Below are positions 1 through 64,000 of a stretch of 64,000 nucleotides of DNA, piece after piece. Below the pieces are notes generated by a model. The model was not told where the DNA came from. It did not search any database and was given only the letters and a program-made list of their open reading frames with translations. How positions within the stretch are numbered: position 1 is the stretch's first letter; every line of letters starts with the position of its first letter. The position numbers and the translations under genes were made by a program. The stretch lies in IMG/VR virus record IMGVR_UViG_2852885154_000004. One strand, given 5' to 3'. The DNA comes from a virus.

Positions 1-1325
1 ATGGCAAGTACATATGGAGCTATGGGCGCCAATGCCGGAACTAAACCAGCCAATATTCCGCCTTCTGAAAATGAACCTATTACTCCAGTAAATGTTGTTA
101 TTATTGAACTTACCTTTCCTAATCCCCACATACCAATACTAAGTTTTATCAAACTCGAGGCGATTTCCGGATGCTCCATTAAGTAACCAAATCCAGTTGA
201 AATTGCTCCACCTATATCTCCAAGAGCATTTGAAATTTTATTAAAGTTTTCACTTCCAGCAAATGAATCCATTTTGCTAATAAAGTTTTGCATTCCATTT
301 ATAAATCTCTCGAATAATGATCCACTCTTAACACCTCCATCCTCAGCGATACCAACTAATTCAGCTAAGGACTTCTTTAAATTTCCAGTCATAGTAGATA
401 ACTTTCCGCTGGCAGTTTGACTTAACTTATCTGTCATTCCAGTGTAATTTTTATCTTTCATATACTGTTCAAATACTTTTGATAATGCATCCTTGTCTGT
501 AATTTGTCCTTGCTTATTATCAAAAGCTTTCATACCATTATCTTTTGCAAACTTATCTAACGTTTCACGTTTAATTCCAAATTGGGTCATACGTTCCCAT
601 TGGCCATTTATCATATCTGCATAAGCCTCTGTGGCTGTATCCATGTTTTGCCCCATAGATTTAAATGTTGCTCCTAGATCTGACATCATAGTCATCATTT
701 TTTTACTATCATCTAATCCATAAGCTTTCATTTTAACTAGAGATCCAACTGTTTCAGATTCTTCCCAAGGTGTTTCATTCGCAAAATCTGTTGCCATTTT
801 AAACTTTTCTCCACCTTTAGTTGCACTTCCATACAATGTATCAAGAGTCATCCTGCTATCCTGAAATTCCATAGCAGTTTTAAAGCCTTCACCTAATCCT
901 TCTTTAGCAGCTTTTAAAGAAATAAGGCCTCCTGTTATTTTAGCCACCATTCCTAACGTGGAATTACTAAAAGATTGCATTTTATTTCCTATCCCTGTGA
1001 ATGCATCAACACCAACTTGTTTTATGCGTCCAAAAGCATCAACCCACGAATTACCGCTCTTCGGAGCTTCTCTAGAAATCTCACCTGTAGCCTTTCTGAG
1101 TGCCTGTCCCATGGTATAACCTTCTTTAGTATAAGTCTGTGAAAGTTGAGCAATTTGGCTTTTCATATTTTGAGTAGCTAATCTATTTGCTCTTTCACTT
1201 TGACCTATTGAACTAGTAAACATTTTAAAGCCATTCGATGCTTTAGAAACAGAATTATCAAACTGATTAAATGTATTTGAAAAAGCATCTTTAATTAACA
1301 GGCTCCCTCCAAAGAAATCCTCCAT
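1..1325 (-). CDS. Tape measure protein, N-terminal part (runs off left edge)
   Basis: Read by hand: ATG at 1325 after GAGGTG RBS, MEDFFGGSLLIKDAFSNTF..., FANETPW motif; follows tail chaperone; absent from ORF track. Confidence 0.85.
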   Translation of the reverse strand, partial: MEDFFGGSLLIKDAFSNTFNQFDNSVSKASNGFKMFTSSIGQSERANRLATQNMKSQIAQLSQTYTKEGYTMGQALRKATGEISREAPKSGNSWVDAFGRIKQVGVDAFTGIGNKMQSFSNSTLGMVAKITGGLISLKAAKEGLGEGFKTAMEFQDSRMTLDTLYGSATKGGEKFKMATDFANETPWEESETVGSLVKMKAYGLDDSKKMMTMMSDLGATFKSMGQNMDTATEAYADMINGQWERMTQFGIKRETLDKFAKDNGMKAFDNKQGQITDKDALSKVFEQYMKDKNYTGMTDKLSQTASGKLSTMTGNLKKSLAELVGIAEDGGVKSGSLFERFINGMQNFISKMDSFAGSENFNKISNALGDIGGAISTGFGYLMEHPEIASSLIKLSIGMWGLGKVSSIITTFTGVIGSFSEGGILAGLVPALAPIAPYVLA

Positions 1326-1336
1326 AATTACTCACC

Positions 1337-1525
1337 TCACTTTTTCTTTATAAATGGATTCAATGATATTTTCTCATCTAAATCTTCTTCATGATTTAAT
1401 TCCATACTTGCTATATAAAACAGTCTTTCATAATAAGAAAGCCCAAGTAATTCTTTGATTTCATGCCCTCTATCTATGTAGTAAGAAATCATTCTGAATT
1501 CTCGGTCTTTTTTTATTACTTTTTT
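1337..1525 (-). CDS. -1 frameshift extension (gpGT-like) of tail assembly chaperone
   Basis: A_AAA_AAG immediately before stop of 1516..1917; -1 frame open (VIKKDREFRMISYYIDRGH...) to TGA at 1337. Confidence 0.75.
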   Translation of the reverse strand, partial: KKVIKKDREFRMISYYIDRGHEIKELLGLSYYERLFYIASMELNHEEDLDEKISLNPFIKKK

Positions 1526-1917
1526 ATCTCTTCAATTACTTCACTTGCATCTCTACCCACACCACTTAATGCTGATATTTCATCTGAAACTGCTTTAACT
1601 TCACTTGGATCTAAAAAATGGTTAACAATCCCATGAGGATTAGTTTTACATCCATAGCCCTCGTGTAATTTTTTATCTTTTAGATTTGGCTCAATTATAC
1701 CTTTATAGCATGCAATTATACTCGATTTATACATATCACCTTTTGCTTCTCTAATGGCGCTTTGTATTGTATCCATATCTAATGATTTAATTATTATTTT
1801 GCCATCTCCGATTCCGTTTTCCTTTAAAGACTTAATTGTTAATTCCTTTGTCTTTTCGCTTATCTTCTCATCTAAAATACCTTTATTCTTAAGTAGGTCC
1901 TCTATTTTAATTGCCAT
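1516..1917 (-). CDS. Tail assembly chaperone (XkdN-like)
   Basis: Position between tube and tape measure; slippery end. Confidence 0.8.
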   Translation of the reverse strand: MAIKIEDLLKNKGILDEKISEKTKELTIKSLKENGIGDGKIIIKSLDMDTIQSAIREAKGDMYKSSIIACYKGIIEPNLKDKKLHEGYGCKTNPHGIVNHFLDPSEVKAVSDEISALSGVGRDASEVIEEIKK

Positions 1918-1933
1918 ATTAATATCATCCTTT

Positions 1934-2359
1934 CTATTCGTATGTTACTTTACATGGATCATAAGAAAAGTCATAGGTACTCTCTAACATTTTAGTTATA
2001 TCAGCATCTATGACTTTGAATTTTGTTAGTGTGCAATCTTCTATCATAACTCTTTCAACACCATCTTGGCTTGGATCATTTAATTCTGAAATTAAATCAA
2101 AATTAAACGGTAACCCCGCCTTAATTTTATCATTGATTCTACTTGGCAAATCACTAAAGACTTTATGGAATGTTATTGTCCCTGTTCCTTCTGCTCCAGT
2201 TACAACTGTACCATTTCCCAACTGACCAGCTATAGGAATCTTTTCGGTTGTTAGTGATGATTCTGCTGAAGCTGCTTTTACTTCTGCATACATATCACCA
2301 TCTAGCCATAATGAGAAAAACTTGCCATTAATGACGTCCTTAGCTTCAAACTTTTCCAT
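1934..2359 (-). CDS. Tail tube protein (XkdM-like)
   Basis: VINGKF.SLWLDG, GTGTITFHKV, LNDP...G.ERV motifs. Confidence 0.85.
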   Translation of the reverse strand: MEKFEAKDVINGKFFSLWLDGDMYAEVKAASAESSLTTEKIPIAGQLGNGTVVTGAEGTGTITFHKVFSDLPSRINDKIKAGLPFNFDLISELNDPSQDGVERVMIEDCTLTKFKVIDADITKMLESTYDFSYDPCKVTYE

Positions 2360-2375
2360 CTAATCACTTCCTCTA

Positions 2376-3461
2376 CTAATAATTTAAGATAAGATCTAAA
2401 TCTTCCATAGCATCAACAACATAAACTCTTCCTTTAACAAATACTTTTTCATCTGTATCACATGCTAGTATTTCTTCATCTTTCATATTTGAGCAATCAT
2501 AACCCTTTTGATCTTCTAAATAATCCTTCTGTGCTTCCACATCTAGCCAAGTTTCAGACGTTTCACCATCATTTAGGGCCCCTTGCTTAACCATGGTCCT
2601 CATATATGAATTAAAAGCTGATATGAGTAGTCTTTTTTTGCTTAAAGAATTATTAACTTTACCTTGGTAACTCTTCTTAAAAGTTACTTTAAGATCATCT
2701 CTAATCATATCGAAAATATCAACTACTCTAATTTTTTTTAGTGAGTCCTTTTCATCAGCTCCAATAGTTACTTTAGAATTAACACCCTTAGACAAAACTA
2801 CTGATTCTAAATCATTATCATAGAATAAGAATAGCTTTCCTTCATCAACTAAAGTATCTAAATCATCACCAACAACATCAACTGATTTAACTCCATCTAA
2901 TACCATATTAGTAAGTGAACTATCTAAACCACAATTAGCAGCTAAACAAGCAATGTCAACTGTAAATTCTAGCCCTGTATAAGTTGTTGTTCCATCTGAC
3001 ATATTAATTTTATTATTTATAAAATTAATAAGCCCCTCATAATCACCAGCGTAATCGTGAAGGACTGCTTTTACTAATATATTATTATTCTTTCTTTGAT
3101 CCTTAATAAACTGAGCAATTTTCAATTTATCATTATTATCCGATACTGTAGGACACGCCATGTAATTAAATTTAACATCATTTAATATTGTAAGTGCCTT
3201 TTCTATAGACTCTGGAGTTTGTGCTGCTGAATTAAAGCATGCTACTTTTAGATTCTTAACACCTCTATCACTAAAACACCTAGTAATTATAGCTTTATTA
3301 TTTACTGAGTATTCTTCCTTTACATTTCGTAATCTTGTGTAAGTATGCAATCCAGTCACATTAGGATCATCTAATATTAAACACACAATCCCTCTTTTAC
3401 TTCTACTGGATCCACTTTCAGCAAGTGCTTTAAGCATAATCATAATTTTTTGCATCGCCAT
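2376..3461 (-). CDS. Tail sheath protein (XkdK-like)
   Basis: RSKRGIV, KKIRVVDIFD, DAMEDL motifs; upstream of tube. Confidence 0.88.
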   Translation of the reverse strand: MAMQKIMIMLKALAESGSSRSKRGIVCLILDDPNVTGLHTYTRLRNVKEEYSVNNKAIITRCFSDRGVKNLKVACFNSAAQTPESIEKALTILNDVKFNYMACPTVSDNNDKLKIAQFIKDQRKNNNILVKAVLHDYAGDYEGLINFINNKINMSDGTTTYTGLEFTVDIACLAANCGLDSSLTNMVLDGVKSVDVVGDDLDTLVDEGKLFLFYDNDLESVVLSKGVNSKVTIGADEKDSLKKIRVVDIFDMIRDDLKVTFKKSYQGKVNNSLSKKRLLISAFNSYMRTMVKQGALNDGETSETWLDVEAQKDYLEDQKGYDCSNMKDEEILACDTDEKVFVKGRVYVVDAMEDLDLILNY

Positions 3462-3896
3462 TTATTTATCACCGTCCTTGTATATTAATTCTTCCATTAA
3501 TTTAGTGTACTTTTCTTGATCCGGAATAGTAGTTTTGTCATCTAAGTAATTTAACGTCAATATTAATGTGACAAAATCATCAGCTTTATTAAATTTCTTC
3601 TTACCAAATACCAACTTTCTACTTCCTATGTCCAAATATATATCAAACAATTCATTTAATTGGTCCTGCATATCAAGCAATTGCTCCTCGGTAACTACTT
3701 TGTCAGTAAAAGTTATAGAGATATTAACAAGTTTCTCATTATATCTTAAATAAGGATCAGTTGTTAAAGGTGTTACCGATACAAAAAATGTAGGGATCTT
3801 TACTTCCTGTTCATTCTTTTTAATTGAAATTTTATACCCAAAAGTTTTTTTAAGTAAAACAGTTGTATTATATAAAAGCTCAACATATTTAATCAT
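3462..3896 (-). CDS. Tail terminator-like protein
   Basis: Gene order and size. Confidence 0.6.
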   Translation of the reverse strand: MIKYVELLYNTTVLLKKTFGYKISIKKNEQEVKIPTFFVSVTPLTTDPYLRYNEKLVNISITFTDKVVTEEQLLDMQDQLNELFDIYLDIGSRKLVFGKKKFNKADDFVTLILTLNYLDDKTTIPDQEKYTKLMEELIYKDGDK

Positions 3897-4297
3897 TTAA
3901 ACACCTCATCTCTAATCCTATCTTTAATACTTTTTTGAAGCTCTCTTTGATAAATTTCTATACTATCACCAATCATATGTCTCCCAGGTACAAAGCTTTT
4001 TACTAATTTTTTGCCAATAGCAGGAACATATCTTCCTACTTCTTGAAAATGCCCTTCTTCAACTGCTTGAGCATAAGGAAGAGCACTCCCTATTCTAATT
4101 TTGTAAGTCTTAAATTTAACTATTTCTACCTTGCCATGAGTCATTGACCTTCTTAGATCACCACTTTTCACGGGTGTTCTACTTTGAATCTCACCGATAC
4201 ACATGGTTGACTTTTCTTCCATCTCTTCAATAATTATTCCGCTTACCCTACTAAACTTTGTCATCATTTTTTTCTTAAAGTCATTAAAACTCAACAT
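3893..4297 (-). CDS. HK97 gp10-family neck protein
   Basis: TPVKSGDLRRS, YAQAVEEGH motifs. Confidence 0.8.
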   Translation of the reverse strand: MLSFNDFKKKMMTKFSRVSGIIIEEMEEKSTMCIGEIQSRTPVKSGDLRRSMTHGKVEIVKFKTYKIRIGSALPYAQAVEEGHFQEVGRYVPAIGKKLVKSFVPGRHMIGDSIEIYQRELQKSIKDRIRDEVFK

Positions 4298-4635
4298 TAC
4301 TGCTCACCATTTTCTACAATTATCACATCTTTTTTCTCTAGCAGCATAACGTCTAAGTAATCATCATCCCAAGGAATTCCAGTAATTTCATAAAATTTTT
4401 CCTTATACTTTATAATACAATCTTCAGCAATCTCTGGAATAATGTCACAAAACATTCTTCTTGTACACTCAATATCATATCCATAATCTTTCTTAGCTTT
4501 TTCAGTACTATAAGGCTGTATATCTACCATAATTGGATCCTGCGTTATTAATAATTTATAACCTGTCCTGCTTATTCCATATTCATCATCATGATCTCCA
4601 TAAATATAAATTTGAATTTCTTTATCATAAAACAT
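4297..4635 (-). CDS. Head closure/head-tail adaptor
   Basis: Gene order; DIQPYS motif. Confidence 0.6.
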   Translation of the reverse strand: MFYDKEIQIYIYGDHDDEYGISRTGYKLLITQDPIMVDIQPYSTEKAKKDYGYDIECTRRMFCDIIPEIAEDCIIKYKEKFYEITGIPWDDDYLDVMLLEKKDVIIVENGEQ

Positions 4636-4647
4636 ATATTCACCTGC

Positions 4648-4977
4648 CTAATAGTACATTTTTACATACGGAGTAGGTAAAATAGATTTAATATCATCAT
4701 TTATACAAAAGGCTTTATCTTCTCCATAAGTAACACTTCTAGCCCCTTGCGTAATTGATTTTACATTTCCATTATTTCCATTCCTTTTACACTCATATGC
4801 ATTTGTTACTATTAAAGTTATTGCAGTACTATAGTTATCCTTTATATATTGATCATCTAACAAATCATTGTTTAAATAATTTTTAATAAGAGTTACAGCC
4901 ATGCTAATGTATATATTCAACTTAGAATCTTCTTTATCTGTAGTCAATCCAATTAATGTTTTGATATCTTCTAACAT
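4648..4977 (-). CDS. Head-tail connector (SPP1 gp15-like)
   Basis: VKSITQGARSVTY motif; follows capsid. Confidence 0.75.
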   Translation of the reverse strand: MLEDIKTLIGLTTDKEDSKLNIYISMAVTLIKNYLNNDLLDDQYIKDNYSTAITLIVTNAYECKRNGNNGNVKSITQGARSVTYGEDKAFCINDDIKSILPTPYVKMYY

Positions 4978-5099
4978 TACTTTTTGCCCTTATCATCTGT
5001 TTTTTCCTCTAATATTTTATATCCATTAGCAATTAGCTTATCCTTTTCATTTTCGGCTTCAACAACTTTAACCACATTCAATTTTTTTAATTTATACAA
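4977..5099 (-). CDS. Small phage protein (40 aa) after major capsid
   Basis: TTG start after AAGGAAGG; MYKLKKLNVVKVVEAENEKDKLIANGY; read by hand. Confidence 0.55.
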   Translation of the reverse strand: MYKLKKLNVVKVVEAENEKDKLIANGYKILEEKTDDKGKK

Positions 5100-5142
5100 A
5101 ACAATCATCCTTCCTTAAAGAAAAAGCCAGGAATAAAATTTC

Positions 5143-6096
5143 CTAGCTTAATGCTTCCTTAATATTTATTCTGCAAAGTTTTAGAGCTTCATCCATTATC
5201 CATAAATCATGATACTTTCTATAATCCAATTTCCATGCATCCGCATCTTGATTTGTATCAGGATCAAAAATTCTAACCTTATCGGTCTTATTTACTGCAA
5301 TTGGTGCTGTTAATGGAGTTATCATCCAGTTAATATTTTTAGCAGTAGTAGCAACTTTAAATCCACCTGCAGTTTGACCAGACGTTTTACCATCATAAAA
5401 CTCATATGCTGTTTTTAATCTCGCACTTGGAACTTTTATTATTGGAATATTATCAATAGATTGAACTTTAGTTTGAATATCTCCCTTTTGGAAATCGCAA
5501 GAACAAATGTATTTGTTAAACTTATCGCTTTGATCTAAAATTGATGAAATTAAAGCAGACATAGATATAACTAAAGGAACATCTCCACCAACAATATCTT
5601 GAATAGCAGCAATATCAGCTTTTAGCAACTCAAGTACATTTGATGCAGTTATTGTATTTCCGCCAGTTGCTAATACACTTGTAGAACCTTCAGCAACTGT
5701 CGCTTCAATAGCTAAACTTGCAATCTTAGAATATCTGAAAGAATCAATTTCCGGAACAACCTTAGTTGCTTGAAATTGTCCCATTACATTAGTAGCATTA
5801 GCAACAAAGTTAGATTCGTTAACATCCATACTATCTAACATAAATGTTCTGCCTCTATCCATTGTCATAGTCTTAGTTTCATATTCTAAAACTATTGCGC
5901 CATCTGCAAAACCTTTTGATCTGTCGTAATCTCCTAATCCATCCATAGATATCTTAGGAATTTTTACTTCTTTACCACCATTGTAAATTACCTGACCCGC
6001 ATTAGCATCCATCCATCCTGATGTTAATTTAGCTACTGCTTGTTTATCTAATGCTTGTTGAAATAAAGTTGCATATGCAATTGTGTTAACTGCCAT
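5143..6096 (-). CDS. Major capsid protein
   Basis: GGKEVKIPKISMDGLGDYDR, LDYRKYHDLWI motifs; follows scaffold. Confidence 0.88.
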   Translation of the reverse strand: MAVNTIAYATLFQQALDKQAVAKLTSGWMDANAGQVIYNGGKEVKIPKISMDGLGDYDRSKGFADGAIVLEYETKTMTMDRGRTFMLDSMDVNESNFVANATNVMGQFQATKVVPEIDSFRYSKIASLAIEATVAEGSTSVLATGGNTITASNVLELLKADIAAIQDIVGGDVPLVISMSALISSILDQSDKFNKYICSCDFQKGDIQTKVQSIDNIPIIKVPSARLKTAYEFYDGKTSGQTAGGFKVATTAKNINWMITPLTAPIAVNKTDKVRIFDPDTNQDADAWKLDYRKYHDLWIMDEALKLCRINIKEALS

Positions 6097-6132
6097 AAAA
6101 TATCACTCTCCAATTTTTATAATTTATTATTT

Positions 6133-6723
6133 TTACATCATCATTTTTGCTAAATCATCTGCGGTTAATTCACCAGCACCATTTTCACCTGGTGGAGTAT
6201 AATTACCATCAGCTATTGCCTTTTTTACGCCACTACTAACCATTTCATCAATTATACTTTTAAAGTTTCCAATGCTAGCTTCAACATTTTCCACGTTGCT
6301 AGTATTAAAGAACTCGATAGTCTTTGTAGGGTCAAAGCCAGACTGCGTTAACAAATCTTTAATTTTAGATTGATTTGCTAAATTCTGTGCTTCAACTTCC
6401 TTTTCAGTAAATTTTCTTTCCAGCTCTTCAATTTTAAGTTGCTCTGGAGTCTTTTTCTTGCCAGTAGCCTTAAGAACCTCATCGTTAATAAGTGTTGGTA
6501 AATTGTTAGTCTTCCAAGTTTCTAGTGCTTTATTAGCATGTGTATCTTTTTCTGAATCAATAAAAGATTTAAAAGCTTTATCGCTTTCTAACTTGGCCTT
6601 AAAGGCGTCTAAAGTCGGCTCAACTTTAAAAGTTGATTCGATATCAGTCCCCTTTAATAGATCATTAATATCATCTTCATCTTTTGATGCTTCAACTTTC
6701 TTTAATAACTCTGCTTTTTTCAT
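6133..6723 (-). CDS. Capsid scaffold protein (DUF4355-like)
   Basis: Charged coiled coil, KALETWK; directly upstream of capsid. Confidence 0.75.
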   Translation of the reverse strand: MKKAELLKKVEASKDEDDINDLLKGTDIESTFKVEPTLDAFKAKLESDKAFKSFIDSEKDTHANKALETWKTNNLPTLINDEVLKATGKKKTPEQLKIEELERKFTEKEVEAQNLANQSKIKDLLTQSGFDPTKTIEFFNTSNVENVEASIGNFKSIIDEMVSSGVKKAIADGNYTPPGENGAGELTADDLAKMMM

Positions 6724-6869
6724 GTTATATTCCTCCTATCCCCTAGACCATACAAGATGTGCCCTAGAACATAAATATTTTTGAATTTGGTATACTTTAT
6801 CACTTGAAATTTTCAGCCTTTTCTCGCCATGCTAAGGGCAAAATAAAAAGCCTTATTTCTAAGACTTAA

Positions 6870-7250
6870 TTACTTTTCATTTTTACCAAGAACATTTCTT
6901 TCTATCCTGTCTTCAACTCTTCTATTCATCCACATTAAAGCCTCTTCAATATGAGTTAATGCACATGCATTTTCTCTACTTGCAAATGGTCCAGCTTGAA
7001 ATGACTTTAATCTGTCTCTTACTATTTCTAATAGGTCAGTGTCAATTACACCATGAGTCGAATCTTTTTCTTTTCTTGGTCCTTTTTGAAATTGTATCTT
7101 TGAAATAATATGAGTCTCTTTAGATTTTCCAACGGGAAACAATTCATATTGAATTCTATATTCATGATGCGCACCTCCTGGGCCTTCTCCATCTGCTGCA
7201 AAAACTTGATTTAATTTTTCTCTCTTTTGAATTGTACTTAATTCTTTCAT
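6870..7250 (-). CDS. tad1: Tad1-family anti-Thoeris/anti-CBASS signal sponge
   Basis: [66 protein letters not shown] closely match the clostridial Tad1 sequence as recalled. Confidence 0.88.
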
Positions 7251-7264
7251 AACACTAATTCCTC

Positions 7265-7735
7265 CTAATTATTTTTAATACCTTTATATGCTGTTTGAAG
7301 TAAGAATCCCAATTGATTCCATACTTGATTTTTAATTCTTTCCTTACATATTTCAGCGCCAATTTCTTCATTGTAGTTCACTGGATCTACGCAAGCAGAA
7401 CTTTCAACAATCGTAAATCCATTAACTAATGTTGCAATAACAATGGTAATTTTATCTTTCTTTGTGAACACCTCATAGTCAACAATAAAATCATTAACCA
7501 TTTGTGGACCTACTGAAACTCCACTAGGCAAATTAGGATTATCATCAACCTTTAAATAATATTTATCAAATTGACATCCTGGCCTCCATGAAGTATATCC
7601 GGTTTCATCTTCAACTAAATAACCGTCAATTGTTTGGTCTTCTCCTTTAGGAGCTTCCCATCCTTTAAATTGATTATATTCTCCTCTTGTCATTGGTTGA
7701 GCTTTTACTAATGTAGTTCCGATATAGTAATTCAT
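7265..7735 (-). CDS. Two-domain protein: YIGT..AxPMT domain plus phage gp49/66-like domain; candidate nucleotide sponge
   Basis: C-terminal [22 protein letters not shown] is the gp49/66 signature; adjacent to tad1. Confidence 0.6.
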
Positions 7736-7853
7736 TTATACATTCCTCCTAAAATAAAAATAAGCCTTAACGCTGGCTTTGCGAGATATTTGATCACCAC
7801 CTTAATTTTAGACATAAAAATAGCACCTACCTGTTCAACTTAAGTAAGTGCTT

Positions 7854-8117
7854 CTAAATTAATTTGTATTTTGGTATGACAGAATCAACATCATCAACAT
7901 TTATTACTTGTTTTAATGTATCATCTATTTTTACCCGGCTAATATGTTCAATAGATTTGCATTCATTGCACCAAACATCCAAATAACCCATGTTATTAAC
8001 TTCATCTACTAATACATATGCATAAGCTGTATTTCTACTATTACATTTTGGGCATTTCCCTGATTTTCCTGTATCATGTATTGATTTTATACATTCCATC
8101 CATTTCACATACATCAT
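7854..8117 (-). CDS. Small Zn-ribbon protein, candidate immunity protein for the MuF toxin
   Basis: CPKC...CNEC; overlaps the MuF stop codon. Confidence 0.5.
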   Translation of the reverse strand: MMYVKWMECIKSIHDTGKSGKCPKCNSRNTAYAYVLVDEVNNMGYLDVWCNECKSIEHISRVKIDDTLKQVINVDDVDSVIPKYKLI

Positions 8118-9394
8118 CCCTTCTTCTTATATTCATTATACCATTCTTCTTCAATTTTATAAGCCTCTTCCTCAAATTTATTTCTATTTTCCATTACATA
8201 TTGACCACCATATTTTTTGTACTGTTCAACATGTACTTTTTCATGCACTATAGTTCTTAACAATTCATCTCTATTTTTAAAAGCACCAGGGAATAAATCT
8301 ATTCTACCAACATCTTTGGGATCTGCTGAAGCAAAAAAAGGTAAGTCAATTAAACTCTTATCTCTTTGTATTTTTATCTTTATTCCTTCTAAATCAATTT
8401 TAGCTTCTTTGCAGACCGATCTAATATGTTTTAATTGCATTGGCTCTTCAAGTTTTGCAAATTCTCCAATATTGCTAGTTCTTCTTTTCATCTTTAAATG
8501 TTCAGCACCTGGACCATTAGCCCATTCTTGATAACTTTGCCAATTAATATTTTGTTTAGTTTCATTATCAAGTCGCATCTTAGGATGCCAATCTTTATCC
8601 AGTAATGATATATAAACACATCTACAAAATGGATGCTGCGGTATTTGTACAGGCTTTTTATCAATATCAAATACTTTAGTATCATACTGAGCACACTTTG
8701 AGCAGACTTTACCATCAAGAGTAGCCATATACATAACTTTCTTTATTTCATGATCACGTTGCCATAAATCATTAGCACCTTCTTGCACTCTACATATGTT
8801 ATCTTGGACTAATCTCTTTGTTTCATATGCATTCTCATTATATTTTTTCTTTATTTTATTTTCTATTTCATTTACATTAGTTTCACCATTAAGAAATTTT
8901 TTAATTTCACTTCTTAATATCTTACTCATATCATTTTTATTATTATATAACCTATCTGACCAAAGTTTATCATCAACTTTAGTATTAATAATATTTTCTA
9001 ACGCTTTATCGTCAATTTGAGTGAGTTTAAAATCAGTACCGAGGCTATAAAGATAATTATTTGTACTATATTTACTTTTACCAACATCGCATAATATGTT
9101 CTTAGTTAAATTAGTTTCAAAATCTAATTCTGATTTGAATTTATCAATAATTAAGTTGCTTAACTCTGAATACAAATTCTTCTTTTCTTCTGAACCTAAA
9201 TTCATTATATTATCTAAAATATAATACGATAATAGTATCTTCGCTATTTTATTTAAAAGATCATCTCTATTTTCCTTCTGTCCTTTATATGCTTCACTGA
9301 TTTTGTTATCATTTTGATCGTATAGCTCTTTGGCAAACTCCAATGTTTTATCATTAAAAAATTCTTGCTCTGGAGTGAGCTCTTTCTTATCCAT
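8114..9394 (-). CDS. MuF/SPP1 gp7 minor head protein with C-terminal HExxH extension
   Basis: ATLDGKVCSKC, PQHPFCRC motifs, then about 130 aa with TIVHEKVHVEQ. Confidence 0.85.
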   Translation of the reverse strand: MDKKELTPEQEFFNDKTLEFAKELYDQNDNKISEAYKGQKENRDDLLNKIAKILLSYYILDNIMNLGSEEKKNLYSELSNLIIDKFKSELDFETNLTKNILCDVGKSKYSTNNYLYSLGTDFKLTQIDDKALENIINTKVDDKLWSDRLYNNKNDMSKILRSEIKKFLNGETNVNEIENKIKKKYNENAYETKRLVQDNICRVQEGANDLWQRDHEIKKVMYMATLDGKVCSKCAQYDTKVFDIDKKPVQIPQHPFCRCVYISLLDKDWHPKMRLDNETKQNINWQSYQEWANGPGAEHLKMKRRTSNIGEFAKLEEPMQLKHIRSVCKEAKIDLEGIKIKIQRDKSLIDLPFFASADPKDVGRIDLFPGAFKNRDELLRTIVHEKVHVEQYKKYGGQYVMENRNKFEEEAYKIEEEWYNEYKKKG

Positions 9395-10712
9395 TATTGT
9401 TAATTACCTTATCCAAATCTACTTCATGATTCAGTTCCTTTTGCTTTTCTGCATCAATAAGCTTTTGCTCTCTTTCAGAATTGAATATAAAACTAAACAA
9501 TGTTCTCATTGTAGCTTTTGATAAAACACCATCTGGAATTTGGGATATAATTTGAGCTATTGTTAAATCATCCTGAGGAATATTTAATGTAAATTTGGTT
9601 TCTATATCTCTGTAATCATAATTTAAATTTTCAAGTTTATTAAACAATTTAAACATAAAATATAGTCTGCCTTTAATTATATTCTTCATTGACCCTTCAG
9701 AGTTCTTTATTCTTTGTTCAAGGCCTATAAGTCTATTTCTAAGAGCAGAACCACTGAGATTTGATTGCATTTTTTCATTTGTATCAATATGATTAGACAA
9801 TTCATACATTGTCTTCTTCAATGTATTAAGAGTATTTTGGACAGCTGTATCATTAATTTCTTTAGTTACAAATGACACTTTTCCATCTGCATCAACAGAA
9901 ATTGCCCCTTTTTCTTTTAGGTAATCAAGTTGTGTTTTTCCATCTTCGTCTTTATTTTTCACATCTATTTGACAACCAGAAAAAAGCAAATAAGCTAACC
10001 TATAGTCAGATATTTCATTTACAATATCACTTAAATTCGTACAAAAAGCATCCTGTAAATCCTTTAATTCATTAAATAAAGTATCCTGCTCTTTATATTT
10101 ACTCACTACACCAACTCTTACAGGAACCTCTCCAAATCTATTAGGAGTAGGTTCATCAATCTTATTAAAACTTTCATCAACATGATAAATATAATCTGGT
10201 GTGTAAATATCTATATATTGCTTTGTATCAAATTTCTTTTTATAAAATCTTAAGAACATTGATATATTCCCGAAATCATCTTCAAGAATATAGCCATCAC
10301 GAGGACTTATTACTTTTGCATTGAAAAAGAGTTCATTATTTTTTTCAGTTGTATAATATAATTCGTAGACACTGCCAAACGATAACATATCCCTAAGAAC
10401 GTTCTCTTCATGATTCTCATCCCAATGAGCCGTCTTATGTTCAATGTAATCAATTATATCTTTATTATCACTTTTGCTACCATAAGTGATTTTGTTACTA
10501 ACTAAATAAGCGACTTCTTCCATAATAAACTTTTTGATGAAGTTAACTTTAATTTTTAAATTGCTTCTTTTGGGATTTCGCTTATACTTTTTATATGCAT
10601 CTGTTTCTCCCACTATACAATAATCATACATCTTATCGTATAGTATTTTTCTACTTCGAAAATCACTCAGGACATGACTTAATAATTCTGAGTTATCCTG
10701 TATATATCCCAC
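9387..10712 (-). CDS. Portal protein (SPP1 gp6-like)
   Basis: SNLSGSALR motif; follows TerL. Confidence 0.88.
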   Translation of the reverse strand: MGYIQDNSELLSHVLSDFRSRKILYDKMYDYCIVGETDAYKKYKRNPKRSNLKIKVNFIKKFIMEEVAYLVSNKITYGSKSDNKDIIDYIEHKTAHWDENHEENVLRDMLSFGSVYELYYTTEKNNELFFNAKVISPRDGYILEDDFGNISMFLRFYKKKFDTKQYIDIYTPDYIYHVDESFNKIDEPTPNRFGEVPVRVGVVSKYKEQDTLFNELKDLQDAFCTNLSDIVNEISDYRLAYLLFSGCQIDVKNKDEDGKTQLDYLKEKGAISVDADGKVSFVTKEINDTAVQNTLNTLKKTMYELSNHIDTNEKMQSNLSGSALRNRLIGLEQRIKNSEGSMKNIIKGRLYFMFKLFNKLENLNYDYRDIETKFTLNIPQDDLTIAQIISQIPDGVLSKATMRTLFSFIFNSEREQKLIDAEKQKELNHEVDLDKVINNNG

Positions 10713-10726
10713 ATTAACACCTCCTC

Positions 10727-12520
10727 CTAAAATAATGAATTTCTATCGAATATTTCAACTTTACTAACTACTTTTATTTCTTTCAAAGCATTTTCACCCT
10801 CTGAAATCATATCTATAAAATCATCATGAGGAGTATATTTTTGACCTTGGAACTCTAATACTTGTTTAACTGCTGCTGAACTATCCTCACAATCAGAATT
10901 TATAACTATCTGTCCATTATTTACCGGATCCATAACAGTACTTATTTTTTCATCCTTGTTTGTTTTCTGCATTTTATTAATAAATTCAAGGCGCCTACTC
11001 TTTAATTTAGGTTCTTTATCAATTAATTCTTGTATTTTAAGAACATCAGCACCCATAAATGTATTTTTCTCAATAACAACATGAGTAATATCTTCATGCC
11101 TTCTAATAAAATCAATAGCCTTTTCGCAATAGTCATTATATCCAAGTCTTTTCATTAACAAATCACGAACATAAGTAAAGTCATTTGTAGCTTTACTCAT
11201 TACGCCCATAGCAGTATAGTCATTTTTCTTACTTGTACTTGCTGCTGGATCTATAACTAAAGCTGTTTTAATAAATTTATGGTTTTCTATCTCCTCACTA
11301 GTTCTAGTAGCAACAGATTTAAACCACTTTTCGCCTATAGCTGTAGCATCGTTCATAAGCTCAGACATAAATGCGGCTCTATCTTCCCAGTATTTAATCG
11401 CTAAATCATTAAAGCAATCCCATTTTTCAGGCCACCAGGTTTCAAATTTCATTTCCTCCTTGTGATCTTCATAGAATTGCTTAGCTTTTTCTTTTCTTTC
11501 CTCTTTATTTAGTTTTTCATCGAAGTATATATCATGACATTGTAACCACAAACCATTTTCGAAAATATCTTCAACAGTCTGGTCAGTTTCAAGAATTATT
11601 GCACGCCTTAAAATAGTATAATAATCACCATTTCTGCTTAGCTTAGACATTAAACAATCAATATGTAATACTGTTCCAATAGCAATGATCTTAGTTGCAG
11701 CTTTTATTTTTTTACCATTCCTATAAACTGCTTTATCTCCAACCTCTTCAACTTCTTTTGTCCATTTACTGTATTGTTTCTCCCTAGCTGCATCTGTTAA
11801 AATATTCTTTTCATCTTGGAAGTCATCACCTATAAATACAGTAGGTCTAATTCCTCCCCAATTAGAACCTCTAACAGATGTTCCAGAACCAACGGTCCTA
11901 ATATAAGTTCCATTAGTAAACTCAACTTCATTGGCATTAACTGTATATCTTTCTCCATTTGCTTTTACAGCCTTTATGTCAATTAATTTACCAAAGCATT
12001 TAATTATCTTTTGATTTTCATTGAATACTTTCTTAATGGAATCCAAGAATTGAGTTGCATCTGTATCGGTTTTAGCTCCAAGTAGAGTAAAGAGAGATTT
12101 TTTGTAGCAATGTAAATATACACTGACAGCCATATCAAATATTGTTGTCTTTGCAAATCCTCTAGGCTCAATTATTGCTGCTTTATCTCTTTTGTCCTTT
12201 ACAAATATATCATTGGCAACATCCCACAATTCATAATGACCTTTAGAAAGCTGTCTAGCCACATTCGGCTTATGATCTTCTGGGTACGAATTGTCTTCAT
12301 TAAATCCTTTAGGCACAAATATATCACTCATGAAATATAAACAGAAAAATTCGATATCTTTTTCACCCAATGCCTTTGCAAGCCTGTCTAAATCCCTGCT
12401 ATTGGCTTTTAATAGCTTATCAGCTGTCTCTTTATCATAATGCTTAGCGAGGTATTTATTTAACAGATATACCTCATATTTAAGTTCTGTATGAAATTTT
12501 AAGTTGTCAAAGTATATCAT
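10727..12520 (-). CDS. terL: Terminase large subunit
   Basis: PRGFAKTT Walker A, FIGDD Walker B, DPA and HDD nuclease motifs; start moved to ATG after GGAGG. Confidence 0.92.
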   Translation of the reverse strand: MIYFDNLKFHTELKYEVYLLNKYLAKHYDKETADKLLKANSRDLDRLAKALGEKDIEFFCLYFMSDIFVPKGFNEDNSYPEDHKPNVARQLSKGHYELWDVANDIFVKDKRDKAAIIEPRGFAKTTIFDMAVSVYLHCYKKSLFTLLGAKTDTDATQFLDSIKKVFNENQKIIKCFGKLIDIKAVKANGERYTVNANEVEFTNGTYIRTVGSGTSVRGSNWGGIRPTVFIGDDFQDEKNILTDAAREKQYSKWTKEVEEVGDKAVYRNGKKIKAATKIIAIGTVLHIDCLMSKLSRNGDYYTILRRAIILETDQTVEDIFENGLWLQCHDIYFDEKLNKEERKEKAKQFYEDHKEEMKFETWWPEKWDCFNDLAIKYWEDRAAFMSELMNDATAIGEKWFKSVATRTSEEIENHKFIKTALVIDPAASTSKKNDYTAMGVMSKATNDFTYVRDLLMKRLGYNDYCEKAIDFIRRHEDITHVVIEKNTFMGADVLKIQELIDKEPKLKSRRLEFINKMQKTNKDEKISTVMDPVNNGQIVINSDCEDSSAAVKQVLEFQGQKYTPHDDFIDMISEGENALKEIKVVSKVEIFDRNSLF

Positions 12521-12579
12521 GTTATTCCTCCTTTTGGGCATAATAAAAGAACCCTATTTCTAGAGTTCCTCAAACCTTT

Positions 12580-12705
12580 CTATTCAGCTGTTTTCTTCAT
12601 AGGTATTGGCATCTGTTCTTTTTCAATTCTTTCAGAAAATACTACTTTTACAGGTGGTGCAGCAGGTTTTACTTTTACTTCTTTTTCTTTTTCTTTATCA
12701 GCCAT
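12580..12705 (-). CDS. 41-aa peptide of a moron
   Basis: AAGGAG RBS; MADKEKEKEVKVKPAAPPVKVVFSE; followed by terminator hairpin. Confidence 0.55.
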   Translation of the reverse strand: MADKEKEKEVKVKPAAPPVKVVFSERIEKEQMPIPMKKTAE

Positions 12706-12722
12706 TATAAAATACTCCTTTC

Positions 12723-13244
12723 CTATAAATTTATATACGAAGAAATTGTATATGCAATTATTATCAAAGAAATTTGAATACAAATAAAAAGATTTACTCT
12801 AAAAAGATAGCCTTGTCTTTTATTATTTAAAATAAAGTTTCTATTCCTACATTCCTTTAATCTGTCAACATAATATTCATCTAGTTCATTTTTAACTTTT
12901 TCTTTATCTCCATCATAATATTTATTTAACTCTGTTCCCCAGTTATCTATTATGTCCCATTTATCAATATAGCAATAACCATAACCAAAATATGATCTAA
13001 ATGCATGATATAATGACATTAAAAATAGTATTATTATGACAATTATTAGAATTATAATCGAAATATATTCATACGCACCACTTACAAATAAACTAAACAT
13101 CTTAAATAACTTAGGTAGCATATTTATAATAGCTCCACCTATCAATGTTAACAATGTAAGTGGAATTGTAAGTCTAGCATGTATTTTATCGATTCTATCT
13201 AACTCAAAATAGTATGCTTTTTCATATATGTCTTTGTCATACAT
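12723..13244 (-). CDS. 3-TM membrane protein moron between terS and terL
   Basis: Three hydrophobic segments; GGAGG RBS; AT-rich. Confidence 0.65.
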   Translation of the reverse strand: MYDKDIYEKAYYFELDRIDKIHARLTIPLTLLTLIGGAIINMLPKLFKMFSLFVSGAYEYISIIILIIVIIILFLMSLYHAFRSYFGYGYCYIDKWDIIDNWGTELNKYYDGDKEKVKNELDEYYVDRLKECRNRNFILNNKRQGYLFRVNLFICIQISLIIIAYTISSYINL

Positions 13245-13662
13245 ATAATCCCTCCTTCCATATAATACAATTATACAAAAGTTGGTATATTCCTCCTTAG
13301 TATTACAACTTATTACCATTTAATCGAATTTAAAAATTATAGAGAAATTTTATAGAGCTTATCGACCATATTTTTTGATTTTTCATTTTAGAAGGTGCCC
13401 CCATCCATAGATTTATGCTATAATATCAATATAATCACGCTATAAATATCGGGAAATAATAATTAATTTTTATTCAATAAAACATGTATACTTTCTATTT
13501 TATGCACTGATTATTCACTGATTTTATACATTTCTTTATTCATAAAATGCGAAGTCTACTCTATACCAGTAGGCAAGCCATTCTTTAAAATTTTAGTTTA
13601 TGCAATTATTTCGCTAAATGATGACTTTGCGAAATAACTTTGAATGTTTCAGCCTTTCGTAA

Positions 13663-14097
13663 TTATTTAGCTTGGGAAATATCTATCACATTGTTATCAC
13701 TTTTAATCTCATTAACTAATTGATCTATATCAAGCTCGATGTTATTGTCTTTATCATTGCTTATGTCCTGTATCTTGTTAGTAGGAGTACCACAAAGTCT
13801 ATTGATTGCGTATATGATAGCATCTAGTGAGGTCTTGTCACTGCTGCTCTTAAGGGCAATCTTAATAAGTTTATCTGTTAGTGGAACAACTTGCGTTAAT
13901 AACCTACCATCAACCTCAGATTTTAACCCCTGTCTGCATTTGTCAAGCTCGGCCTTAAACAATTCATCTTTATTCTTCCATGTCGATACCGTTTGTCTAC
14001 TTACTCCAATAGCTGTTGCAACATCATTAACACTCTCACCTTCAACCAATAATTCAATTGCTCTTAGCTGCTTATCATTTAATTCTTTAGTAGCCAT
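13663..14097 (-). CDS. Terminase small subunit-like HTH protein
   Basis: N-terminal HTH (VATAIGVSRQTVSTWK); upstream of terL. Confidence 0.7.
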   Translation of the reverse strand: MATKELNDKQLRAIELLVEGESVNDVATAIGVSRQTVSTWKNKDELFKAELDKCRQGLKSEVDGRLLTQVVPLTDKLIKIALKSSSDKTSLDAIIYAINRLCGTPTNKIQDISNDKDNNIELDIDQLVNEIKSDNNVIDISQAK

Positions 14098-14334
14098 ATT
14101 ATCATAATCACCCCTTTTTACATCTTTACATCAAATCATATATAAACCTTACATAATATTACCCGTTATATATATCTATCGTATTCGCTGTTAGGTTCTG
14201 TTCAGATTCTCGAGTACTAATTTCACCTTCAAACAAAACCTCTCTATGCGCCTAATAAGTACATTGAAACAGATATTATTATTCACTCATTAAAGGGGTA
14301 CGGTCACTAGGAGATATATATTAATATATATCTA

Positions 14335-14988
14335 CTACTCATCGTACCCCCTGATTAAATTCATCGTGTCAATATAAAGTTTATTATCTTTGTTAACTTT
14401 ATACTTCTTAACCTTGTAATAATACTTATTTTCTATAGTTCTTATTATTACGTCCAATTCTCCTTTGGCTAATTGCAATTCAGCAAGAGTTATTTCACTC
14501 CGTGTATATTTATCTTGGAGTTTCTTAAATGCATTAACATACGCTTTATTCTTCCAAAATGATTTATATTCTTCAATCGTTACTTGAGCCAGTTCCCCCA
14601 GCGCTTTATCCAATTTAAAGTAATAATAACCATCCTTTGAAATTATCTTTTTATCCTGGAGCGTATTATCCCACTTAATAACAGTGTTTTTATTTATCTT
14701 CACCTTGCTGGCTATATCGTCTATCGTGTCGGGTTCTTCGGCTGTTCTTATATTGAAATAATTAATAAAGCAATCAGTTTTGCTAATATTATAGAGTTTA
14801 TTAATTATCTGCTTATCTTTGCTTATTCCCAGCTCGTATATTGTCTTTTTATTCTCAATGGATTTATCTAGTAATATATAACCTCTTTCCAATAGCCTTT
14901 TATCTAATGTTTTGCGCCTTTCTACTTGCTTGAGGGCATTTAAGTTAATATTTAATATGGATTTTAATCCACTCCTATCAACCTTCAT
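14335..14988 (-). CDS. Hypothetical DNA-binding protein
   Basis: Basic; internal HTH-like DIASKVKINKNTVIKW. Confidence 0.5.
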   Translation of the reverse strand: MKVDRSGLKSILNINLNALKQVERRKTLDKRLLERGYILLDKSIENKKTIYELGISKDKQIINKLYNISKTDCFINYFNIRTAEEPDTIDDIASKVKINKNTVIKWDNTLQDKKIISKDGYYYFKLDKALGELAQVTIEEYKSFWKNKAYVNAFKKLQDKYTRSEITLAELQLAKGELDVIIRTIENKYYYKVKKYKVNKDNKLYIDTMNLIRGYDE

Positions 14989-15179
14989 TTTCTTCTTTCA
15001 TTATTTTTAAAGCATTCCATTAGGTCTCTATTATTGAATGGATAATAGAATAAATCCATCTTTTCGCAATCTTCTTTACATTCTTTGCACATGTCCGGAG
15101 ACTTAGCACATATAACTTTTCCATCTCTAAATCTCAAATTTAATTTGATTTTTTTTCTTTTATTTATGGCTTTGCTCAT
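14985..15179 (-). CDS. Small Cys-rich hypothetical protein
   Basis: ORF with AGGAG RBS, four Cys. Confidence 0.5.
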   Translation of the reverse strand: MSKAINKRKKIKLNLRFRDGKVICAKSPDMCKECKEDCEKMDLFYYPFNNRDLMECFKNNERRK

Positions 15180-15516
15180 GGTATAAATCTCCTTTCATGA
15201 ATTTGATAAGTTATTACTTTATGGCCTGATAGAGTGCAACAACTAAAATCTCTCTCACATTATTGAATTTAATCAATATATAATAAACCAGTAGGAAATT
15301 ATAATACAAACTGTGCCAAAGGAAGTTATTACACCTCACTTAATTTAATATTTTGGTTTCTACTGGTCTATAATCACATAAAAATACCCCATATCGTCTA
15401 CATATCTCTCAAGTATAAACTTAAGGCTTCAACTTTACAGGGTATTTATTATTAGGATGAAATTTTATTATGTTTAATCTTTCAACAATATCATCTTACT
15501 ACGTTTAAAGCGCGTA

Positions 15517-15580
15517 GAACAGTTACATTACAGTTCTATAACTGTTTTAAAACTGCTTTAATACTGTTTATAAACTGTCA
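15517..15580. promoter_or_regulatory. 11-bp-periodic ACTG repeats; probable late-activator binding site
   Basis: ACTG at 15541/15552/15563/15574; inverted CAGT at 15520/15531. Confidence 0.65.
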
Positions 15581-15581
15581 T

Positions 15582-16037
15582 TTATGGATAAATCAAATCA
15601 CTAAGCTTGTCTATTATTTTATTTCTTAACTTAGTACAATAATCCTTATCAAAACCTAGGTTTAAACCAATCTCAACCCATGTTTTTTTATCTTTACTGA
15701 AGTATCTTAATTCAACTAATTTAAATTCATCACTGGTTAATTGTTCTAATGCTCCATCAATCTTAGTTTTTAAATTTAGGTTATACTTCCTTTTAGACTT
15801 AAGAGCTTGAATTTTATCTGCTATCTTTTCTTCTCTCTTAATAACTTCATTTTCTACAGTGCTGGAGAATGCGTTAGTAGGACTTGATCTTTCTTCATAG
15901 CTTATTGCATTAACTGTTATGTCATTTTCTAAATTATCTATATCTATATCGATGTTTTTAATCTTTGTATCTAAGCTCTTATAATTGTATAGAGTATACT
16001 CTGTCTTCTTAAAATTATTATCTTCCATACTACTCAC
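15582..16037 (-). CDS. Late transcriptional activator (RinA/ArpU-like)
   Basis: LVELRYF..KTWVEIG sigma-4-like HTH; last early gene before packaging. Confidence 0.75.
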   Translation of the reverse strand: MSSMEDNNFKKTEYTLYNYKSLDTKIKNIDIDIDNLENDITVNAISYEERSSPTNAFSSTVENEVIKREEKIADKIQALKSKRKYNLNLKTKIDGALEQLTSDEFKLVELRYFSKDKKTWVEIGLNLGFDKDYCTKLRNKIIDKLSDLIYP

Positions 16038-16126
16038 GACTCCTTAGGATTAATTTATAGCTGCTAACTAGATTAATAGCTTTGTCTGTTTTAATTCCCA
16101 TGTTATCCCCCCTTTTAATTTCCATT

Positions 16127-16744
16127 TCAAATATCTATTGCATGCATTTCGCTCACGTCCATTTCTTTATCAATATCTCCTCCTATAAGAAAATTTCTAA
16201 CTGAATAGTACAGAATCCTAAAAATGTGATATCCAGTATCTAAATTTGAAGTAAAGACAGTGTTCTGAATATATTTATCCTGAAGACTTGTGAGTTTTCC
16301 TACAAAGGCTTTAGAGCCATATTGACTTCTATAATTTCCGGTTATTATATTATTTAATCCGTTAGGATCCTCAACGATTAGGAACATTTTAATTCCTTTC
16401 ATTTTTGCCCTTATAAGCTCACGTTCCAACCTTATATCATCCCTGGTGTCTTTCTTTTCTGCTAGATTTCCTGCTAACTCATCAACACTATTTTTTCTTT
16501 CAACCCCAACTTTAAAATATAAATCCCTTGTAATCCCCATTTCTGGCCTTGCTGTTATTATTGCAGTGTAATCACCTTCATTTACAACCTGACGTTTATA
16601 AGGAATTTTTTTTGTATCAAACCAAGATAAAATATGATCATTAACCTGCTCTCTAGTATCATAAATAATCTTGAAATTTTCCTTAAGCAATTTATCAATA
16701 TCTGATTCCGAAAATCTTAATCTTATTCCTTCCAAATTTTTCAC
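16127..16744 (-). CDS. ERCC4-domain nuclease
   Basis: DTREQ, GDY, VERKNSVDEL motifs. Confidence 0.82.
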   Translation of the reverse strand: MKNLEGIRLRFSESDIDKLLKENFKIIYDTREQVNDHILSWFDTKKIPYKRQVVNEGDYTAIITARPEMGITRDLYFKVGVERKNSVDELAGNLAEKKDTRDDIRLERELIRAKMKGIKMFLIVEDPNGLNNIITGNYRSQYGSKAFVGKLTSLQDKYIQNTVFTSNLDTGYHIFRILYYSVRNFLIGGDIDKEMDVSEMHAIDI

Positions 16745-16748
16745 CTTC

Positions 16749-17456
16749 TTAATCTATTTTATTTACATTTTTATAGTAAAAGGCTGTGTGCTTACCTTCC
16801 CACTCTACATTTATTGTTTCACCATTGTTGTAAACTCTTACTACCTTACCAGTTCCTTTGATTCCTTTGTATTCAATTTCAACAATCTCATCAATTTCAA
16901 ATTCTGTGATGTTTCCATCCATTTTTGTAACTTTATTATCCAAATCCGTAATTTCTTTAGCCATTTCTGTAACAAAAAGCTCATTTTCATGATATTTAGG
17001 CTTTTGTTCATATTCGATGACCCAGCCTTTATAATTTATAACAACCGTTTTTTCTCCAGGTATTATGACGTTAGAATCACCTTTACGTTTAATGTATTGT
17101 GTTACCTTCATATCATTTAATTTTTTAAGCTGCAGATTATTAAGTTCTTTATCTTTATTGACGAATAATATTTCATCAGCTGGCATTAAACCAACATTTG
17201 CGCCTAAATCAAATTCATGCACGCCTTGTCCATTAAAATATTTTGTCTTATCTTCTAATTCAACAAGTAATGCTCCTGAAACAGTTTTTATGATTCTATT
17301 ACAGCTCTCTTTGTAGAGATTTATTATTTTTTGGAAGTGATCTTCCTTCATCTCTTGTTTCTCCACTATAACTTTTTCTTTAGGCTTGATAATAGGTTCC
17401 TGAATTGGCATATTGAATAAATCAATTTGCCCTTCTAACACAATTATTTTCTTCAA
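16749..17456 (-). CDS. Hypothetical phage protein
   Basis: ORF; N-terminal QIDLF resembles a beta-clamp-binding motif. Confidence 0.55.
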   Translation of the reverse strand: MKKIIVLEGQIDLFNMPIQEPIIKPKEKVIVEKQEMKEDHFQKIINLYKESCNRIIKTVSGALLVELEDKTKYFNGQGVHEFDLGANVGLMPADEILFVNKDKELNNLQLKKLNDMKVTQYIKRKGDSNVIIPGEKTVVINYKGWVIEYEQKPKYHENELFVTEMAKEITDLDNKVTKMDGNITEFEIDEIVEIEYKGIKGTGKVVRVYNNGETINVEWEGKHTAFYYKNVNKID

Positions 17457-17544
17457 ATTATCTCACCTTCTTTTTCACTTGATTTTCATATGATAATAAA
17501 AACTTATAACAATAGTGTTATTTACCCTATATTCGTATTACGCA

Positions 17545-18528
17545 CTACATAGCACATTCAAAAATGCTATTAGTGTTATAAATTTTTAAGCTCTCTCTGA
17601 TCCGCTCCTGGTTCTTATGTCTTTTATTTAAAAATATTTCAAAATTAATACTTTTAAAGAAACTTGGCTGATTACAATATGCTGCATAATCTATATAAAA
17701 GTTTCTTTCCTCACTATCCCAACAATTAATATCCCTCATAACATAAGGCAAACACTTATTTTTTCTGCACCATTCAACTCTATGAATTAATAATGGTATA
17801 CTCATATCTTTGTTGTGATAGATATAAAATTTAACTTTCCAATCTCTATAGATATATTTCTTTATAATTATTAATTGTTTTTCTAATAGTGGCTGATACT
17901 TGGGATCATCAAAGGCAAATATATATTCACCCATGTAATTTAATTGAGATAGCAATTTTGCATTATCTTCATTAACTAATCTAAAGTCTAATCCTTGGTT
18001 AAATTCACATCTGATATTATGGTCTATAAGGTACTGAAATACTTCCATATGCTTATCATAAGCCAGTATATTGTTATCAAGAAACTTTGCTTTATGATGT
18101 TTAATTATGTTCTCTAGAGAGTTATAAACCTTTAATTTCCCCTCATATTTTGGTACCTTGCAGAAAAAGCAATTTCTTATACATCCTCTAGTAAGAAAAC
18201 CATAGCTTGTATCTTCTTCTGGATAATAAAATGGCTCTGTCTTTTCAATATCTACAGGTAATTTCAATGATGGATTTATAGAGCCAATACCACCATATTC
18301 AATACTGTTACAACCTACTATCTCAAACCTATCTTGATTGATTTCAAAGATATTGCTGGAATAAACTTTATCAAATCTAGCTGCATTAACTATTACTTTT
18401 TTCCTATCTGGATAACCATCTAACTTTAAATCCTTCATAATTACTTCATGATCCTTTTTAAAATAGTTATACATTCTTCGTATTGCTAAGTTAAATTTAG
18501 AATCTACATTAACTAATAATATTTTCAT
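17545..18528 (-). CDS. Radical SAM protein
   Basis: TRGCIRNCFFC (CxxxCxxC), LDNNILA, FNQGLD. Confidence 0.82.
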   Translation of the reverse strand: MKILLVNVDSKFNLAIRRMYNYFKKDHEVIMKDLKLDGYPDRKKVIVNAARFDKVYSSNIFEINQDRFEIVGCNSIEYGGIGSINPSLKLPVDIEKTEPFYYPEEDTSYGFLTRGCIRNCFFCKVPKYEGKLKVYNSLENIIKHHKAKFLDNNILAYDKHMEVFQYLIDHNIRCEFNQGLDFRLVNEDNAKLLSQLNYMGEYIFAFDDPKYQPLLEKQLIIIKKYIYRDWKVKFYIYHNKDMSIPLLIHRVEWCRKNKCLPYVMRDINCWDSEERNFYIDYAAYCNQPSFFKSINFEIFLNKRHKNQERIRESLKIYNTNSIFECAM

Positions 18529-18645
18529 TTCTCCCTCCACGTCTGGAGGTATGGCCATACATTTTATCTAGAATTACTCCGATTTATATTTGTTTTTACA
18601 TATTTCTTGATTACCTAATATATGTTAAAATCATAATTAAGGTAG

Positions 18646-19062
18646 GTGAAATTTATGGAAAAAAATCCAGCTATTATTGTAGCTCTAATAACAGCTATTG
18701 CTGCTATCATTGCTCCAATAATTACATCTTATAACAACAATAAAACTCAATTACAATTAAAAAATATGGATTTGTTTTATAAAGATAAATCAGATATTTA
18801 TCAACGTTTTTGCTTAGCTTTTGAAACCTTAGATTCTTGGGTTCATGACTTAAATGAAAATATTGATAATGAGCCCCTAAGCAACGAATATTTAAATATT
18901 CATAAGTTAACTTATTTAATATCCAATGACGAAGTACGTACTTTGTTAGATGAATTAAGCTCTCATTTTGACAAACCAGCTATAAACGAGGGGAAATATG
19001 AAATTCTTAAAAAAGAAATCATCAAGTCTATGAACTATGACCTTCAAAGTTTTAATAATTAA
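18646..19062 (+). CDS. Opposite-strand moron, single N-terminal TM protein
   Basis: Hydrophobic N-terminus; reverse orientation to neighbours. Confidence 0.6.
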   Translation: MKFMEKNPAIIVALITAIAAIIAPIITSYNNNKTQLQLKNMDLFYKDKSDIYQRFCLAFETLDSWVHDLNENIDNEPLSNEYLNIHKLTYLISNDEVRTLLDELSSHFDKPAINEGKYEILKKEIIKSMNYDLQSFNN

Positions 19063-19361
19063 ATATGCAGTTTCTTTATGCACTTAGATTTTAAGTGCTT
19101 TTTTCTGCCTTAAATCTTTCATTATTCTTCCGCATTTACTACATACTTTCTACAAAACATGTATCTCTAAATTCAATCGCCAGTTTTTATTTTTGTCTAG
19201 GATCAGTAGCTACATTCTATATTAGAATTGCGCACTAAAAAATACCGTATATTCTTTTTTCAATAATACGGTATTCTCTTTAAGTTATATTTAATTTTAT
19301 CTTCGTAATATTTTAAAATTAGTTCTTTAACTTACTCCACAAACTGGTATTTGCAACTTTA

Positions 19362-19901
19362 TTACATCCCAACTATCTTTCTAACTGTGTTCGCTGTTCT
19401 GATTGTCAGCTTGCTACTAATGTTTGCGTTAGCTGTCTTTGACCACCAATTTGTCTTTTGATAATCCTTTCGACTAAAAGACCAGAATACTGCTTTTTTG
19501 TAGTTCTTTATCTTTTCAAATTCTTCCTTAGGCTCTCCTATTTCACTAAATACATCAGTAAATGTTGTCGGCAACATTATAAAAATCAGATTATCGTATA
19601 TTTCCTTGTTTTCATTTCCCCACCAGTCAGGGGCATTATGTAATATATCTTTCAGTTCTTCTTTTAATATGACAAAAACCGGTATTTCCAAATTAAACCT
19701 GTCTTTTATCATTGTTTCAAGCTGACCGGAAAAATCCTCTTTGTAATCCTCATCACTTGAAAAGATGACATTGCCGCTGTTCAGATATGTCTTAACTTCT
19801 AAAAAACCAAGTTCTTCAAAACCTGCCTTTAATCCAGCCATTGGAATCTTATTTTTGCCACTTATATTGATGCCCCTTAAAAATGCAATATATCTTTTCA
19901 T
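19362..19901 (-). CDS. DUF1697-family protein (cassette)
   Basis: YIAFLRGINISG, KTYLNSGNVIF, TIRTANT motifs. Confidence 0.85.
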   Translation of the reverse strand: MKRYIAFLRGINISGKNKIPMAGLKAGFEELGFLEVKTYLNSGNVIFSSDEDYKEDFSGQLETMIKDRFNLEIPVFVILKEELKDILHNAPDWWGNENKEIYDNLIFIMLPTTFTDVFSEIGEPKEEFEKIKNYKKAVFWSFSRKDYQKTNWWSKTANANISSKLTIRTANTVRKIVGM

Positions 19902-20071
19902 ATAACAAAGTCACCTCATCAAATTCTAATTTATTGCTTAGTAAAAAACTATAAACTCATATAATAATACAATTATGAGTTTATTATAGCATATTTTTAT
20001 AACACCGTATTATTCAATTTTCAAAGATCATTTTTAAAATTTACTACGTCAAATCTACATATGGTGTACTA

Positions 20072-20272
20072 TCACCAATTTTGATTTCTTATTTTTTTAC
20101 CAATTACTAATTGATTGTTTTTATCTAATTCAGCTTGAAAATATCCTTTGCATTTATTACCTAATACTTTATCTATATCAGGATCCAAAGTATCTTGATA
20201 CATTATTTCTCTATCCTCACTATAGATAAGCATACTGTTATCATTTAGGGATTTTTGTATTTTCACTATCAT
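20072..20272 (-). CDS. Hypothetical protein
   Basis: ORF with AAAGGA RBS. Confidence 0.5.
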   Translation of the reverse strand: MIVKIQKSLNDNSMLIYSEDREIMYQDTLDPDIDKVLGNKCKGYFQAELDKNNQLVIGKKIRNQNW

Positions 20273-20311
20273 ATTTCAAATCCTTTCTTTGCATGTCTAC
20301 AACAGTACGTA

Positions 20312-20959
20312 TTACTTTTCAACTCTTTCGAATTCAATTACCCATACCCAAGGATTTTCATGCCACATATATTTGACTTGAGATTTATTTAGAGTGCTAT
20401 TCCATAAATCTTCAAACGCTGATATATATTCACTTGCAGTAAATGAGTCAGTAATTTCAAAATCTAGCTTTATTCCTTCATTTTTACATTCACCTGCTTC
20501 AATCATTTTTAATCTTTCAGGATAAATCTTTTTTATTTTTAGGAATATCCTTGCTGCTTCTTTCGGCATAAATAATGACGGCTGCCACTTTTCTTGATCT
20601 GCAAATTTATAGAATTTATTAAATCTCTCTTTTGTAAAAGATATACAATCATTAACCTCACTATCTGCCTTATATTTAAAAGCTAGTGTATTAACTCCTC
20701 TTGAATGCGCCAACCATGTTTCTCTAACATAAAGTATGTCTCCAATTTCAAACTTGGGTTTGCACCAATTAATAGCACTGTATATTGTTCCAGCAACTGC
20801 ATTAGATCTATATCCAAATTTGTAATATTCGCCTTCATGTTCTAGTAGTTCTCTATTCCCAACATTCTTTATAATTCTTCTCGTGGTTGTTTTTCTTCCT
20901 TCAAGAATTGCCTTAACCATATCTGTATTAAATAAAATTGGTTTTTCCAATATTCTCAC
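20312..20959 (-). CDS. ASCH/PUA-like phage protein
   Basis: PILFNTDMVKAILEGRKTTTRR, GDILYVRETW, NPWVWVIEF. Confidence 0.7.
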   Translation of the reverse strand: MRILEKPILFNTDMVKAILEGRKTTTRRIIKNVGNRELLEHEGEYYKFGYRSNAVAGTIYSAINWCKPKFEIGDILYVRETWLAHSRGVNTLAFKYKADSEVNDCISFTKERFNKFYKFADQEKWQPSLFMPKEAARIFLKIKKIYPERLKMIEAGECKNEGIKLDFEITDSFTASEYISAFEDLWNSTLNKSQVKYMWHENPWVWVIEFERVEK

Positions 20960-21063
20960 CTCAATTTATTATGTTGAGGGGAAAATCCCCTCTTAATTTG
21001 CAGTAACCTTAACATTAACAATTTGTAATCCCTGCTAACGCCCCTAGTCCTGCAATAACTCAC

Positions 21064-21489
21064 TTACTCTCTATTCTTATTTATATCCATGAAATTCATT
21101 TGAGGATTTATTAGTGGTTGCACTACATACTTCCCATTTATATCGTCCCATACAACTTCTTTATTCTCGTCATAGCAACCTTTTGAGTTATATTGTTTCT
21201 TTAAAGTTGATGTTATCTTGTGTTCAAAATTAGGTTTTTTATATTCATATTTATCATTTATTATATTGCCATAATCATCTGTTGCAGGTATTTCCTTGTA
21301 AGCCTCTCTTATTTTTAATTCGAGTTTGAGAGATATTTCCCCGCTTGCAAATTCACCATTATATACACTTTTTATAACTCTTTGTATTTCCTCATTTAAA
21401 TCAGTTAACATTGCATTAAATACAGGGCTATCAATATCTATACTTAATACTCTCTTACTTAAATCCACTAATTCACTTGTTTTACCCAT
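21064..21489 (-). CDS. Hypothetical phage protein
   Basis: ORF coupled to rusA. Confidence 0.55.
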   Translation of the reverse strand: MGKTSELVDLSKRVLSIDIDSPVFNAMLTDLNEEIQRVIKSVYNGEFASGEISLKLELKIREAYKEIPATDDYGNIINDKYEYKKPNFEHKITSTLKKQYNSKGCYDENKEVVWDDINGKYVVQPLINPQMNFMDINKNRE

Positions 21490-21884
21490 TATCTTATTAC
21501 CTCCAATTCAAATTCGACTCTTTCTAATTCTTCAGTAAATACTTTCTTAACAATCAATTCTGTGACCTGGCTATCGTCCTTATAGGCAATTTTATTTAAA
21601 CTATCCAAAATAACCTTAGCCACATTATCAATATCAGGTTTCTTCTGTGGGCGCTCTATCCCCGCCCTTATCGCTTCTAGCCTTTTCTTTGAATAGCTCT
21701 TAGGTATTTTGTAGTAAGCTATAACTGTTGCCTTTATAGAACCTTCTAAATACCTTCTGTCCTGTTGCTGATAACAAATCCTTACCCAATTTTCATAAGT
21801 CACTGTATCTTCAGGAGTTGTTGCATGTCCATTAAAAAATCTAGGTCGTCCTTTACCTTTTATAGTTCCTTCAACTACTACCAT
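21489..21884 (-). CDS. rusA: RusA Holliday junction resolvase
   Basis: KPDIDNVAKVILDSLN..AYKDDSQV. Confidence 0.9.
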   Translation of the reverse strand: MVVVEGTIKGKGRPRFFNGHATTPEDTVTYENWVRICYQQQDRRYLEGSIKATVIAYYKIPKSYSKKRLEAIRAGIERPQKKPDIDNVAKVILDSLNKIAYKDDSQVTELIVKKVFTEELERVEFELEVIR

Positions 21885-21895
21885 TTATTTCTCCT

Positions 21896-23209
21896 TTACC
21901 TTAAACAATCTATATTTGCGATCCTTTGGAGCTTATCCAAGTAATAGAATTTAAGTGTTCCAACTGCTCCATCTCTTTGCTTCGCTATTATCCATTCAAT
22001 AATATTTCTGTCTTCTGTTTCTTTGTTGTAATATTCATCACGATACAAGAACATTATCAAGTCTGCATCTTGCTCAATATTCCCAGATTCTCTTAAATCC
22101 GCCAATGTTGGTCTCTTATCTGCCCTCTCTTCAACTTTTCTAGATAATTGTGATAATACGATTACTGTTACTTCCAATTCTTTAGCCATCATCTTTAATT
22201 GCCTTGTAACTTCACCAATATCTGACGATCTATTTCCAGTGTTAGGTATGTCCATTAACGTTAAGTGATCTACAATTACCACATCTAAACCATGAGTTTG
22301 TTTTACTGCTTTAGTCTTAGCTTTTATAGTTAATGTGTTTTGGTAGCTGCTGCAATCTGTAAATATTCCATTTCTCTTAGATAATTTGTTAGCTGCCATA
22401 AGTATTCTTTCAAACTCTTCTGCATTAAGTTTTCCTGTTTTTAATTTCTGTGCTTCAACATTTGAATTGAAAGCCAATCGCCTATTTCCCAATGCTGTCT
22501 CTACCATTTCCATTTCAAATACAAGCACATTATTACCGTTTTTCGCTAGTCCGTCAGCTATGTTTAACGCAGTAACTGTTTTTCCCATTGATGGACGAGC
22601 ACCTATTACAAATAAGTCTCCTTTATTCATTCCATTTGTTGCTCTATCAAAGTCATGAAATCCTGTTTTCATTCCTGGAATATCTCCACCATTAGCATAT
22701 CTTTCTTCTATCTTTGATATTGTGGCATTAAGTAACTGCGTATCATTTAGTATTTGACTTTTGTCTTCTGTTTGGATTAATTCATTTGACATTTTACTAA
22801 TTGAAACATCTGGTTTAATTTTATCGTCATACAATGCATTCATAGCTGAATTTAATGCTTTTATCGCCTTTCTTCTGAAGGACTTATCTTTTATAATGTC
22901 CACGTATTGTTTTACATTTAATTTAAACCCACCTGTCATTAGTTCTGTGAGGTATGAAACCCCTCCGACGTATACTAGACTATCTTTTCCTAAAACCTCT
23001 ATAATGGGCGTTATTCCTATTTCTTTTCCATCTGCAAATAATGCACACATTGCGTTAAATATTAATTGATGGCTTGATCTATAAAAATCATTTGTTTTCA
23101 ACTCATTTACTGCTTGTACCATTATCTTGGGGTTATAAAATATACCTGATAAGAGTTCTTGTTCAGCTCTTATATTTTGCGGTAGTATTTGTAACTGTTC
23201 TGTATCCAT
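21896..23209 (-). CDS. DnaB-like replicative helicase
   Basis: GARPSMGKT, LSQLSR, DLRESGNIEQDAD, AKQRDG. Confidence 0.93.
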   Translation of the reverse strand: MDTEQLQILPQNIRAEQELLSGIFYNPKIMVQAVNELKTNDFYRSSHQLIFNAMCALFADGKEIGITPIIEVLGKDSLVYVGGVSYLTELMTGGFKLNVKQYVDIIKDKSFRRKAIKALNSAMNALYDDKIKPDVSISKMSNELIQTEDKSQILNDTQLLNATISKIEERYANGGDIPGMKTGFHDFDRATNGMNKGDLFVIGARPSMGKTVTALNIADGLAKNGNNVLVFEMEMVETALGNRRLAFNSNVEAQKLKTGKLNAEEFERILMAANKLSKRNGIFTDCSSYQNTLTIKAKTKAVKQTHGLDVVIVDHLTLMDIPNTGNRSSDIGEVTRQLKMMAKELEVTVIVLSQLSRKVEERADKRPTLADLRESGNIEQDADLIMFLYRDEYYNKETEDRNIIEWIIAKQRDGAVGTLKFYYLDKLQRIANIDCLR

Positions 23210-23227
23210 CTAATCACCTCTATTTAG

Positions 23228-24034
23228 CTATTCATCAAATTGAAATGCATCATATTGTTTTTTATTGTTAGATATAGTTGTCTGGTTCTTATGGTCTTCT
23301 TTAAGCTCGAATATACCTTGCCAACAATGCTCTATGCTATTTTCTAAAATTTTAATTTGTATTTCTTCATTTTCCGATAAGCCCTTTAGTTTCTTAAGCA
23401 TTATCTGTAAAGCTCTATCCGTCATAGGTTTTTTAATTGACTTTCTCATTTTTATAAAATCAACTAAAGTGTTTCTCAATTCTTCATTACTGGTATAGTT
23501 ATTAATTAAAGAATCAATCGAAGTTATTTTTCTTTTTTTAGTTTTTTTATTTATATCTATATCTATATCTATATCTTTCTCTATCTCTTTCTCTATCTCT
23601 ATCTCTGTGTAACAAAAAGTAACAGGTGGTAACTCTTCGGTAACATTGTTACCACTCTCTATTAATTTTTTATTCTTAAAGCGTTTATTTCTCATTAGTT
23701 GAGCCTTATCTGTTTCTTTCCCTATTGATGTTGGAACCTCATTTAAAAGTAACTCTGAATCTGAAATTTCTTTCAGTAATCCGCACTTTTTTAGATACAT
23801 TAATACAAAACTTACATTATCTGAATCTTCATCTAGTTCTAAGGCTAATTCTTCCGCAAATGTTTCTTCTATTCCATCAAAATACAGCTTTCCTTCATCC
23901 TTAAGACTGAGCAATTGAAGCTTCAAATATATTATTGTGTAAGTATCTCCACCAGCTATTTTCCTTAGTTTCTTTATTTCTTTACCTTTGAAAAAATCCT
24001 TATTTAATTTAAGCCAATAGTACACTTTAGCCAT
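23228..24034 (-). CDS. Phage replisome organiser/initiator
   Basis: YYWLKL..DFF, GGDTYTIIYLKL N-terminal domain; EIEIEK linker. Confidence 0.85.
   Translation of the reverse strand: MAKVYYWLKLNKDFFKGKEIKKLRKIAGGDTYTIIYLKLQLLSLKDEGKLYFDGIEETFAEELALELDEDSDNVSFVLMYLKKCGLLKEISDSELLLNEVPTSIGKETDKAQLMRNKRFKNKKLIESGNNVTEELPPVTFCYTEIEIEKEIEKDIDIDIDINKKTKKRKITSIDSLINNYTSNEELRNTLVDFIKMRKSIKKPMTDRALQIMLKKLKGLSENEEIQIKILENSIEHCWQGIFELKEDHKNQTTISNNKKQYDAFQFDE
23553..23653. repeat. Candidate phage origin: GTAAC iterons plus TATATC/TCTATC hexamer tract
   Basis: GTAAC at 23609, 23619, 23629, 23640; inverted GTTAC at 23648. Confidence 0.6.
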
Positions 24035-24042
24035 TAAATCAC

Positions 24043-24828
24043 CTACAATTCTTCTATTGTTAAAATTTGAGTTACCTTATTATTAGCTCTGCAATAATCA
24101 CATAAACCACATGCAATTGGTTTTTCTTCTCCACTTTTAACTTTTATAATGCGCCCGATGTTGTACTCAATTTCCTCAAGCTTTGGTGTGGTATACCTTT
24201 CATCTACTTTAATTATTGCTTTAAGCGGATTATCATTCTTTTCTATTGCAACAATGTATGGAATTAAGTCTTTGCCAAATTGCTGCTTAATTAACTCTCT
24301 ATAAATTGCCATTTGTTCAACGTATCCATAATGTTCAATGAAAGTTAATCCACTATATTTTTTATGGATCCCTTGAGTTGTTTTTAAGTCTGTAAAAAAT
24401 CCTTTTTCTAAATTCAATACATCAACCATTCCACGCCACTTAATACCAAATAATTCGCCTTGAATGATTACTTCTTTTTTACCTTGCAAAAATTTCATAC
24501 AATTCGAATCATCTGCTAAGGACTTAACCATTGTTTCAGCTACTTTAAAAGTTGATTTTAATTCCCCTTTAGTTTTGCCTTGAGTTGAATATAAGCTTGG
24601 ATTTTCTTTTTTAAAATCATCTAAAGTTCCTTCACTCCATGAATGAATATATTTGCCTAATAGAAATGCATCACTTTCACTCTGTTTATATTCCCCTTTT
24701 AGCTTTGCCATAGCCATTAATTCACATTGCTTAAATAGTTTGTATTGTGATACTGACATAGTACTTAAATCGGCTTCTATGCTGTAATAATTCTCTTTAG
24801 TTATCACCATATTCATTAACCTCCTCAA
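24043..24828 (-). CDS. PD-(D/E)XK exonuclease (RecE-like partner of RecT)
   Basis: MSVSQYK, VD....DLKT, QMAIY; adjacent to recT. Confidence 0.78.
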   Translation of the reverse strand: MRRLMNMVITKENYYSIEADLSTMSVSQYKLFKQCELMAMAKLKGEYKQSESDAFLLGKYIHSWSEGTLDDFKKENPSLYSTQGKTKGELKSTFKVAETMVKSLADDSNCMKFLQGKKEVIIQGELFGIKWRGMVDVLNLEKGFFTDLKTTQGIHKKYSGLTFIEHYGYVEQMAIYRELIKQQFGKDLIPYIVAIEKNDNPLKAIIKVDERYTTPKLEEIEYNIGRIIKVKSGEEKPIACGLCDYCRANNKVTQILTIEEL

Positions 24829-25630
24829 ATGGAGTATCTACAAAATCAGTTTGTTTAACAATGTCCTCATTCTCCTCTAATTCTTTTTCAAGATCACTTT
24901 TTTCGGTAGCAGCTTCTTTGGGTTTTTCATTTTCAAATTCCATATCCGAACCTTCTTCCCATGCTTCAAGCTGCTTAATATTATCAAAGTCAATATTTAT
25001 ATGTTTGCAAAGTCTTCTCAAAACAGTCTTTTTTGCCATTTCACCAAAGCTCTTTACCCATGCAGCAGAAAACTTCCCATACTTATCCTTTTTGCTCCAA
25101 TTGTCTCGAATATACTCAACCTCTTCCTTAGACATTGTTTCGTATTCCATCGCACCATCTTCGTAATAAACAACTGCAAAAACTCCCGTAATATCATCAT
25201 TATTAAATGGCTTTGGCTTAAAGTTTACATATGGCTTACCATGGTCAACACCTTCTTCAAACTCATCACCATAACGAACTAGCTTTGCATAAATATCCTT
25301 AATTTTTTTAGAACTAAACTTCCTAACAAGCTTGGTTTCGCCTTTGTAATCTGTCATAAATTCTGGTTTGCCCTTGTAGGTAATTACATAACACTCATTG
25401 TTAGCAAAATCTAAATCCAGATATGCTCCACGCATTATACATTTAGCAAGGTTAAACTCCTGCCCTTTCATATTTTCTAAGTTAACAGTATTTAAAACCC
25501 TTAAAACATTTTGCTTAAATCTAAGTCCATTAAAACCTTCTGGGAGTGCCTTCTTTTCTATTTCTAACATACTAGTTAATTTTTCATTTACTGCACCTAT
25601 TACATATTTTTGTACTTGATTATTTGCCAA
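24797..25630 (-). CDS. recT: RecT-family recombinase
   Basis: DYKG, W...FGEMAKKTVLRRLCK. Confidence 0.88.
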   Translation of the reverse strand: MANNQVQKYVIGAVNEKLTSMLEIEKKALPEGFNGLRFKQNVLRVLNTVNLENMKGQEFNLAKCIMRGAYLDLDFANNECYVITYKGKPEFMTDYKGETKLVRKFSSKKIKDIYAKLVRYGDEFEEGVDHGKPYVNFKPKPFNNDDITGVFAVVYYEDGAMEYETMSKEEVEYIRDNWSKKDKYGKFSAAWVKSFGEMAKKTVLRRLCKHINIDFDNIKQLEAWEEGSDMEFENEKPKEAATEKSDLEKELEENEDIVKQTDFVDTPFEEVNEYGDN

Positions 25631-25644
25631 TTACATCAACCTCC

Positions 25645-25821
25645 TTAAACTCTTTTATACATCCAATCATGATCATATTGATAAGTTGCACATGCTGGCT
25701 TATCCTTTTCTTCTCTTTCTTCCTCGTCATACCAAGTAAAATTTTTGATCTCTATAGTATCTAAAATGCATTCTCCATCCTTATAGTTAATACATGTCTT
25801 ACTATCGCATTTAATTGGCAA
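25645..25821 (-). CDS. Small Cys-rich protein (58 aa)
   Basis: TTG start; IKCDSKTCINYKDGEC; read by hand. Confidence 0.5.
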   Translation of the reverse strand: MPIKCDSKTCINYKDGECILDTIEIKNFTWYDEEEREEKDKPACATYQYDHDWMYKRV

Positions 25822-25871
25822 CTTGCATTATCTCCTTTCTGTGTTATAATGTACTTGATTTATTTGCTATG

Positions 25872-26051
25872 CTATCTTGGAATACTTTGGTCGGTTTCCT
25901 TGGTAGCTTTTTTGTTTTTACTGCCACATTGTCCATAATCATCTGTTGCAATAATAAATTCAGTAATAACAATTTTGGGTTCATCCTTTATGCAGACATA
26001 ATCACCTTCGCCTATATATGTGCATTCATCACAATCTTCACATTTTTTCAT
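25872..26051 (-). CDS. Small Cys-rich protein (59 aa)
   Basis: MKKCEDCDECTYIGEGDYVC; overlaps upstream stop. Confidence 0.55.
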   Translation of the reverse strand: MKKCEDCDECTYIGEGDYVCIKDEPKIVITEFIIATDDYGQCGSKNKKATKETDQSIPR

Positions 26052-26488
26052 ATCCTAGACCTCATTTCTACAACAATCAATTCATCTAGTTGCTGACTTA
26101 TTTTAATAGTTGTGTCAGATTGTGGTCCATTTACTGAAATACTAATATGCATCCTTTCCCTTAGTTCATCGATAGCTTGTTCAATTATTGATTTACTTAA
26201 ATCACAAGCTTTGAACTTAACCATAATACCTTCTCTTTTGACGTCTTCTAGCTCCTCAATTTCCAATGTTTCAGCTCTTCTGTAATAAGGTCCATTATCT
26301 ACTCTTATTGATTTTACTTGCACACCTTGCGCCTCTAATCTTTGCTTTAAATCTAATGCACTTGTAATCTCATCTTTTTCAATTTTAGTAAGTAATGCAT
26401 CAACCTCTTTTTCATTTAGATTTGTTTCAATATCAATGAAGTTTAATCTATTTACTGTCTCATCAACGTGTAATCTGTATTTTTGCAT
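26048..26488 (-). CDS. Hypothetical protein with C-terminal Spo0E-like domain
   Basis: IDELRERMH...TIKISQQLDELIV matches the Spo0E SQELD pattern. Confidence 0.6.
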   Translation of the reverse strand: MQKYRLHVDETVNRLNFIDIETNLNEKEVDALLTKIEKDEITSALDLKQRLEAQGVQVKSIRVDNGPYYRRAETLEIEELEDVKREGIMVKFKACDLSKSIIEQAIDELRERMHISISVNGPQSDTTIKISQQLDELIVVEMRSRI

Positions 26489-26507
26489 TTTATAATTCCT
26501 CCTCAAT

Positions 26508-26909
26508 CTATGAATTGCTAACTTCTTTAAACGATACTTGTCCTGAAAGTTCATCTCTTCTTCTTTGAACTTTTTTCTTAGAAATGTTAAGACCTTTATA
26601 TTTTTTATTTAACTGGATTTCAATATTTTTCAACGCTTTTAGATCAGTTGTAGTTTCGATATTAAAATATTTTGAATTTCCGCTATCATCTTTGCAGCTA
26701 AAACAAGTTCTAACGCCTTTATTATCACGATATGTTGCCATTAAGTTATTGGCTGTCCTTCTTAACGCTTGCTCCCTAAGTTTACGGATATTAAATATAT
26801 AGTGTGGTCTTAATAGCTCTACAACATCATCTGTAGTTATTTCTCCGCCAAGCTCGTCCATCTGCTCTAGTATCTTTTCTTTGGCCTTTTTTTCTAATGC
26901 TTCACTCAT
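26508..26909 (-). CDS. Hypothetical protein coupled to ParB-like gene
   Basis: ORF with GGAGG RBS. Confidence 0.55.
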   Translation of the reverse strand: MSEALEKKAKEKILEQMDELGGEITTDDVVELLRPHYIFNIRKLREQALRRTANNLMATYRDNKGVRTCFSCKDDSGNSKYFNIETTTDLKALKNIEIQLNKKYKGLNISKKKVQRRRDELSGQVSFKEVSNS

Positions 26910-26910
26910 A

Positions 26911-27891
26911 TTATTTACCTCCTTTAAAATAGTTCTGTATCTTAATTAAATTTTGGATAGCTGAATTAATATCTTGTAACTCTATTTCTACAATATCTGG
27001 AGTATTAGCTATTGCTCCCCATGCCATTAATGCCTCTATGTCTGTACTTAATAATGCTACTTTACTAATTGCATCACGATATTTTTTAGAATGCTTTATA
27101 CAGTCATTAAATTGATCCTTTGTTAGGTTATTGAAGTCTTCAATTCCAAAAATATGAGTCTCCTTTGGTTTCCTGAATTTATCTAGTACAACCGCATTCT
27201 CAGGAAGGTTTTTCTCAATTTCTCCTAGCTTTCTTTGTGCTTCCTGTTCTTGCTGTTCTTTTTCTAATTGCTCCTGGTACTCTTTTTCATATTCAGCATT
27301 CTTTTTATCTGCCTCTATAGCTGATTTAGTAAGAACATAAGCACTATTAATTGTTATGTCTCCTTTTTTAACCTGCTGCTTAATTTCTTCTGGAGCTTTT
27401 TCTTCGATAACTTCAACTTTGTGAATTGTATCTTCTGAAACTCCTGCTATCTTTGCAACTTCTTTTCTAGTGCTTATCGGTTCAATCGCCTTTGATGATT
27501 TCATCAAACCCGATTTAGCATTTTCGCTCTTTTTATCTCCTCCTACTTTTGATAGGTTTTCTTTTGCCTTAGCTTCTATTACTGGCTTAAACTTCAGTGC
27601 TATTTGTGCTAACTCATATTTAGTTAAATTCCTTCTATTCTTTTGATTCATCCAAATCCATTCCATAGCCTCGAGCCTGTCCTTAAATTCAATTTCAACT
27701 ATATCGAATGGAATATTATTTCTTGTGCATATCTCATGCCTATGATGACCATCTATCAAAATGTTCTTCCATACAGTTAGCGAATTTATGCAACCATTTT
27801 TAATTATGTCTCTTTCAAGCTCTTCCTTTTGTTCCTCTGATAATGGAGGTAGTAAGTCTTTAAACTCATTGTCAATAATCAAATCATTCAT
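26911..27891 (-). CDS. ParB-N/Spo0J-like protein with HTH
   Basis: LIDGHHR, NQKNRRNLT, VAKIAGVS. Confidence 0.8.
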   Translation of the reverse strand: MNDLIIDNEFKDLLPPLSEEQKEELERDIIKNGCINSLTVWKNILIDGHHRHEICTRNNIPFDIVEIEFKDRLEAMEWIWMNQKNRRNLTKYELAQIALKFKPVIEAKAKENLSKVGGDKKSENAKSGLMKSSKAIEPISTRKEVAKIAGVSEDTIHKVEVIEEKAPEEIKQQVKKGDITINSAYVLTKSAIEADKKNAEYEKEYQEQLEKEQQEQEAQRKLGEIEKNLPENAVVLDKFRKPKETHIFGIEDFNNLTKDQFNDCIKHSKKYRDAISKVALLSTDIEALMAWGAIANTPDIVEIELQDINSAIQNLIKIQNYFKGGK

Positions 27892-28023
27892 TTTTATAAT
27901 TTCCTCACTTCCTTCTATACTTAAATTTAATATTTACTCTTAACAGAAAATTACTGGATGTAATTGCTTTGAGTTGTAAGACGTGATAAATAAGATTTGT
28001 TATATCAATCTCAAAAATGATTA

Positions 28024-28134
28024 CTAAGCATACGTTTTTAAAAATTCCTGCACTGCTAAAGTGAATCTCCTATCAAATTCTTCTTTAGAAATCATCCAAA
28101 TTAAATTGATTTCTCTCCCTTTCTTTTTAGCCAT
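28024..28134 (-). CDS. Small early protein (36 aa)
   Basis: AGGAGA RBS; MAKKKGREINLIWMISKEEFDRRF. Confidence 0.45.
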   Translation of the reverse strand: MAKKKGREINLIWMISKEEFDRRFTLAVQEFLKTYA

Positions 28135-28240
28135 GAATATTTCTCCTTTGTCTACCTAATTTATCTTGTAAAAATCACTTCTTCTATTGCTCCATGATTA
28201 AATGAACTTTGATTACCGATTTTCTTACGCCAACTTTCAA

Positions 28241-28429
28241 TTACTCATCTGTGAAATGTGTAATTGAAACATCAAAGTAGTTTGCAATCTTTTGCAATTT
28301 ATCTATTTTAGGAGTACTTCTACCAGTTTTCCAATCACTCAAAGTTGATGTTGGAATTCCTGTTTCCTTTGCAACCCTATAGGCTGTTACGCTATTTTCT
28401 TTCAAAAGTTCTGCGAACTTACTATACAT
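28241..28429 (-). CDS. Cro-like XRE regulator
   Basis: XRE HTH; first lytic gene, divergent from the repressor. Confidence 0.85.
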   Translation of the reverse strand: MYSKFAELLKENSVTAYRVAKETGIPTSTLSDWKTGRSTPKIDKLQKIANYFDVSITHFTDE

Positions 28430-28465
28430 AATTTATCTCCTTTCATAAATTTATGTAAAAAACTC

Positions 28466-28494
28466 TTGTTACTATTCCGGAAATGTGATATAAT
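28466..28494 (+). promoter_or_regulatory. SigA-type promoter toward repressor
   Basis: TTGTTA-17-TATAAT with extended TG. Confidence 0.6.
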
Positions 28495-28582
28495 TTCATT
28501 TGTCAGGAACGAAAAATATCACAGAATACCGTGAATAGCAACTTTCTTAGTTAACTAGCTAGGTTTTCTTAGCTATGTTCTA

Positions 28583-28611
28583 AGTATATTCCGTTTTTCT
28601 TAGATAGTCAA
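28583..28611 (-). promoter_or_regulatory. SigA-type lytic promoter toward cro
   Basis: TTGACT-17-TATACT on minus strand. Confidence 0.65.
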
Positions 28612-28669
28612 TACTTTTTAAGAAAGTTTTCTTAGATATTTTTTTATATTTTTTTAAGGAGAATAAAAG

Positions 28670-29104
28670 ATGTATGAAATATTTGAAAAATTGATGAAAG
28701 AAAAGGGAGTTACGCCTTATAGAGTTCATAAAGAAACTGGAATAGCTACTTCTACACTTAGCGACTGGAAAAATGGGAAAAGCACTCCAAAGCAAGACAA
28801 ATTGCAAAAAATAGCAGATTATTTTAATGTCTCACTTGATTATCTAGCCGGAAATTCTAAAGGTAAAAATACAAAAACTAACGAAATTGAATTATCAAAA
28901 AAAGCTGAGAGAGATATTCAGAAATCTATAAGTCAAACATTAGATATGTTAGAAAATTCCCAAGATGGACTAATGTTTGATGGAGAACCTTTAGAATTAG
29001 ATGATTTGACAAAAGAATTGTTAAGACAAAGTTTAGAAAATTCTATGAGAATGGCTAAAAAGATAGCCAAAGAAAAATACACACCCAAAAAATATAGAAA
29101 ATAA
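28670..29104 (+). CDS. CI/ImmR-like repressor
   Basis: XRE HTH; GLMFDGEPL...KKYTPKKYRK tail; upstream of ImmA. Confidence 0.88.
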   Translation: MYEIFEKLMKEKGVTPYRVHKETGIATSTLSDWKNGKSTPKQDKLQKIADYFNVSLDYLAGNSKGKNTKTNEIELSKKAERDIQKSISQTLDMLENSQDGLMFDGEPLELDDLTKELLRQSLENSMRMAKKIAKEKYTPKKYRK

Positions 29105-29125
29105 TTAAAGGCGGGATTATGGGGT

Positions 29126-29566
29126 ATGGATGATTTTATAATTAGAGAGGTTGAACGCCTAAAGAAGAAACATGGCACTAACAACCCATTCGATATAGCA
29201 GAAGCAGAAAAAATTATTATTTATCGAGAACCGTTAGGTTCAATTCGAGGATATTATAATAAATATGTTCGTCAAAAAAATATTCACATAAATTGTGACT
29301 TACCAGAAAGGCAACAGTATGTAACATGCGGCCATGAATTAGCACACGCTATAATACATCCTAATGCTAACACACCATTTTTTAGAAGCAATACATTTTA
29401 TTCTATAAATAAGTTAGAGCGACAAGCAAATAAGTTTGATGCATATTTATTATGTGATATGAAATGCATAGATAGATATTTATTAGAAAATTGCTCTTAT
29501 GAACAAATAGCTTCAATCTTAAATCTCCCTATAGAACTAATAAAGATAAGATTCAATATTTTATAA
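29126..29566 (+). CDS. ImmA/IrrE metallopeptidase anti-repressor
   Basis: GHELAH and ERQAN motifs. Confidence 0.88.
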   Translation: MDDFIIREVERLKKKHGTNNPFDIAEAEKIIIYREPLGSIRGYYNKYVRQKNIHINCDLPERQQYVTCGHELAHAIIHPNANTPFFRSNTFYSINKLERQANKFDAYLLCDMKCIDRYLLENCSYEQIASILNLPIELIKIRFNIL

Positions 29567-29593
29567 TAACAACTTAAGAAAGGAGTTATATTT

Positions 29594-31030
29594 ATGCGAA
29601 TAGCGGCATATCTAAGAAAGTCAGTCAAAGGTGATGAGAATAGTATTTCTATAGATGCACAGCTTGAAATAATAAAGAATTACTTTAATAAAGAGAAATG
29701 TAAATATATAGTCTATACTGATGATGGTTTTAGTGGAGGCAGCACAAATAGACCTGCATTTCAAAAAATGATAGATGATGCTCATAATAATAAATTTGAT
29801 GCTGTTGCTTGTTATAAACTTGATAGAATGGCTAGAAACACTTTAGATTTTTTAAATACATTTGATGAATTACAAAAAATTGGAGTTGACCTTGTTTGTG
29901 TACAAGATAATTATGACCCAAGAACTCCGGCAGGAAAGATGATGATGACCTTGTTAGCTTCTTTAGCTGAAATGGAAAGAGAAAATATAAAAAGACGTGC
30001 TATTGATGGTATGTATAGTTTAGCTAAACAAGGTCGTTGGAGCGGAGGAACTCCGCCTTATGGTTGTGTTGCTTCTGAAGGAATTGGAGGTAAGTATTTG
30101 GAAATTGAGAAAAAAGAGGAAATTCTATATATTTTTAACCAATTTTCTATTGGTAACTCTATGTGGAAGATTTCTAAAGAAGTTGGAATAACACCTAGAA
30201 ATTTAGGAACTGTTTTGAGAAATCCTATTTATTTAATATCAGATGCAATTTCTAATAAATACTTGTCTACTATTGGATATAAAGTAATCGGAGAACCTAA
30301 TGGTAATGGCTATATGACTTATAAATACAACAAGTTTATAAAAGATAAAATGGTTAATTTGGCGGTGATAACACAAAATAAAGGAATAATCAACTCTACT
30401 CTTTGGATAAAGGTTAGAGAAAGGCTAAGGGCATTGGAACATGTACCGCCTAGAATATCTACTAAAAGTTGGCTAGCACATAAAATCATATGTAAACAAT
30501 GTAATAAAATAATGAGCATAAACTATGGAAGCATAAGAAAAGATGGAACTAGACCTATGTATTTTAGATGCAAGAAAAATTGTTTTTCAGGAATAAGAGT
30601 TGATGAAATAGAAGATAAAATTTTTTCTACTTTAAAAAACGGAAATCTTGAAAAGATACTAAATAAAAATGATGAAAATATTGAATTTAATATTGCTGAA
30701 AATATAGAAAAACAACTTAAGAAAAAGAAAAAGATGTATGATGGTTTTTTAGAAAAGTCTGCTCTTGCTTCAACTGCTGTTGCAAAATCTATGTTAGACA
30801 AAGCAGAACAACTCTCACTCGAAATTGAAGAACTAAATGTACAATACACTAAATATCAAATAGTTCTAAATAACAAAAGCAAAAAAAATGAAATGCTTAA
30901 AAACAAAGAACTGGCTAAAAATGAGTTTATAAAACATTTTAATAAAATAAACTTAGAGGATAAACAAAATTTGATAAATATAATTTTTGATAAATTAGTA
31001 TGGGATGGCGATAATCTCTTGATTTATTAG
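29594..31030 (+). CDS. Large serine recombinase (integrase)
   Basis: YLRKS, DDGFSG, YKLDRMAR, EMERENI, GGTPPYG, CxxC zinc ribbon. Confidence 0.95.
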   Translation: MRIAAYLRKSVKGDENSISIDAQLEIIKNYFNKEKCKYIVYTDDGFSGGSTNRPAFQKMIDDAHNNKFDAVACYKLDRMARNTLDFLNTFDELQKIGVDLVCVQDNYDPRTPAGKMMMTLLASLAEMERENIKRRAIDGMYSLAKQGRWSGGTPPYGCVASEGIGGKYLEIEKKEEILYIFNQFSIGNSMWKISKEVGITPRNLGTVLRNPIYLISDAISNKYLSTIGYKVIGEPNGNGYMTYKYNKFIKDKMVNLAVITQNKGIINSTLWIKVRERLRALEHVPPRISTKSWLAHKIICKQCNKIMSINYGSIRKDGTRPMYFRCKKNCFSGIRVDEIEDKIFSTLKNGNLEKILNKNDENIEFNIAENIEKQLKKKKKMYDGFLEKSALASTAVAKSMLDKAEQLSLEIEELNVQYTKYQIVLNNKSKKNEMLKNKELAKNEFIKHFNKINLEDKQNLINIIFDKLVWDGDNLLIY

Positions 31031-31053
31031 TTAGTGCAATTTAAAACTTTCTG
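31031..31053. other. att half-site (phage arm) of prophage A
   Basis: TGCAATTTAAAACTTTC-TG, inverted match to the right arm. Confidence 0.65.
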
Positions 31054-31138
31054 GATCTTCCAACGTCGTTATATTTAAAGCCTTGGAATCTATTTCTTTC
31101 AATATTGTGTAGATTGTAGTAGTTTTCCCAGAACCGGT
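31052..31138 (-). pseudogene. 87-bp internal fragment of a PilB/ComGA/GspE-type ATPase gene
   Basis: Translates to TGSGKTTTIYTILKEIDSKALNITTLEDP (Walker A to first Asp box). Confidence 0.85.
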
Positions 31139-31161
31139 TGCAACCTGTATAAAAGTGCAAC
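31139..31161. other. att half-site (phage arm) of element B
   Basis: TG-CAACCTGTATAAAAGTGCAAC; reverse complement contains TGCACTTTTATAC. Confidence 0.65.
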
Positions 31162-31426
31162 ATTTAAAAGTGTATTCGAGCTATTTACTGTTAATTATAG
31201 GGAATTTTTAGCTAATGCTATTTTTAATGACCTTGAAGATAATATAACAAACAGAATTCGTAAGCTTAGATATCTTAGCGGACTTTCCCAGATTGAATTC
31301 GGTAAAAAGATCAATAGAAAAGTAACCACTATTGGTCAATGGGAAAGAGGAATTTTTAATCCAAGTTTGCCATCAAAGAAGAAAATAATTAAAGCATTCA
31401 ATCTTCCTAAAAATTATCTTGATTAA
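31141..31426 (+). CDS. XRE-family HTH ORF lacking a canonical start codon
   Basis: ITNRIRKLRYLSGLSQIEFGKKINRKVTTIGQWERG; no ATG/GTG/TTG between in-frame TAA 31076 and the HTH. Confidence 0.7.
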
Positions 31427-31585
31427 ATTTCTTATATTATAATGTAGGAAAATTTATATTTAGACTTTTATGGTAATTTAATTAGAAAAATAAAACAAAA
31501 AGGAGTATATTAAGATAATTTTTAATTATCCTGATATGCTCCTTTTCATACATTCTATTTTAGCATTGTATAGATATTTCACTTA

Positions 31586-31987
31586 TCATTTTTGTTCATT
31601 AATTATTTTGTGAACAATACCAAGCGCAATATTCAATTCCTTAGCAATGCTCCTTATATTTGATCCTTGCTTTTTTAAATCCAATACTTTATTTCTTAAT
31701 TCATCCGATACAGGTTTTCTTCCAACAATTTTTGACTTCTTTACTATATGAACTTTACTTTTCTGTTTTTCGCGAAAATATAAATTCTTATACTTTTCAA
31801 GTTCGGATTTTAATAATTCCATATTATCTAATAGAATATCATATTCCTTGGAACTAATAACATTTGTATCAACTTTTATTTCTTCTATTTCGTTATATAG
31901 TCTAACATTATCTTTGGTTAGTAACTCTATTTTATCTTTATATAAACTAATTCGTTCTTGTAATTCTTCAATGGTCCAATTCTCCAT
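31586..31987 (-). CDS. Coiled-coil protein with resolvase-type C-terminal HTH
   Basis: GRKPVSDE...GSNIRSIAKELNIALGIVHKII. Confidence 0.65.
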   Translation of the reverse strand: MENWTIEELQERISLYKDKIELLTKDNVRLYNEIEEIKVDTNVISSKEYDILLDNMELLKSELEKYKNLYFREKQKSKVHIVKKSKIVGRKPVSDELRNKVLDLKKQGSNIRSIAKELNIALGIVHKIINEQK

Positions 31988-32334
31988 TAATATTCCCCCG
32001 TTCATAAATTAACTTATGATTATATTATGCTCTTTATTGTCTAAGTGTTTAATAATTCATTAATGAACACTTAATATTATGTGGAAGAGTAACAAAATAA
32101 GAAATACTATAACATTTTATTATTAATTTTAAGCGTATAAAAATATAAAGTTTTTCTAAATATGTAATTTTAGAAATTTTTAAATATACACTGAACACAA
32201 ATTTGCATACGTTCATAGTGTTAAATAATATTTAAACTATAAAAAATACCGCAAATTCATTTTTGAATACTACGGTATTTTTATATCCATTATTTTCATT
32301 AAATTTATTCTTTATTAGCACAATTTATTTTCCC

Positions 32335-33012
32335 TTAAAATTCTAAAGACTTTACAAAATCTTTACTTTGCAATATATTCAAGAATTTAATTATATTAAA
32401 TGATTCATATATTCTTATCACTATTTTCAAATCAATTAATAAGGATTTTTCATCTCTTTTGCTCTTTAAATTAATTATAGTTATCTCATTATCTTCAAAT
32501 ATTTCTTGAAGAAATTTAATAGCATCTGGCTCATCCACAATCTGCAACGCTAATGACTCTGTCCTTGGAGATGATAAAAATTTAATTTTACCATGCAAAA
32601 GTATTTGTCCCAATATAGTAATAGCAGTAGCTGCTATCCCAACAAAATAAAGTCCAGAACCTATAGCTAAACCTATAGCAGCTGTAGCCCAAACTCCTGC
32701 TGCCGTTGTTAATCCTACTATTGTTTGTTTTTGCATAAAAATTATCCCTGCACCAAGGAATCCAACTCCTGTGACAACCTGAGCTGCTATACGTGATGGA
32801 TCAAGAGACATATTGAGCCATCCTATCTGATCTTGAAATCCATATTTCGATATAATCATTATAAGTGCTGCCCCTATAGCTACAATAAAATGTGTTCTAA
32901 TTCCAGCCTCTTTCATTCGATTCTTTCTTTCATATCCAATAGCCATCCCACATATTGCAGCAATAAAGAGCCTTAATAAATAATCTAATTGCATTAAATA
33001 TAGTTCATTCAT
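32335..33012 (-). CDS. MgtC/SapB-family membrane protein
   Basis: IGYER, AGIRTH, DPSRIAAQVVTGVGFLGAG, GLTTAA. Confidence 0.92.
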   Translation of the reverse strand: MNELYLMQLDYLLRLFIAAICGMAIGYERKNRMKEAGIRTHFIVAIGAALIMIISKYGFQDQIGWLNMSLDPSRIAAQVVTGVGFLGAGIIFMQKQTIVGLTTAAGVWATAAIGLAIGSGLYFVGIAATAITILGQILLHGKIKFLSSPRTESLALQIVDEPDAIKFLQEIFEDNEITIINLKSKRDEKSLLIDLKIVIRIYESFNIIKFLNILQSKDFVKSLEF

Positions 33013-33261
33013 ATTTTATACTCCTTCTATCCTATTACCTCTGCTATATTAGGATATTATACCATATTTTGTATCTAACTACTATTTTATGGACCTCATT
33101 ATTCAATCTTCATATGATGCATATTAGAATTAATGTTCGTGTTGTACAAATTTTACGAATTTCAAAATACAAATCTAACGTTATAAATTCAAACTAAAAA
33201 ATCTCTCGTATTATCTAAATACAAGAGATTTACTAATTAACCAATACTTTCGCAATACGAA

Positions 33262-33489
33262 TTAATCGGTTTTCTTTTTATTAGGTTCGTATTTTAATAT
33301 ATCTGTAAGATCACATCCTACCACTTCACATATTTTATCAATATGATCTAAATTCACCCTATTATTTAATTCATGATAAAGTTCCGAAATAGTATTAGGC
33401 CTTATTTCAGTTTTTTTAGCCAAATAAGCTTGAGTCCATCTTTTTTCCCCTAATACTCTAGATAAACAAATTCTTATCATATGTGTCAT
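33262..33489 (-). CDS. Cro/C1-type HTH regulator
   Basis: LAKKTEIRPNTIS, DKICEVVGC.LTDIL. Confidence 0.8.
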   Translation of the reverse strand: MTHMIRICLSRVLGEKRWTQAYLAKKTEIRPNTISELYHELNNRVNLDHIDKICEVVGCDLTDILKYEPNKKKTD

Positions 33490-33677
33490 CTCCTATACCA
33501 GGAATTATAAATTTATTTACTATAAAAATTTCTATATACTTATCCCAATAACGAATACTGATATAAAATATCACATTACGTTATTGGGTGATTTCTAAGA
33601 AAACTCTAAATCTTCAATTTGATTTTAACATAATATATAATTTCTAATGATAATTTGTTATTAAATATCTTTTTACG

Positions 33678-33881
33678 TTAATTCATTATAAATCTTCTTA
33701 TTGAATTAAATATTTTTAACTTAAGTTCATCATCTTCCTTAGCTTCTTCAAATACTATTCCTAAATTATTCTTATTATATAGATCACTGTAATTTAGTTT
33801 TAAATATTTCTCCACAGCACTTACTAAATTTATATCTAATTCTTTATCTTTTATTACCATAGCTATCATTCCTTTTATCAC
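33678..33881 (-). CDS. Small hypothetical protein, possibly SOS-regulated
   Basis: ORF; LexA box upstream. Confidence 0.5.
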   Translation of the reverse strand: MIKGMIAMVIKDKELDINLVSAVEKYLKLNYSDLYNKNNLGIVFEEAKEDDELKLKIFNSIRRFIMN

Positions 33882-33996
33882 AACATTATTAGAAAAATAA
33901 ACTTTACCATATTTTAAATAGTATCCACTTACATCCTTCTACCATACTTAAGTTCAATATTTTCTCGATTCCTTTAATAAAATCCACGTCTTATGC

Positions 33997-34008
33997 AAAC
34001 ATACGTTC
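33997..34008. promoter_or_regulatory. LexA (SOS) box
   Basis: GAAC-GTAT-GTTT on minus strand. Confidence 0.55.
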
Positions 34009-34261
34009 TCATAAATATATTATATTTAACCTTCGTTATCTTGTAAAGAAAATTTTCCTCTTACTTTTTCCATATAATCATTTATTTTCTTTAAATTCAT
34101 ATGTTTTTATCCAGAAAATATATTATTACATAATGCAAATTATCGAAATGAAATGATAGAAACTTAATGATTTTCCCATAATTATATTTGTATTTATTTT
34201 ATAGAATATTAATATATGGATATAAAAAATCAGCAGACATAATGACTACTGATTTATAAAT

Positions 34262-35209
34262 TTAATTATCTTTTTTATTAGTTTTTTTAGGAGCTATGTC
34301 ATTAGCCTTATCAACTGGCTTAACATTGAATGTTATATTTGTTCCATCACTTGTTGCTATTACTGTTCCCTCTAAATCTGTTCTAAATACATTAATATTT
34401 TTAGCATTTAGTTTATCTAAAGTTTCTTCGTGTGGGTGTCCATAATCATTACCTTTTTCACAACTTATAACTGCATATTTAGGGTTTACTTTATCTAAAA
34501 ATGCTTGAGTTGTAGACGAATGACTTCCGTGATGCCCAACCTTTAGAACATCAGCCTGTATATCTAATTGTTTTTGTAGTATCTCCCCCTCACTTACATC
34601 TTCCGCATCTCCCATAAATATAAATGAATTATTACCGTATTTTAATTTGCAGACAATAGAATAATTATTTAAATCTTCATACTTAGCACTATTAGGAGCT
34701 AAAAATGTTAATGTTGCGTCTCCTACCGTAATTTGATCTCCTACTTTTGGTACATTCATTTTCAAGTTTTTGTTTTTTAAAGCATCTACCATATTCTCAA
34801 ATGTCTTAGTTGTTGTTGTTGCTTTAGGTGCATAAAAAGTTCCAACTTTTAAATTATTGATAACATCATCCATACTTCCAATATGGTCTTCATGTGGATG
34901 AGTAGCAATTGCATAATCTATTGTAGTGACTCCAATTGATTTAAGATAATCTAAAGCCTTCTTATCACTAGTTCCTGCGTCAATTAGAATGTTCTTTCCA
35001 TCAACTTGAATTAATTCTGAATCTCCCTGACCAACATCTATATAATGTATCTTTAAATCTCCTAAAGTTTTTTGAGTTTCTATTTTTGTTTCTGCAGTAG
35101 CTGCTGTATTATTAGTATTATTGACTTGTGAGCTCTTACCACATGATATTAGAAACAATGAAAATAATAAAGTTAGTAATAAGCTAATGATTTTTTTAGT
35201 TTTTGTCAT
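34262..35209 (-). CDS. ComEC/Rec2-type MBL-fold lipoprotein (probable nuclease)
   Basis: Lipobox LISC; DVGQGD, THPHEDHIG, GHHGS, YGHPH, RTD. Confidence 0.88.
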   Translation of the reverse strand: MTKTKKIISLLLTLLFSLFLISCGKSSQVNNTNNTAATAETKIETQKTLGDLKIHYIDVGQGDSELIQVDGKNILIDAGTSDKKALDYLKSIGVTTIDYAIATHPHEDHIGSMDDVINNLKVGTFYAPKATTTTKTFENMVDALKNKNLKMNVPKVGDQITVGDATLTFLAPNSAKYEDLNNYSIVCKLKYGNNSFIFMGDAEDVSEGEILQKQLDIQADVLKVGHHGSHSSTTQAFLDKVNPKYAVISCEKGNDYGHPHEETLDKLNAKNINVFRTDLEGTVIATSDGTNITFNVKPVDKANDIAPKKTNKKDN

Positions 35210-35371
35210 TTTAATCCCCCTTTGTCTACTATTATTGTATATTCTTTCTATATTGTGTCAATAATTATTTATTGAAGAAAGCATAATTGATTCCACCTAA
35301 TAAAAATAGAGGATAGTACTCAAAAACATTTAGTACTACCTCTATTTTTTTATATATTATCCTTTATTATA

Positions 35372-35821
35372 TTAATAACATTTTTCACAAGCTCTATCCC
35401 CTGCCTTTTGAGCATCAGCTAAAGACATAGTAGTATAATATTTCATACCATGTGCATTTGGACTTGAATGATATATACCATTCTTTGATACATATACTGT
35501 TTGACTTTGGTCGTTACTAGTATTAGTATTGCTTGCTGTACTTCCACTACTACTGCTGCTATCTGAAGGAGGAGTTGTCCACGCTCCATCTCCACGTAAA
35601 TAATAATCTCCAATATAACAATTTTTAGCCATGTAACCATTAGAATAGAAATAATACCAATTTCCATCTATGTATCTCCATCCAGTAGCCCATGAGTTTC
35701 CTTCAGTATACCACCATCCTGTAGAATTATTTTTCCATTCTGCATGTGCTGCTAATGGCGTTGCTGCTAATATTGTTATTAATGTAACAAAACTAGCTAT
35801 CAATCTCTTAAAGTTTTTCAT
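35372..35821 (-). CDS. Secreted cell-wall-binding repeat protein
   Basis: Signal peptide; WYYFYSNGYM repeats; C-terminal YH...ACEKC. Confidence 0.8.
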   Translation of the reverse strand: MKNFKRLIASFVTLITILAATPLAAHAEWKNNSTGWWYTEGNSWATGWRYIDGNWYYFYSNGYMAKNCYIGDYYLRGDGAWTTPPSDSSSSSGSTASNTNTSNDQSQTVYVSKNGIYHSSPNAHGMKYYTTMSLADAQKAGDRACEKCY

Positions 35822-35998
35822 TAAAACATCCCCCTTAAATTTTATCTTTTCATAACCTTATTTCTACATTTTCTCCAAAATTCCTTTAATATACATATTG
35901 ATAATATCAAGTAAATTATGGTGTTTTGTGAAAATTAATTAATATAAGTATTACTGATTGTAATATATCTACTATTTATAAAAGAATTATAAAGTAAG

Positions 35999-36262
35999 TT
36001 ATCTCTTATGTTTAAGAATTAAATCTGCACTAAATGTTCCAACTAATGATATACCCGTATAAACAAAACACCATATTAGAAAAGTTGTATTAAATAAAAC
36101 AAATGTAGCAATTAAATACCATATAAAAATAATGCTTAAAACAATTACTTTTTTCTTAATTAAAAGTTGTAAAATTAGAGATATAATAAATGTAAGTAGT
36201 GGAAAGATAATTAATATCATCCCAAATGGATTATCATTAATACTAAAATTAGACATAAACAT
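35999..36262 (-). CDS. Small 3-TM protein (DUF2651-like)
   Basis: Hydrophobic; FNTTFLIWCFVYT. Confidence 0.6.
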   Translation of the reverse strand: MFMSNFSINDNPFGMILIIFPLLTFIISLILQLLIKKKVIVLSIIFIWYLIATFVLFNTTFLIWCFVYTGISLVGTFSADLILKHKR

Positions 36263-36454
36263 TTCCCCCCTTTAATACAAGTAATATTAATAAAACAACT
36301 ACATATCTCTCTTCTTGACCTTATTAATAAATTTGAGTTATACTAATTATGCAAAATGGACTGGTGGCAGCTACGGCTGCCGCTTTTTTAATTATTTCAA
36401 AATATTTTTATACATAAAAATAAAGCTAGGAAATTAATCCTAGCATATAGAATA

Positions 36455-36868
36455 TTATTTAATTTTCATAAATGCATCTTCATATTTTTTAGCCTCATCT
36501 GGATTTAATTTTTTATCAAGTCTTAATAATGCTCCTGTATCATTTACGTAGTTATATTCAGCTACTAAAGGCATTTTCTTACCAATATTATCAATGTATT
36601 CTTTTCTATTAGTGGCGTCTTCCTTATTAGCAAATACCTCTATGCTACCATTGGTAAAAGTTACTTTAGATGTATATTGATTTGGTCTACCCAACAACTG
36701 ATTTTTATCATTTTCGGTAGTTGTGACTTCCATATTCTCAATAGTAACTCCAGCATCTTTTAGCTTATTTCCATATTCTTCAGCTGTATATTTCTTTGCT
36801 GAGCTCCCACAACCTACTATAGTAAATAGTAATAAGCTGCATAATAAAATACTAAGTATTTTTTTCAT
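36455..36868 (-). CDS. Lipoprotein (phage moron type)
   Basis: Lipobox IVGC; LLGRPNQYTSK. Confidence 0.75.
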   Translation of the reverse strand: MKKILSILLCSLLLFTIVGCGSSAKKYTAEEYGNKLKDAGVTIENMEVTTTENDKNQLLGRPNQYTSKVTFTNGSIEVFANKEDATNRKEYIDNIGKKMPLVAEYNYVNDTGALLRLDKKLNPDEAKKYEDAFMKIK

Positions 36869-37826
36869 TATTATTCCCCCTAAATGTTCTTCTAAATATA
36901 ATTGTATATTATTTGGTAACTTTGTCAAATATAATAAGATCTAAATTATTAGCTGTATTATAAAAGAAAGTCATATTAGGATAAATTTGGTAGTAATTTT
37001 ATTGTTAGTATGTATTAATTTCAGTGAATATTTTTTAATTATTTAGAAATAATATAAATGTCCAAATTTAAATATATAAAGAGATAGCAGTTCTCCGTTT
37101 CCCCTGCTATCTCTTTTTGTATTTTTTATTCTGAATTAAGTATCTTTTAACTGAACAGTTCTGCAAAATCAAATAGCAACAAACAAAAAACTTGCCTGCT
37201 GCTATTGACATATAGATATATTAAAATACTTACTTTCACATTTTACCATTATATTTCAATAAAGTAAATAGTGACAAAAAATGCGGTCGAATCAATGGCT
37301 GCATTTTTATATGTATGCTTTAGGGTTTATGGTATATAAGCATATTATCATGAAAATAAGTAACTATTACTCTATTTAATGTCACCATTCAACTTTTCCA
37401 GTATAGTCAGTTTTTTAATTTATCCTCATTAATAATACTACTGCTTTTTTGTTTTCTTATAATCAATGTATATAATCTTAATGTTATGCTAATAATATAA
37501 CTGCTCCAATCTATGGATTTAAACATAAAAAAGAGATAGCTTTACTGTCATGCACCTGATTCTTTCGCTATCTCTATTTTGGTGTAAAATAAAGGGTAGA
37601 CTAAGTATTTTTACTTAATCTACCCTTTATTGGTGTTTGTTGACAATAGAGTGGATATAATCATAATAACATACCATTATAGAATAATCTATATTAATTA
37701 AACCTTCTTCTATATTATGATATAAATGAAAATACAGCCAACTCAAAGGCTGCATTTCTTGTATGTACTTTTGTTTTTTTCAATGGATCTCTATCATTTT
37801 ATCATACTAATATAAAAAGTTCCATA

Positions 37827-37976
37827 TTATCTATCTATTAATTCATTCTTAATATACTCATTAATAGTCTCTTCTTCACCTTTAAATATTTCTGTTAAGT
37901 ATAATATTACTTCTTGTTCCCCTTCTGGAAGATCTCTTATTGTATCTTTGATTGTATCTATAGTTACATCTTTCAT
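37827..37976 (-). CDS. Small acidic protein (49 aa)
   Basis: AGGTGG RBS; MKDVTIDTIKDTIRDLPEGEQEVILYL. Confidence 0.55.
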   Translation of the reverse strand: MKDVTIDTIKDTIRDLPEGEQEVILYLTEIFKGEEETINEYIKNELIDR

Positions 37977-38197
37977 AATAAAATCACCACCTTGATGTTA
38001 TTATGAGATATTATATTACATAAATCCCAAATAATCCATAGTATAAATATTGGTAATTTACTAATACTATAATTGCTAATCTTTTATAGCTTGGCAGGTT
38101 GCCAAAAGACAGTAAATTAATTAATAGTTTGCTGTCTTTTGTTCCATATAATAAATTTTTTATCATATATATTACCCTTTTAATGATGATAAAACTA

Positions 38198-38401
38198 TTA
38201 TTCTATAATCAATATAGTTTCATCAGTATTAAAAATGATATCTTTCACAAATGCAAAAATAATTGTTTTTCTGTATTCACATGCAATTTCATTTATTAAA
38301 TTTATTTCTTCATCTGCTAATCTACTCTTATAAACCATTATAGTTTTATAATCACTTTCTATAATAGCCGTAATTATTTTTCTTACATATAAGTTATACA
38401 T
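38198..38401 (-). CDS. Small hypothetical protein
   Basis: AGGAG RBS. Confidence 0.55.
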   Translation of the reverse strand: MYNLYVRKIITAIIESDYKTIMVYKSRLADEEINLINEIACEYRKTIIFAFVKDIIFNTDETILIIE

Positions 38402-38628
38402 TTCTATATTTCTCCTTTTACCATCCTAATAGTTTATCAAATTTCATCCTATTTTATTACTAAAATTTTATTTGCTATGAGAAATATTAATTAATAACTA
38501 AAATGTAAGATTTCGCTATATAAAATTAATATACTTTGTTCTTTTTCTTAGAATTTCCAATATAATAATAGTGGTTGGGTATTCTTGGTCCGTATATGTA
38601 TATATACTTAAAAGGGGTTGTACTTTAT

Positions 38629-40088
38629 TAATCTGATACCTATGTCAAGGACAATATAAAAAAGAGTGTTAAGCGCATAAAAGATGGTTTCTGTATTGAA
38701 CAGGAGTCATCTTTTTCAAATCCCATTTATACCTATAATTGTTATAATATATTATATACTTGTCTATTTTCCTTTTAAGCTCCTCAAAAGTTTTGCATAT
38801 TTTTGTTTTAACAGAATCTTTTAAGTGTCCGAAAAAAGATTCTTGAGGTGCATTGTCCCAACAGTTTCCACGTCGTGACATTGACTGTCCTAAGCGTCTT
38901 TTCTTTAATAAATCTTGAAAAATAGGACTTGTATAATGGCATCCCTGATCGGAATGGACGAAGGCATTTTCATGCAACTTGACTCTTCACTGCTTCATTA
39001 GTTTACCAATTGTTTCAGTTGCTATATCAATTGTAATTCTTTTAGATATGTGATGAGCTAATACCTCACCAGTTGATGCGTCCAGAATGGTCGATAAATA
39101 GGCCATATTGTTTCCGTTGTATGGCAAGTATGTAATGTCAGTTAGTAATACTTTTCCAGGTATCTCTTGTTTGAAGTTTCTTTCTAAAATATTAGGGAAT
39201 GTTCTATGCTCTTTAGTAGCTTTGGCCATCTGCTTATATGGGTTTGCTTTTCTATGGGGACATATAATATTATACTTCTTCATTATTCTTTGTATTTTCT
39301 TAAGACTATAAACTGTATTAAATTCATTCTCTAAAATCATTTTTATAGAGCGAGAACCTTTCTTATATCCACGGCGATTAAATGCTTTTAGGATAATATT
39401 CTTGGCTTTTAAATCATTCTTTTCACGAGCTATTCTATTTTCTTTTGAATTAATATAATTGTAAAATCCCGATCGTGAAACAGCTAACAGCTCACAGAAA
39501 TATCCTGTTAAGTTTTTAAATTTGTTTTCTTTTATTGTAATATGTATTAATTTAAATATATCAGAAGTTTTTAGATTCTTACTTTTGTTTATCAACAACC
39601 TTTCTGTCACGTCTAATTTTTTTAGCAGTTCTACCTGCGATTCAAGCAACTTTATTTTTGCTTCTTGTCTTTCGATTATTTCTTCTTTACTCAATTCTCT
39701 TGAACGAGGACGCCCGCTAGTGCGCTTTCGGCTATCATCTAATCCTAAAATTCCATCTTTGTCATATAAAGTCTTCCATCTAGCAGCTGATTGTTCAATT
39801 CTTTTCAACCCTATTATATTAATATCAAATCCATTTTCAGCAAATATTTCTCTAGGCAGTTTGCCAGATGTGTATTCTTCAATAAAGAGTCTTTTGAATT
39901 CATCTGTATATGTTATTGAGCGTTCACTAACTCTAAGAATATTAACATTTTTCTTTAAGTTTATAATGTCCTCTTTAGTAAATAAAATCTTACTCATGTT
40001 CATCCTCCGTTGTTATTTCTATTATATAAAAAAACACCTACAGACTAAACACTTTTTTTCATGTGTCCAGTCTATAGGTATCATTTTA
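38629..40088 (-). mobile_element. IS3-family insertion sequence with 3-bp target duplication (TAT)
   Basis: Imperfect terminal IRs TAATCTGATACCTATGTCAAGGACA / TAAAATGATACCTATAGACTGGACA; TAT at 38626-38628 and 40089-40091. Confidence 0.85.
38669..40003 (-). pseudogene. IS3 transposase with in-frame nonsense codon
   Basis: TDITY / HSDQG / DNAPQESFF DDE motifs lie in one frame broken by TGA at 38987-38989. Confidence 0.85.
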
Positions 40089-40562
40089 TATGTACGGTCC
40101 CTTTCTTTATTAAAAATTATAGTAATCTATAACACTATGTAATTATTTTTTTTACTTTTGGGTTTTAATAAAAAAGCAGCAGTTAAAGCTCTCCTAACTA
40201 CTGCTATTAATACAGTAATGAATAAAGGGAATAAAGATTTCTCCCTACTCCCTTTATTTCGAAATGCTTAAATGAGCACCCAACATATTCTCTTAACTCT
40301 CTCAATTACATCATAACATATTTTAACAAAAGTCAAACTACTTTCTATTTAATTTACACACTTTCCTTTATTTGTAATATATTAGTTATATAATAGTATT
40401 TCCTAAAAAACTAGTAGTCTCAACAGTACTGGCATAATATTAATTCACAAAAAGCGGTAATTAGATTCCTTCTAGTTGCTGCTTTTACTTTTTTCATACA
40501 ATGATATTTAAGGAATGTTATTTAAATTTGATGCCATACTAAGTATGAAAGGTGGCTTTGAA

Positions 40563-40883
40563 ATGAAAAAAATTATAGCTGTATTATTAATTTTATTATG
40601 TGTTTTTCCTGCTCTAGCTTTAGCTGATCCTACTCCAAGCAATATATACAAGCAAGGCGTATATACCCCAGACGATTTAAAAAACTTCGCTATAAACACT
40701 AATACATATAATGTTCAAAATGTTTCAACTGATAAAAATGCTTATATAGTTATATTCGATAAAAATTTTCTTGCGGTTCAAGCTTTATATTTATCTCCTA
40801 ACTCACAAAAATATAATTTAATTCCATTTAAAGCTGATTACAGAATTGTAATCGTTGGTGATGGTGATGTATACATTTCATAA
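40563..40883 (+). CDS. Secreted hypothetical protein
   Basis: Signal peptide ending ALA; YKQGVY motif. Confidence 0.65.
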   Translation: MKKIIAVLLILLCVFPALALADPTPSNIYKQGVYTPDDLKNFAINTNTYNVQNVSTDKNAYIVIFDKNFLAVQALYLSPNSQKYNLIPFKADYRIVIVGDGDVYIS

Positions 40884-40935
40884 AAATAGAAGAAAATCAT
40901 ATCATTAAATCTAATACCCTAAATGGAGGATTATA

Positions 40936-41979
40936 ATGTGGATATTAAAAAAAGTATTAGTTATAGTACTATTAATGAATATTACAGTAAAATTTATTAA
41001 AATTAGTACATTTTACGACCTAAATTTAAACAATAAAAATATAACAAATGTTGCCGTATTACTATATACATTCGATCCATTTATGTCATCACTTAAACAA
41101 AGTTTAGAAAATATCCAAAAGGATAATTCTGATAAAATCAAATTTACTTTTTTTGATGGAAAAAACAATATAGCGCTACAAAATGAAACAATAGATTACG
41201 TTTCTCAAAATGATTTCGATTTAATTTTGGCAAACCTAGCTGATACAAGTGAAAACTTTGTTGAAGATATTATTTTTAAAGTTAAATCAAAAAATCTTCC
41301 AATAGTTTTTTTAGATGTAGATCCGGAAGTAGTGTCTAAAGTTTCTAAATATTATGATAAAGCTGCTTTTATACTGGCAAATTCTGATTTAGCTGGCACT
41401 GTTCAAGGTAATATTCTAGTTAATCTATGGAATGCTGATAAGAGTGCACTAGATAAAAATAATGATAACATTCTACAATATGTTCTATTACATGGTCAAG
41501 CTAAAGATCCAGTCACAATCGACAGAACAAAATATGCTATTTCAACAATTAGTAATTCAGGGATAAATATAGAACAATTAGCATTAGTAAATGCTAATTG
41601 GCTTAAGACCTTATCTAAAGATTCTATTGAATCCTTATTTCTTAGATATGATGGTAAAATTGAGGCAATAATTTCAAATAATGATGATATGGCAATAGGG
41701 GCAGTTGAGGCACTTCAAAAATACGGCTATAATAAGGGTGAAAAATCAAAAAATATAGCTGTTGTTGGAATTGATGGAATTCCTGAAGCAAAATCTCTAA
41801 TTGATAAAGGATTTATGACTGGTACTGTTATTCAAGACCCTAAAGTTTTAGCAGAAGTATTCTATAATGTTGGAATGAATTTAGTTAACAATTTAAGTCC
41901 TACTGAAAATACAAACTATAATGTTGTTGATGGAGAAATTATAGTTCCGTTCCCTTACGAGGAATATATAAAAAAATGA
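40936..41979 (+). CDS. Galactose/glucose-type ABC solute-binding protein (MglB-like)
   Basis: SNNDDMAIGAVEAL, VVGIDG, MTGTVIQD. Confidence 0.82.
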   Translation: MWILKKVLVIVLLMNITVKFIKISTFYDLNLNNKNITNVAVLLYTFDPFMSSLKQSLENIQKDNSDKIKFTFFDGKNNIALQNETIDYVSQNDFDLILANLADTSENFVEDIIFKVKSKNLPIVFLDVDPEVVSKVSKYYDKAAFILANSDLAGTVQGNILVNLWNADKSALDKNNDNILQYVLLHGQAKDPVTIDRTKYAISTISNSGINIEQLALVNANWLKTLSKDSIESLFLRYDGKIEAIISNNDDMAIGAVEALQKYGYNKGEKSKNIAVVGIDGIPEAKSLIDKGFMTGTVIQDPKVLAEVFYNVGMNLVNNLSPTENTNYNVVDGEIIVPFPYEEYIKK

Positions 41980-42226
41980 ATCGTTTTAATACAATTGTGA
42001 TGAATTTCTTTGCTAATTTAAAAAGTGCCTTTACGTAATAAGTTAATCGGAATATTTCAGTAACATTTTCCAAATACTATAATATATTAAAGTGATATGA
42101 GCAATTATATTGTTGTATATTTCTCCATGCCTCAAAAAGATTTCATTATCTACCCTCATTAAATATTCTAAAAAAGCAGTAGTTGGATTACTCCTATCTA
42201 CTGCTAACATATATCAGTTCTTTAAT

Positions 42227-43066
42227 TTACACAATATTATTCTTATCTAATCCATTTTCTTTAAGAATTGCGTACATCGTTCCATCTGCTTTCATCTCAT
42301 CAATCTTTTCATTTAGTACGTTTAGTAGAGTATTATCATTTTTTCTAACAGCTATTCCTACATTCCCTATTAGTTCCGGGCTATAATCATCTAGCGTCTT
42401 TAAAAAAAGATTCGTATTATCTTTTAAATCTTTGTTTACAACAAGTGAATCTGCTATACCAGCATCTATTTTCCCATTGTTTATTGAATCTAGCAATTCA
42501 GATATGCTTTGAAAAATTTCTATGTCTTTTATTAAGCCAGCAGTCTTCCATTTTTGAGCTAATTCTAAGTATATAGTTCCTTTTTCTACTCCAACTACTG
42601 CATTTTTCAAATCTTCTTTGAAATTAATTTTTGATGCCTTTGGAACTATAACTGCCTCTGTTTCCGCATATAATGGATGAGTAAAGGATGCTTCTTTCTC
42701 TCTCTCTGGAATTATATACATTCCACCAGATGCTATATCTATATTTTCGTCAGTTTTTAATCTTTGTAATAATTCTGAAAACACTGTGCTTTTAAAATCA
42801 ACTTTATTAATTTTAAGCCTATTTGAAATTTCATTTATTATATCTGCGTCAATGCCTCTTACCTTTTGAGTGTTAATATCTAAAAAATAGAACGGTGGAT
42901 CACTTGAGGCAGCTGCAACAGTAAGATTTCCTTTTTCTTTTATAGTTTGCAATCTATCTTTTTCAATTAAATTATCAACTCTGACAACTTCATTAATGTT
43001 TACAGTAAACCCAATTATCCTGCAAATGAAATTTACAATAACAATTAAAGCAACTATTTTCTTCAT
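42227..43066 (-). CDS. Amino-acid ABC solute-binding protein
   Basis: PPF..GIDADI, VGVEKGT, IAVRK, EMKADGT. Confidence 0.85.
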   Translation of the reverse strand: MKKIVALIVIVNFICRIIGFTVNINEVVRVDNLIEKDRLQTIKEKGNLTVAAASSDPPFYFLDINTQKVRGIDADIINEISNRLKINKVDFKSTVFSELLQRLKTDENIDIASGGMYIIPEREKEASFTHPLYAETEAVIVPKASKINFKEDLKNAVVGVEKGTIYLELAQKWKTAGLIKDIEIFQSISELLDSINNGKIDAGIADSLVVNKDLKDNTNLFLKTLDDYSPELIGNVGIAVRKNDNTLLNVLNEKIDEMKADGTMYAILKENGLDKNNIV

Positions 43067-43183
43067 AACTAAAATTTTCCTCCTGATTAGACTAACTATT
43101 TTACCGTTAGTTTCTCTAGCAAACTTTAAATTATTCTCGTTTCAGAAAATAAAAGGCACAGGATTACTCCCATGCCCTAGAAA

Positions 43184-43969
43184 CTACTTTATATCATAAA
43201 ACCAACTTCCCAAAGTTTCTTTTAATTCTAGGCATTTGCTCATAGGTAAGTTTTGAGTCTCTATCCATACGCCCTTCTCATTGCCTCTAAAATAACACCT
43301 AACATCTTTAAAATATTTGAGAACATAATCAGAATCAACACCTTCAAATTCATTATTTCCTTGGTAACCATTAGGTAAATAGTTTGTAACAGCATATCCA
43401 GTAGTTTTATTTAATATTCCTTCATTAAACTCATTCATATCGCAATCAATATTTATTCCACTTACTGATCCTGTTTCACTATATTGATGTCCTACTCTAT
43501 TAGTGAAGAAATTAGAATTTAATTTCCATGGAGTATTGTTATAATTTGCTTCCCATAATGGACAATCTGCAATTCTATTATCTAAATTATCCATAAAACT
43601 AGTGTAAGTATAAATACCTATTTGCATATTAGACAACTCTTTGAATTTAGCAATGAATCTTAATATATAGTCCATTAGACCATCAAAATTAGTTTCTACA
43701 TCCAGCATAGGAATTAGATCATTAGCTTTATCCTTAATAGCATTATAAAAACTATTTGCTTGAGTTTCTGGTGCGCTAGTTCCAACTAAGAAATGATAGA
43801 ATCCTGTTGTTAATCCTGCGTAATGTGCATTAGAATAGTTAGTGTCTAAATAACTGTCTTTAAAAGTTGTCCCTTCTGTAGCCTTAATATAGACAGCTTC
43901 TATTCCCGCTGCTTTTACCTGGTTAAAATTTATATTTCCGTTATGATTACTTACATCTATACCTTTCAT
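43184..43969 (-). CDS. Endolysin, GH25 muramidase
   Basis: GIDVSNHNG, KATEG, GFYHF, LDVE. Confidence 0.92.
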   Translation of the reverse strand: MKGIDVSNHNGNINFNQVKAAGIEAVYIKATEGTTFKDSYLDTNYSNAHYAGLTTGFYHFLVGTSAPETQANSFYNAIKDKANDLIPMLDVETNFDGLMDYILRFIAKFKELSNMQIGIYTYTSFMDNLDNRIADCPLWEANYNNTPWKLNSNFFTNRVGHQYSETGSVSGINIDCDMNEFNEGILNKTTGYAVTNYLPNGYQGNNEFEGVDSDYVLKYFKDVRCYFRGNEKGVWIETQNLPMSKCLELKETLGSWFYDIK

Positions 43970-44032
43970 TTATATCTTCCTTTCTTATTTTAAATATACA
44001 AATAAGAGTAACCTATAAAGGCTACTCTAAAA

Positions 44033-44488
44033 TTAAGCTGTTACTTGTTGTGTACTTACATCAGTAGGTTTTACTAATAACTCTTGAACTTTATTAAATT
44101 GTTCTGTTAATGCTGCTAATTCAGCTTTTAGATTTGTATTATCATCCTGCAACTGCTTAATTAAGGTAGAATTATCTACAACTGCTGCTTTACCTTGATT
44201 TATTTCACCAGCTATTGTTTGTCTAATTTCTGACACATCATCTTGGCTTAATTCTGGAAACTTAGCTAGTAGTAATTTATCAAACTGATCTGCCTTAGAT
44301 AATACCTTTTCCTCTACAGTTTTGCTTATTCTAAAATTCTCATCTACTATGTTCCAAATAGCTTTTCCTACAGTAACATAATTTTTGTTCTTTAATATTT
44401 TTTCTTCAATTCCACTTTTAATTAATTTACTTTCTAATACCTTAATTATTAACTTTAATGCTGTTCTTATCATTTTCCATACCTCCAA
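44033..44488 (-). CDS. Lysis-module protein (holin-like)
   Basis: Between XhlA-like gene and endolysin. Confidence 0.5.
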   Translation of the reverse strand: MEVWKMIRTALKLIIKVLESKLIKSGIEEKILKNKNYVTVGKAIWNIVDENFRISKTVEEKVLSKADQFDKLLLAKFPELSQDDVSEIRQTIAGEINQGKAAVVDNSTLIKQLQDDNTNLKAELAALTEQFNKVQELLVKPTDVSTQQVTA

Positions 44489-44725
44489 TTATTTATTAAA
44501 TATTCCTGTTTGAACTGCATAAAAAAAGAAGCTAATTAAAGCTCCTCCCATTGCAGTTATAAACCACTTCATCATACTAGTTAAGTTTTTCAGATTTTCA
44601 CATAAGTTCTTTAATTCTGTCTTTAGTTCCCTCCCATCCTGTTCAAGCTTATCAAGCCTATCGCCATGATTATTAAGCCTTTTGTCATGAGTTTCTATTT
44701 TGTCTCTTATTAATTCTTCATTCAT
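44489..44725 (-). CDS. XhlA-like holin
   Basis: Coiled coil plus C-terminal TM (KWFITAMGGALISFFFYA). Confidence 0.8.
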   Translation of the reverse strand: MNEELIRDKIETHDKRLNNHGDRLDKLEQDGRELKTELKNLCENLKNLTSMMKWFITAMGGALISFFFYAVQTGIFNK

Positions 44726-44805
44726 ATTACACCTACTTTAGCTCAAATTTTTTATATACACAAAAAAACACCTACATTTCTGCAAGTGTTCTAATATACA
44801 TTTTT

Positions 44806-45876
44806 TTAATATTTTCTTATCTCATAAGATGTTATTTGATCATGTACAACATCTTCTTCTACTGAGATGCTAGAGTTAACTGTCTTATTAAATTCATATG
44901 TAAGTTTATTCTCAAACTCTGATTTAGTATTATACCATTGTTTGAATTTACTCACTTCTGAATATGAAACATCAAAAACTTTGGTTTCTCCATCTGTTAA
45001 ATTTATTATTAATATTGCTTTTGAATTATCTGGTTCATTTGGTTCAGTAGTATCTTTCTTAGTTACATTTATTGTGCAGAAATCACTTAGGTTACTTCCG
45101 TCATTTATAGTAGCTGTTATAATACACGTTCCTTCTTCAACTGCTGTAACTTTACCTGTCGAATCAACTGTTGCTATTGATTCGTCACTTGATTTCCATA
45201 TAACTTGAGCTCCTGCTGGAGTTGTTGTAGCAACTAAATTATCTGTTTGTCCTACTTGTAAGTTATCTGTAGATTTATTTAATGAAATACTTGAAATATT
45301 TTCATTGTATGACTTTAACTCTCCATTTCTATCTATGTCTATTGCATCAAAATAAATTCCCCCTGAATCCTCTACCCCTTTTATACAAACATAATGTTCC
45401 TTATAATCCAAATCTGTTTTAACAAATGATACATTCTGAAATCGCCCAGGGGTACTAGAGAAATTATCAGTTATTTTACCTACATCTTTATTATCTATAT
45501 ATACTTCAAACCCTTTTGAATCCGGACGTGCTAGTGTTATAATGATTAACTTGTCTCCAGTAAAGTTAAATTTAATCGTATTTCCTACAGGTATACGTTG
45601 CATACTTAAATTATAATGCCCTTGAGTTTTTGTTGTATACAAGCTTATCAAGCTATAAGTTATTTTTGAATTTGTATCATCATACCTTTTCCATCCCTTT
45701 TCAGGCTCTGTTAATTGATCTCCAATTTTGGCACTATTTTCATCTGTATTATTTAAATTAGTAGTTCCGATTTCAAAACCATCCGTTGGAGCTGCAAAAG
45801 CAGTAGTAACGGATCCCAACATTAATATCAAAGACATCACAAACATTATACTAAACTTCTTAAAGTAATTTTTCAT
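44806..45876 (-). CDS. Secreted Ig-like (Big_2) protein
   Basis: Signal peptide; GWKRYDDT domain; WKSSDESIATVDSTGKVTA. Confidence 0.85.
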   Translation of the reverse strand: MKNYFKKFSIMFVMSLILMLGSVTTAFAAPTDGFEIGTTNLNNTDENSAKIGDQLTEPEKGWKRYDDTNSKITYSLISLYTTKTQGHYNLSMQRIPVGNTIKFNFTGDKLIIITLARPDSKGFEVYIDNKDVGKITDNFSSTPGRFQNVSFVKTDLDYKEHYVCIKGVEDSGGIYFDAIDIDRNGELKSYNENISSISLNKSTDNLQVGQTDNLVATTTPAGAQVIWKSSDESIATVDSTGKVTAVEEGTCIITATINDGSNLSDFCTINVTKKDTTEPNEPDNSKAILIINLTDGETKVFDVSYSEVSKFKQWYNTKSEFENKLTYEFNKTVNSSISVEEDVVHDQITSYEIRKY

Positions 45877-45917
45877 TTATCATTTCCCCCTCATCGTGAT
45901 TCCAATCAATCATATGC

Positions 45918-47090
45918 TTATAGAACTACAGTTGCAGGTATTTTTATTGTAACTGTTGCACCTGGAGCAATATCACCAACATTAACTATAATATTTTTAG
46001 ATGTTGAACTTGGATCAACTGTACCTTGAGTTGTTGTTATTCCATTCACTACAAAATCAATATGATTAGGGGCTGGATCATTTACTACTACTGCTTTAGC
46101 TGTCTTTGTACCAGTATTAGTTACTACTATAGTATATGTAAAATTATCTCCTACCCATACTTCCTTTACATCTGCTGTTTTTACTACACTCAATATAGTA
46201 TCAGCTGCTCCATGGAATATAATTGTAACATCTCCGCCAGCATTATTAGTGTTATCTCCTTTTGCATGAGCAATATTAACTATTTTATCTGAATCCGATG
46301 GATCTGGATTTGTTGGTTCAGCAGTTTTTGGAATTACAGTTACCACACATGTTGCAGTTAAACCATCAGCAGTTGTTGCTGTTATTACTGTTTGCCCTTC
46401 TTTTAGAGCTGTGACTTTACCAGTTGAGTCTACTGTAGCTATTGATTCATCTGATGAACTCCAGTTTACTGTTGCTCCAGATGGCGTCGTTGTAGTTGCC
46501 AATGATTGTGAATCTCCTACAACTAAATCCATTGATGACTTATCCAATGATATTGATTCATTAGACGATAATAAATATCCATCCTTATCAATGTCAATTG
46601 CATCTAGATGAAAGTCAGCACTAAATGAACCATTATCAATTTTAGTTATGTTTACAGTATGGATAGCTAATGGTAATGAAGTTTTTTCATACAAGAGCAT
46701 TTGTAATGCTGACTTTGAAGTCGTTTCTGTGTAATAATCTGATATTCCGTCTATAGTTATTTGAATTTTATCAGAATAACCTAAATAAAGAGGATTAATT
46801 ATTCTAAGTTTTGTTCCATAAAACTTGAAACTTATAGTACCATTTGATTTATTTGTGGTGTAATGCAAAGTTTCATTATAGCATCCACCATCTGTAGTAT
46901 TAATAAACTCTTGGCTGTATTGTATTTTGGAGTCCGTATCATCATATCTTTTCCATCCATCTTCTGGCTGAGTTAATTGTTGTCCAACAGTAGCTGCATT
47001 CGCTACATTTCCATTTTGAATCGTTCCGATACCTAAAACGGCTAATAACATAATAAGCATTATACTAAACTTTTTAAAGTAATTTTTCAT
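45918..47090 (-). CDS. Secreted Big_2 plus DUF11-like protein
   Basis: Same N-terminus and domains as neighbour; KTAD...GDNFTYTIVVTNTG. Confidence 0.85.
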   Translation of the reverse strand: MKNYFKKFSIMLIMLLAVLGIGTIQNGNVANAATVGQQLTQPEDGWKRYDDTDSKIQYSQEFINTTDGGCYNETLHYTTNKSNGTISFKFYGTKLRIINPLYLGYSDKIQITIDGISDYYTETTSKSALQMLLYEKTSLPLAIHTVNITKIDNGSFSADFHLDAIDIDKDGYLLSSNESISLDKSSMDLVVGDSQSLATTTTPSGATVNWSSSDESIATVDSTGKVTALKEGQTVITATTADGLTATCVVTVIPKTAEPTNPDPSDSDKIVNIAHAKGDNTNNAGGDVTIIFHGAADTILSVVKTADVKEVWVGDNFTYTIVVTNTGTKTAKAVVVNDPAPNHIDFVVNGITTTQGTVDPSSTSKNIIVNVGDIAPGATVTIKIPATVVL

Positions 47091-47129
47091 TTATCATTTC
47101 TCCCTTATTAAATAATTTGAATAATAAAT

Positions 47130-47141
47130 GAACGCGCGTTC
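47130..47141. promoter_or_regulatory. LexA (SOS) box
   Basis: Perfect palindrome GAAC-GCGC-GTTC about 40 bp upstream of the start at 47090. Confidence 0.65.
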
Positions 47142-47349
47142 TTTTCTCTATATTTATAGTAACTGCTCTACCAATTTAATCCAAGTAAAATCGTAATACA
47201 AATTCTTTCATATATTCAAAATCAAGTAATTTTTTACAAATATAAATATAATCTTTCTAAAGACAATACTTTTAAATAAGCAATAAAAAAACACCTAATT
47301 GGGTGCTAATATAGTACTTATATTCTTTTATTTACTACATCCTATTTTC

Positions 47350-47523
47350 CTATGATGCAGCGCTTTCTGTAGTTGAATCTTCTTCAATTCCCATATCTAC
47401 AAGAACTAATTTTACTTGCTCTTGTAAATTTAAAAGTTTAGGAACATCCTTATATTCATAAGTACCGCCTACTATTAACGTTACCCATACTTTTACACAT
47501 CCACTATTTTTGTTAAATTGCAT
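47350..47523 (-). CDS. Small tail-associated protein
   Basis: VWVTLIVGGTYEYKDVPKL; typical position after fibre chaperone. Confidence 0.6.
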   Translation of the reverse strand: MQFNKNSGCVKVWVTLIVGGTYEYKDVPKLLNLQEQVKLVLVDMGIEEDSTTESAAS

Positions 47524-47557
47524 TTTAAACACTCTCCTTAAAATTAAATTTATTATA

Positions 47558-47830
47558 TTAAGCATTGTTTTTTCCCATTGCTACTATACTTGTTAGCTCT
47601 GCATTTGCTTGTGCTAAGTCATTTACTTGTTCCTTTAAAAGTTCTAATTCTGATTTAGGTATATCTTCAAATATTGCTTCTTTTGTTTCAATATTTACTG
47701 ACTTTATTATTTTTCCATCTGGAACTTCACAAGATAAATTTGTTAATATGTTATCTTCTAATTCAGTTCCACCTGATTGTGTAAATAATATTTCTCCTGT
47801 ATTTTTATTGTATATTGCTAATTTTTTCAT
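47558..47830 (-). CDS. Tail fibre assembly-associated protein
   Basis: Follows tail fibre; C-terminal coiled coil. Confidence 0.55.
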   Translation of the reverse strand: MKKLAIYNKNTGEILFTQSGGTELEDNILTNLSCEVPDGKIIKSVNIETKEAIFEDIPKSELELLKEQVNDLAQANAELTSIVAMGKNNA

Positions 47831-47857
47831 TGATTTTCACCTTCCCTTTACTTAATG

Positions 47858-49003
47858 CTAACTAAATTTCCATGCATGCCAACTACCTGATAATTTAAAA
47901 CTACTGGCCGAATCATTGTACCAGTATATTACCTGATTGCTTATATAAAACCAAAAATTGTCTGGACTTGAACTAAATCCTGGGAAAATAACATAAGCCC
48001 CTTTTGGTGAAGTTTGTAACCAAAGTATTAAATCTGGTACGAAATTTAAAGATATATTATAGCTATAAGAAGTGTGATTTGAACTAGTTCCTGAATATCT
48101 CGGTATTGTGTAATCCAATGCACCAGATACATGTTGATAAGTTGATGCTGTCCCAACAATACTCTTACCATTCCAACCAATATTTACACCGTTAACTATA
48201 TTCCACGGCATTAAATTCGGAATATGTAGTCTGTTTGTGCCGGTACCTGAATAGTACCCCTTTGGAATATAAAGATCAAATGCACCTACATATTCATTAG
48301 TGGCAACACCACCACAAATTCCAGAACTGTTGTAAAAGTCACCCGAATCTGCTCCTCCTATATTAATTGCACTTGTCATATTATCAAGAGTTCCAAGCTT
48401 TTTAACTCCATCATCATATCCACTATATCCTTTTAGCAAATATTGAGAATCTAATAATGCATCTGCTGTATCTACAATAGAAGATTTACCTGTAACGCCA
48501 TCTATAGTAATACCTGCTCTTATATTTCCTGGAACTAATAAAGATAAATCAAGACCTCCAACTATACCATTATCATTATCATTACTAAAAGTTTTATTTT
48601 TACGTACATCAGATGCTAGTGCAGTACCTTCTGCACTAGCTTTGATAAAAAAACAATCACCGGTTGAATTATACCAAACCGTATATGCCTTTCCTGATAT
48701 CAAGTTTGGTGATGTTGTTGTTCCTGGTTTATATAATTTTTTACCATTTATAGTTGTTGCAGCTCCCCCATTGTTTGCACTTGCTATAAAAGTTATTGGA
48801 TATCCATTTACTAACGTTCCTTTGATTGCAAGTGTTATTGCTGTAGCTGAACCTCCTGCTGTCTGATACACAATATCTGACAAGTGCGTCTCGTGTTCTT
48901 TCATTACAGAATCAATTTTTGTAAAGTTATCTACAAAATCTTGCCTTTTAACATTGTCAGTTCCTTCAAATAATTTAAGTCCATAATTACTTGATAATTG
49001 CAT
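47858..49003 (-). CDS. Tail fibre/receptor-binding protein
   Basis: NFTKID anchor; PGNIRAGITIDGVTG repeats. Confidence 0.75.
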   Translation of the reverse strand: MQLSSNYGLKLFEGTDNVKRQDFVDNFTKIDSVMKEHETHLSDIVYQTAGGSATAITLAIKGTLVNGYPITFIASANNGGAATTINGKKLYKPGTTTSPNLISGKAYTVWYNSTGDCFFIKASAEGTALASDVRKNKTFSNDNDNGIVGGLDLSLLVPGNIRAGITIDGVTGKSSIVDTADALLDSQYLLKGYSGYDDGVKKLGTLDNMTSAINIGGADSGDFYNSSGICGGVATNEYVGAFDLYIPKGYYSGTGTNRLHIPNLMPWNIVNGVNIGWNGKSIVGTASTYQHVSGALDYTIPRYSGTSSNHTSYSYNISLNFVPDLILWLQTSPKGAYVIFPGFSSSPDNFWFYISNQVIYWYNDSASSFKLSGSWHAWKFS

Positions 49004-49016
49004 TTAATCATCCTCC

Positions 49017-49631
49017 TTAGTCGTATATTTCTAAATCATCCCACTTAATGCTTTCAGCATTGTTATAAGATAGGCTTTTGTTATCTAAATAATCCCAAGA
49101 TGTATAAGTATACTTAAATACATATCCTAAATGAGCTGGTTTAATATCCTCTAACATATTGATGAAAGCTTGCATATTACGCGGAATTCCTTTAACTCCT
49201 ATGAACTGTATTGTAAATGTATAAGGTGCTGTATTTTCAATCACATCAACTTCTCCACCAGAAAAAGCTTCAGCTACGTTTTTGATCATCTGCTTTGTTG
49301 TAGTGCCTTGACCTTTTTTCTTAGCTTTTACAATCTCTCTTCTTTGCTCATAGCTTAAGTCTAAGTTCGTCTCAATTCCATACCTTTCTTCCCAATAAAT
49401 AAGCCCCCATGTAGCTGTATCTATTCTTAGCTGTTTTTTTACATCATCAGCATAATATAAGAGACTCCCTATTTCTGTACCTTGTACATCATAGGAAGCC
49501 TTCATTTCTGGAATTTCAACAACAAATGGGGGTACATATTTTGTTAAATCAATCTTGTGCTTGTTTATATCTTCCGGTGTTGGTATATTCTCTGCATACT
49601 TTACTACGCCATATTGATTTGATCCATACAT
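49017..49631 (-). CDS. Baseplate wedge protein (DUF2313-like)
   Basis: ATWGLIYWE, IKPAHL. Confidence 0.85.
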   Translation of the reverse strand: MYGSNQYGVVKYAENIPTPEDINKHKIDLTKYVPPFVVEIPEMKASYDVQGTEIGSLLYYADDVKKQLRIDTATWGLIYWEERYGIETNLDLSYEQRREIVKAKKKGQGTTTKQMIKNVAEAFSGGEVDVIENTAPYTFTIQFIGVKGIPRNMQAFINMLEDIKPAHLGYVFKYTYTSWDYLDNKSLSYNNAESIKWDDLEIYD

Positions 49632-49632
49632 A

Positions 49633-51492
49633 CTACACCCCCTCTAAATCATTCCATGTCATACCTTTTTTTACATAGGTACTATTAATTTGTTTTCCAT
49701 CAGAATCCTGTGTTGCTTTAGTTGCAGACGCTATATTTGAATCTAGAAACGCTAATTGCCTTGTCCAATTTAATTTTCCAGCATTTCCTGCACCTATAAA
49801 TGCAAACGCACTGCTATAATTCATGTACAAATATCCATGAGTATCTCCTCTTCCAAAACCAATCCCCGAGCCAAACTGTGGTGAACTATCTACATTAGCA
49901 GTATCATTTCTAATACTTGCAAGAAAATCACCTGAATTTGTATCACCTTTTACTTGATTTCTAAAATTAGAAATAAAATTACCATCTATTGTTTTACCAC
50001 TAGGAATTGCATTAATTGTTATATCACTACTACCATCAAAATTAACACCATTTATTTTTCTTGCAGTAGACAATTTTTCTGCCCTATCTACTACTCCATT
50101 ATTATTAATATCATAAACAGATTTAAGCATATCACCATATCCAGCGGTAGATATTTCATCTTTAGTTGCAAATTTTGAATTTGCTTCTGATTCTGTATAA
50201 TATCTATCATCATGTGTATGAGGCTTAGGAGCTTGATTATTAATACCCGAGCTATCAAGTGTAGCTACTCCATTAGCAGCTCCCATTTCACTTCTTTTTA
50301 CTTGAGGGTCATTAGTTACATTACCCAATCCAACATCAGTTTTAGTTGTGCCATGTGGATTAGTTCCACTTGGATGTGTGTAAACTGTTTTTTCAGCGCC
50401 ATCTATCTTTATATTTCCATTAGTTGTACTTACTTCAACTTTGTTAGCATTACTGCTAATCCCATCAATTTTGCCTTTATAGTTATTATCAAAATCATTT
50501 GTAGATAAACTTTTTCCCGTTATTTTATCTACCTTATTACTCACGGTATTCCATAAGGTTCTCTCATCACTTGTAATATGCTTAATGGTGTCACTAATGT
50601 GGGTGTAAGCAGCATTCCAATATCCAATTAATGTGGCTGTTATTCCATCTATTACAGATTTATTTCCATGCTCATGCTTCTTATTATTTGTATCTGCTAA
50701 ATTTGCTTTTTCTGTATCTGTATAATCATTGGTGCTAAGTCCCTTTCCTGAAACTTTATCAACTTTACCAGCTAACATTGTAGTCATAGTCGTAGCAAAA
50801 TTAGGATCATTTCCAAGTGCATCTGCAATTTCTTTAAATGTATCTAAAACATTAGGCGCGTTATTTATTAATTCTGATATCTTTTGTAACACTTCATCCT
50901 TTGTATAAACTTTATCTTTTGTATATCTATTAGATAATTCTGCATCTATAGAGCTTTCTTTAGCTTTAGCTCTGTTTATCTCCGAATCTAGATTAGTTGT
51001 TAAGATGGATTCAGCACTCTTTGCTCTCGCTACCTCAGAATTTAAGTTATTTGTTAATGTATTTTCTGAACTTTTCGCCCTTGATATTTCTGTATTTAAA
51101 TTGTCAGTTAGTACTTTTTCAGCATTAGTAGCTCTATTAATTTCATTATTAAGATTTTCTTGAGTTCCAACGACTGCATCTTGAAGATTGTTTATATCTT
51201 CTGCCTCTATTTGATCTCCTGAAGTCTCATAACTTATATATAAAGGTGATATGCTACTAAATATCCTTATTATAGTTTTCCAAGGAGTCATACTTGGCGT
51301 TGAAGTTGAGTAAGAATCAATTTTATCTCCTGTCAACTTGCTTCCAGTATATACATTAAGGGTTGTGATATTTACATTATCATGTTCAAGTTCTTTTTCG
51401 TATACTCCACTTACAGGATAAACAGTTTCTTCTATAACATAAGTATGACCATCAACTTTATTAAGCTTTTCATTAAATTTACTTACATCCAA
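49633..51492 (-). CDS. Tail fibre-like protein with coiled-coil repeats
   Basis: APNVLDTFKEIADALGNDPNFATT, GKGLSTNDYT, ARKINGVNFDGSSDITI. Confidence 0.78.
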   Translation of the reverse strand: MDVSKFNEKLNKVDGHTYVIEETVYPVSGVYEKELEHDNVNITTLNVYTGSKLTGDKIDSYSTSTPSMTPWKTIIRIFSSISPLYISYETSGDQIEAEDINNLQDAVVGTQENLNNEINRATNAEKVLTDNLNTEISRAKSSENTLTNNLNSEVARAKSAESILTTNLDSEINRAKAKESSIDAELSNRYTKDKVYTKDEVLQKISELINNAPNVLDTFKEIADALGNDPNFATTMTTMLAGKVDKVSGKGLSTNDYTDTEKANLADTNNKKHEHGNKSVIDGITATLIGYWNAAYTHISDTIKHITSDERTLWNTVSNKVDKITGKSLSTNDFDNNYKGKIDGISSNANKVEVSTTNGNIKIDGAEKTVYTHPSGTNPHGTTKTDVGLGNVTNDPQVKRSEMGAANGVATLDSSGINNQAPKPHTHDDRYYTESEANSKFATKDEISTAGYGDMLKSVYDINNNGVVDRAEKLSTARKINGVNFDGSSDITINAIPSGKTIDGNFISNFRNQVKGDTNSGDFLASIRNDTANVDSSPQFGSGIGFGRGDTHGYLYMNYSSAFAFIGAGNAGKLNWTRQLAFLDSNIASATKATQDSDGKQINSTYVKKGMTWNDLEGV

Positions 51493-52596
51493 CTACATCA
51501 CCCCTAAATTTACAGTTCCAAGAACCGCAATTTCTTCATCTGTAAGACTTATATTAGATATTAATCCATTAATTTTTAAATCAGCATGATCTACTACACC
51601 AGTTACACTAAAAAGCAAATTTCCTGCCTTTGCTATGCTTACATAGTTATTAGCAGTGTTAGTAGAATCAAAAGGAATTTCTTTTAAATAATTATCAAGT
51701 GAATCGCCAAATTCTTTCTGAGCAGTACCTAAATTATATCCTTTTACTAATTGTACATTAGCTATCACATTAATAGCCTTTTCAACTGCACTTACGACAG
51801 TTAATGTGCCTGCCAAAATTGGTCTTACAGAATCTATATAATCATAAACTTTTTGAATAAGTTCGGCTGTAGCTGCATGTTTATTTACATCTGTAATTAT
51901 TACTTTTACATTACCAGGAGCAGGAATACATTTAGCAGCTCCAACTCCATCAACTTCTTTAGCCCACATCTCATAATGATATTTATTGCCGCTAGTTATT
52001 GGCTTTCTATCTTTTTCTAATATCCTTTGCCTATAGCTTTCATTTGCTTCTTTATCAACACCCTTTTGAATTATTTCTATATTTGAAGCACTAGAAATTC
52101 CGTTTAGAGATTTAGCCAATATTTTAACTTCTCCTATAGCTACATTTCCTATAGTGCCTGCTATTGTACATTTTGCATTCACAGTAGCTTCACCACTTGA
52201 ATCTATAGTAACTGTATCTAAAATACTAAACTCAATTGATGCATTTTCTTCTGTAGCTTCTGTGCAAACTATTCTACCTTTTTCTATCGGAGTCCCTTCC
52301 AATCCTATAAATAACATCTTTTGTATTGCATAATCAGCATCATTTCTTTTAACCCCTGATTCTTCACCACAATAATCCAAGTCATCATCATTAGCTGTTT
52401 GTGGAAACCTTGAATATAAAATTTTCTTAAGTGCTATATTTTTAGCTCTTGCTATTTCCTTAGCTGATGGACTTGTTGAATTCCAAAACATATCACCTTC
52501 AATAGTTGAAATATTCTCTGGCGCTTCAGCAATCATCCTAGCATGAATATCATCTGCACTTTCTATTATAAAATCTGGAAGAATTAAATCCCCCAT
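51493..52596 (-). CDS. Baseplate J-like protein
   Basis: AGTIGNV, GVDKE..ESYRQR, SGNKYHYEMWAKEVDGVG. Confidence 0.9.
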   Translation of the reverse strand: MGDLILPDFIIESADDIHARMIAEAPENISTIEGDMFWNSTSPSAKEIARAKNIALKKILYSRFPQTANDDDLDYCGEESGVKRNDADYAIQKMLFIGLEGTPIEKGRIVCTEATEENASIEFSILDTVTIDSSGEATVNAKCTIAGTIGNVAIGEVKILAKSLNGISSASNIEIIQKGVDKEANESYRQRILEKDRKPITSGNKYHYEMWAKEVDGVGAAKCIPAPGNVKVIITDVNKHAATAELIQKVYDYIDSVRPILAGTLTVVSAVEKAINVIANVQLVKGYNLGTAQKEFGDSLDNYLKEIPFDSTNTANNYVSIAKAGNLLFSVTGVVDHADLKINGLISNISLTDEEIAVLGTVNLGVM

Positions 52597-52600
52597 TTAA

Positions 52601-53041
52601 TCACCCCACTTTTTCTGAATTTGAAAGAACTTTACTTTGCCCACTTGTAGCTGTGACTTCGTAGGTATAATAAACTTCACCATTTTCCCATATAAATACA
52701 AAATTATCTATACTTGCAGTCATTGGATGAACCATTAGTGTCTCTGTAGTAACTCTTTTAATTTCTAATTCCATGGCTTTTTGATCTATCATTTTACCTA
52801 TAATGTCTCTACCGAACTTACTTGTGTAAGCTCTATACCTATATCTAGCAGTCATCATAGCTAACTGACACCATTGAATATAAGTTTCATAGGCATCAAG
52901 TATCTTTATTGTCCCATCAGGATTTTTAATAAATTCCATAGTATCAAAATTAATCGCATATGATCCTTTGAATCCAGTAGTCAATGAAGCATTACCTAAG
53001 TTAGTTGACTCTAAACTTCCACTTGGAAACAAATCAGCCAT
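52601..53041 (-). CDS. XkdS/DUF2634 baseplate protein
   Basis: TARYRY.AY...FG, ETLMVHP. Confidence 0.8.
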   Translation of the reverse strand: MADLFPSGSLESTNLGNASLTTGFKGSYAINFDTMEFIKNPDGTIKILDAYETYIQWCQLAMMTARYRYRAYTSKFGRDIIGKMIDQKAMELEIKRVTTETLMVHPMTASIDNFVFIWENGEVYYTYEVTATSGQSKVLSNSEKVG

Positions 53042-53381
53042 TTGAAACCACCCTTCCTATAACCACATTATCAGCTCCAAACTGAGCAACTAAAACTTTA
53101 TCTCCTATATTTAATCTTCTAAGATTACTAGGTGTTTTAATTTCATGAGAATGACTTGGATCACCTGCTGATTCTGTGGAATAGTTATCTTCCGATTTTA
53201 AATAATCTAAGACCATGTAATCCGTAAATTCATGTTTAAAATTGTCTAGCTTAAGGCCAGTTTCCGTTATACTTCCTAAAGTGAGTCCAGTTCCTTCTAT
53301 AACTCCTTTAATTGCTCCATGTGTGTTACTATCCATTATTCTTTTAATTTCATTAAATACATCTCCATCATTGTTACTCAC
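53034..53381 (-). CDS. XkdR/DUF2577-like spike protein
   Basis: HSHEI; LNIGDKVLV...VVIGRV. Confidence 0.7.
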   Translation of the reverse strand: MSNNDGDVFNEIKRIMDSNTHGAIKGVIEGTGLTLGSITETGLKLDNFKHEFTDYMVLDYLKSEDNYSTESAGDPSHSHEIKTPSNLRRLNIGDKVLVAQFGADNVVIGRVVSNG

Positions 53382-54390
53382 TATAGAATTTCCTCCTTAC
53401 ATCATCAATTTTCATAACAGTCAAAGTCATTTTTCCTCCTGAACCTAAATTATGAGTTATATCAGTTATAATAACTTCTTCATCATAAATGCTGACTTTA
53501 TCTCCACTTCTTAAAATATTTATATCTTTACAGCAAGTAACTGTTTTGCTTGATTCACCAGACGAAAAAAGACAATCAGCTTTAGCTTGTGCTTTAGCAT
53601 AATCGTCTACTTTATCATCATCTACTATTTTTTGTAATGTTCCATAAGTTTCGGTATCTTTTTTAAATACTCCTATAATCGGAGACAATACAAGCTCCTT
53701 CTCATCTGAACTACTAGAACTATCAGACTTACTTTTTCTACCTTTTTTCTTTGTATCTTCTTTTCCAAGCACTTTAACTTGAGTTACCGCACCATCTAAG
53801 CTGTCTTTTTCTTCTAACTCTTCAATGATATTATCTAATTTATAAATAGTTTCATTTGATCCAAGCTTAATTATATCTAAGCTAGTATTCATTCTTAGTT
53901 TATAAAGATCTCCACCTTTTTGAGCAGTCTCTTTCAAGTCTTTCTTTATCATTCCATACAAAGACTCTTTTCTTTTATCTTTAGCTAATCCAGTTCCAGT
54001 TTCTATAAGATTACCTATAGGTATTCCCCAATCATCACAAATTATCTTAGTCCTTTGTGACGCTGTCTGTCCATCACTCCACAAGTATTCATCCTCAGAC
54101 TCTTCAATAACAACTGTTCTCTCTTTGCCTGTTATTGTGATTTTCTTAGATTTTTTATTTTTATTTATCTCCCAAATGATTCCGTTAAAAACTTGAGTAT
54201 AAGATCCACTATCAAATTCATTATCAAAGAGCTCTATGGAATCACCTTTATTAATACCTATACTTTCTAATTCTTGAGTCTCTATGAGAGATATATTTAA
54301 TGTATAAGCTATTCCATCTATAGCTTCTTTAAGTGTTACAGACTCACTTAATATTTGTATTTTATATTTATTTTTTAAAACAAGTTCCAT
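53374..54390 (-). CDS. XkdQ-like baseplate hub
   Basis: Gene order; YGTLQK motif. Confidence 0.78.
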   Translation of the reverse strand: MELVLKNKYKIQILSESVTLKEAIDGIAYTLNISLIETQELESIGINKGDSIELFDNEFDSGSYTQVFNGIIWEINKNKKSKKITITGKERTVVIEESEDEYLWSDGQTASQRTKIICDDWGIPIGNLIETGTGLAKDKRKESLYGMIKKDLKETAQKGGDLYKLRMNTSLDIIKLGSNETIYKLDNIIEELEEKDSLDGAVTQVKVLGKEDTKKKGRKSKSDSSSSSDEKELVLSPIIGVFKKDTETYGTLQKIVDDDKVDDYAKAQAKADCLFSSGESSKTVTCCKDINILRSGDKVSIYDEEVIITDITHNLGSGGKMTLTVMKIDDVRRKFYSE

Positions 54391-54394
54391 ATAA

Positions 54395-55081
54395 TCACAC
54401 CTTTGTTACATAGTCTAAACATACAAAACCTCCATGATTTCCCCAGTATGTATCAGCCCAATTGCCATACTGTCTGAATATTATTAGTTGTTCCCCATTA
54501 TAAGCAACTCCAATAATATTATTATCAGTTCCTGGTCCATCTCTTACATTCAATGCACTTGCAGTTACTTTAACCACATCGCCATCTACATATTGACTTG
54601 AACTATTATCTGCCCTATTATCCTGAAGCCCACCTGAATAAGAACTCGAAGAATTGTTTACTGTTTCAATTTTCAATTCCCTATAAGTCCTGAAAGTAAT
54701 ACTAAAGTAAATAGCATCTACCTCTCCACCTCGTACTTCTGTTTCAAACTTACTTATATTAACTAATTCATTTATATTTAAATCTGTTATTATAAGCCTA
54801 ACTGGTACATCTGCATCTATCCAAAACTGAATTGTATTAACATAATCAATAGGCAGCATATTCGGAACATATCTACAATAGGAATCATATTCTTTTGGGA
54901 ATAATGAATTAAAACTTACTTCTCTTATTTTGCTTCCCTTTTGAGAAATATCAACTTCTCCAAAATCTATAATATCTGCAGTTATATATTTTTTCTCTTT
55001 AGGATTAGATAACTTATCTAGTGGATTAACAGGAAACTGCAAAGTATAATTTTTTGATTCATCCTTTAAATATACATCCAA
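54395..55081 (-). CDS. XkdP-like tail initiator with C-terminal SH3b domain
   Basis: FPVNP, FNSLFP; ALNVRDGPGT...GFVCLDYV. Confidence 0.78.
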   Translation of the reverse strand: MDVYLKDESKNYTLQFPVNPLDKLSNPKEKKYITADIIDFGEVDISQKGSKIREVSFNSLFPKEYDSYCRYVPNMLPIDYVNTIQFWIDADVPVRLIITDLNINELVNISKFETEVRGGEVDAIYFSITFRTYRELKIETVNNSSSSYSGGLQDNRADNSSSQYVDGDVVKVTASALNVRDGPGTDNNIIGVAYNGEQLIIFRQYGNWADTYWGNHGGFVCLDYVTKV

Positions 55082-55177
55082 TTAACCAGCTCCTCTACCT
55101 TGTGTATAGTCCTTTCCATTATTTTAAGCATAAGAAAAAGCACCTAGTTTTCCTAAATGCTTTCTTTATCTTTAAAT

Positions 55178-55996
55178 TTAATTTTTTAGGCTTGGCAATA
55201 TCCATACATTACTAGCCTTATCCACTATTTGATTACCAAGTATAGTCTGTTTTTTCACTAATTTTATTAGTTCTTTATTTAATGTAAAAGAAATTACTTT
55301 GCCTTCTGATCCATCTTCCATATCAGCTACAGCCCAGTATTGTATTTCATCAAATTGGCTCGCACCTTGATTTACTATTAAGTCCCCAACATTAAATCCA
55401 TTCTGGTCAATTGTAGTTTTATTGCTAACGCTAGGTTTTATCTTAGCTTTAATTATTAATACATTATTGTTCACAGTGGCATCTACTAATGTTCCAAACT
55501 CAAGAGTATAGTTTAACGAAGTGTTATCATTATTAGTGTCTGTTGAAACGCTCGATTCCTTTTCTTTCAATAATTCTATATTCGATTCAGTCGCTAATAA
55601 TAATACATTATCAGGATATTTATTTAAAGAATTAGGTTCAACTTCAGCCTTTGATATTTTTATTTCATCGCCGGTTTTTATAGATTCTCCTAGTTTAGAT
55701 TTAATATTATCATTACTATCTATTATTTTAACAAAATACCCTTTACCAAGATTATTATTTTCTTCAACATACATAGTTAATTTATCAGCATACATATCAT
55801 TATCGTATCTGTAATTTGAAGTTATAAATTTAACGTTACAATCTTTTACATAAGTATATTTTGAATTCCATTTCCCATTTTGCATTTCATAATTATTTGC
55901 CTCTTCAGTTTTATCTAATAATTTAGGTGCACCACAACTTATTAGAAAACATGTTATAAGTACAATACTAAATATACCCAATATTTTTTTTATCAT
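55178..55996 (-). CDS. Lipoprotein moron inside tail operon
   Basis: Lipobox LISC; own downstream terminator. Confidence 0.72.
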   Translation of the reverse strand: MIKKILGIFSIVLITCFLISCGAPKLLDKTEEANNYEMQNGKWNSKYTYVKDCNVKFITSNYRYDNDMYADKLTMYVEENNNLGKGYFVKIIDSNDNIKSKLGESIKTGDEIKISKAEVEPNSLNKYPDNVLLLATESNIELLKEKESSVSTDTNNDNTSLNYTLEFGTLVDATVNNNVLIIKAKIKPSVSNKTTIDQNGFNVGDLIVNQGASQFDEIQYWAVADMEDGSEGKVISFTLNKELIKLVKKQTILGNQIVDKASNVWILPSLKN

Positions 55997-56024
55997 TATT
56001 GCTCCCCCTTGTACCATATTATAA

Positions 56025-56360
56025 CATCCATGCTTGATTATTCAATACTTCCATAAACTTCTTAGCGAATTCTTGAGTTGCCTGTTTGACAATAGCTGCT
56101 TTATCTGGCATATTATTTATGTTTATTCCTCCCATATTAAAACTAAATCTATTACTACTACCTGCAACTGCTAGTTGGGGTTGATATACCTTCACTTTTT
56201 ATTGTGATATTTGGTTTGCAACTTCTCTTCTTGCATCTGCCTTCATTTCTGACACAGAATTCATATGATTTTTAATCTTAGTTCTTTTTTCTAAGTTAAC
56301 TACTGGATTATCATTGTACTGTACGATTATAGGTATTGTTCTATCAGATAATTCCTATTG
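56025..56360 (-). pseudogene. Degenerate alternative tape-measure C-terminus
   Basis: KVYQPQLAVAG.../FNMGGININ...IVKQATQEFAKKFMEVLNN resembles the TMP end; contains a stop and a frameshift. Confidence 0.5.
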
Positions 56361-56416
56361 TCTTTCATTTACTGTAGATACTCCCTCCCTTATGCCAAAG
56401 TATACCATGAATTCAT

Positions 56417-59400
56417 TTACTTTTTAATGTTTATCAAAGCTTCTTTAAGTTTTCTCCCCACTTCATATGTTACTTCTACAATTAATTTTTCAACATCTTG
56501 ATTTCCACTATTAACTTGTACATCAACTTGAATAGAATTTCCATTTCCGCCGACAACTTGTACTTGTTGTGGTTGAGCTAACTTATATTGTCCTTGCTTA
56601 ACTTGAAATGGTTCATTATCTTGTTTATTTCTGGCTTTTAATAAATTGACAGTTTGACTATTATTTAAGACTTTTTCTCCACCTTTGAAATTATAGAGCC
56701 TTCTTCCTAATACTAGTTCCATTCCACGTTCTCCAACCGAATTTATTCCGGATTCTGCATTATCTGTACCATTATAATGTTGTGGTATATTCTTTATAAC
56801 TTCTGATGCTGCATTTACTGCACCATTTCCTAATACTTGACCAAGACTAGTTGCTACACCTGAAAATACGGTATTTATAGTTACTGTTGCAGCCTTACCA
56901 TCAACACTATTAACTTCTTCTTTTACCTTTTGCATATCTGATATAGTATTACTAGCATTGCTATTAATATGAACATCTGCATCAGGAGGAATATCATCTA
57001 TTGATCCTTTATATTGTTGCATAGTTGTTATTTGCCCTGAGGCATTGGAAGTTATCTGCATGTGTGTTCCATTTATATCTATTATTCCTGTAATTGCTCC
57101 ATCTGTAGCGCCTTGAACACCTTTTAATTGGCCAATCACATCTCCCGTTGAGCTAATTACTTGATTATTAGAATCTAATGTACTACCAGTAAGTGTGCTT
57201 AACGAATTTTGTATTCTTACTCTCTCTGACTCATGTGTTTCCCCAAGCTCTTTTACTTTTTGCTTCAGCTCATCAGTATATCCACCAGACCATCCAGCAG
57301 TTTTACTCCATGCTCCATTGATTTCTCCAGTATCTTTATCAACTGTAGCATAAATATCTTCCATTTCCCCACTTGTAGTATTCTTAATCCTATACCAACC
57401 TTCTTGAGTAACTTGGTCCAAGTTTTGGAAATGGCTTTTTAAGTAATCTGTACCCTTATGTGCGACTATATCTTCATCACTAAACTTAGCTCCAGTTTTT
57501 TCATTAAACATTCCTTGTGCCTGTGGATATGCTTTATACAATGTTTCAAGATCTGATTTCCAATCAAGTTGTGCTTTCTTTAGTGCTTCGTCTCTTGCTT
57601 TGCCTGCCTCATCTTTGCCTTTTTGAAAATCTTCTCTTTGCTGATCTGATAAATCTGTATTTGATAACAACGAATCATAATAAGCTAATGTACCTTGATA
57701 ATTATTTTCTATTTTATCTAAGGAATCTTGGTGGTCTTTCGCTCTATTCTGCAATAATTCACTCGCACCATCTATGCCAGTTACCCTGCTTGCATCATTT
57801 GTAAATTGATTCTTCGAATATTCCGCATCATAAGCATTTTGTGCTTTAGTGTATTCTAACTCAAGAGCTTTCGCTTTAGCTAATCTGTCTTGTATTTCTT
57901 TAAGATCTTCATCCAAAAGCGTTCCATGTTCTTTTATTTTATCACTTGCAAATTGATAAATGCCATCTCTTATATCAAGTTCTTTATTTATACCTGTCTC
58001 AAAATAAGTATTTAAAGAATCCATCACTTTTTGTTCAGTATCACTTGTAACTCCATCTATACTGAAAGTTTTCTGGAATTCACCCTGAATTTTAGATTTC
58101 TGATCTTTCATTGCATTAATACTTTCATATGCATAATCATTTACATAGTTCTTTAACTTATTAAGGCTAGATTCATCCATATTCCCGCTATTAGTTAACC
58201 TATTTATATCCATTTCAATTCCTAATAAACTCTTTGATGCATCTTGAGCACCTTTTTTAAAACTATCTGAAATGCCTTCTCCAAAATCATCATAAATAAG
58301 ACCTGCTTCAACCATCTCTTTCTTTGACTTGTTTATATGGCCGTTTAATGCATTCATTACTTTTTCCATAGGCCCTAATTCTTCTGTAGTGGTTGTAACA
58401 CTCTTCTTCATAAGATTGCTTTGCGCAACTGTTGCTGTCCCAATAAGTGCAACCGATGCAGCTATTGCAAGACCTGCTGGAGTAAATATTGCAGGTAATA
58501 ACTTGCCTACTACACCTAATTTTGAAATTTCTCCTGCTGCTTCAGCTATTTCTGTAGATATCTTAGCGCCTTTAAATATTCCTACTAAACTACTAATTCC
58601 TGAAATTGTATTACCTATTTTCCCAGCTACGCTCAAAGCTGTAAATGCAGCACCTAACCCTATTACTATTTCTGCTAGTGATTTAATTTCTTCAGTATGT
58701 TTACTTACATAATCGACCATTTCAACAATCTTATCTGTAATTGTTGGCATTTTACCAGTTAACCATGTTACAAATTGCTTTGCATATGGTGCTAATTTCT
58801 CACCTAAAGTAATTTGCATATGTTCAACCGCTGCTTTAAGCTTAATCCATTGTCCTTGCAAATTATCAAGTTTTGTATCGGACATTTTCTGTGCAGCTCC
58901 ATTGGCATCTTTAAGCTGCCTACTTAATTCACTAACGCTCTTACCTCCTTGATTCATTAATGCAAGTACTCCAGACATAGATTCTGTACCAAATATTGTA
59001 CTTATTACATCTGCTCTCTTTTGACTTGTTAGCTTTCCTAATGAACCATTTAAGTTATCTACAACATCGCTTAAAGGTTTCATATTACCATGTGCATCAA
59101 AAGCATTAATTCCATACATTGACATCATATCTGCTGCATCTTTAGTCGGACTTGCAAGCCTAGCCATTGTTTGCCTTAAAACAGTTCCAGCTTGGCTTCC
59201 CTTAATGTTTGCGTTACTCAATAAACCTGCAGCTGCAGCAGTATCCTCAAGGCTTATTCCTAACGCCTGTGAAACTGGAGCTACATATTTCATCGTCTCA
59301 CCAAGATCTGATACATCCGAGTTTGTAGCACTGGCTGATAAAGCTAATACATCTGCTACATGACCTGATTGACTAGCATTTATATTAAAAGCTCTCAACG

Positions 59401-60133
59401 TTCCTGATGCTATATCTGTAGCTGATGCTAAATCAAGATCTCCTGCACTTGCAAGATTTAATAAACCTGGCAATGCACTTATTGTTTCATTAACACTAAA
59501 TCCCGCTTGTCCCAATAATTCTTCAGCTTGTGTAACATGTCTAGCACTCCATGCAGTTGTAGAACCAAACTTCTTAGCTGCAGCATCTAACTGCTCCATC
59601 TGTGAATTAGTTGCATTGGTTACCGCCTTAACATTCGATAATCCTTTTTCATATTCTGAGTAAGTTTTTATCGATGTGCCAAGACCTATTCCCCCTGCTG
59701 CTATTACACCTGCAGTTCCAATAGATATTACCTTTTTAGCTCCTGTCTTAATCCATCCGTTAATTTTATTCTCAATTCCAGTTATAACTTTACTGGCTTC
59801 ATCTTTAGCTTTAACTACTACATTTACCTGCTTTATCTTTTTTGTTTTGCTTTGTATTTTATCTACTGTTGATGAAGCTTCATCCTTGATTTTTGCTGTT
59901 AAAGTCATACTAGTGCTTTTTAATTTGTTAACCTTCGATTCTAACTTTTCTATTTTACTTGATGCCTCGTCTTTAAGCTTTGCAGTAGCATTAGCAGTTA
60001 TTTTACTTAACGCCTTTGCTTTCTTCTCTATTTGTTGAGTCATTTTTTCAACTGCAGTAAGTTTACTTTTTGATTCCGAATCTCCTGAAACTCCGACTTT
60101 TATATCAAGCCTGTATACTTCTTTATTAGCCAG
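56417..60133 (-). CDS. Tape measure protein (TP901-type core)
   Basis: LGETMKYVAPV, GIKGS-like motif, VGERGMELV; start probably CTG at 60133. Confidence 0.92.
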   Translation of the reverse strand: MANKEVYRLDIKVGVSGDSESKSKLTAVEKMTQQIEKKAKALSKITANATAKLKDEASSKIEKLESKVNKLKSTSMTLTAKIKDEASSTVDKIQSKTKKIKQVNVVVKAKDEASKVITGIENKINGWIKTGAKKVISIGTAGVIAAGGIGLGTSIKTYSEYEKGLSNVKAVTNATNSQMEQLDAAAKKFGSTTAWSARHVTQAEELLGQAGFSVNETISALPGLLNLASAGDLDLASATDIASGTLRAFNINASQSGHVADVLALSASATNSDVSDLGETMKYVAPVSQALGISLEDTAAAAGLLSNANIKGSQAGTVLRQTMARLASPTKDAADMMSMYGINAFDAHGNMKPLSDVVDNLNGSLGKLTSQKRADVISTIFGTESMSGVLALMNQGGKSVSELSRQLKDANGAAQKMSDTKLDNLQGQWIKLKAAVEHMQITLGEKLAPYAKQFVTWLTGKMPTITDKIVEMVDYVSKHTEEIKSLAEIVIGLGAAFTALSVAGKIGNTISGISSLVGIFKGAKISTEIAEAAGEISKLGVVGKLLPAIFTPAGLAIAASVALIGTATVAQSNLMKKSVTTTTEELGPMEKVMNALNGHINKSKKEMVEAGLIYDDFGEGISDSFKKGAQDASKSLLGIEMDINRLTNSGNMDESSLNKLKNYVNDYAYESINAMKDQKSKIQGEFQKTFSIDGVTSDTEQKVMDSLNTYFETGINKELDIRDGIYQFASDKIKEHGTLLDEDLKEIQDRLAKAKALELEYTKAQNAYDAEYSKNQFTNDASRVTGIDGASELLQNRAKDHQDSLDKIENNYQGTLAYYDSLLSNTDLSDQQREDFQKGKDEAGKARDEALKKAQLDWKSDLETLYKAYPQAQGMFNEKTGAKFSDEDIVAHKGTDYLKSHFQNLDQVTQEGWYRIKNTTSGEMEDIYATVDKDTGEINGAWSKTAGWSGGYTDELKQKVKELGETHESERVRIQNSLSTLTGSTLDSNNQVISSTGDVIGQLKGVQGATDGAITGIIDINGTHMQITSNASGQITTMQQYKGSIDDIPPDADVHINSNASNTISDMQKVKEEVNSVDGKAATVTINTVFSGVATSLGQVLGNGAVNAASEVIKNIPQHYNGTDNAESGINSVGERGMELVLGRRLYNFKGGEKVLNNSQTVNLLKARNKQDNEPFQVKQGQYKLAQPQQVQVVGGNGNSIQVDVQVNSGNQDVEKLIVEVTYEVGRKLKEALINIKK

Positions 60134-60138
60134 AATTA

Positions 60139-60324
60139 TCACCTCCCAGCTTTTGAGGTAGCTCTTTTATTGTTTTGCTCTACCTCATACGAAGAAAAAG
60201 CTAAGATTAATCTCCTAGCCATATCATTTCTTTCTACTCCATAAAATTCGTCAGGACAGATATTATGCATTGAGAATAAATTATACAGTGCAGTTATATC
60301 TCCGCCCCAACTTATTAGTTTTTT
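60139..60324 (-). CDS. -1 frameshift extension (gpGT-like) of tail chaperone
   Basis: A_AAA_AAC before stop; -1 frame open (LISWGGDITALYNLFSMHNICPDEF...) to TGA at 60139. Confidence 0.75.
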   Translation of the reverse strand, partial: KKLISWGGDITALYNLFSMHNICPDEFYGVERNDMARRLILAFSSYEVEQNNKRATSKAGR

Positions 60325-60746
60325 ATATCTTCTTTTTCCTCTAATTCATCATTAAATCCACTTAGCTCCAACACTTTATTGGCCAAGAATGATATTTCAC
60401 CTGCTAAAAGTTTTTTTCTTATATATGCTTTACCATCACTAAGCTTAAGTGGCTCTATTAACTTTGGATTATTCCAATTGAAGTTAGTTGTAGCCCCTAT
60501 AATAAGTGCAGCATCAAAATCAGCATTATTTAATTTTGTTTCAATTTTCCCATTTATTTTTCTTCTAGTTGTACATTCTTCTCTTATTCCGCTAATTTCT
60601 TTTTCAGTTAGTCCTTTTAAGTCAATTGCTATTCCTAATCTTGGCACTTGGATATTAGCTGTAGGAACGTCATGTGTCTCAAGCAACTTTGCTAATATAT
60701 CCTCTTCCTTCATTGCTAATACTTCGTCTTTTTCATTCTTCTTCAT
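60315..60746 (-). CDS. Tail assembly chaperone (XkdN-like)
   Basis: KLLAGEI....KVLELSGF. Confidence 0.82.
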   Translation of the reverse strand: MKKNEKDEVLAMKEEDILAKLLETHDVPTANIQVPRLGIAIDLKGLTEKEISGIREECTTRRKINGKIETKLNNADFDAALIIGATTNFNWNNPKLIEPLKLSDGKAYIRKKLLAGEISFLANKVLELSGFNDELEEKEDIKN

Positions 60747-60817
60747 AATAAAATTCCTCCTAAAAATTAAATATATAATAATTGCAAGGTACAATGCCCC
60801 TTGCTTGGCCTTATATT

Positions 60818-61234
60818 TTATTCAGCTTCTATTGGATCTACAAGCTCGTATCCACTAAATACAAATGGTGTTTCTGTTTCACAGATATCACCAGCTTTAA
60901 AGTTAACTAAACTAACTTTACTAGCTTTACAATTTTTTAATCTAATTCTTTCAGCTCCGTAAGCTTCTGGATCATCTAACTCTGCAAGTAATTCAAACTT
61001 CTTAAAGCCCTGCTTAATCATGTCTGATGTAACTTTATAACCTTTTATAGTTCCTGAACCTTTTTTAGCTCCAGCTTTATTATCTTCCCATTCACTTCCA
61101 CATGTAATAATTGATTTCATATCTGTTTCAACATCAGCAGTACATTCACTAACGTTGTTATGCCATTTACCATCAAGATAAATTTTGCCATAAGTTCCAG
61201 AGCAAACTCTGCTCGCATCTAATACATCATTCAT
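60818..61234 (-). CDS. Tail tube protein (XkdM-like)
   Basis: GTYGKIYLDG, LDDPEAYGAERIRL, ETPFVF. Confidence 0.9.
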   Translation of the reverse strand: MNDVLDASRVCSGTYGKIYLDGKWHNNVSECTADVETDMKSIITCGSEWEDNKAGAKKGSGTIKGYKVTSDMIKQGFKKFELLAELDDPEAYGAERIRLKNCKASKVSLVNFKAGDICETETPFVFSGYELVDPIEAE

Positions 61235-61253
61235 TTATATCACCTTGCCTTTC

Positions 61254-62696
61254 CTATTTCGTAACATTTCCAGTACCATAAACTCTTTTAATAACATCAA
61301 GATAAGTAGCATCCCATTTCCAAAAGAATTCATCTGACTTGGCATTTGCTTGTAATTCCGTATCAATCTCAACTGTAAAATCATCTTTAATTACACCTGC
61401 TGCAACTAAAGTCTCAAAATATTGCTTTAAAGCTATGATTATTAATGTTCTACCTGTATCATCATTAGTAACTTTTCCTACGAAATCTTTTCTCTTGAGT
61501 GATGTATCGCCATCTACAGCATTCATAAACTTTATTGCTCTTATACTTCCAAATACCTCTGTCTTATCATCTGTATAATTCTTAAAGGTATTAACATCGT
61601 CAACCACAATGACATTGTCAGCATCTTTAGCTAATACTAGCGTTCCAGCTGCTAGTGCTGCTGCAGTATCTGTTTTATTAAGTCTAGGCTGTATATCATC
61701 AAAGATAGTAACCGCATTACATATACTGTCTTTTAATCCTGCCGCTGTTGCTAATGCTGCTATATAAACAGCTACCTCTGAACTTGTATATGTATTTCCA
61801 TCATAAGTAGCACTTGTAGCAAAAACATTGACTATATCTTCATGATTAAATTCTTTTGACCTGCTGTTAGCCTGTTCTAATGAATAATTGCTTTGTGGCC
61901 CACCTACAAAAGCGATTATATTTGTTCCTTCTTCTTTATTTTTAATTACCCAAGCCTTTACACTTGCTTGAAGTGACTGATCTGAAATTCCATCTAGTGT
62001 GAATCCATCCATACCATAGCCTTCAAATGCACTCATTGCATCTAAATAATGCTCATTTGTTATTCCGGCTGTACCATCATTTCCACCTGTTAAAGCTTGA
62101 TTTACTACATTACCTATTGTTCCTGTGGCTCCTGGAATCTTAGTTGCAATAAGATATTCATTTTCTACATTTGAATTAATAGCTGAAATTATATCATCTA
62201 TATCTCCGCTTATAGCACTCATAGAAAATAATTGAGTTGCTCCTTCATACAATATAAAATCTACTTTAGATGAATCAGCTATATTATTTCGAATAGTAAC
62301 ATTGAACTTTCTTGTAGTTGGATACTTAGTCTCAAGTTTAATTACATCTACAGGTGTTGATGCATTATTCTTAAGAGTTAAAGTAGCAGTTTTTTGTGAT
62401 CCATCTACAACTCTATAAAATAAAACTGCTTTAGGTTGCCCAAGTAAAGCTAATTTTCCTAATCTATATGCAGTATAATTAGGATCTTCTCCAAAGGTTT
62501 TCTTTAATGTATTTTCTGCCGTTGATGTTACAGTTATAGCTGTAACAGTATTAACCGGTCCCCAGTTAGCTTTAATTGGCATAGCTAAAATACCATGAAT
62601 ACCTGTGCCAATTCTTTCTTGTGCTTTATTCTTAAATCTGTTATACCACCCTGGTATAGTTGGCTTGTTTTTTTCATCCCAGTTACCTGTTGCCAT
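61254..62696 (-). CDS. Tail sheath protein (XkdK-like)
   Basis: PGWYNRF, ANWGP, LTGGNDG, DDVNT. Confidence 0.9.
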   Translation of the reverse strand: MATGNWDEKNKPTIPGWYNRFKNKAQERIGTGIHGILAMPIKANWGPVNTVTAITVTSTAENTLKKTFGEDPNYTAYRLGKLALLGQPKAVLFYRVVDGSQKTATLTLKNNASTPVDVIKLETKYPTTRKFNVTIRNNIADSSKVDFILYEGATQLFSMSAISGDIDDIISAINSNVENEYLIATKIPGATGTIGNVVNQALTGGNDGTAGITNEHYLDAMSAFEGYGMDGFTLDGISDQSLQASVKAWVIKNKEEGTNIIAFVGGPQSNYSLEQANSRSKEFNHEDIVNVFATSATYDGNTYTSSEVAVYIAALATAAGLKDSICNAVTIFDDIQPRLNKTDTAAALAAGTLVLAKDADNVIVVDDVNTFKNYTDDKTEVFGSIRAIKFMNAVDGDTSLKRKDFVGKVTNDDTGRTLIIIALKQYFETLVAAGVIKDDFTVEIDTELQANAKSDEFFWKWDATYLDVIKRVYGTGNVTK

Positions 62697-63028
62697 TATT
62701 CAACCTTCTTTCCTAAAAATTCTTTAACCATAGCTTCAAATTCTGTTTTTGTAAGTTCAGATTTTTTGCAGCTAAATAAAGCACCTGCAACTACTTCTTT
62801 CTTGTAGCCAAGTGCTTCACTATTATCTATGAATTCTTGTATTGAGTGTGTTGGTTCATCAGTTACTATCGTTTGACTCGCCACTATAGTTTCCTCCTTA
62901 TTATCAGATTCTTTTTTAGATTGATTTTGTTCATTATTTTCTGCAGCGTCATATGATTCTGAGTTTATATTATTGCTTTCATCAACAACCTCTGAAACAT
63001 TCGCTTCAACATCATCCACAAATATCAC
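62696..63028 (-). CDS. Small acidic protein preceding sheath
   Basis: KEFLGKKVE C-terminus; position. Confidence 0.6.
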   Translation of the reverse strand: MIFVDDVEANVSEVVDESNNINSESYDAAENNEQNQSKKESDNKEETIVASQTIVTDEPTHSIQEFIDNSEALGYKKEVVAGALFSCKKSELTKTEFEAMVKEFLGKKVE

Positions 63029-63794
63029 TCCTTATTTAAATTACCTCTACTATGAATCTTATCGATAGTAGGCTTTTCATTAATTTGTACCATCTTTCTT
63101 CTAAAAAACTTGACTGTTAATTGACCTTTAGATAACATATCAGCTTCTCTATCCTCATTGATGCTTTCTATAGTTAAATAACGCCTATCTTCCAGATCTA
63201 AAGGTATTTTCAAATCAGAAATAAGTTTATTCTCTATGTCTTCCAGCAATTTATTAATTTCATTTTTATTGTTACTAGCAATATGGCATATTAGAGTTTT
63301 ATTCTCTTTAATAACAGCATTACTTTCTCTTTCCTTACTTGAATCTTTTACTCTCCATAGAATACTTGGAACTTCAAAATCCTTTTTCCATGTATTTAAA
63401 TACACTTTATAATCTATAATCTTCTTAGTGTACTCACTTAAAGCATCAAGCCATGGATCCGTATTGACTTGATCCTCTTCATGTAATGCTATTACAGTAA
63501 ATTTTAATCCTCTAGCTATAGCGTTCCATTCTTCATCTATAATATCTTGTCCTATTGCTTCTTCAAACTTACATGTGAAAGTTTCATTTACTTCTAAATC
63601 AGATATCACTTGCATATGCAATGCTTTAATGACCTTTTCAGATAATGTATCTAGATTCTTAAAAGTAGTTTTCTTTTCATATAGCCATATTTCTATAGTT
63701 CTTTTAAATCCAATAACTTCTCCATTGTCATTATCTGAACCTTGAAGTATTACTGCATAAGGTTTTAATGTGTCCATAGTTGGTACTGTAGGTT
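63025..63794 (-). CDS. Tail terminator-like gene, 3' exon
   Basis: Frame extends upstream of ATG 63777 (xAA CCT ACA GTA CCA ACT ATG) to the intron boundary; no RBS at that ATG. Confidence 0.65.
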
Positions 63795-64000
63795 ATAGCG
63801 ATAGGTAAGACTTTGAAATAATCTCCATCTTTTCCCCCGCTTCACACCGTACGTGAAACTTTCGCTTCATACGGCGTTCCAACAATTTATTGTTTTCTAA
63901 TTAAATAACTGAATTTCCTACTAACTTTCTTAAAGAATTGACACGTTTTAACCCTATTTTATCAAGTGATAATAAACCTAAATATTTTTCGATATTATCC
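63795..64000 (-). mobile_element. Group II intron, 3' end (domains V-VI; bacterial class B-like)
   Basis: GAACGCCGTATGAAGCGAAAGTTTCACGTACGGTGTG then AAGCGGGGGAAAA...CCTATCGCTAT, ending AY. Confidence 0.92.
63901..64000 (-). CDS. C-terminus of intron-encoded protein (RT/maturase)
   Basis: Open frame DNIEKYLGLLSLDKIGLKRVNSLRKLVGNSVI* ending just before domain V. Confidence 0.7.
   Translation of the reverse strand, partial: DNIEKYLGLLSLDKIGLKRVNSLRKLVGNSVI

Follow-up and report, generated by a model that had tools for sequence, protein, structure and literature searches.

Two unrelated prophages with sites 81 bp apart in a GspE/ComGA-type ATPase gene of Clostridium, probably an independent pile-up, and a predicted integrase-HTH fusion in the unintegrated form of one of them

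The analysed window, a 64,000-nucleotide stretch of the IMG/VR virus record IMGVR_UViG_2852885154_000004, revealed two unrelated phages, each with its own serine integrase, inserted 81 bp apart in a single Clostridium GspE/ComGA-type ATPase gene. We consider this arrangement likely to be an independent pile-up in a heavily targeted gene, in which excision of the second phage would extend its integrase in frame by an HTH that is likely active only in the unintegrated state; the probability that we assign to this reading is roughly 0.78.

The two prophages meet at 31052-31138. Prophage A (1..31055) runs past the left window end and contains tail, head, terminase, replication and lysogeny genes, as evident from a Pfam scan, the major head protein and the far junction found in run X1. 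Prophage B (31139..64000) runs past the right window end and contains accessory, lysis and tail genes, as assigned by the Pfam scan and by comparison with the provirus record G001. On the plus strand of prophage A, an HTH repressor-like gene and an IrrE/ImmA-like metalloprotease gene (28670..29566) precede integrase A (29594..31030), a 478-aa serine recombinase that stops short of the att site. The sole Pfam domain detected in integrase A was PF00239; serine 10 is present, and the XisF model aligned over 47-464 with a score below its cut-off. The G001 copy of integrase B contains the Resolvase (PF00239), Recombinase (PF07508) and zinc-ribbon (PF13408) domains, all above cut-off, and the two integrases are 28% identical over their full length. 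The closest named relative of integrase B (97%) is labelled Clostridium beijerinckii, and the host of the window DNA is therefore likely to belong to the C. beijerinckii group. In runs X5 and X6, integrase A abuts different upstream DNA at window position 29591, which indicates that different phage genomes share this integrase and its site.

Several further features were observed in the two prophages and among their relatives. The head region of prophage A includes a gene (6870-7250, minus strand) whose product has an anti-defence-like Acb2/Tad1 hairpin domain, and another gene of the same prophage (26048-26554, minus strand) has a Spo0E-like domain above the Pfam cut-off, a possible link to sporulation control. 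The left-end accessory genes of prophage B (32335-35821, minus strand) encode an MgtC family protein, a small HTH protein, a metallo-beta-lactamase-fold protein with a lipoprotein-like start and a choline-binding repeat protein. An IS transposase is present as two overlapping ORFs (38669-40003, minus strand) within prophage B, and G001 carries a different insertion at window 33234-33241. Relatives of integrase A at 33-41% identity (L001, L002, L073 and L076-L081) mostly split a gene at a VIIGGGW-SG motif, which we take to be typical of FAD-binding proteins, and relatives of integrase B (L068, L069, L071 and L121) split another host gene at a DTGH motif; both sets do so in both orientations.

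The host fragment between the prophages (31052..31138, minus strand) reads TGSGKTTTIYTILKEIDSKALNITTLEDP, and the window letters confirmed both this sequence and the TG dinucleotides that the initial annotation had noted at its borders. It comprises codons 228-256 of the ATPase gene, with 100% amino acid identity to the intact gene L014. The initial annotation had recognized the Walker A region of a PilB/ComGA/GspE ATPase, which agrees with our findings, as the best solved-structure matches of the 29-codon fragment were GspE/PilB Walker A regions (best E 3.4e-4) and the gene is intact in relatives. When a 136-base query across the junction was used, 35 of 381 scored family genomes matched, and the four best aligned to window 31051-31140 alone with 88-96% identity (best E 1.8e-35). 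Each of these four has an intact 454-aa T2SSE-family ATPase gene (PF00437 above cut-off) followed by a T2SSF gene. The ComGA model NF041000 (NCBIfam) gave a score of 288.4 against a cut-off of 300, and the GspE and PilB models were likewise below cut-off; because no NCBIfam cut-off was reached, we call the gene GspE/PilB/ComGA-type and file it only as a T2SSE-family ATPase. A longer PilB-like paralogue with an open frame of 564-586 codons was found in all five genomes checked; the split gene therefore need not be required for pilus function overall. A promoter scan around the junction remained at chance level (4 found versus 4.9 expected).

The far ends of both phages were taken from the contigs of run X1 and from G001. 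The X1 contigs are identical to the window across the junction and may be its source. When they were placed on the intact gene L014, four loose ends appeared, at positions 1501, 1510, 1581 and 1590, which correspond to both ends of both phages. As the initial annotation had supposed, these four junctions place prophage A at the EDP codon and prophage B at the GPT codon; the gene is in three pieces with the two phages between them. Both outer pieces were found where they had been predicted, the 3' piece in X1 starting at EDP beyond the left end of A, and the 5' piece in G001 ending at G-P beyond B and adjoining a second serine integrase. G001 represents a different strain, with 80-99% identity over its matches to the window, and its order is the 5' 689 bases of the gene, the second serine integrase (integrase B), the 73.3 kb phage B, the fragment and integrase A. 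For the window strain, the position of the far end of B is based on a 30-base loose end and on this different strain. The two long gene pieces in X1 have no gaps relative to the intact gene, 17 of the 20 listed ORF differences are silent, and none of the 20 is a stop. In-silico excision joins were open in G238, G305, G323 and G372, as well as between the G001 5' piece and the fragment; precise excision would therefore restore the frame. No excised joint was seen in the contigs searched, a type of assembly that drops rare forms, and pattern scans of viral contigs found neither the ATPase fragment nor the far arm of A.

To place the crossover cores, each attP was rebuilt and arm symmetry was scored by position. 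For site B, five elements gave the core AC (31137..31138, minus strand; codon 228, the T of GPT), with symmetries of 19, 16, 18, 17 and 16 of 26 and a next best value of at most 12. For site A, the core GA (31056..31057, minus strand; codon 255, the D of EDP) scored 16 of 24 when the X1 loose end was used, versus at most 9 elsewhere, and 20 of 26 in G372. The seven rebuilt attP sites thus showed 16-20 symmetric matches at one position each; among 5000 random joins of window DNA, 25 reached 16 and none reached 19. The two cores are 81 bp apart on the gene strand. TG/TG cores 87 bp apart, as originally suggested, were ruled out by arm symmetry, and the apparent end of similarity at the TGs arises from the phage arms, each of which repeats a few bases of the host past its core. 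The phage arm of junction A (31031..31055, minus strand) has a TGCA motif 17 bases from the core and is symmetric with the far arm from X1. The phage arm of junction B (31139..31165, minus strand) also has TGCA 17 bases from its core; the same arm occurs in L018, L019 and L036, and its inverted partner is present in G001 and X1. The inverted arms pointed out in the initial annotation do exist, in that the 13-base arms starting at 31035 and 31147 agree at 10 of 13 positions, but they are not partners, as they belong to two different attP sites. Since the cores GA and AC differ, cross-recombination should be blocked, judging from how serine integrases work, and each integrase would use its own site.

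On the B side of the junction, we found a 95-codon frame (31139..31426, plus strand) with an HTH_3 domain (PF01381 above cut-off) and no ATG, GTG or TTG ahead of the domain. In G001, the integrase B ORF crosses the junction and ends at a stop codon that lies in host DNA, a few codons further on. When the circle (attP) form was joined in silico, the integrase B frame continued in frame into window 31139-31426, so that the start-less frame becomes the C-terminus of integrase B. Natural counterparts of both forms were found through the integrase B cluster, whose listed members (15 of 40) include 573-aa lysogen forms such as P0121 and a 664-aa protein ending in the HTH (P0124, WP_173717617.1). P0124 is recorded on five contigs, the longest of which is chromosome-sized, and this suggests a tandem prophage or an attP-type junction in a chromosome assembly. 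Phage CP51 encodes a 655-aa in-frame fusion with a symmetric att-like site within it. HTH-like sequence was present in the att-crossing frame of all five site-B elements with both ends available, and an att-crossing HTH frame was also found in G416, where a different host gene is split, and in L070 and TPELB_ph1 (free-form records). Pairwise dN/dS values for the HTH frame were 0.27-0.48, which are rough as dS is near 1. The lysogen form of integrase B retains all three core domains, and the C-terminal HTH alone is cut off. An ATG lies at the att site in G416, TPELB_ph1 and CP51, and the HTH might therefore also be made alone there.

Other searches with these sequences were less productive. A protein search with the HTH alone (122 candidates) returned no longer protein, the corresponding search found no viral locus, and a pattern scan of metagenome contigs for the attP junction of B found nothing. 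Searches of the atlas and the PDB yielded generic HTH proteins only, and the AlphaFold model of the 664-aa fusion had pLDDT below 50 over 556-647, which is uninformative for the HTH.

The route from the catalytic ORF to the HTH appears to differ among relatives. The fusion is in frame in the C. beijerinckii form and in CP51, which has no A8+ run, and the catalytic ORF of most relatives terminates directly behind an A run. A run of at least eight A was found at the ORF end in 22 of 32 family ORFs (12 viral loci plus 20 of 55 matches, from the top 25) versus 2 of 190 ORF ends in the background set, where one of the two possibly belongs to the family; the run was absent from the other 10 of the 32, a count that covers catalytic-ORF ends only. 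KKK or KKN lies within 12 residues of the end in 101 of 117 full-length top protein hits. Where enough sequence was present, the -1 frame was open for at least 22 codons in 16 of 17 cases, compared with 6 of 17 for the +1 frame, with several close relatives among them. TPELB_ph1 and L070 would reach the HTH through A9 and the -1 frame. A conserved slippery run followed by an open shifted frame, the pattern that we looked for as a mark of programmed -1 frameshifting or transcriptional slippage, was thus present, and most relatives are predicted to reach the HTH frame only through the A9 run and a -1 shift.

These arrangements suggest that unintegrated phage DNA would make Int-HTH, and that the lysogen would make Int without the HTH. 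We tentatively propose, at a little under even odds, that Int-HTH is the integrating form, whose HTH may bind phage DNA and so favour integration or signal the unintegrated state; integration would then remove the HTH, and the -1 shift at A9 would set the dose in most relatives. A broader version, which we likewise hold as possible but somewhat short of an even chance, is that the serine integrases of a widespread clade in clostridia can sense their own state: the att site would lie in a frameshift-extended frame, and an A9-dosed Int-HTH, made from unintegrated DNA only, would control the direction or timing of recombination. In the window, one such element would then be stacked with a second phage in a single competence-type gene. 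The genome paper on CP51 calls this phage temperate in its title. As it has the fused frame only and no A run, its fused form should be able to integrate, and this favours a phage-DNA-binding HTH over an RDF-like block or an incidental join. If the circle protein does differ from the lysogen protein, control of serine integrases would not be limited to the separate RDF but would include a further layer, and the truncated form may be what is obtained when enzymes are mined from annotated lysogens.

We also considered whether the HTH frame could be a small repressor gene of the usual kind, located by the att site and using a rare start codon, its in-frame join to the integrase being incidental. 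In lysogens, NCBI does annotate the HTH as a protein of its own, 93 or 112 aa long (P0131 and P0122), and TTG or ATG starts are present in G323, G305 and G416. However, the linker of 39 residues contains no conserved start, and four elements elsewhere, in addition to all five site-B elements, retain the att-crossing frame. The A run at most catalytic ORF ends and the excess of open -1 over +1 frames also speak against it, although several of these sequences are close relatives. We therefore regard this explanation as unlikely.

Another explanation is that the HTH is a recombination directionality factor, so that fusion on excision would give an excision-only enzyme that blocks re-integration, like the engineered integrase-RDF fusions. 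In the accessible parts of the relevant reports, an RDF fused to the C-terminus favours recombination of attL x attR and lowers that of attP x attB (PMC5737554; PMC12286644), and the RDF genes of SPbeta and phi3T sit in prophage flanking regions (PMC6957869). In contrast, the window HTH is without a common start codon in the lysogen, which is when an RDF would be needed. The in-frame fusion of CP51 also weighs against this explanation, which we find distinctly improbable, as a phage with no other form would hardly be temperate, as its paper title has it, if that form could not integrate.

To understand how the double insertion arose, we compared the occupancy of the two sites. B without A was found in G397, G305, G323, G238 and run X16; run X9, which lacks coverage over site B, was not counted for that site. 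Site A alone is occupied in G372, whose integrase is 59% identical to integrase A and whose element ends lie on different contigs. In a search of the genus, 119 of 122 scored genomes matched, and by a hand count among the matches listed about 107 of the 122 had a match without stops over sites A and B. Follow-up of five genomes whose best matches were weak showed breaks elsewhere in the gene in all of them, at about codon 229 (G365), 231 (G299), 288 (two genes in G358) and 307 (G311 and G291); the junctions in G299 and G365 differ from site B and were not counted as such. The break at about codon 307 adjoins a tyrosine integrase in viral locus L062 (1063-3218), G311 (L129) and G291 (L135), and in G358 two paralogous ATPase genes (L132 and L140) are both broken after an LRQD motif with the same sequence following. 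Serine and tyrosine integrases thus enter the ATPase gene at no fewer than five points, which makes it a hotspot. Such a pattern fits a benefit to phages from silencing the machinery of DNA uptake, and for solvent-producing clostridia the locus offers two integrase-att pairs that differ in their cores. No split genome followed up had A together with B. The A-fragment-B junction was found again in G001 and in runs X5, X6 and X7 (three other studies), so the double state is inherited or recurrent. A further break was found in X5, where the 3' piece resumes only at L014 1728; this is based on the loose end at 1728 only and not on the uncovered stretch of L014 1590-1728. G397 has a frameshift near codon 300.

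Single occupancy, the further break points and the extra breaks in X5 and G397 are what independent insertions in a favoured gene would give. The AND gate proposed in the initial annotation holds in that both excisions are needed to restore the gene, and this logical need is real; the evolved two-key switch that it implied is not supported, and any regulation would be hypothetical. In such a switch, the host or the phages would time both excisions, in a sporulation or competence window, and rebuild the ATPase as the skin, SPbeta and heterocyst elements do. Restoration of the frame by double excision, the intact look of the X1 gene pieces and the recurrence of the double junction in four other records are all compatible with it. 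Additionally, in the intact genome G307 the ATPase operon lies directly upstream of two neighbours, read from their translations, which we take to be efp and a spoIIIA-like cluster. Nevertheless, A and B both look like full phages, the gene is whole in most genomes of the genus with both sites never occupied together in the split genomes followed, X5 has a further break and G397 a frameshift, and the contigs gave no excised joint; a timed switch is thus very unlikely. Under the independent pile-up, the ATPase gene would be off in the double lysogen and would return only after the precise exit of both phages, most likely at induction and not on a developmental schedule. The remaining alternative, a single element with the 87 bp as part of its attP region and an intact host gene elsewhere, is scarcely credible even though the junction moves as one block in X5, X6 and X7, because no unbroken span of site A or B, and hence not the intact copy that the initial annotation had named as refuting its reading, was found among the X1 contigs listed, the four loose ends form two complete arm pairs, and each site is used alone in other genomes.

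Prophage insertion in a competence gene is known from Listeria comK. As far as the available parts of the sources go, competence genes are enriched among LSR targets (PMC10083194), and pneumococcal prophages disrupt comYC via attB-comYC (bioRxiv 2024.08.13.607808). The present locus is like these in having temperate phages in a comG-type pilus operon and unrelated integrases that converge on one gene, and unlike the cases in those parts in that two elements lie 81 bp apart in the same gene, in Clostridium. Another parallel is found in the heterocyst elements, for which the accessible text of PMC4874684 gives 10 of 87 genes cut by several recombinase elements, with up to four in one nifD. In both systems, one gene receives several elements at their own sites and all must leave to restore it (PMC4874684, as above). 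The heterocyst elements are excised during differentiation, whereas here the elements are whole-phage-like and their excision is predicted from in-silico joins.

The skin, SPbeta/spsM, phi3T/kamA, yin and PhiS63/sigK elements share with the present phages a large serine recombinase by a junction inside a coding sequence, and precise excision that restores the frame (PMC6957869, PMC5025042, PMC10747680 and PMC3442830, each in the part accessible). According to the same parts of these four sources, skin-type elements use a separately encoded RDF, mostly under sporulation control, and an att site inside the recombinase frame is not described there. At the A/B locus, no RDF or sporulation promoter was identified.

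An attP inside a phage reading frame has precedents. Myxococcus phage Mx8 has attP inside the gene of its integrase, a tyrosine recombinase, and in the mycobacteriophage attP-in-repressor systems attP likewise lies inside a phage reading frame. In archaeal SSV-type tyrosine integrases, attP lies inside the integrase gene and integration splits the enzyme into inactive halves (PMC7253208, accessible portion). As in all of these systems, so far as the sources at hand describe them, integration at the B site would change the protein; unlike the SSV-type and Mx8 tyrosine recombinases, integrase B is of the serine family and keeps its core domains, and most of its relatives need a predicted -1 shift. 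In the engineered integrase-RDF fusions, too, a serine integrase is extended at its C-terminus by a small protein (PMC5737554, in part); the integrase B fusion differs from them in being natural and built by recombination, with an HTH_3 partner whose RDF role is hypothetical.

Among the papers listed in searches of the mostly open-access literature, titles and the openings of abstracts mentioned neither an att-crossing, frameshifted HTH fusion in a serine integrase nor this Clostridium locus, and neither is described in the accessible portions of PMC6957869, PMC5025042, PMC3442830, PMC5027557, PMC10747680, PMC12286644 and PMC5737554. The CP51 genome paper may already mention an attP inside the resolvase gene. 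The splitting of one gene by several elements is already known, and the double split reported here is a further case; the predicted att-crossing Int-HTH frame, with its A9 shift, is the newer part of the finding.

Follow-up and report, generated by a model that had tools for sequence, protein, structure and literature searches.

An orphan XRE-type frame at a clostridial prophage junction is very probably the detached end of a serine integrase gene split by attP

INTRODUCTION

A serine integrase is generally taken to be one unchanged protein whether its phage is free or integrated, with the direction of recombination set by a separate directionality factor (RDF). In the Myxococcus phage Mx8 (IntP/IntR), which has a tyrosine integrase, attP lies within int and integration swaps the C-terminus of the protein; to our knowledge, neither an XRE tail nor a frameshift is part of that system.

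Other genes divided by an attachment site have been described. In mycobacteriophage BPs and its relatives, the phages with integration-dependent immunity, attP lies inside the repressor gene (PMC3694055). The archaeal "suicidal" tyrosine integrases of SSV1, pTN3, and pT26-2 carry attP in the integrase gene, which is partitioned on integration, and self-disrupting recombinases have been called exclusively archaeal (PMC8371274). For serine integrases, putative RDFs have been found in about 60% of the cases (PMC12286644), and engineered integrase-RDF fusions act by intra-subunit contact (PMC5737554).

The locus described here resembles the attP-in-gene switch of BPs and the split archaeal integrases and differs from both, being a variant in which a serine integrase would lose an XRE tail. 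As in BPs, attP falls inside a phage gene and the free and integrated states have different C-termini (two protein forms); however, in BPs the gene is that of the repressor, from which integration removes a degradation tag, whereas here a serine integrase would lose a folded XRE domain, and many members of the group add a slippery site. The SSV1-type elements share with ours the position of attP inside the integrase gene, but theirs is a tyrosine enzyme whose catalytic part is cut off, whereas here only the accessory HTH of a serine enzyme is lost, and the prophage form keeps its resolvase, recombinase, zinc-ribbon, and coiled-coil parts. The integrase lacks a defining feature of each of these types. 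Engineered integrase-RDF fusions likewise carry a small C-terminal domain on a flexible linker (PMC5737554, PMC12286644), but they are artificial and excision-biased, whereas the fusion considered here is natural and state-dependent, and its long form would have to integrate in some lineages. In skin and SPbeta, as here, a host gene is interrupted by an element with a serine integrase and regains its frame when the element excises, but the RDF is a separate gene and the accessible accounts do not mention a split integrase-HTH.

A search of mainly open-access literature, main texts only, retrieved no paper on a serine integrase to which an XRE domain is added across attP, whether or not a frameshift is involved. 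The accessible texts of PMC12286644, PMC11795197, and PMC10083194 do not mention HTH, helix-turn-helix, or frameshift, and those of PMC5027557 and PMC3442830 hold nothing on a split integrase-HTH layout.

RESULTS AND DISCUSSION

Two prophages in one host ATPase gene

The window analyzed is a stretch of 64,000 nucleotides of viral DNA (IMG/VR record IMGVR_UViG_2852885154_000004). Protein records give Clostridium beijerinckii as the host. In the window, two different serine-integrase prophages occupy one host ATPase gene, with their att centres 81 bp apart. The features of the junction are the following.

29594..31030, + strand: large serine integrase of the left prophage, 478 aa; its stop precedes its own att site, and it is not the partner of the HTH frame
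31031..31060, no strand: left prophage, att junction on the integrase side; arm motif 31033-41 (contains a GTG), symmetry centre 31056-57, shared core to 31060
31052..31138, - strand: piece of the host PilB/T2SSE-type ATPase gene, 29 codons (87 nt), from Walker A to EDP
31137..31162, no strand: right prophage, att junction at the far end; symmetry centre 31137-38, phage-arm 14 bp at 31149-62
31139..31426, + strand: very probably the 3' part of the right integrase gene, 95 codons; att-encoded linker and XRE/Cro-C1 HTH (about 31256-31420)
31145..31147, + strand: CTG, the sole start-like codon near the right att site; no Shine-Dalgarno sequence by eye

Both ends of the right element are present in a provirus record (G001) of 84,869 bp, whose identity to the window is mostly 95-99%. 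At the far end of this record lies the N-terminal half of the ATPase, which matches PF00437, and the host frame is open again after in-silico excision of the right element. Run X1, which is possibly the source of the window, differs from G001 in the host-frame codons of the N-terminal half (L024, 1-690) by synonymous changes only (11 of 11 differences), which suggests either that the gene is kept restorable or that the insertions are recent. Rightward of the HTH frame come the cargo, lysis, and tail genes of the second prophage. The cargo at this end (32335-33012 and 40515-43066) includes an MgtC-family gene and, by inspection, solute-binding-like proteins. A transposase, which we take to be IS3-like, occupies two frames in the window (38669-40003) and a single 444-aa frame in G001.

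Similar arrangements were seen elsewhere. At L034 (4606-4720), an integrase of 43% identity likewise has its insertion site in a similar ATPase gene, at the GPT Walker A codons. Protein record P0006 has the same HTH tail behind other upstream sequence, perhaps because of secondary insertion into a different gene with a Walker A motif. At L067, L087, L090, L091, L093, L096, and L119, a short stretch of non-phage DNA separates an integrase from an orphan HTH tail. The recurrence of this last layout suggests that tandem elements at one host locus are common in this integrase family.

The start-less HTH frame and the right integrase

The first-pass annotation of the window, made from the sequence alone, had described an HTH/XRE frame without a canonical start at an att site. 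Both points were borne out: no ORF of at least 50 aa starting with ATG, GTG, or TTG is listed for 31139-31426, and the interval contains an HTH_3 domain (E 2e-8), the tail scoring 34.4 bits against a curated cut-off of 23.

The partner of this frame is found at the other end of the element. In G001, the right integrase has 576 aa, carries Resolvase, Recombinase, and zinc-ribbon domains, and lies about 73 kb from the HTH frame; its frame continues across attR and ends 5 codons inside the host gene, in the part for the N-terminal half of the ATPase. Together with its coiled coil, these domains make up the set of a large serine recombinase. A perfect 14-bp inverted repeat pairs window positions 31149-62 with an arm inside the distal integrase gene, and the position of these arms places the right crossover at 31137-38, in an att site that has the form of an attP of ~50 bp with inverted arms around a central dinucleotide. 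When the right element of G001 was excised in silico, a 667-aa open frame ending in the HTH appeared at all eight crossover points tested in the shared core (8/8). The distal end of the right element is inferred from G001 and run X1 rather than read in the window; run X1 spans the distal attR with 36 substitutions, no gaps, and no integrase stops, so the strain of the window very probably has the same frame.

From this anatomy, there seems little doubt that the start-less HTH frame is the 3' end of the serine integrase gene of the right prophage, split by attP in such a way that free phage DNA would encode a long form and the prophage a short one. What the first-pass annotation had said of an HTH frame cut at att and complete only on excised or free phage DNA stands, and an intact ORF, from the integrase to the HTH, is indeed obtained on the reconstructed right attP. 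Its six-codon GTG leader does not, the missing N-terminus being the 570-residue right integrase. The attP would therefore lie not inside the gene of a free 101-aa regulator or directionality factor but inside an integrase gene whose product is an integrase-XRE fusion, and the proposed coupling of the HTH to the neighbouring integrase falls as well: its integrase lies off-window and is the right prophage's own. Used alone as a query, the HTH retrieved no viral locus and no longer protein; the integrase-HTH fusion is present in the protein cluster table.

Upstream of the right integrase (L024, about 2400-2480; see also L033 and L127), an extended -10-like element has a copy of a 12-13-nt word on either side. 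The word is one mismatch away from the Gram-positive SOS box, and the exact box occurs in the closest relative. An SOS-box-like motif before the integrase is not family-wide, since exact matches were found in 1 of 92 clusters versus 6 of 410 control windows, and matches with at most one mismatch in 17 of 92 versus 48 of 410 (p 0.09).

The left prophage junction

The GTG leader came from a model in which the two arms of the window join at TG and a 101-aa regulator is read from GTG-31034. Much of its description is accurate: the GTG (31034-36) lies 3 nt past the stop of the left integrase (31030), in the frame of the HTH, and meets a TAA at 31076-78; the length given for the chimera is arithmetically correct (6 + 95 codons), and the chimera is open on paper. 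The arms, however, come from two elements that differ in integrase and in attB, so that the chimera is not a natural product, and arm symmetry places the crossovers at 31056-57 (left) and 31137-38 (right) instead of at the two TG dinucleotides. The GTG is itself part of the left att arm motif, and on the probable natural left junction the GTG frame is not intact but closes after 16 codons (hand translation). We reject this model for natural junctions, where it is hardly credible; only aberrant cross-element recombination could make such a protein.

In 3 of 4 runs of one sample (possibly the source of the window), contigs leave the window at 31060, and the sequence beyond this point carries the inverted partner of the arm motif 31033-41. 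We read this contig junction as the attP of the left phage, the product of its excision; the left phage seems to excise in culture, the putative attP junction coexisting with the integrated form in 3 runs. A 20-letter motif of its presumed distal arm had no match in viral contigs. In a genome search, the left integrase matched 85 of 385 genomes, from which no loci were obtained. Its relatives L002-L008 have no A-run at the integrase stop.

Long and short integrases on record

Both forms occur among protein records. One cluster at 90% identity (40 members) brings together, among the 15 members listed, integrases of 573 aa, orphan HTHs (93-112 aa), and a fusion of 664 aa. The natural 664-aa protein WP_173717617.1, with three integrase domains and HTH_3, is found on 5 contigs, and the prophage form of 573-576 aa retains the three Pfam domains of the integrase without loss. 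In phage CP51 (KC237729), the integrase encoded by the genome has 655 aa, with HTH_3 at the C-terminus; its counterparts from prophages in the same cluster have 569 aa and diverge from the long form at the att centre. Three further clusters contain long/short pairs of 658/578, 656/565, and 681/550 aa. A 547-aa form is also found among DNA-derived records. The tail of the virion TPELB_ph1 gave no Pfam match and a weak match to the tail profile built in this analysis.

Annotators start proteins of 93, 72, or 56 aa inside the HTH frame, and most inspected tails have an NTG codon 2-3 codons past the att centre, often ATG, GTG, or TTG in the relatives. The HTH might then be a separate small protein made in both states from its own start (CTG-31145 in the window), perhaps an RDF or a repressor, with the fusion as a side effect. 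We consider this improbable. By eye, no Shine-Dalgarno sequence precedes the start codon, whose TG is also dictated by the arm symmetry, and no promoter-like match lies between att and the tail; the promoter scan gave 4 sites versus 5.8 expected. A separate protein would also leave unexplained why the linker length is kept modulo 3 and why A-run and in-frame states, both described below, interconvert.

Tail and register among relatives

Our survey comprised 176 loci, 155 of which have a complete integrase; at 85% identity, these fall into 94 clusters. For 110 loci (67 clusters), a long form or DNA downstream of the integrase was available. In 12 of these 67 clusters the tail is continuous with the integrase, in frame in five, in the -1 frame behind an A-heptamer in five, and in the +1 frame in two distant ones. 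Six further clusters have an orphan tail behind other DNA, as in the window, and most other loci are prophage junctions, at which an adjacent tail would not be expected. Several tails are twin HTHs. The attP state was called at an arm symmetry of at least 14/18, a value reached by none of 465 control windows; the tail is present in 7 of the 10 clusters in this state and absent from 3, so the integrase family works without it too. An eleventh candidate, cluster 61, was rejected, having a hairpin around the A-run.

Provirus records give a second view of the register. On the integrase strand, towards the opposite end of the record, a full-length stop-free tail is present in 13 of 27. In-silico excision of 15 provirus records yielded four confident att pairs, and all four are in register: in two of them the integrase and tail share one frame, of 654 and 656 aa, and in the other two the tail follows the heptamer in the -1 frame, with 114 and 169 open codons. 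The remaining 11 of the 15 were not callable. Six low-score att pairs (11-12 of 18; frames 0, 0, +1, +1, +1, and -1) were discarded, five of the six records ending at the integrase stop.

A slippery site at the integrase stop

In 37 of 94 clusters, a run of six A in the phase of a -1 heptamer (X_XXY_YYZ) falls within the last 12 codons of the integrase, versus 160 of 3572 control windows (4.5%). Runs of A9 fit all three phases, and phase information comes only from the six clusters with just 6-7 A near the stop, all of which are in phase (6/6). The -1 frame stays open for at least 20 codons in 19 of 25 heptamer clusters (the +1 frame in 6 of 25), compared with 14 of 41 clusters without a heptamer (Fisher p 0.002, in clusters that are related and not independent, which inflates the p-values). 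The att arm motif is in the phase of the -1 frame in 16 of 21 clusters, at distances of 20, 29, 32, 41, 47, and 56 nt, all equal modulo 3, with 10 of these 16 sharing one arm distance. There are exceptions: 6 of the 25 heptamer clusters have no open -1 frame of 20 codons, and the phase is broken in 5 of the 21. The others have the sequence pattern of a programmed -1 frameshift or transcriptional slippage site, in which the heptamer (or an A9 run) goes with an open -1 frame that is conserved. Strong hairpins (< -13 kcal/mol), as candidate 3' stimulators, were found in 5 of 25 clusters only. At L148, L125, and L010 (phage HM T type), the A9 run is followed by a strong hairpin and the +1 frame, not the -1 frame, is open.

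In the lineage of the window, the A9 run is kept in frame, so a slip there would yield the short form. At positions 751-759 of L024, a contig of RNA run X7 reads A10 and DNA run X5, from another study, reads A9, the contig being otherwise identical to G001 over 1201 nt. As a trace of slippage this is only a hint, because the run length varies among DNA-derived records too. Judging from the conserved register, a frameshift or slippage on the A-run is probably used in vivo.

In a FastTree tree of 85 integrases (midpoint root; those below 38% identity mostly left out), the A-run lineages are interspersed with in-frame long forms in four separate places. One of these, the C. beijerinckii lineage of the window, is nested among relatives of 551-552 aa.

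Structure and possible role of the tail

The AlphaFold2 model of the natural 664-aa protein has a confident integrase core and a separate HTH at residues 600-664 (pLDDT 82-95), connected by a tether of low confidence (543-596), to which the residues encoded by att belong. The best PDB matches of the tail are XRE repressors and controller proteins, and both its HTH_3 score above the cut-off and its helical HTH fold are those of the XRE/Cro-C1 type.

We propose that free phage DNA encodes an integrase-XRE fusion and that integration cuts the gene, leaving a short integrase. Many relatives would reach the tail by a -1 slip on the A-run just before the integrase stop, whereas in at least four lineages, including that of the window, it would be read in frame without a slip. 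Three in-frame lineages with a clear attP have no A-run longer than 6 in the linker and are also found as prophages, so their long form would have to integrate. In such lineages, barring helpers or proteolysis, the long form would integrate at infection and the short form would excise at induction.

As to function, we tentatively favour, at slightly less than an even chance, a role of the tail as a DNA-binding regulator that exists only in the attP/free state. Bound to DNA through the integrase dimer, it would damp transcription of the integrase or of the lysogeny module on the circle; damped transcription would limit re-integration, and integration would remove the tail. We rank the regulator first because the minority product of a slip would suit a low-copy regulator better than a per-subunit cofactor. 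The operator search, carried out in nine tail-bearing loci and in G001, found the words shared by the integrase upstream region and the att flanks to be at chance in all of them (9/9 and G001). In G001 the tail-bearing integrase gene stands alone; in CP51 two genes precede it, one of them encoding a repressor-like HTH protein. With transcription contexts that differ in this way, a single autorepression target fits poorly.

The tail could instead act on recombination itself, by binding DNA beside attP or contacting the synapse, and so favour attP x attB or block attL x attR. Its loss on integration would then leave a short integrase able to excise, so that the gene itself would contain a direction switch, perhaps in place of an RDF. 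The lineages without an A-run, which encode only the long form at infection and only the short one at induction, would agree with this, as would the origin of in-frame forms at four separate places of the tree and a modelled tether of ~55 residues that could reach flanking DNA; that putative RDFs are known for only about 60% of integrases (PMC12286644) points the same way. Yet no extra arm-like repeat was found around attP, left-right words being at or near chance in nine tail-bearing loci (the best was reached by 1 of 30 shuffles), in slip lineages the tail would sit on only part of the subunits, and a pro-integration form on the circle after induction would oppose the lytic cycle. An action on recombination seems somewhat unlikely to us, and we regard as unlikely its fuller version, in which a widespread class of clostridial serine integrases would have an in-gene direction switch, the long form integrating, the short form excising, and the A-run tuning the amount of the long form, without any RDF.

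That the tail is a natural fused RDF appears improbable; in this case the long form would, once excision has taken place, stimulate attL x attR and prevent re-integration in the manner of the engineered fusions. Its geometry, C-terminal on a flexible linker, is theirs (PMC5737554, PMC12286644), and the fusion would be encoded right after excision; slip lineages would still make a short integrase for integration, and in the strain of the window, which keeps A9, a slip would also give the short form. Against it, free DNA of the CP51 type encodes only the long form and yet prophages occur, and an RDF is needed before excision, when the fusion cannot be made.

Implications

The layout recurs in many clostridial phages and is likely to let the phage sense its integration state. 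Annotation pipelines miss the split gene because 35-70 kb separate its two parts. Members of this family taken from prophage sequence for genome engineering would be the short forms, and the attP-state forms may behave differently. Where direction has been assigned to a separate factor acting on an unchanged enzyme, here recombination would rewrite the integrase itself, with a second recoding layer, the A-run, conserved alongside. This makes the control of direction and of prophage stability directly testable.
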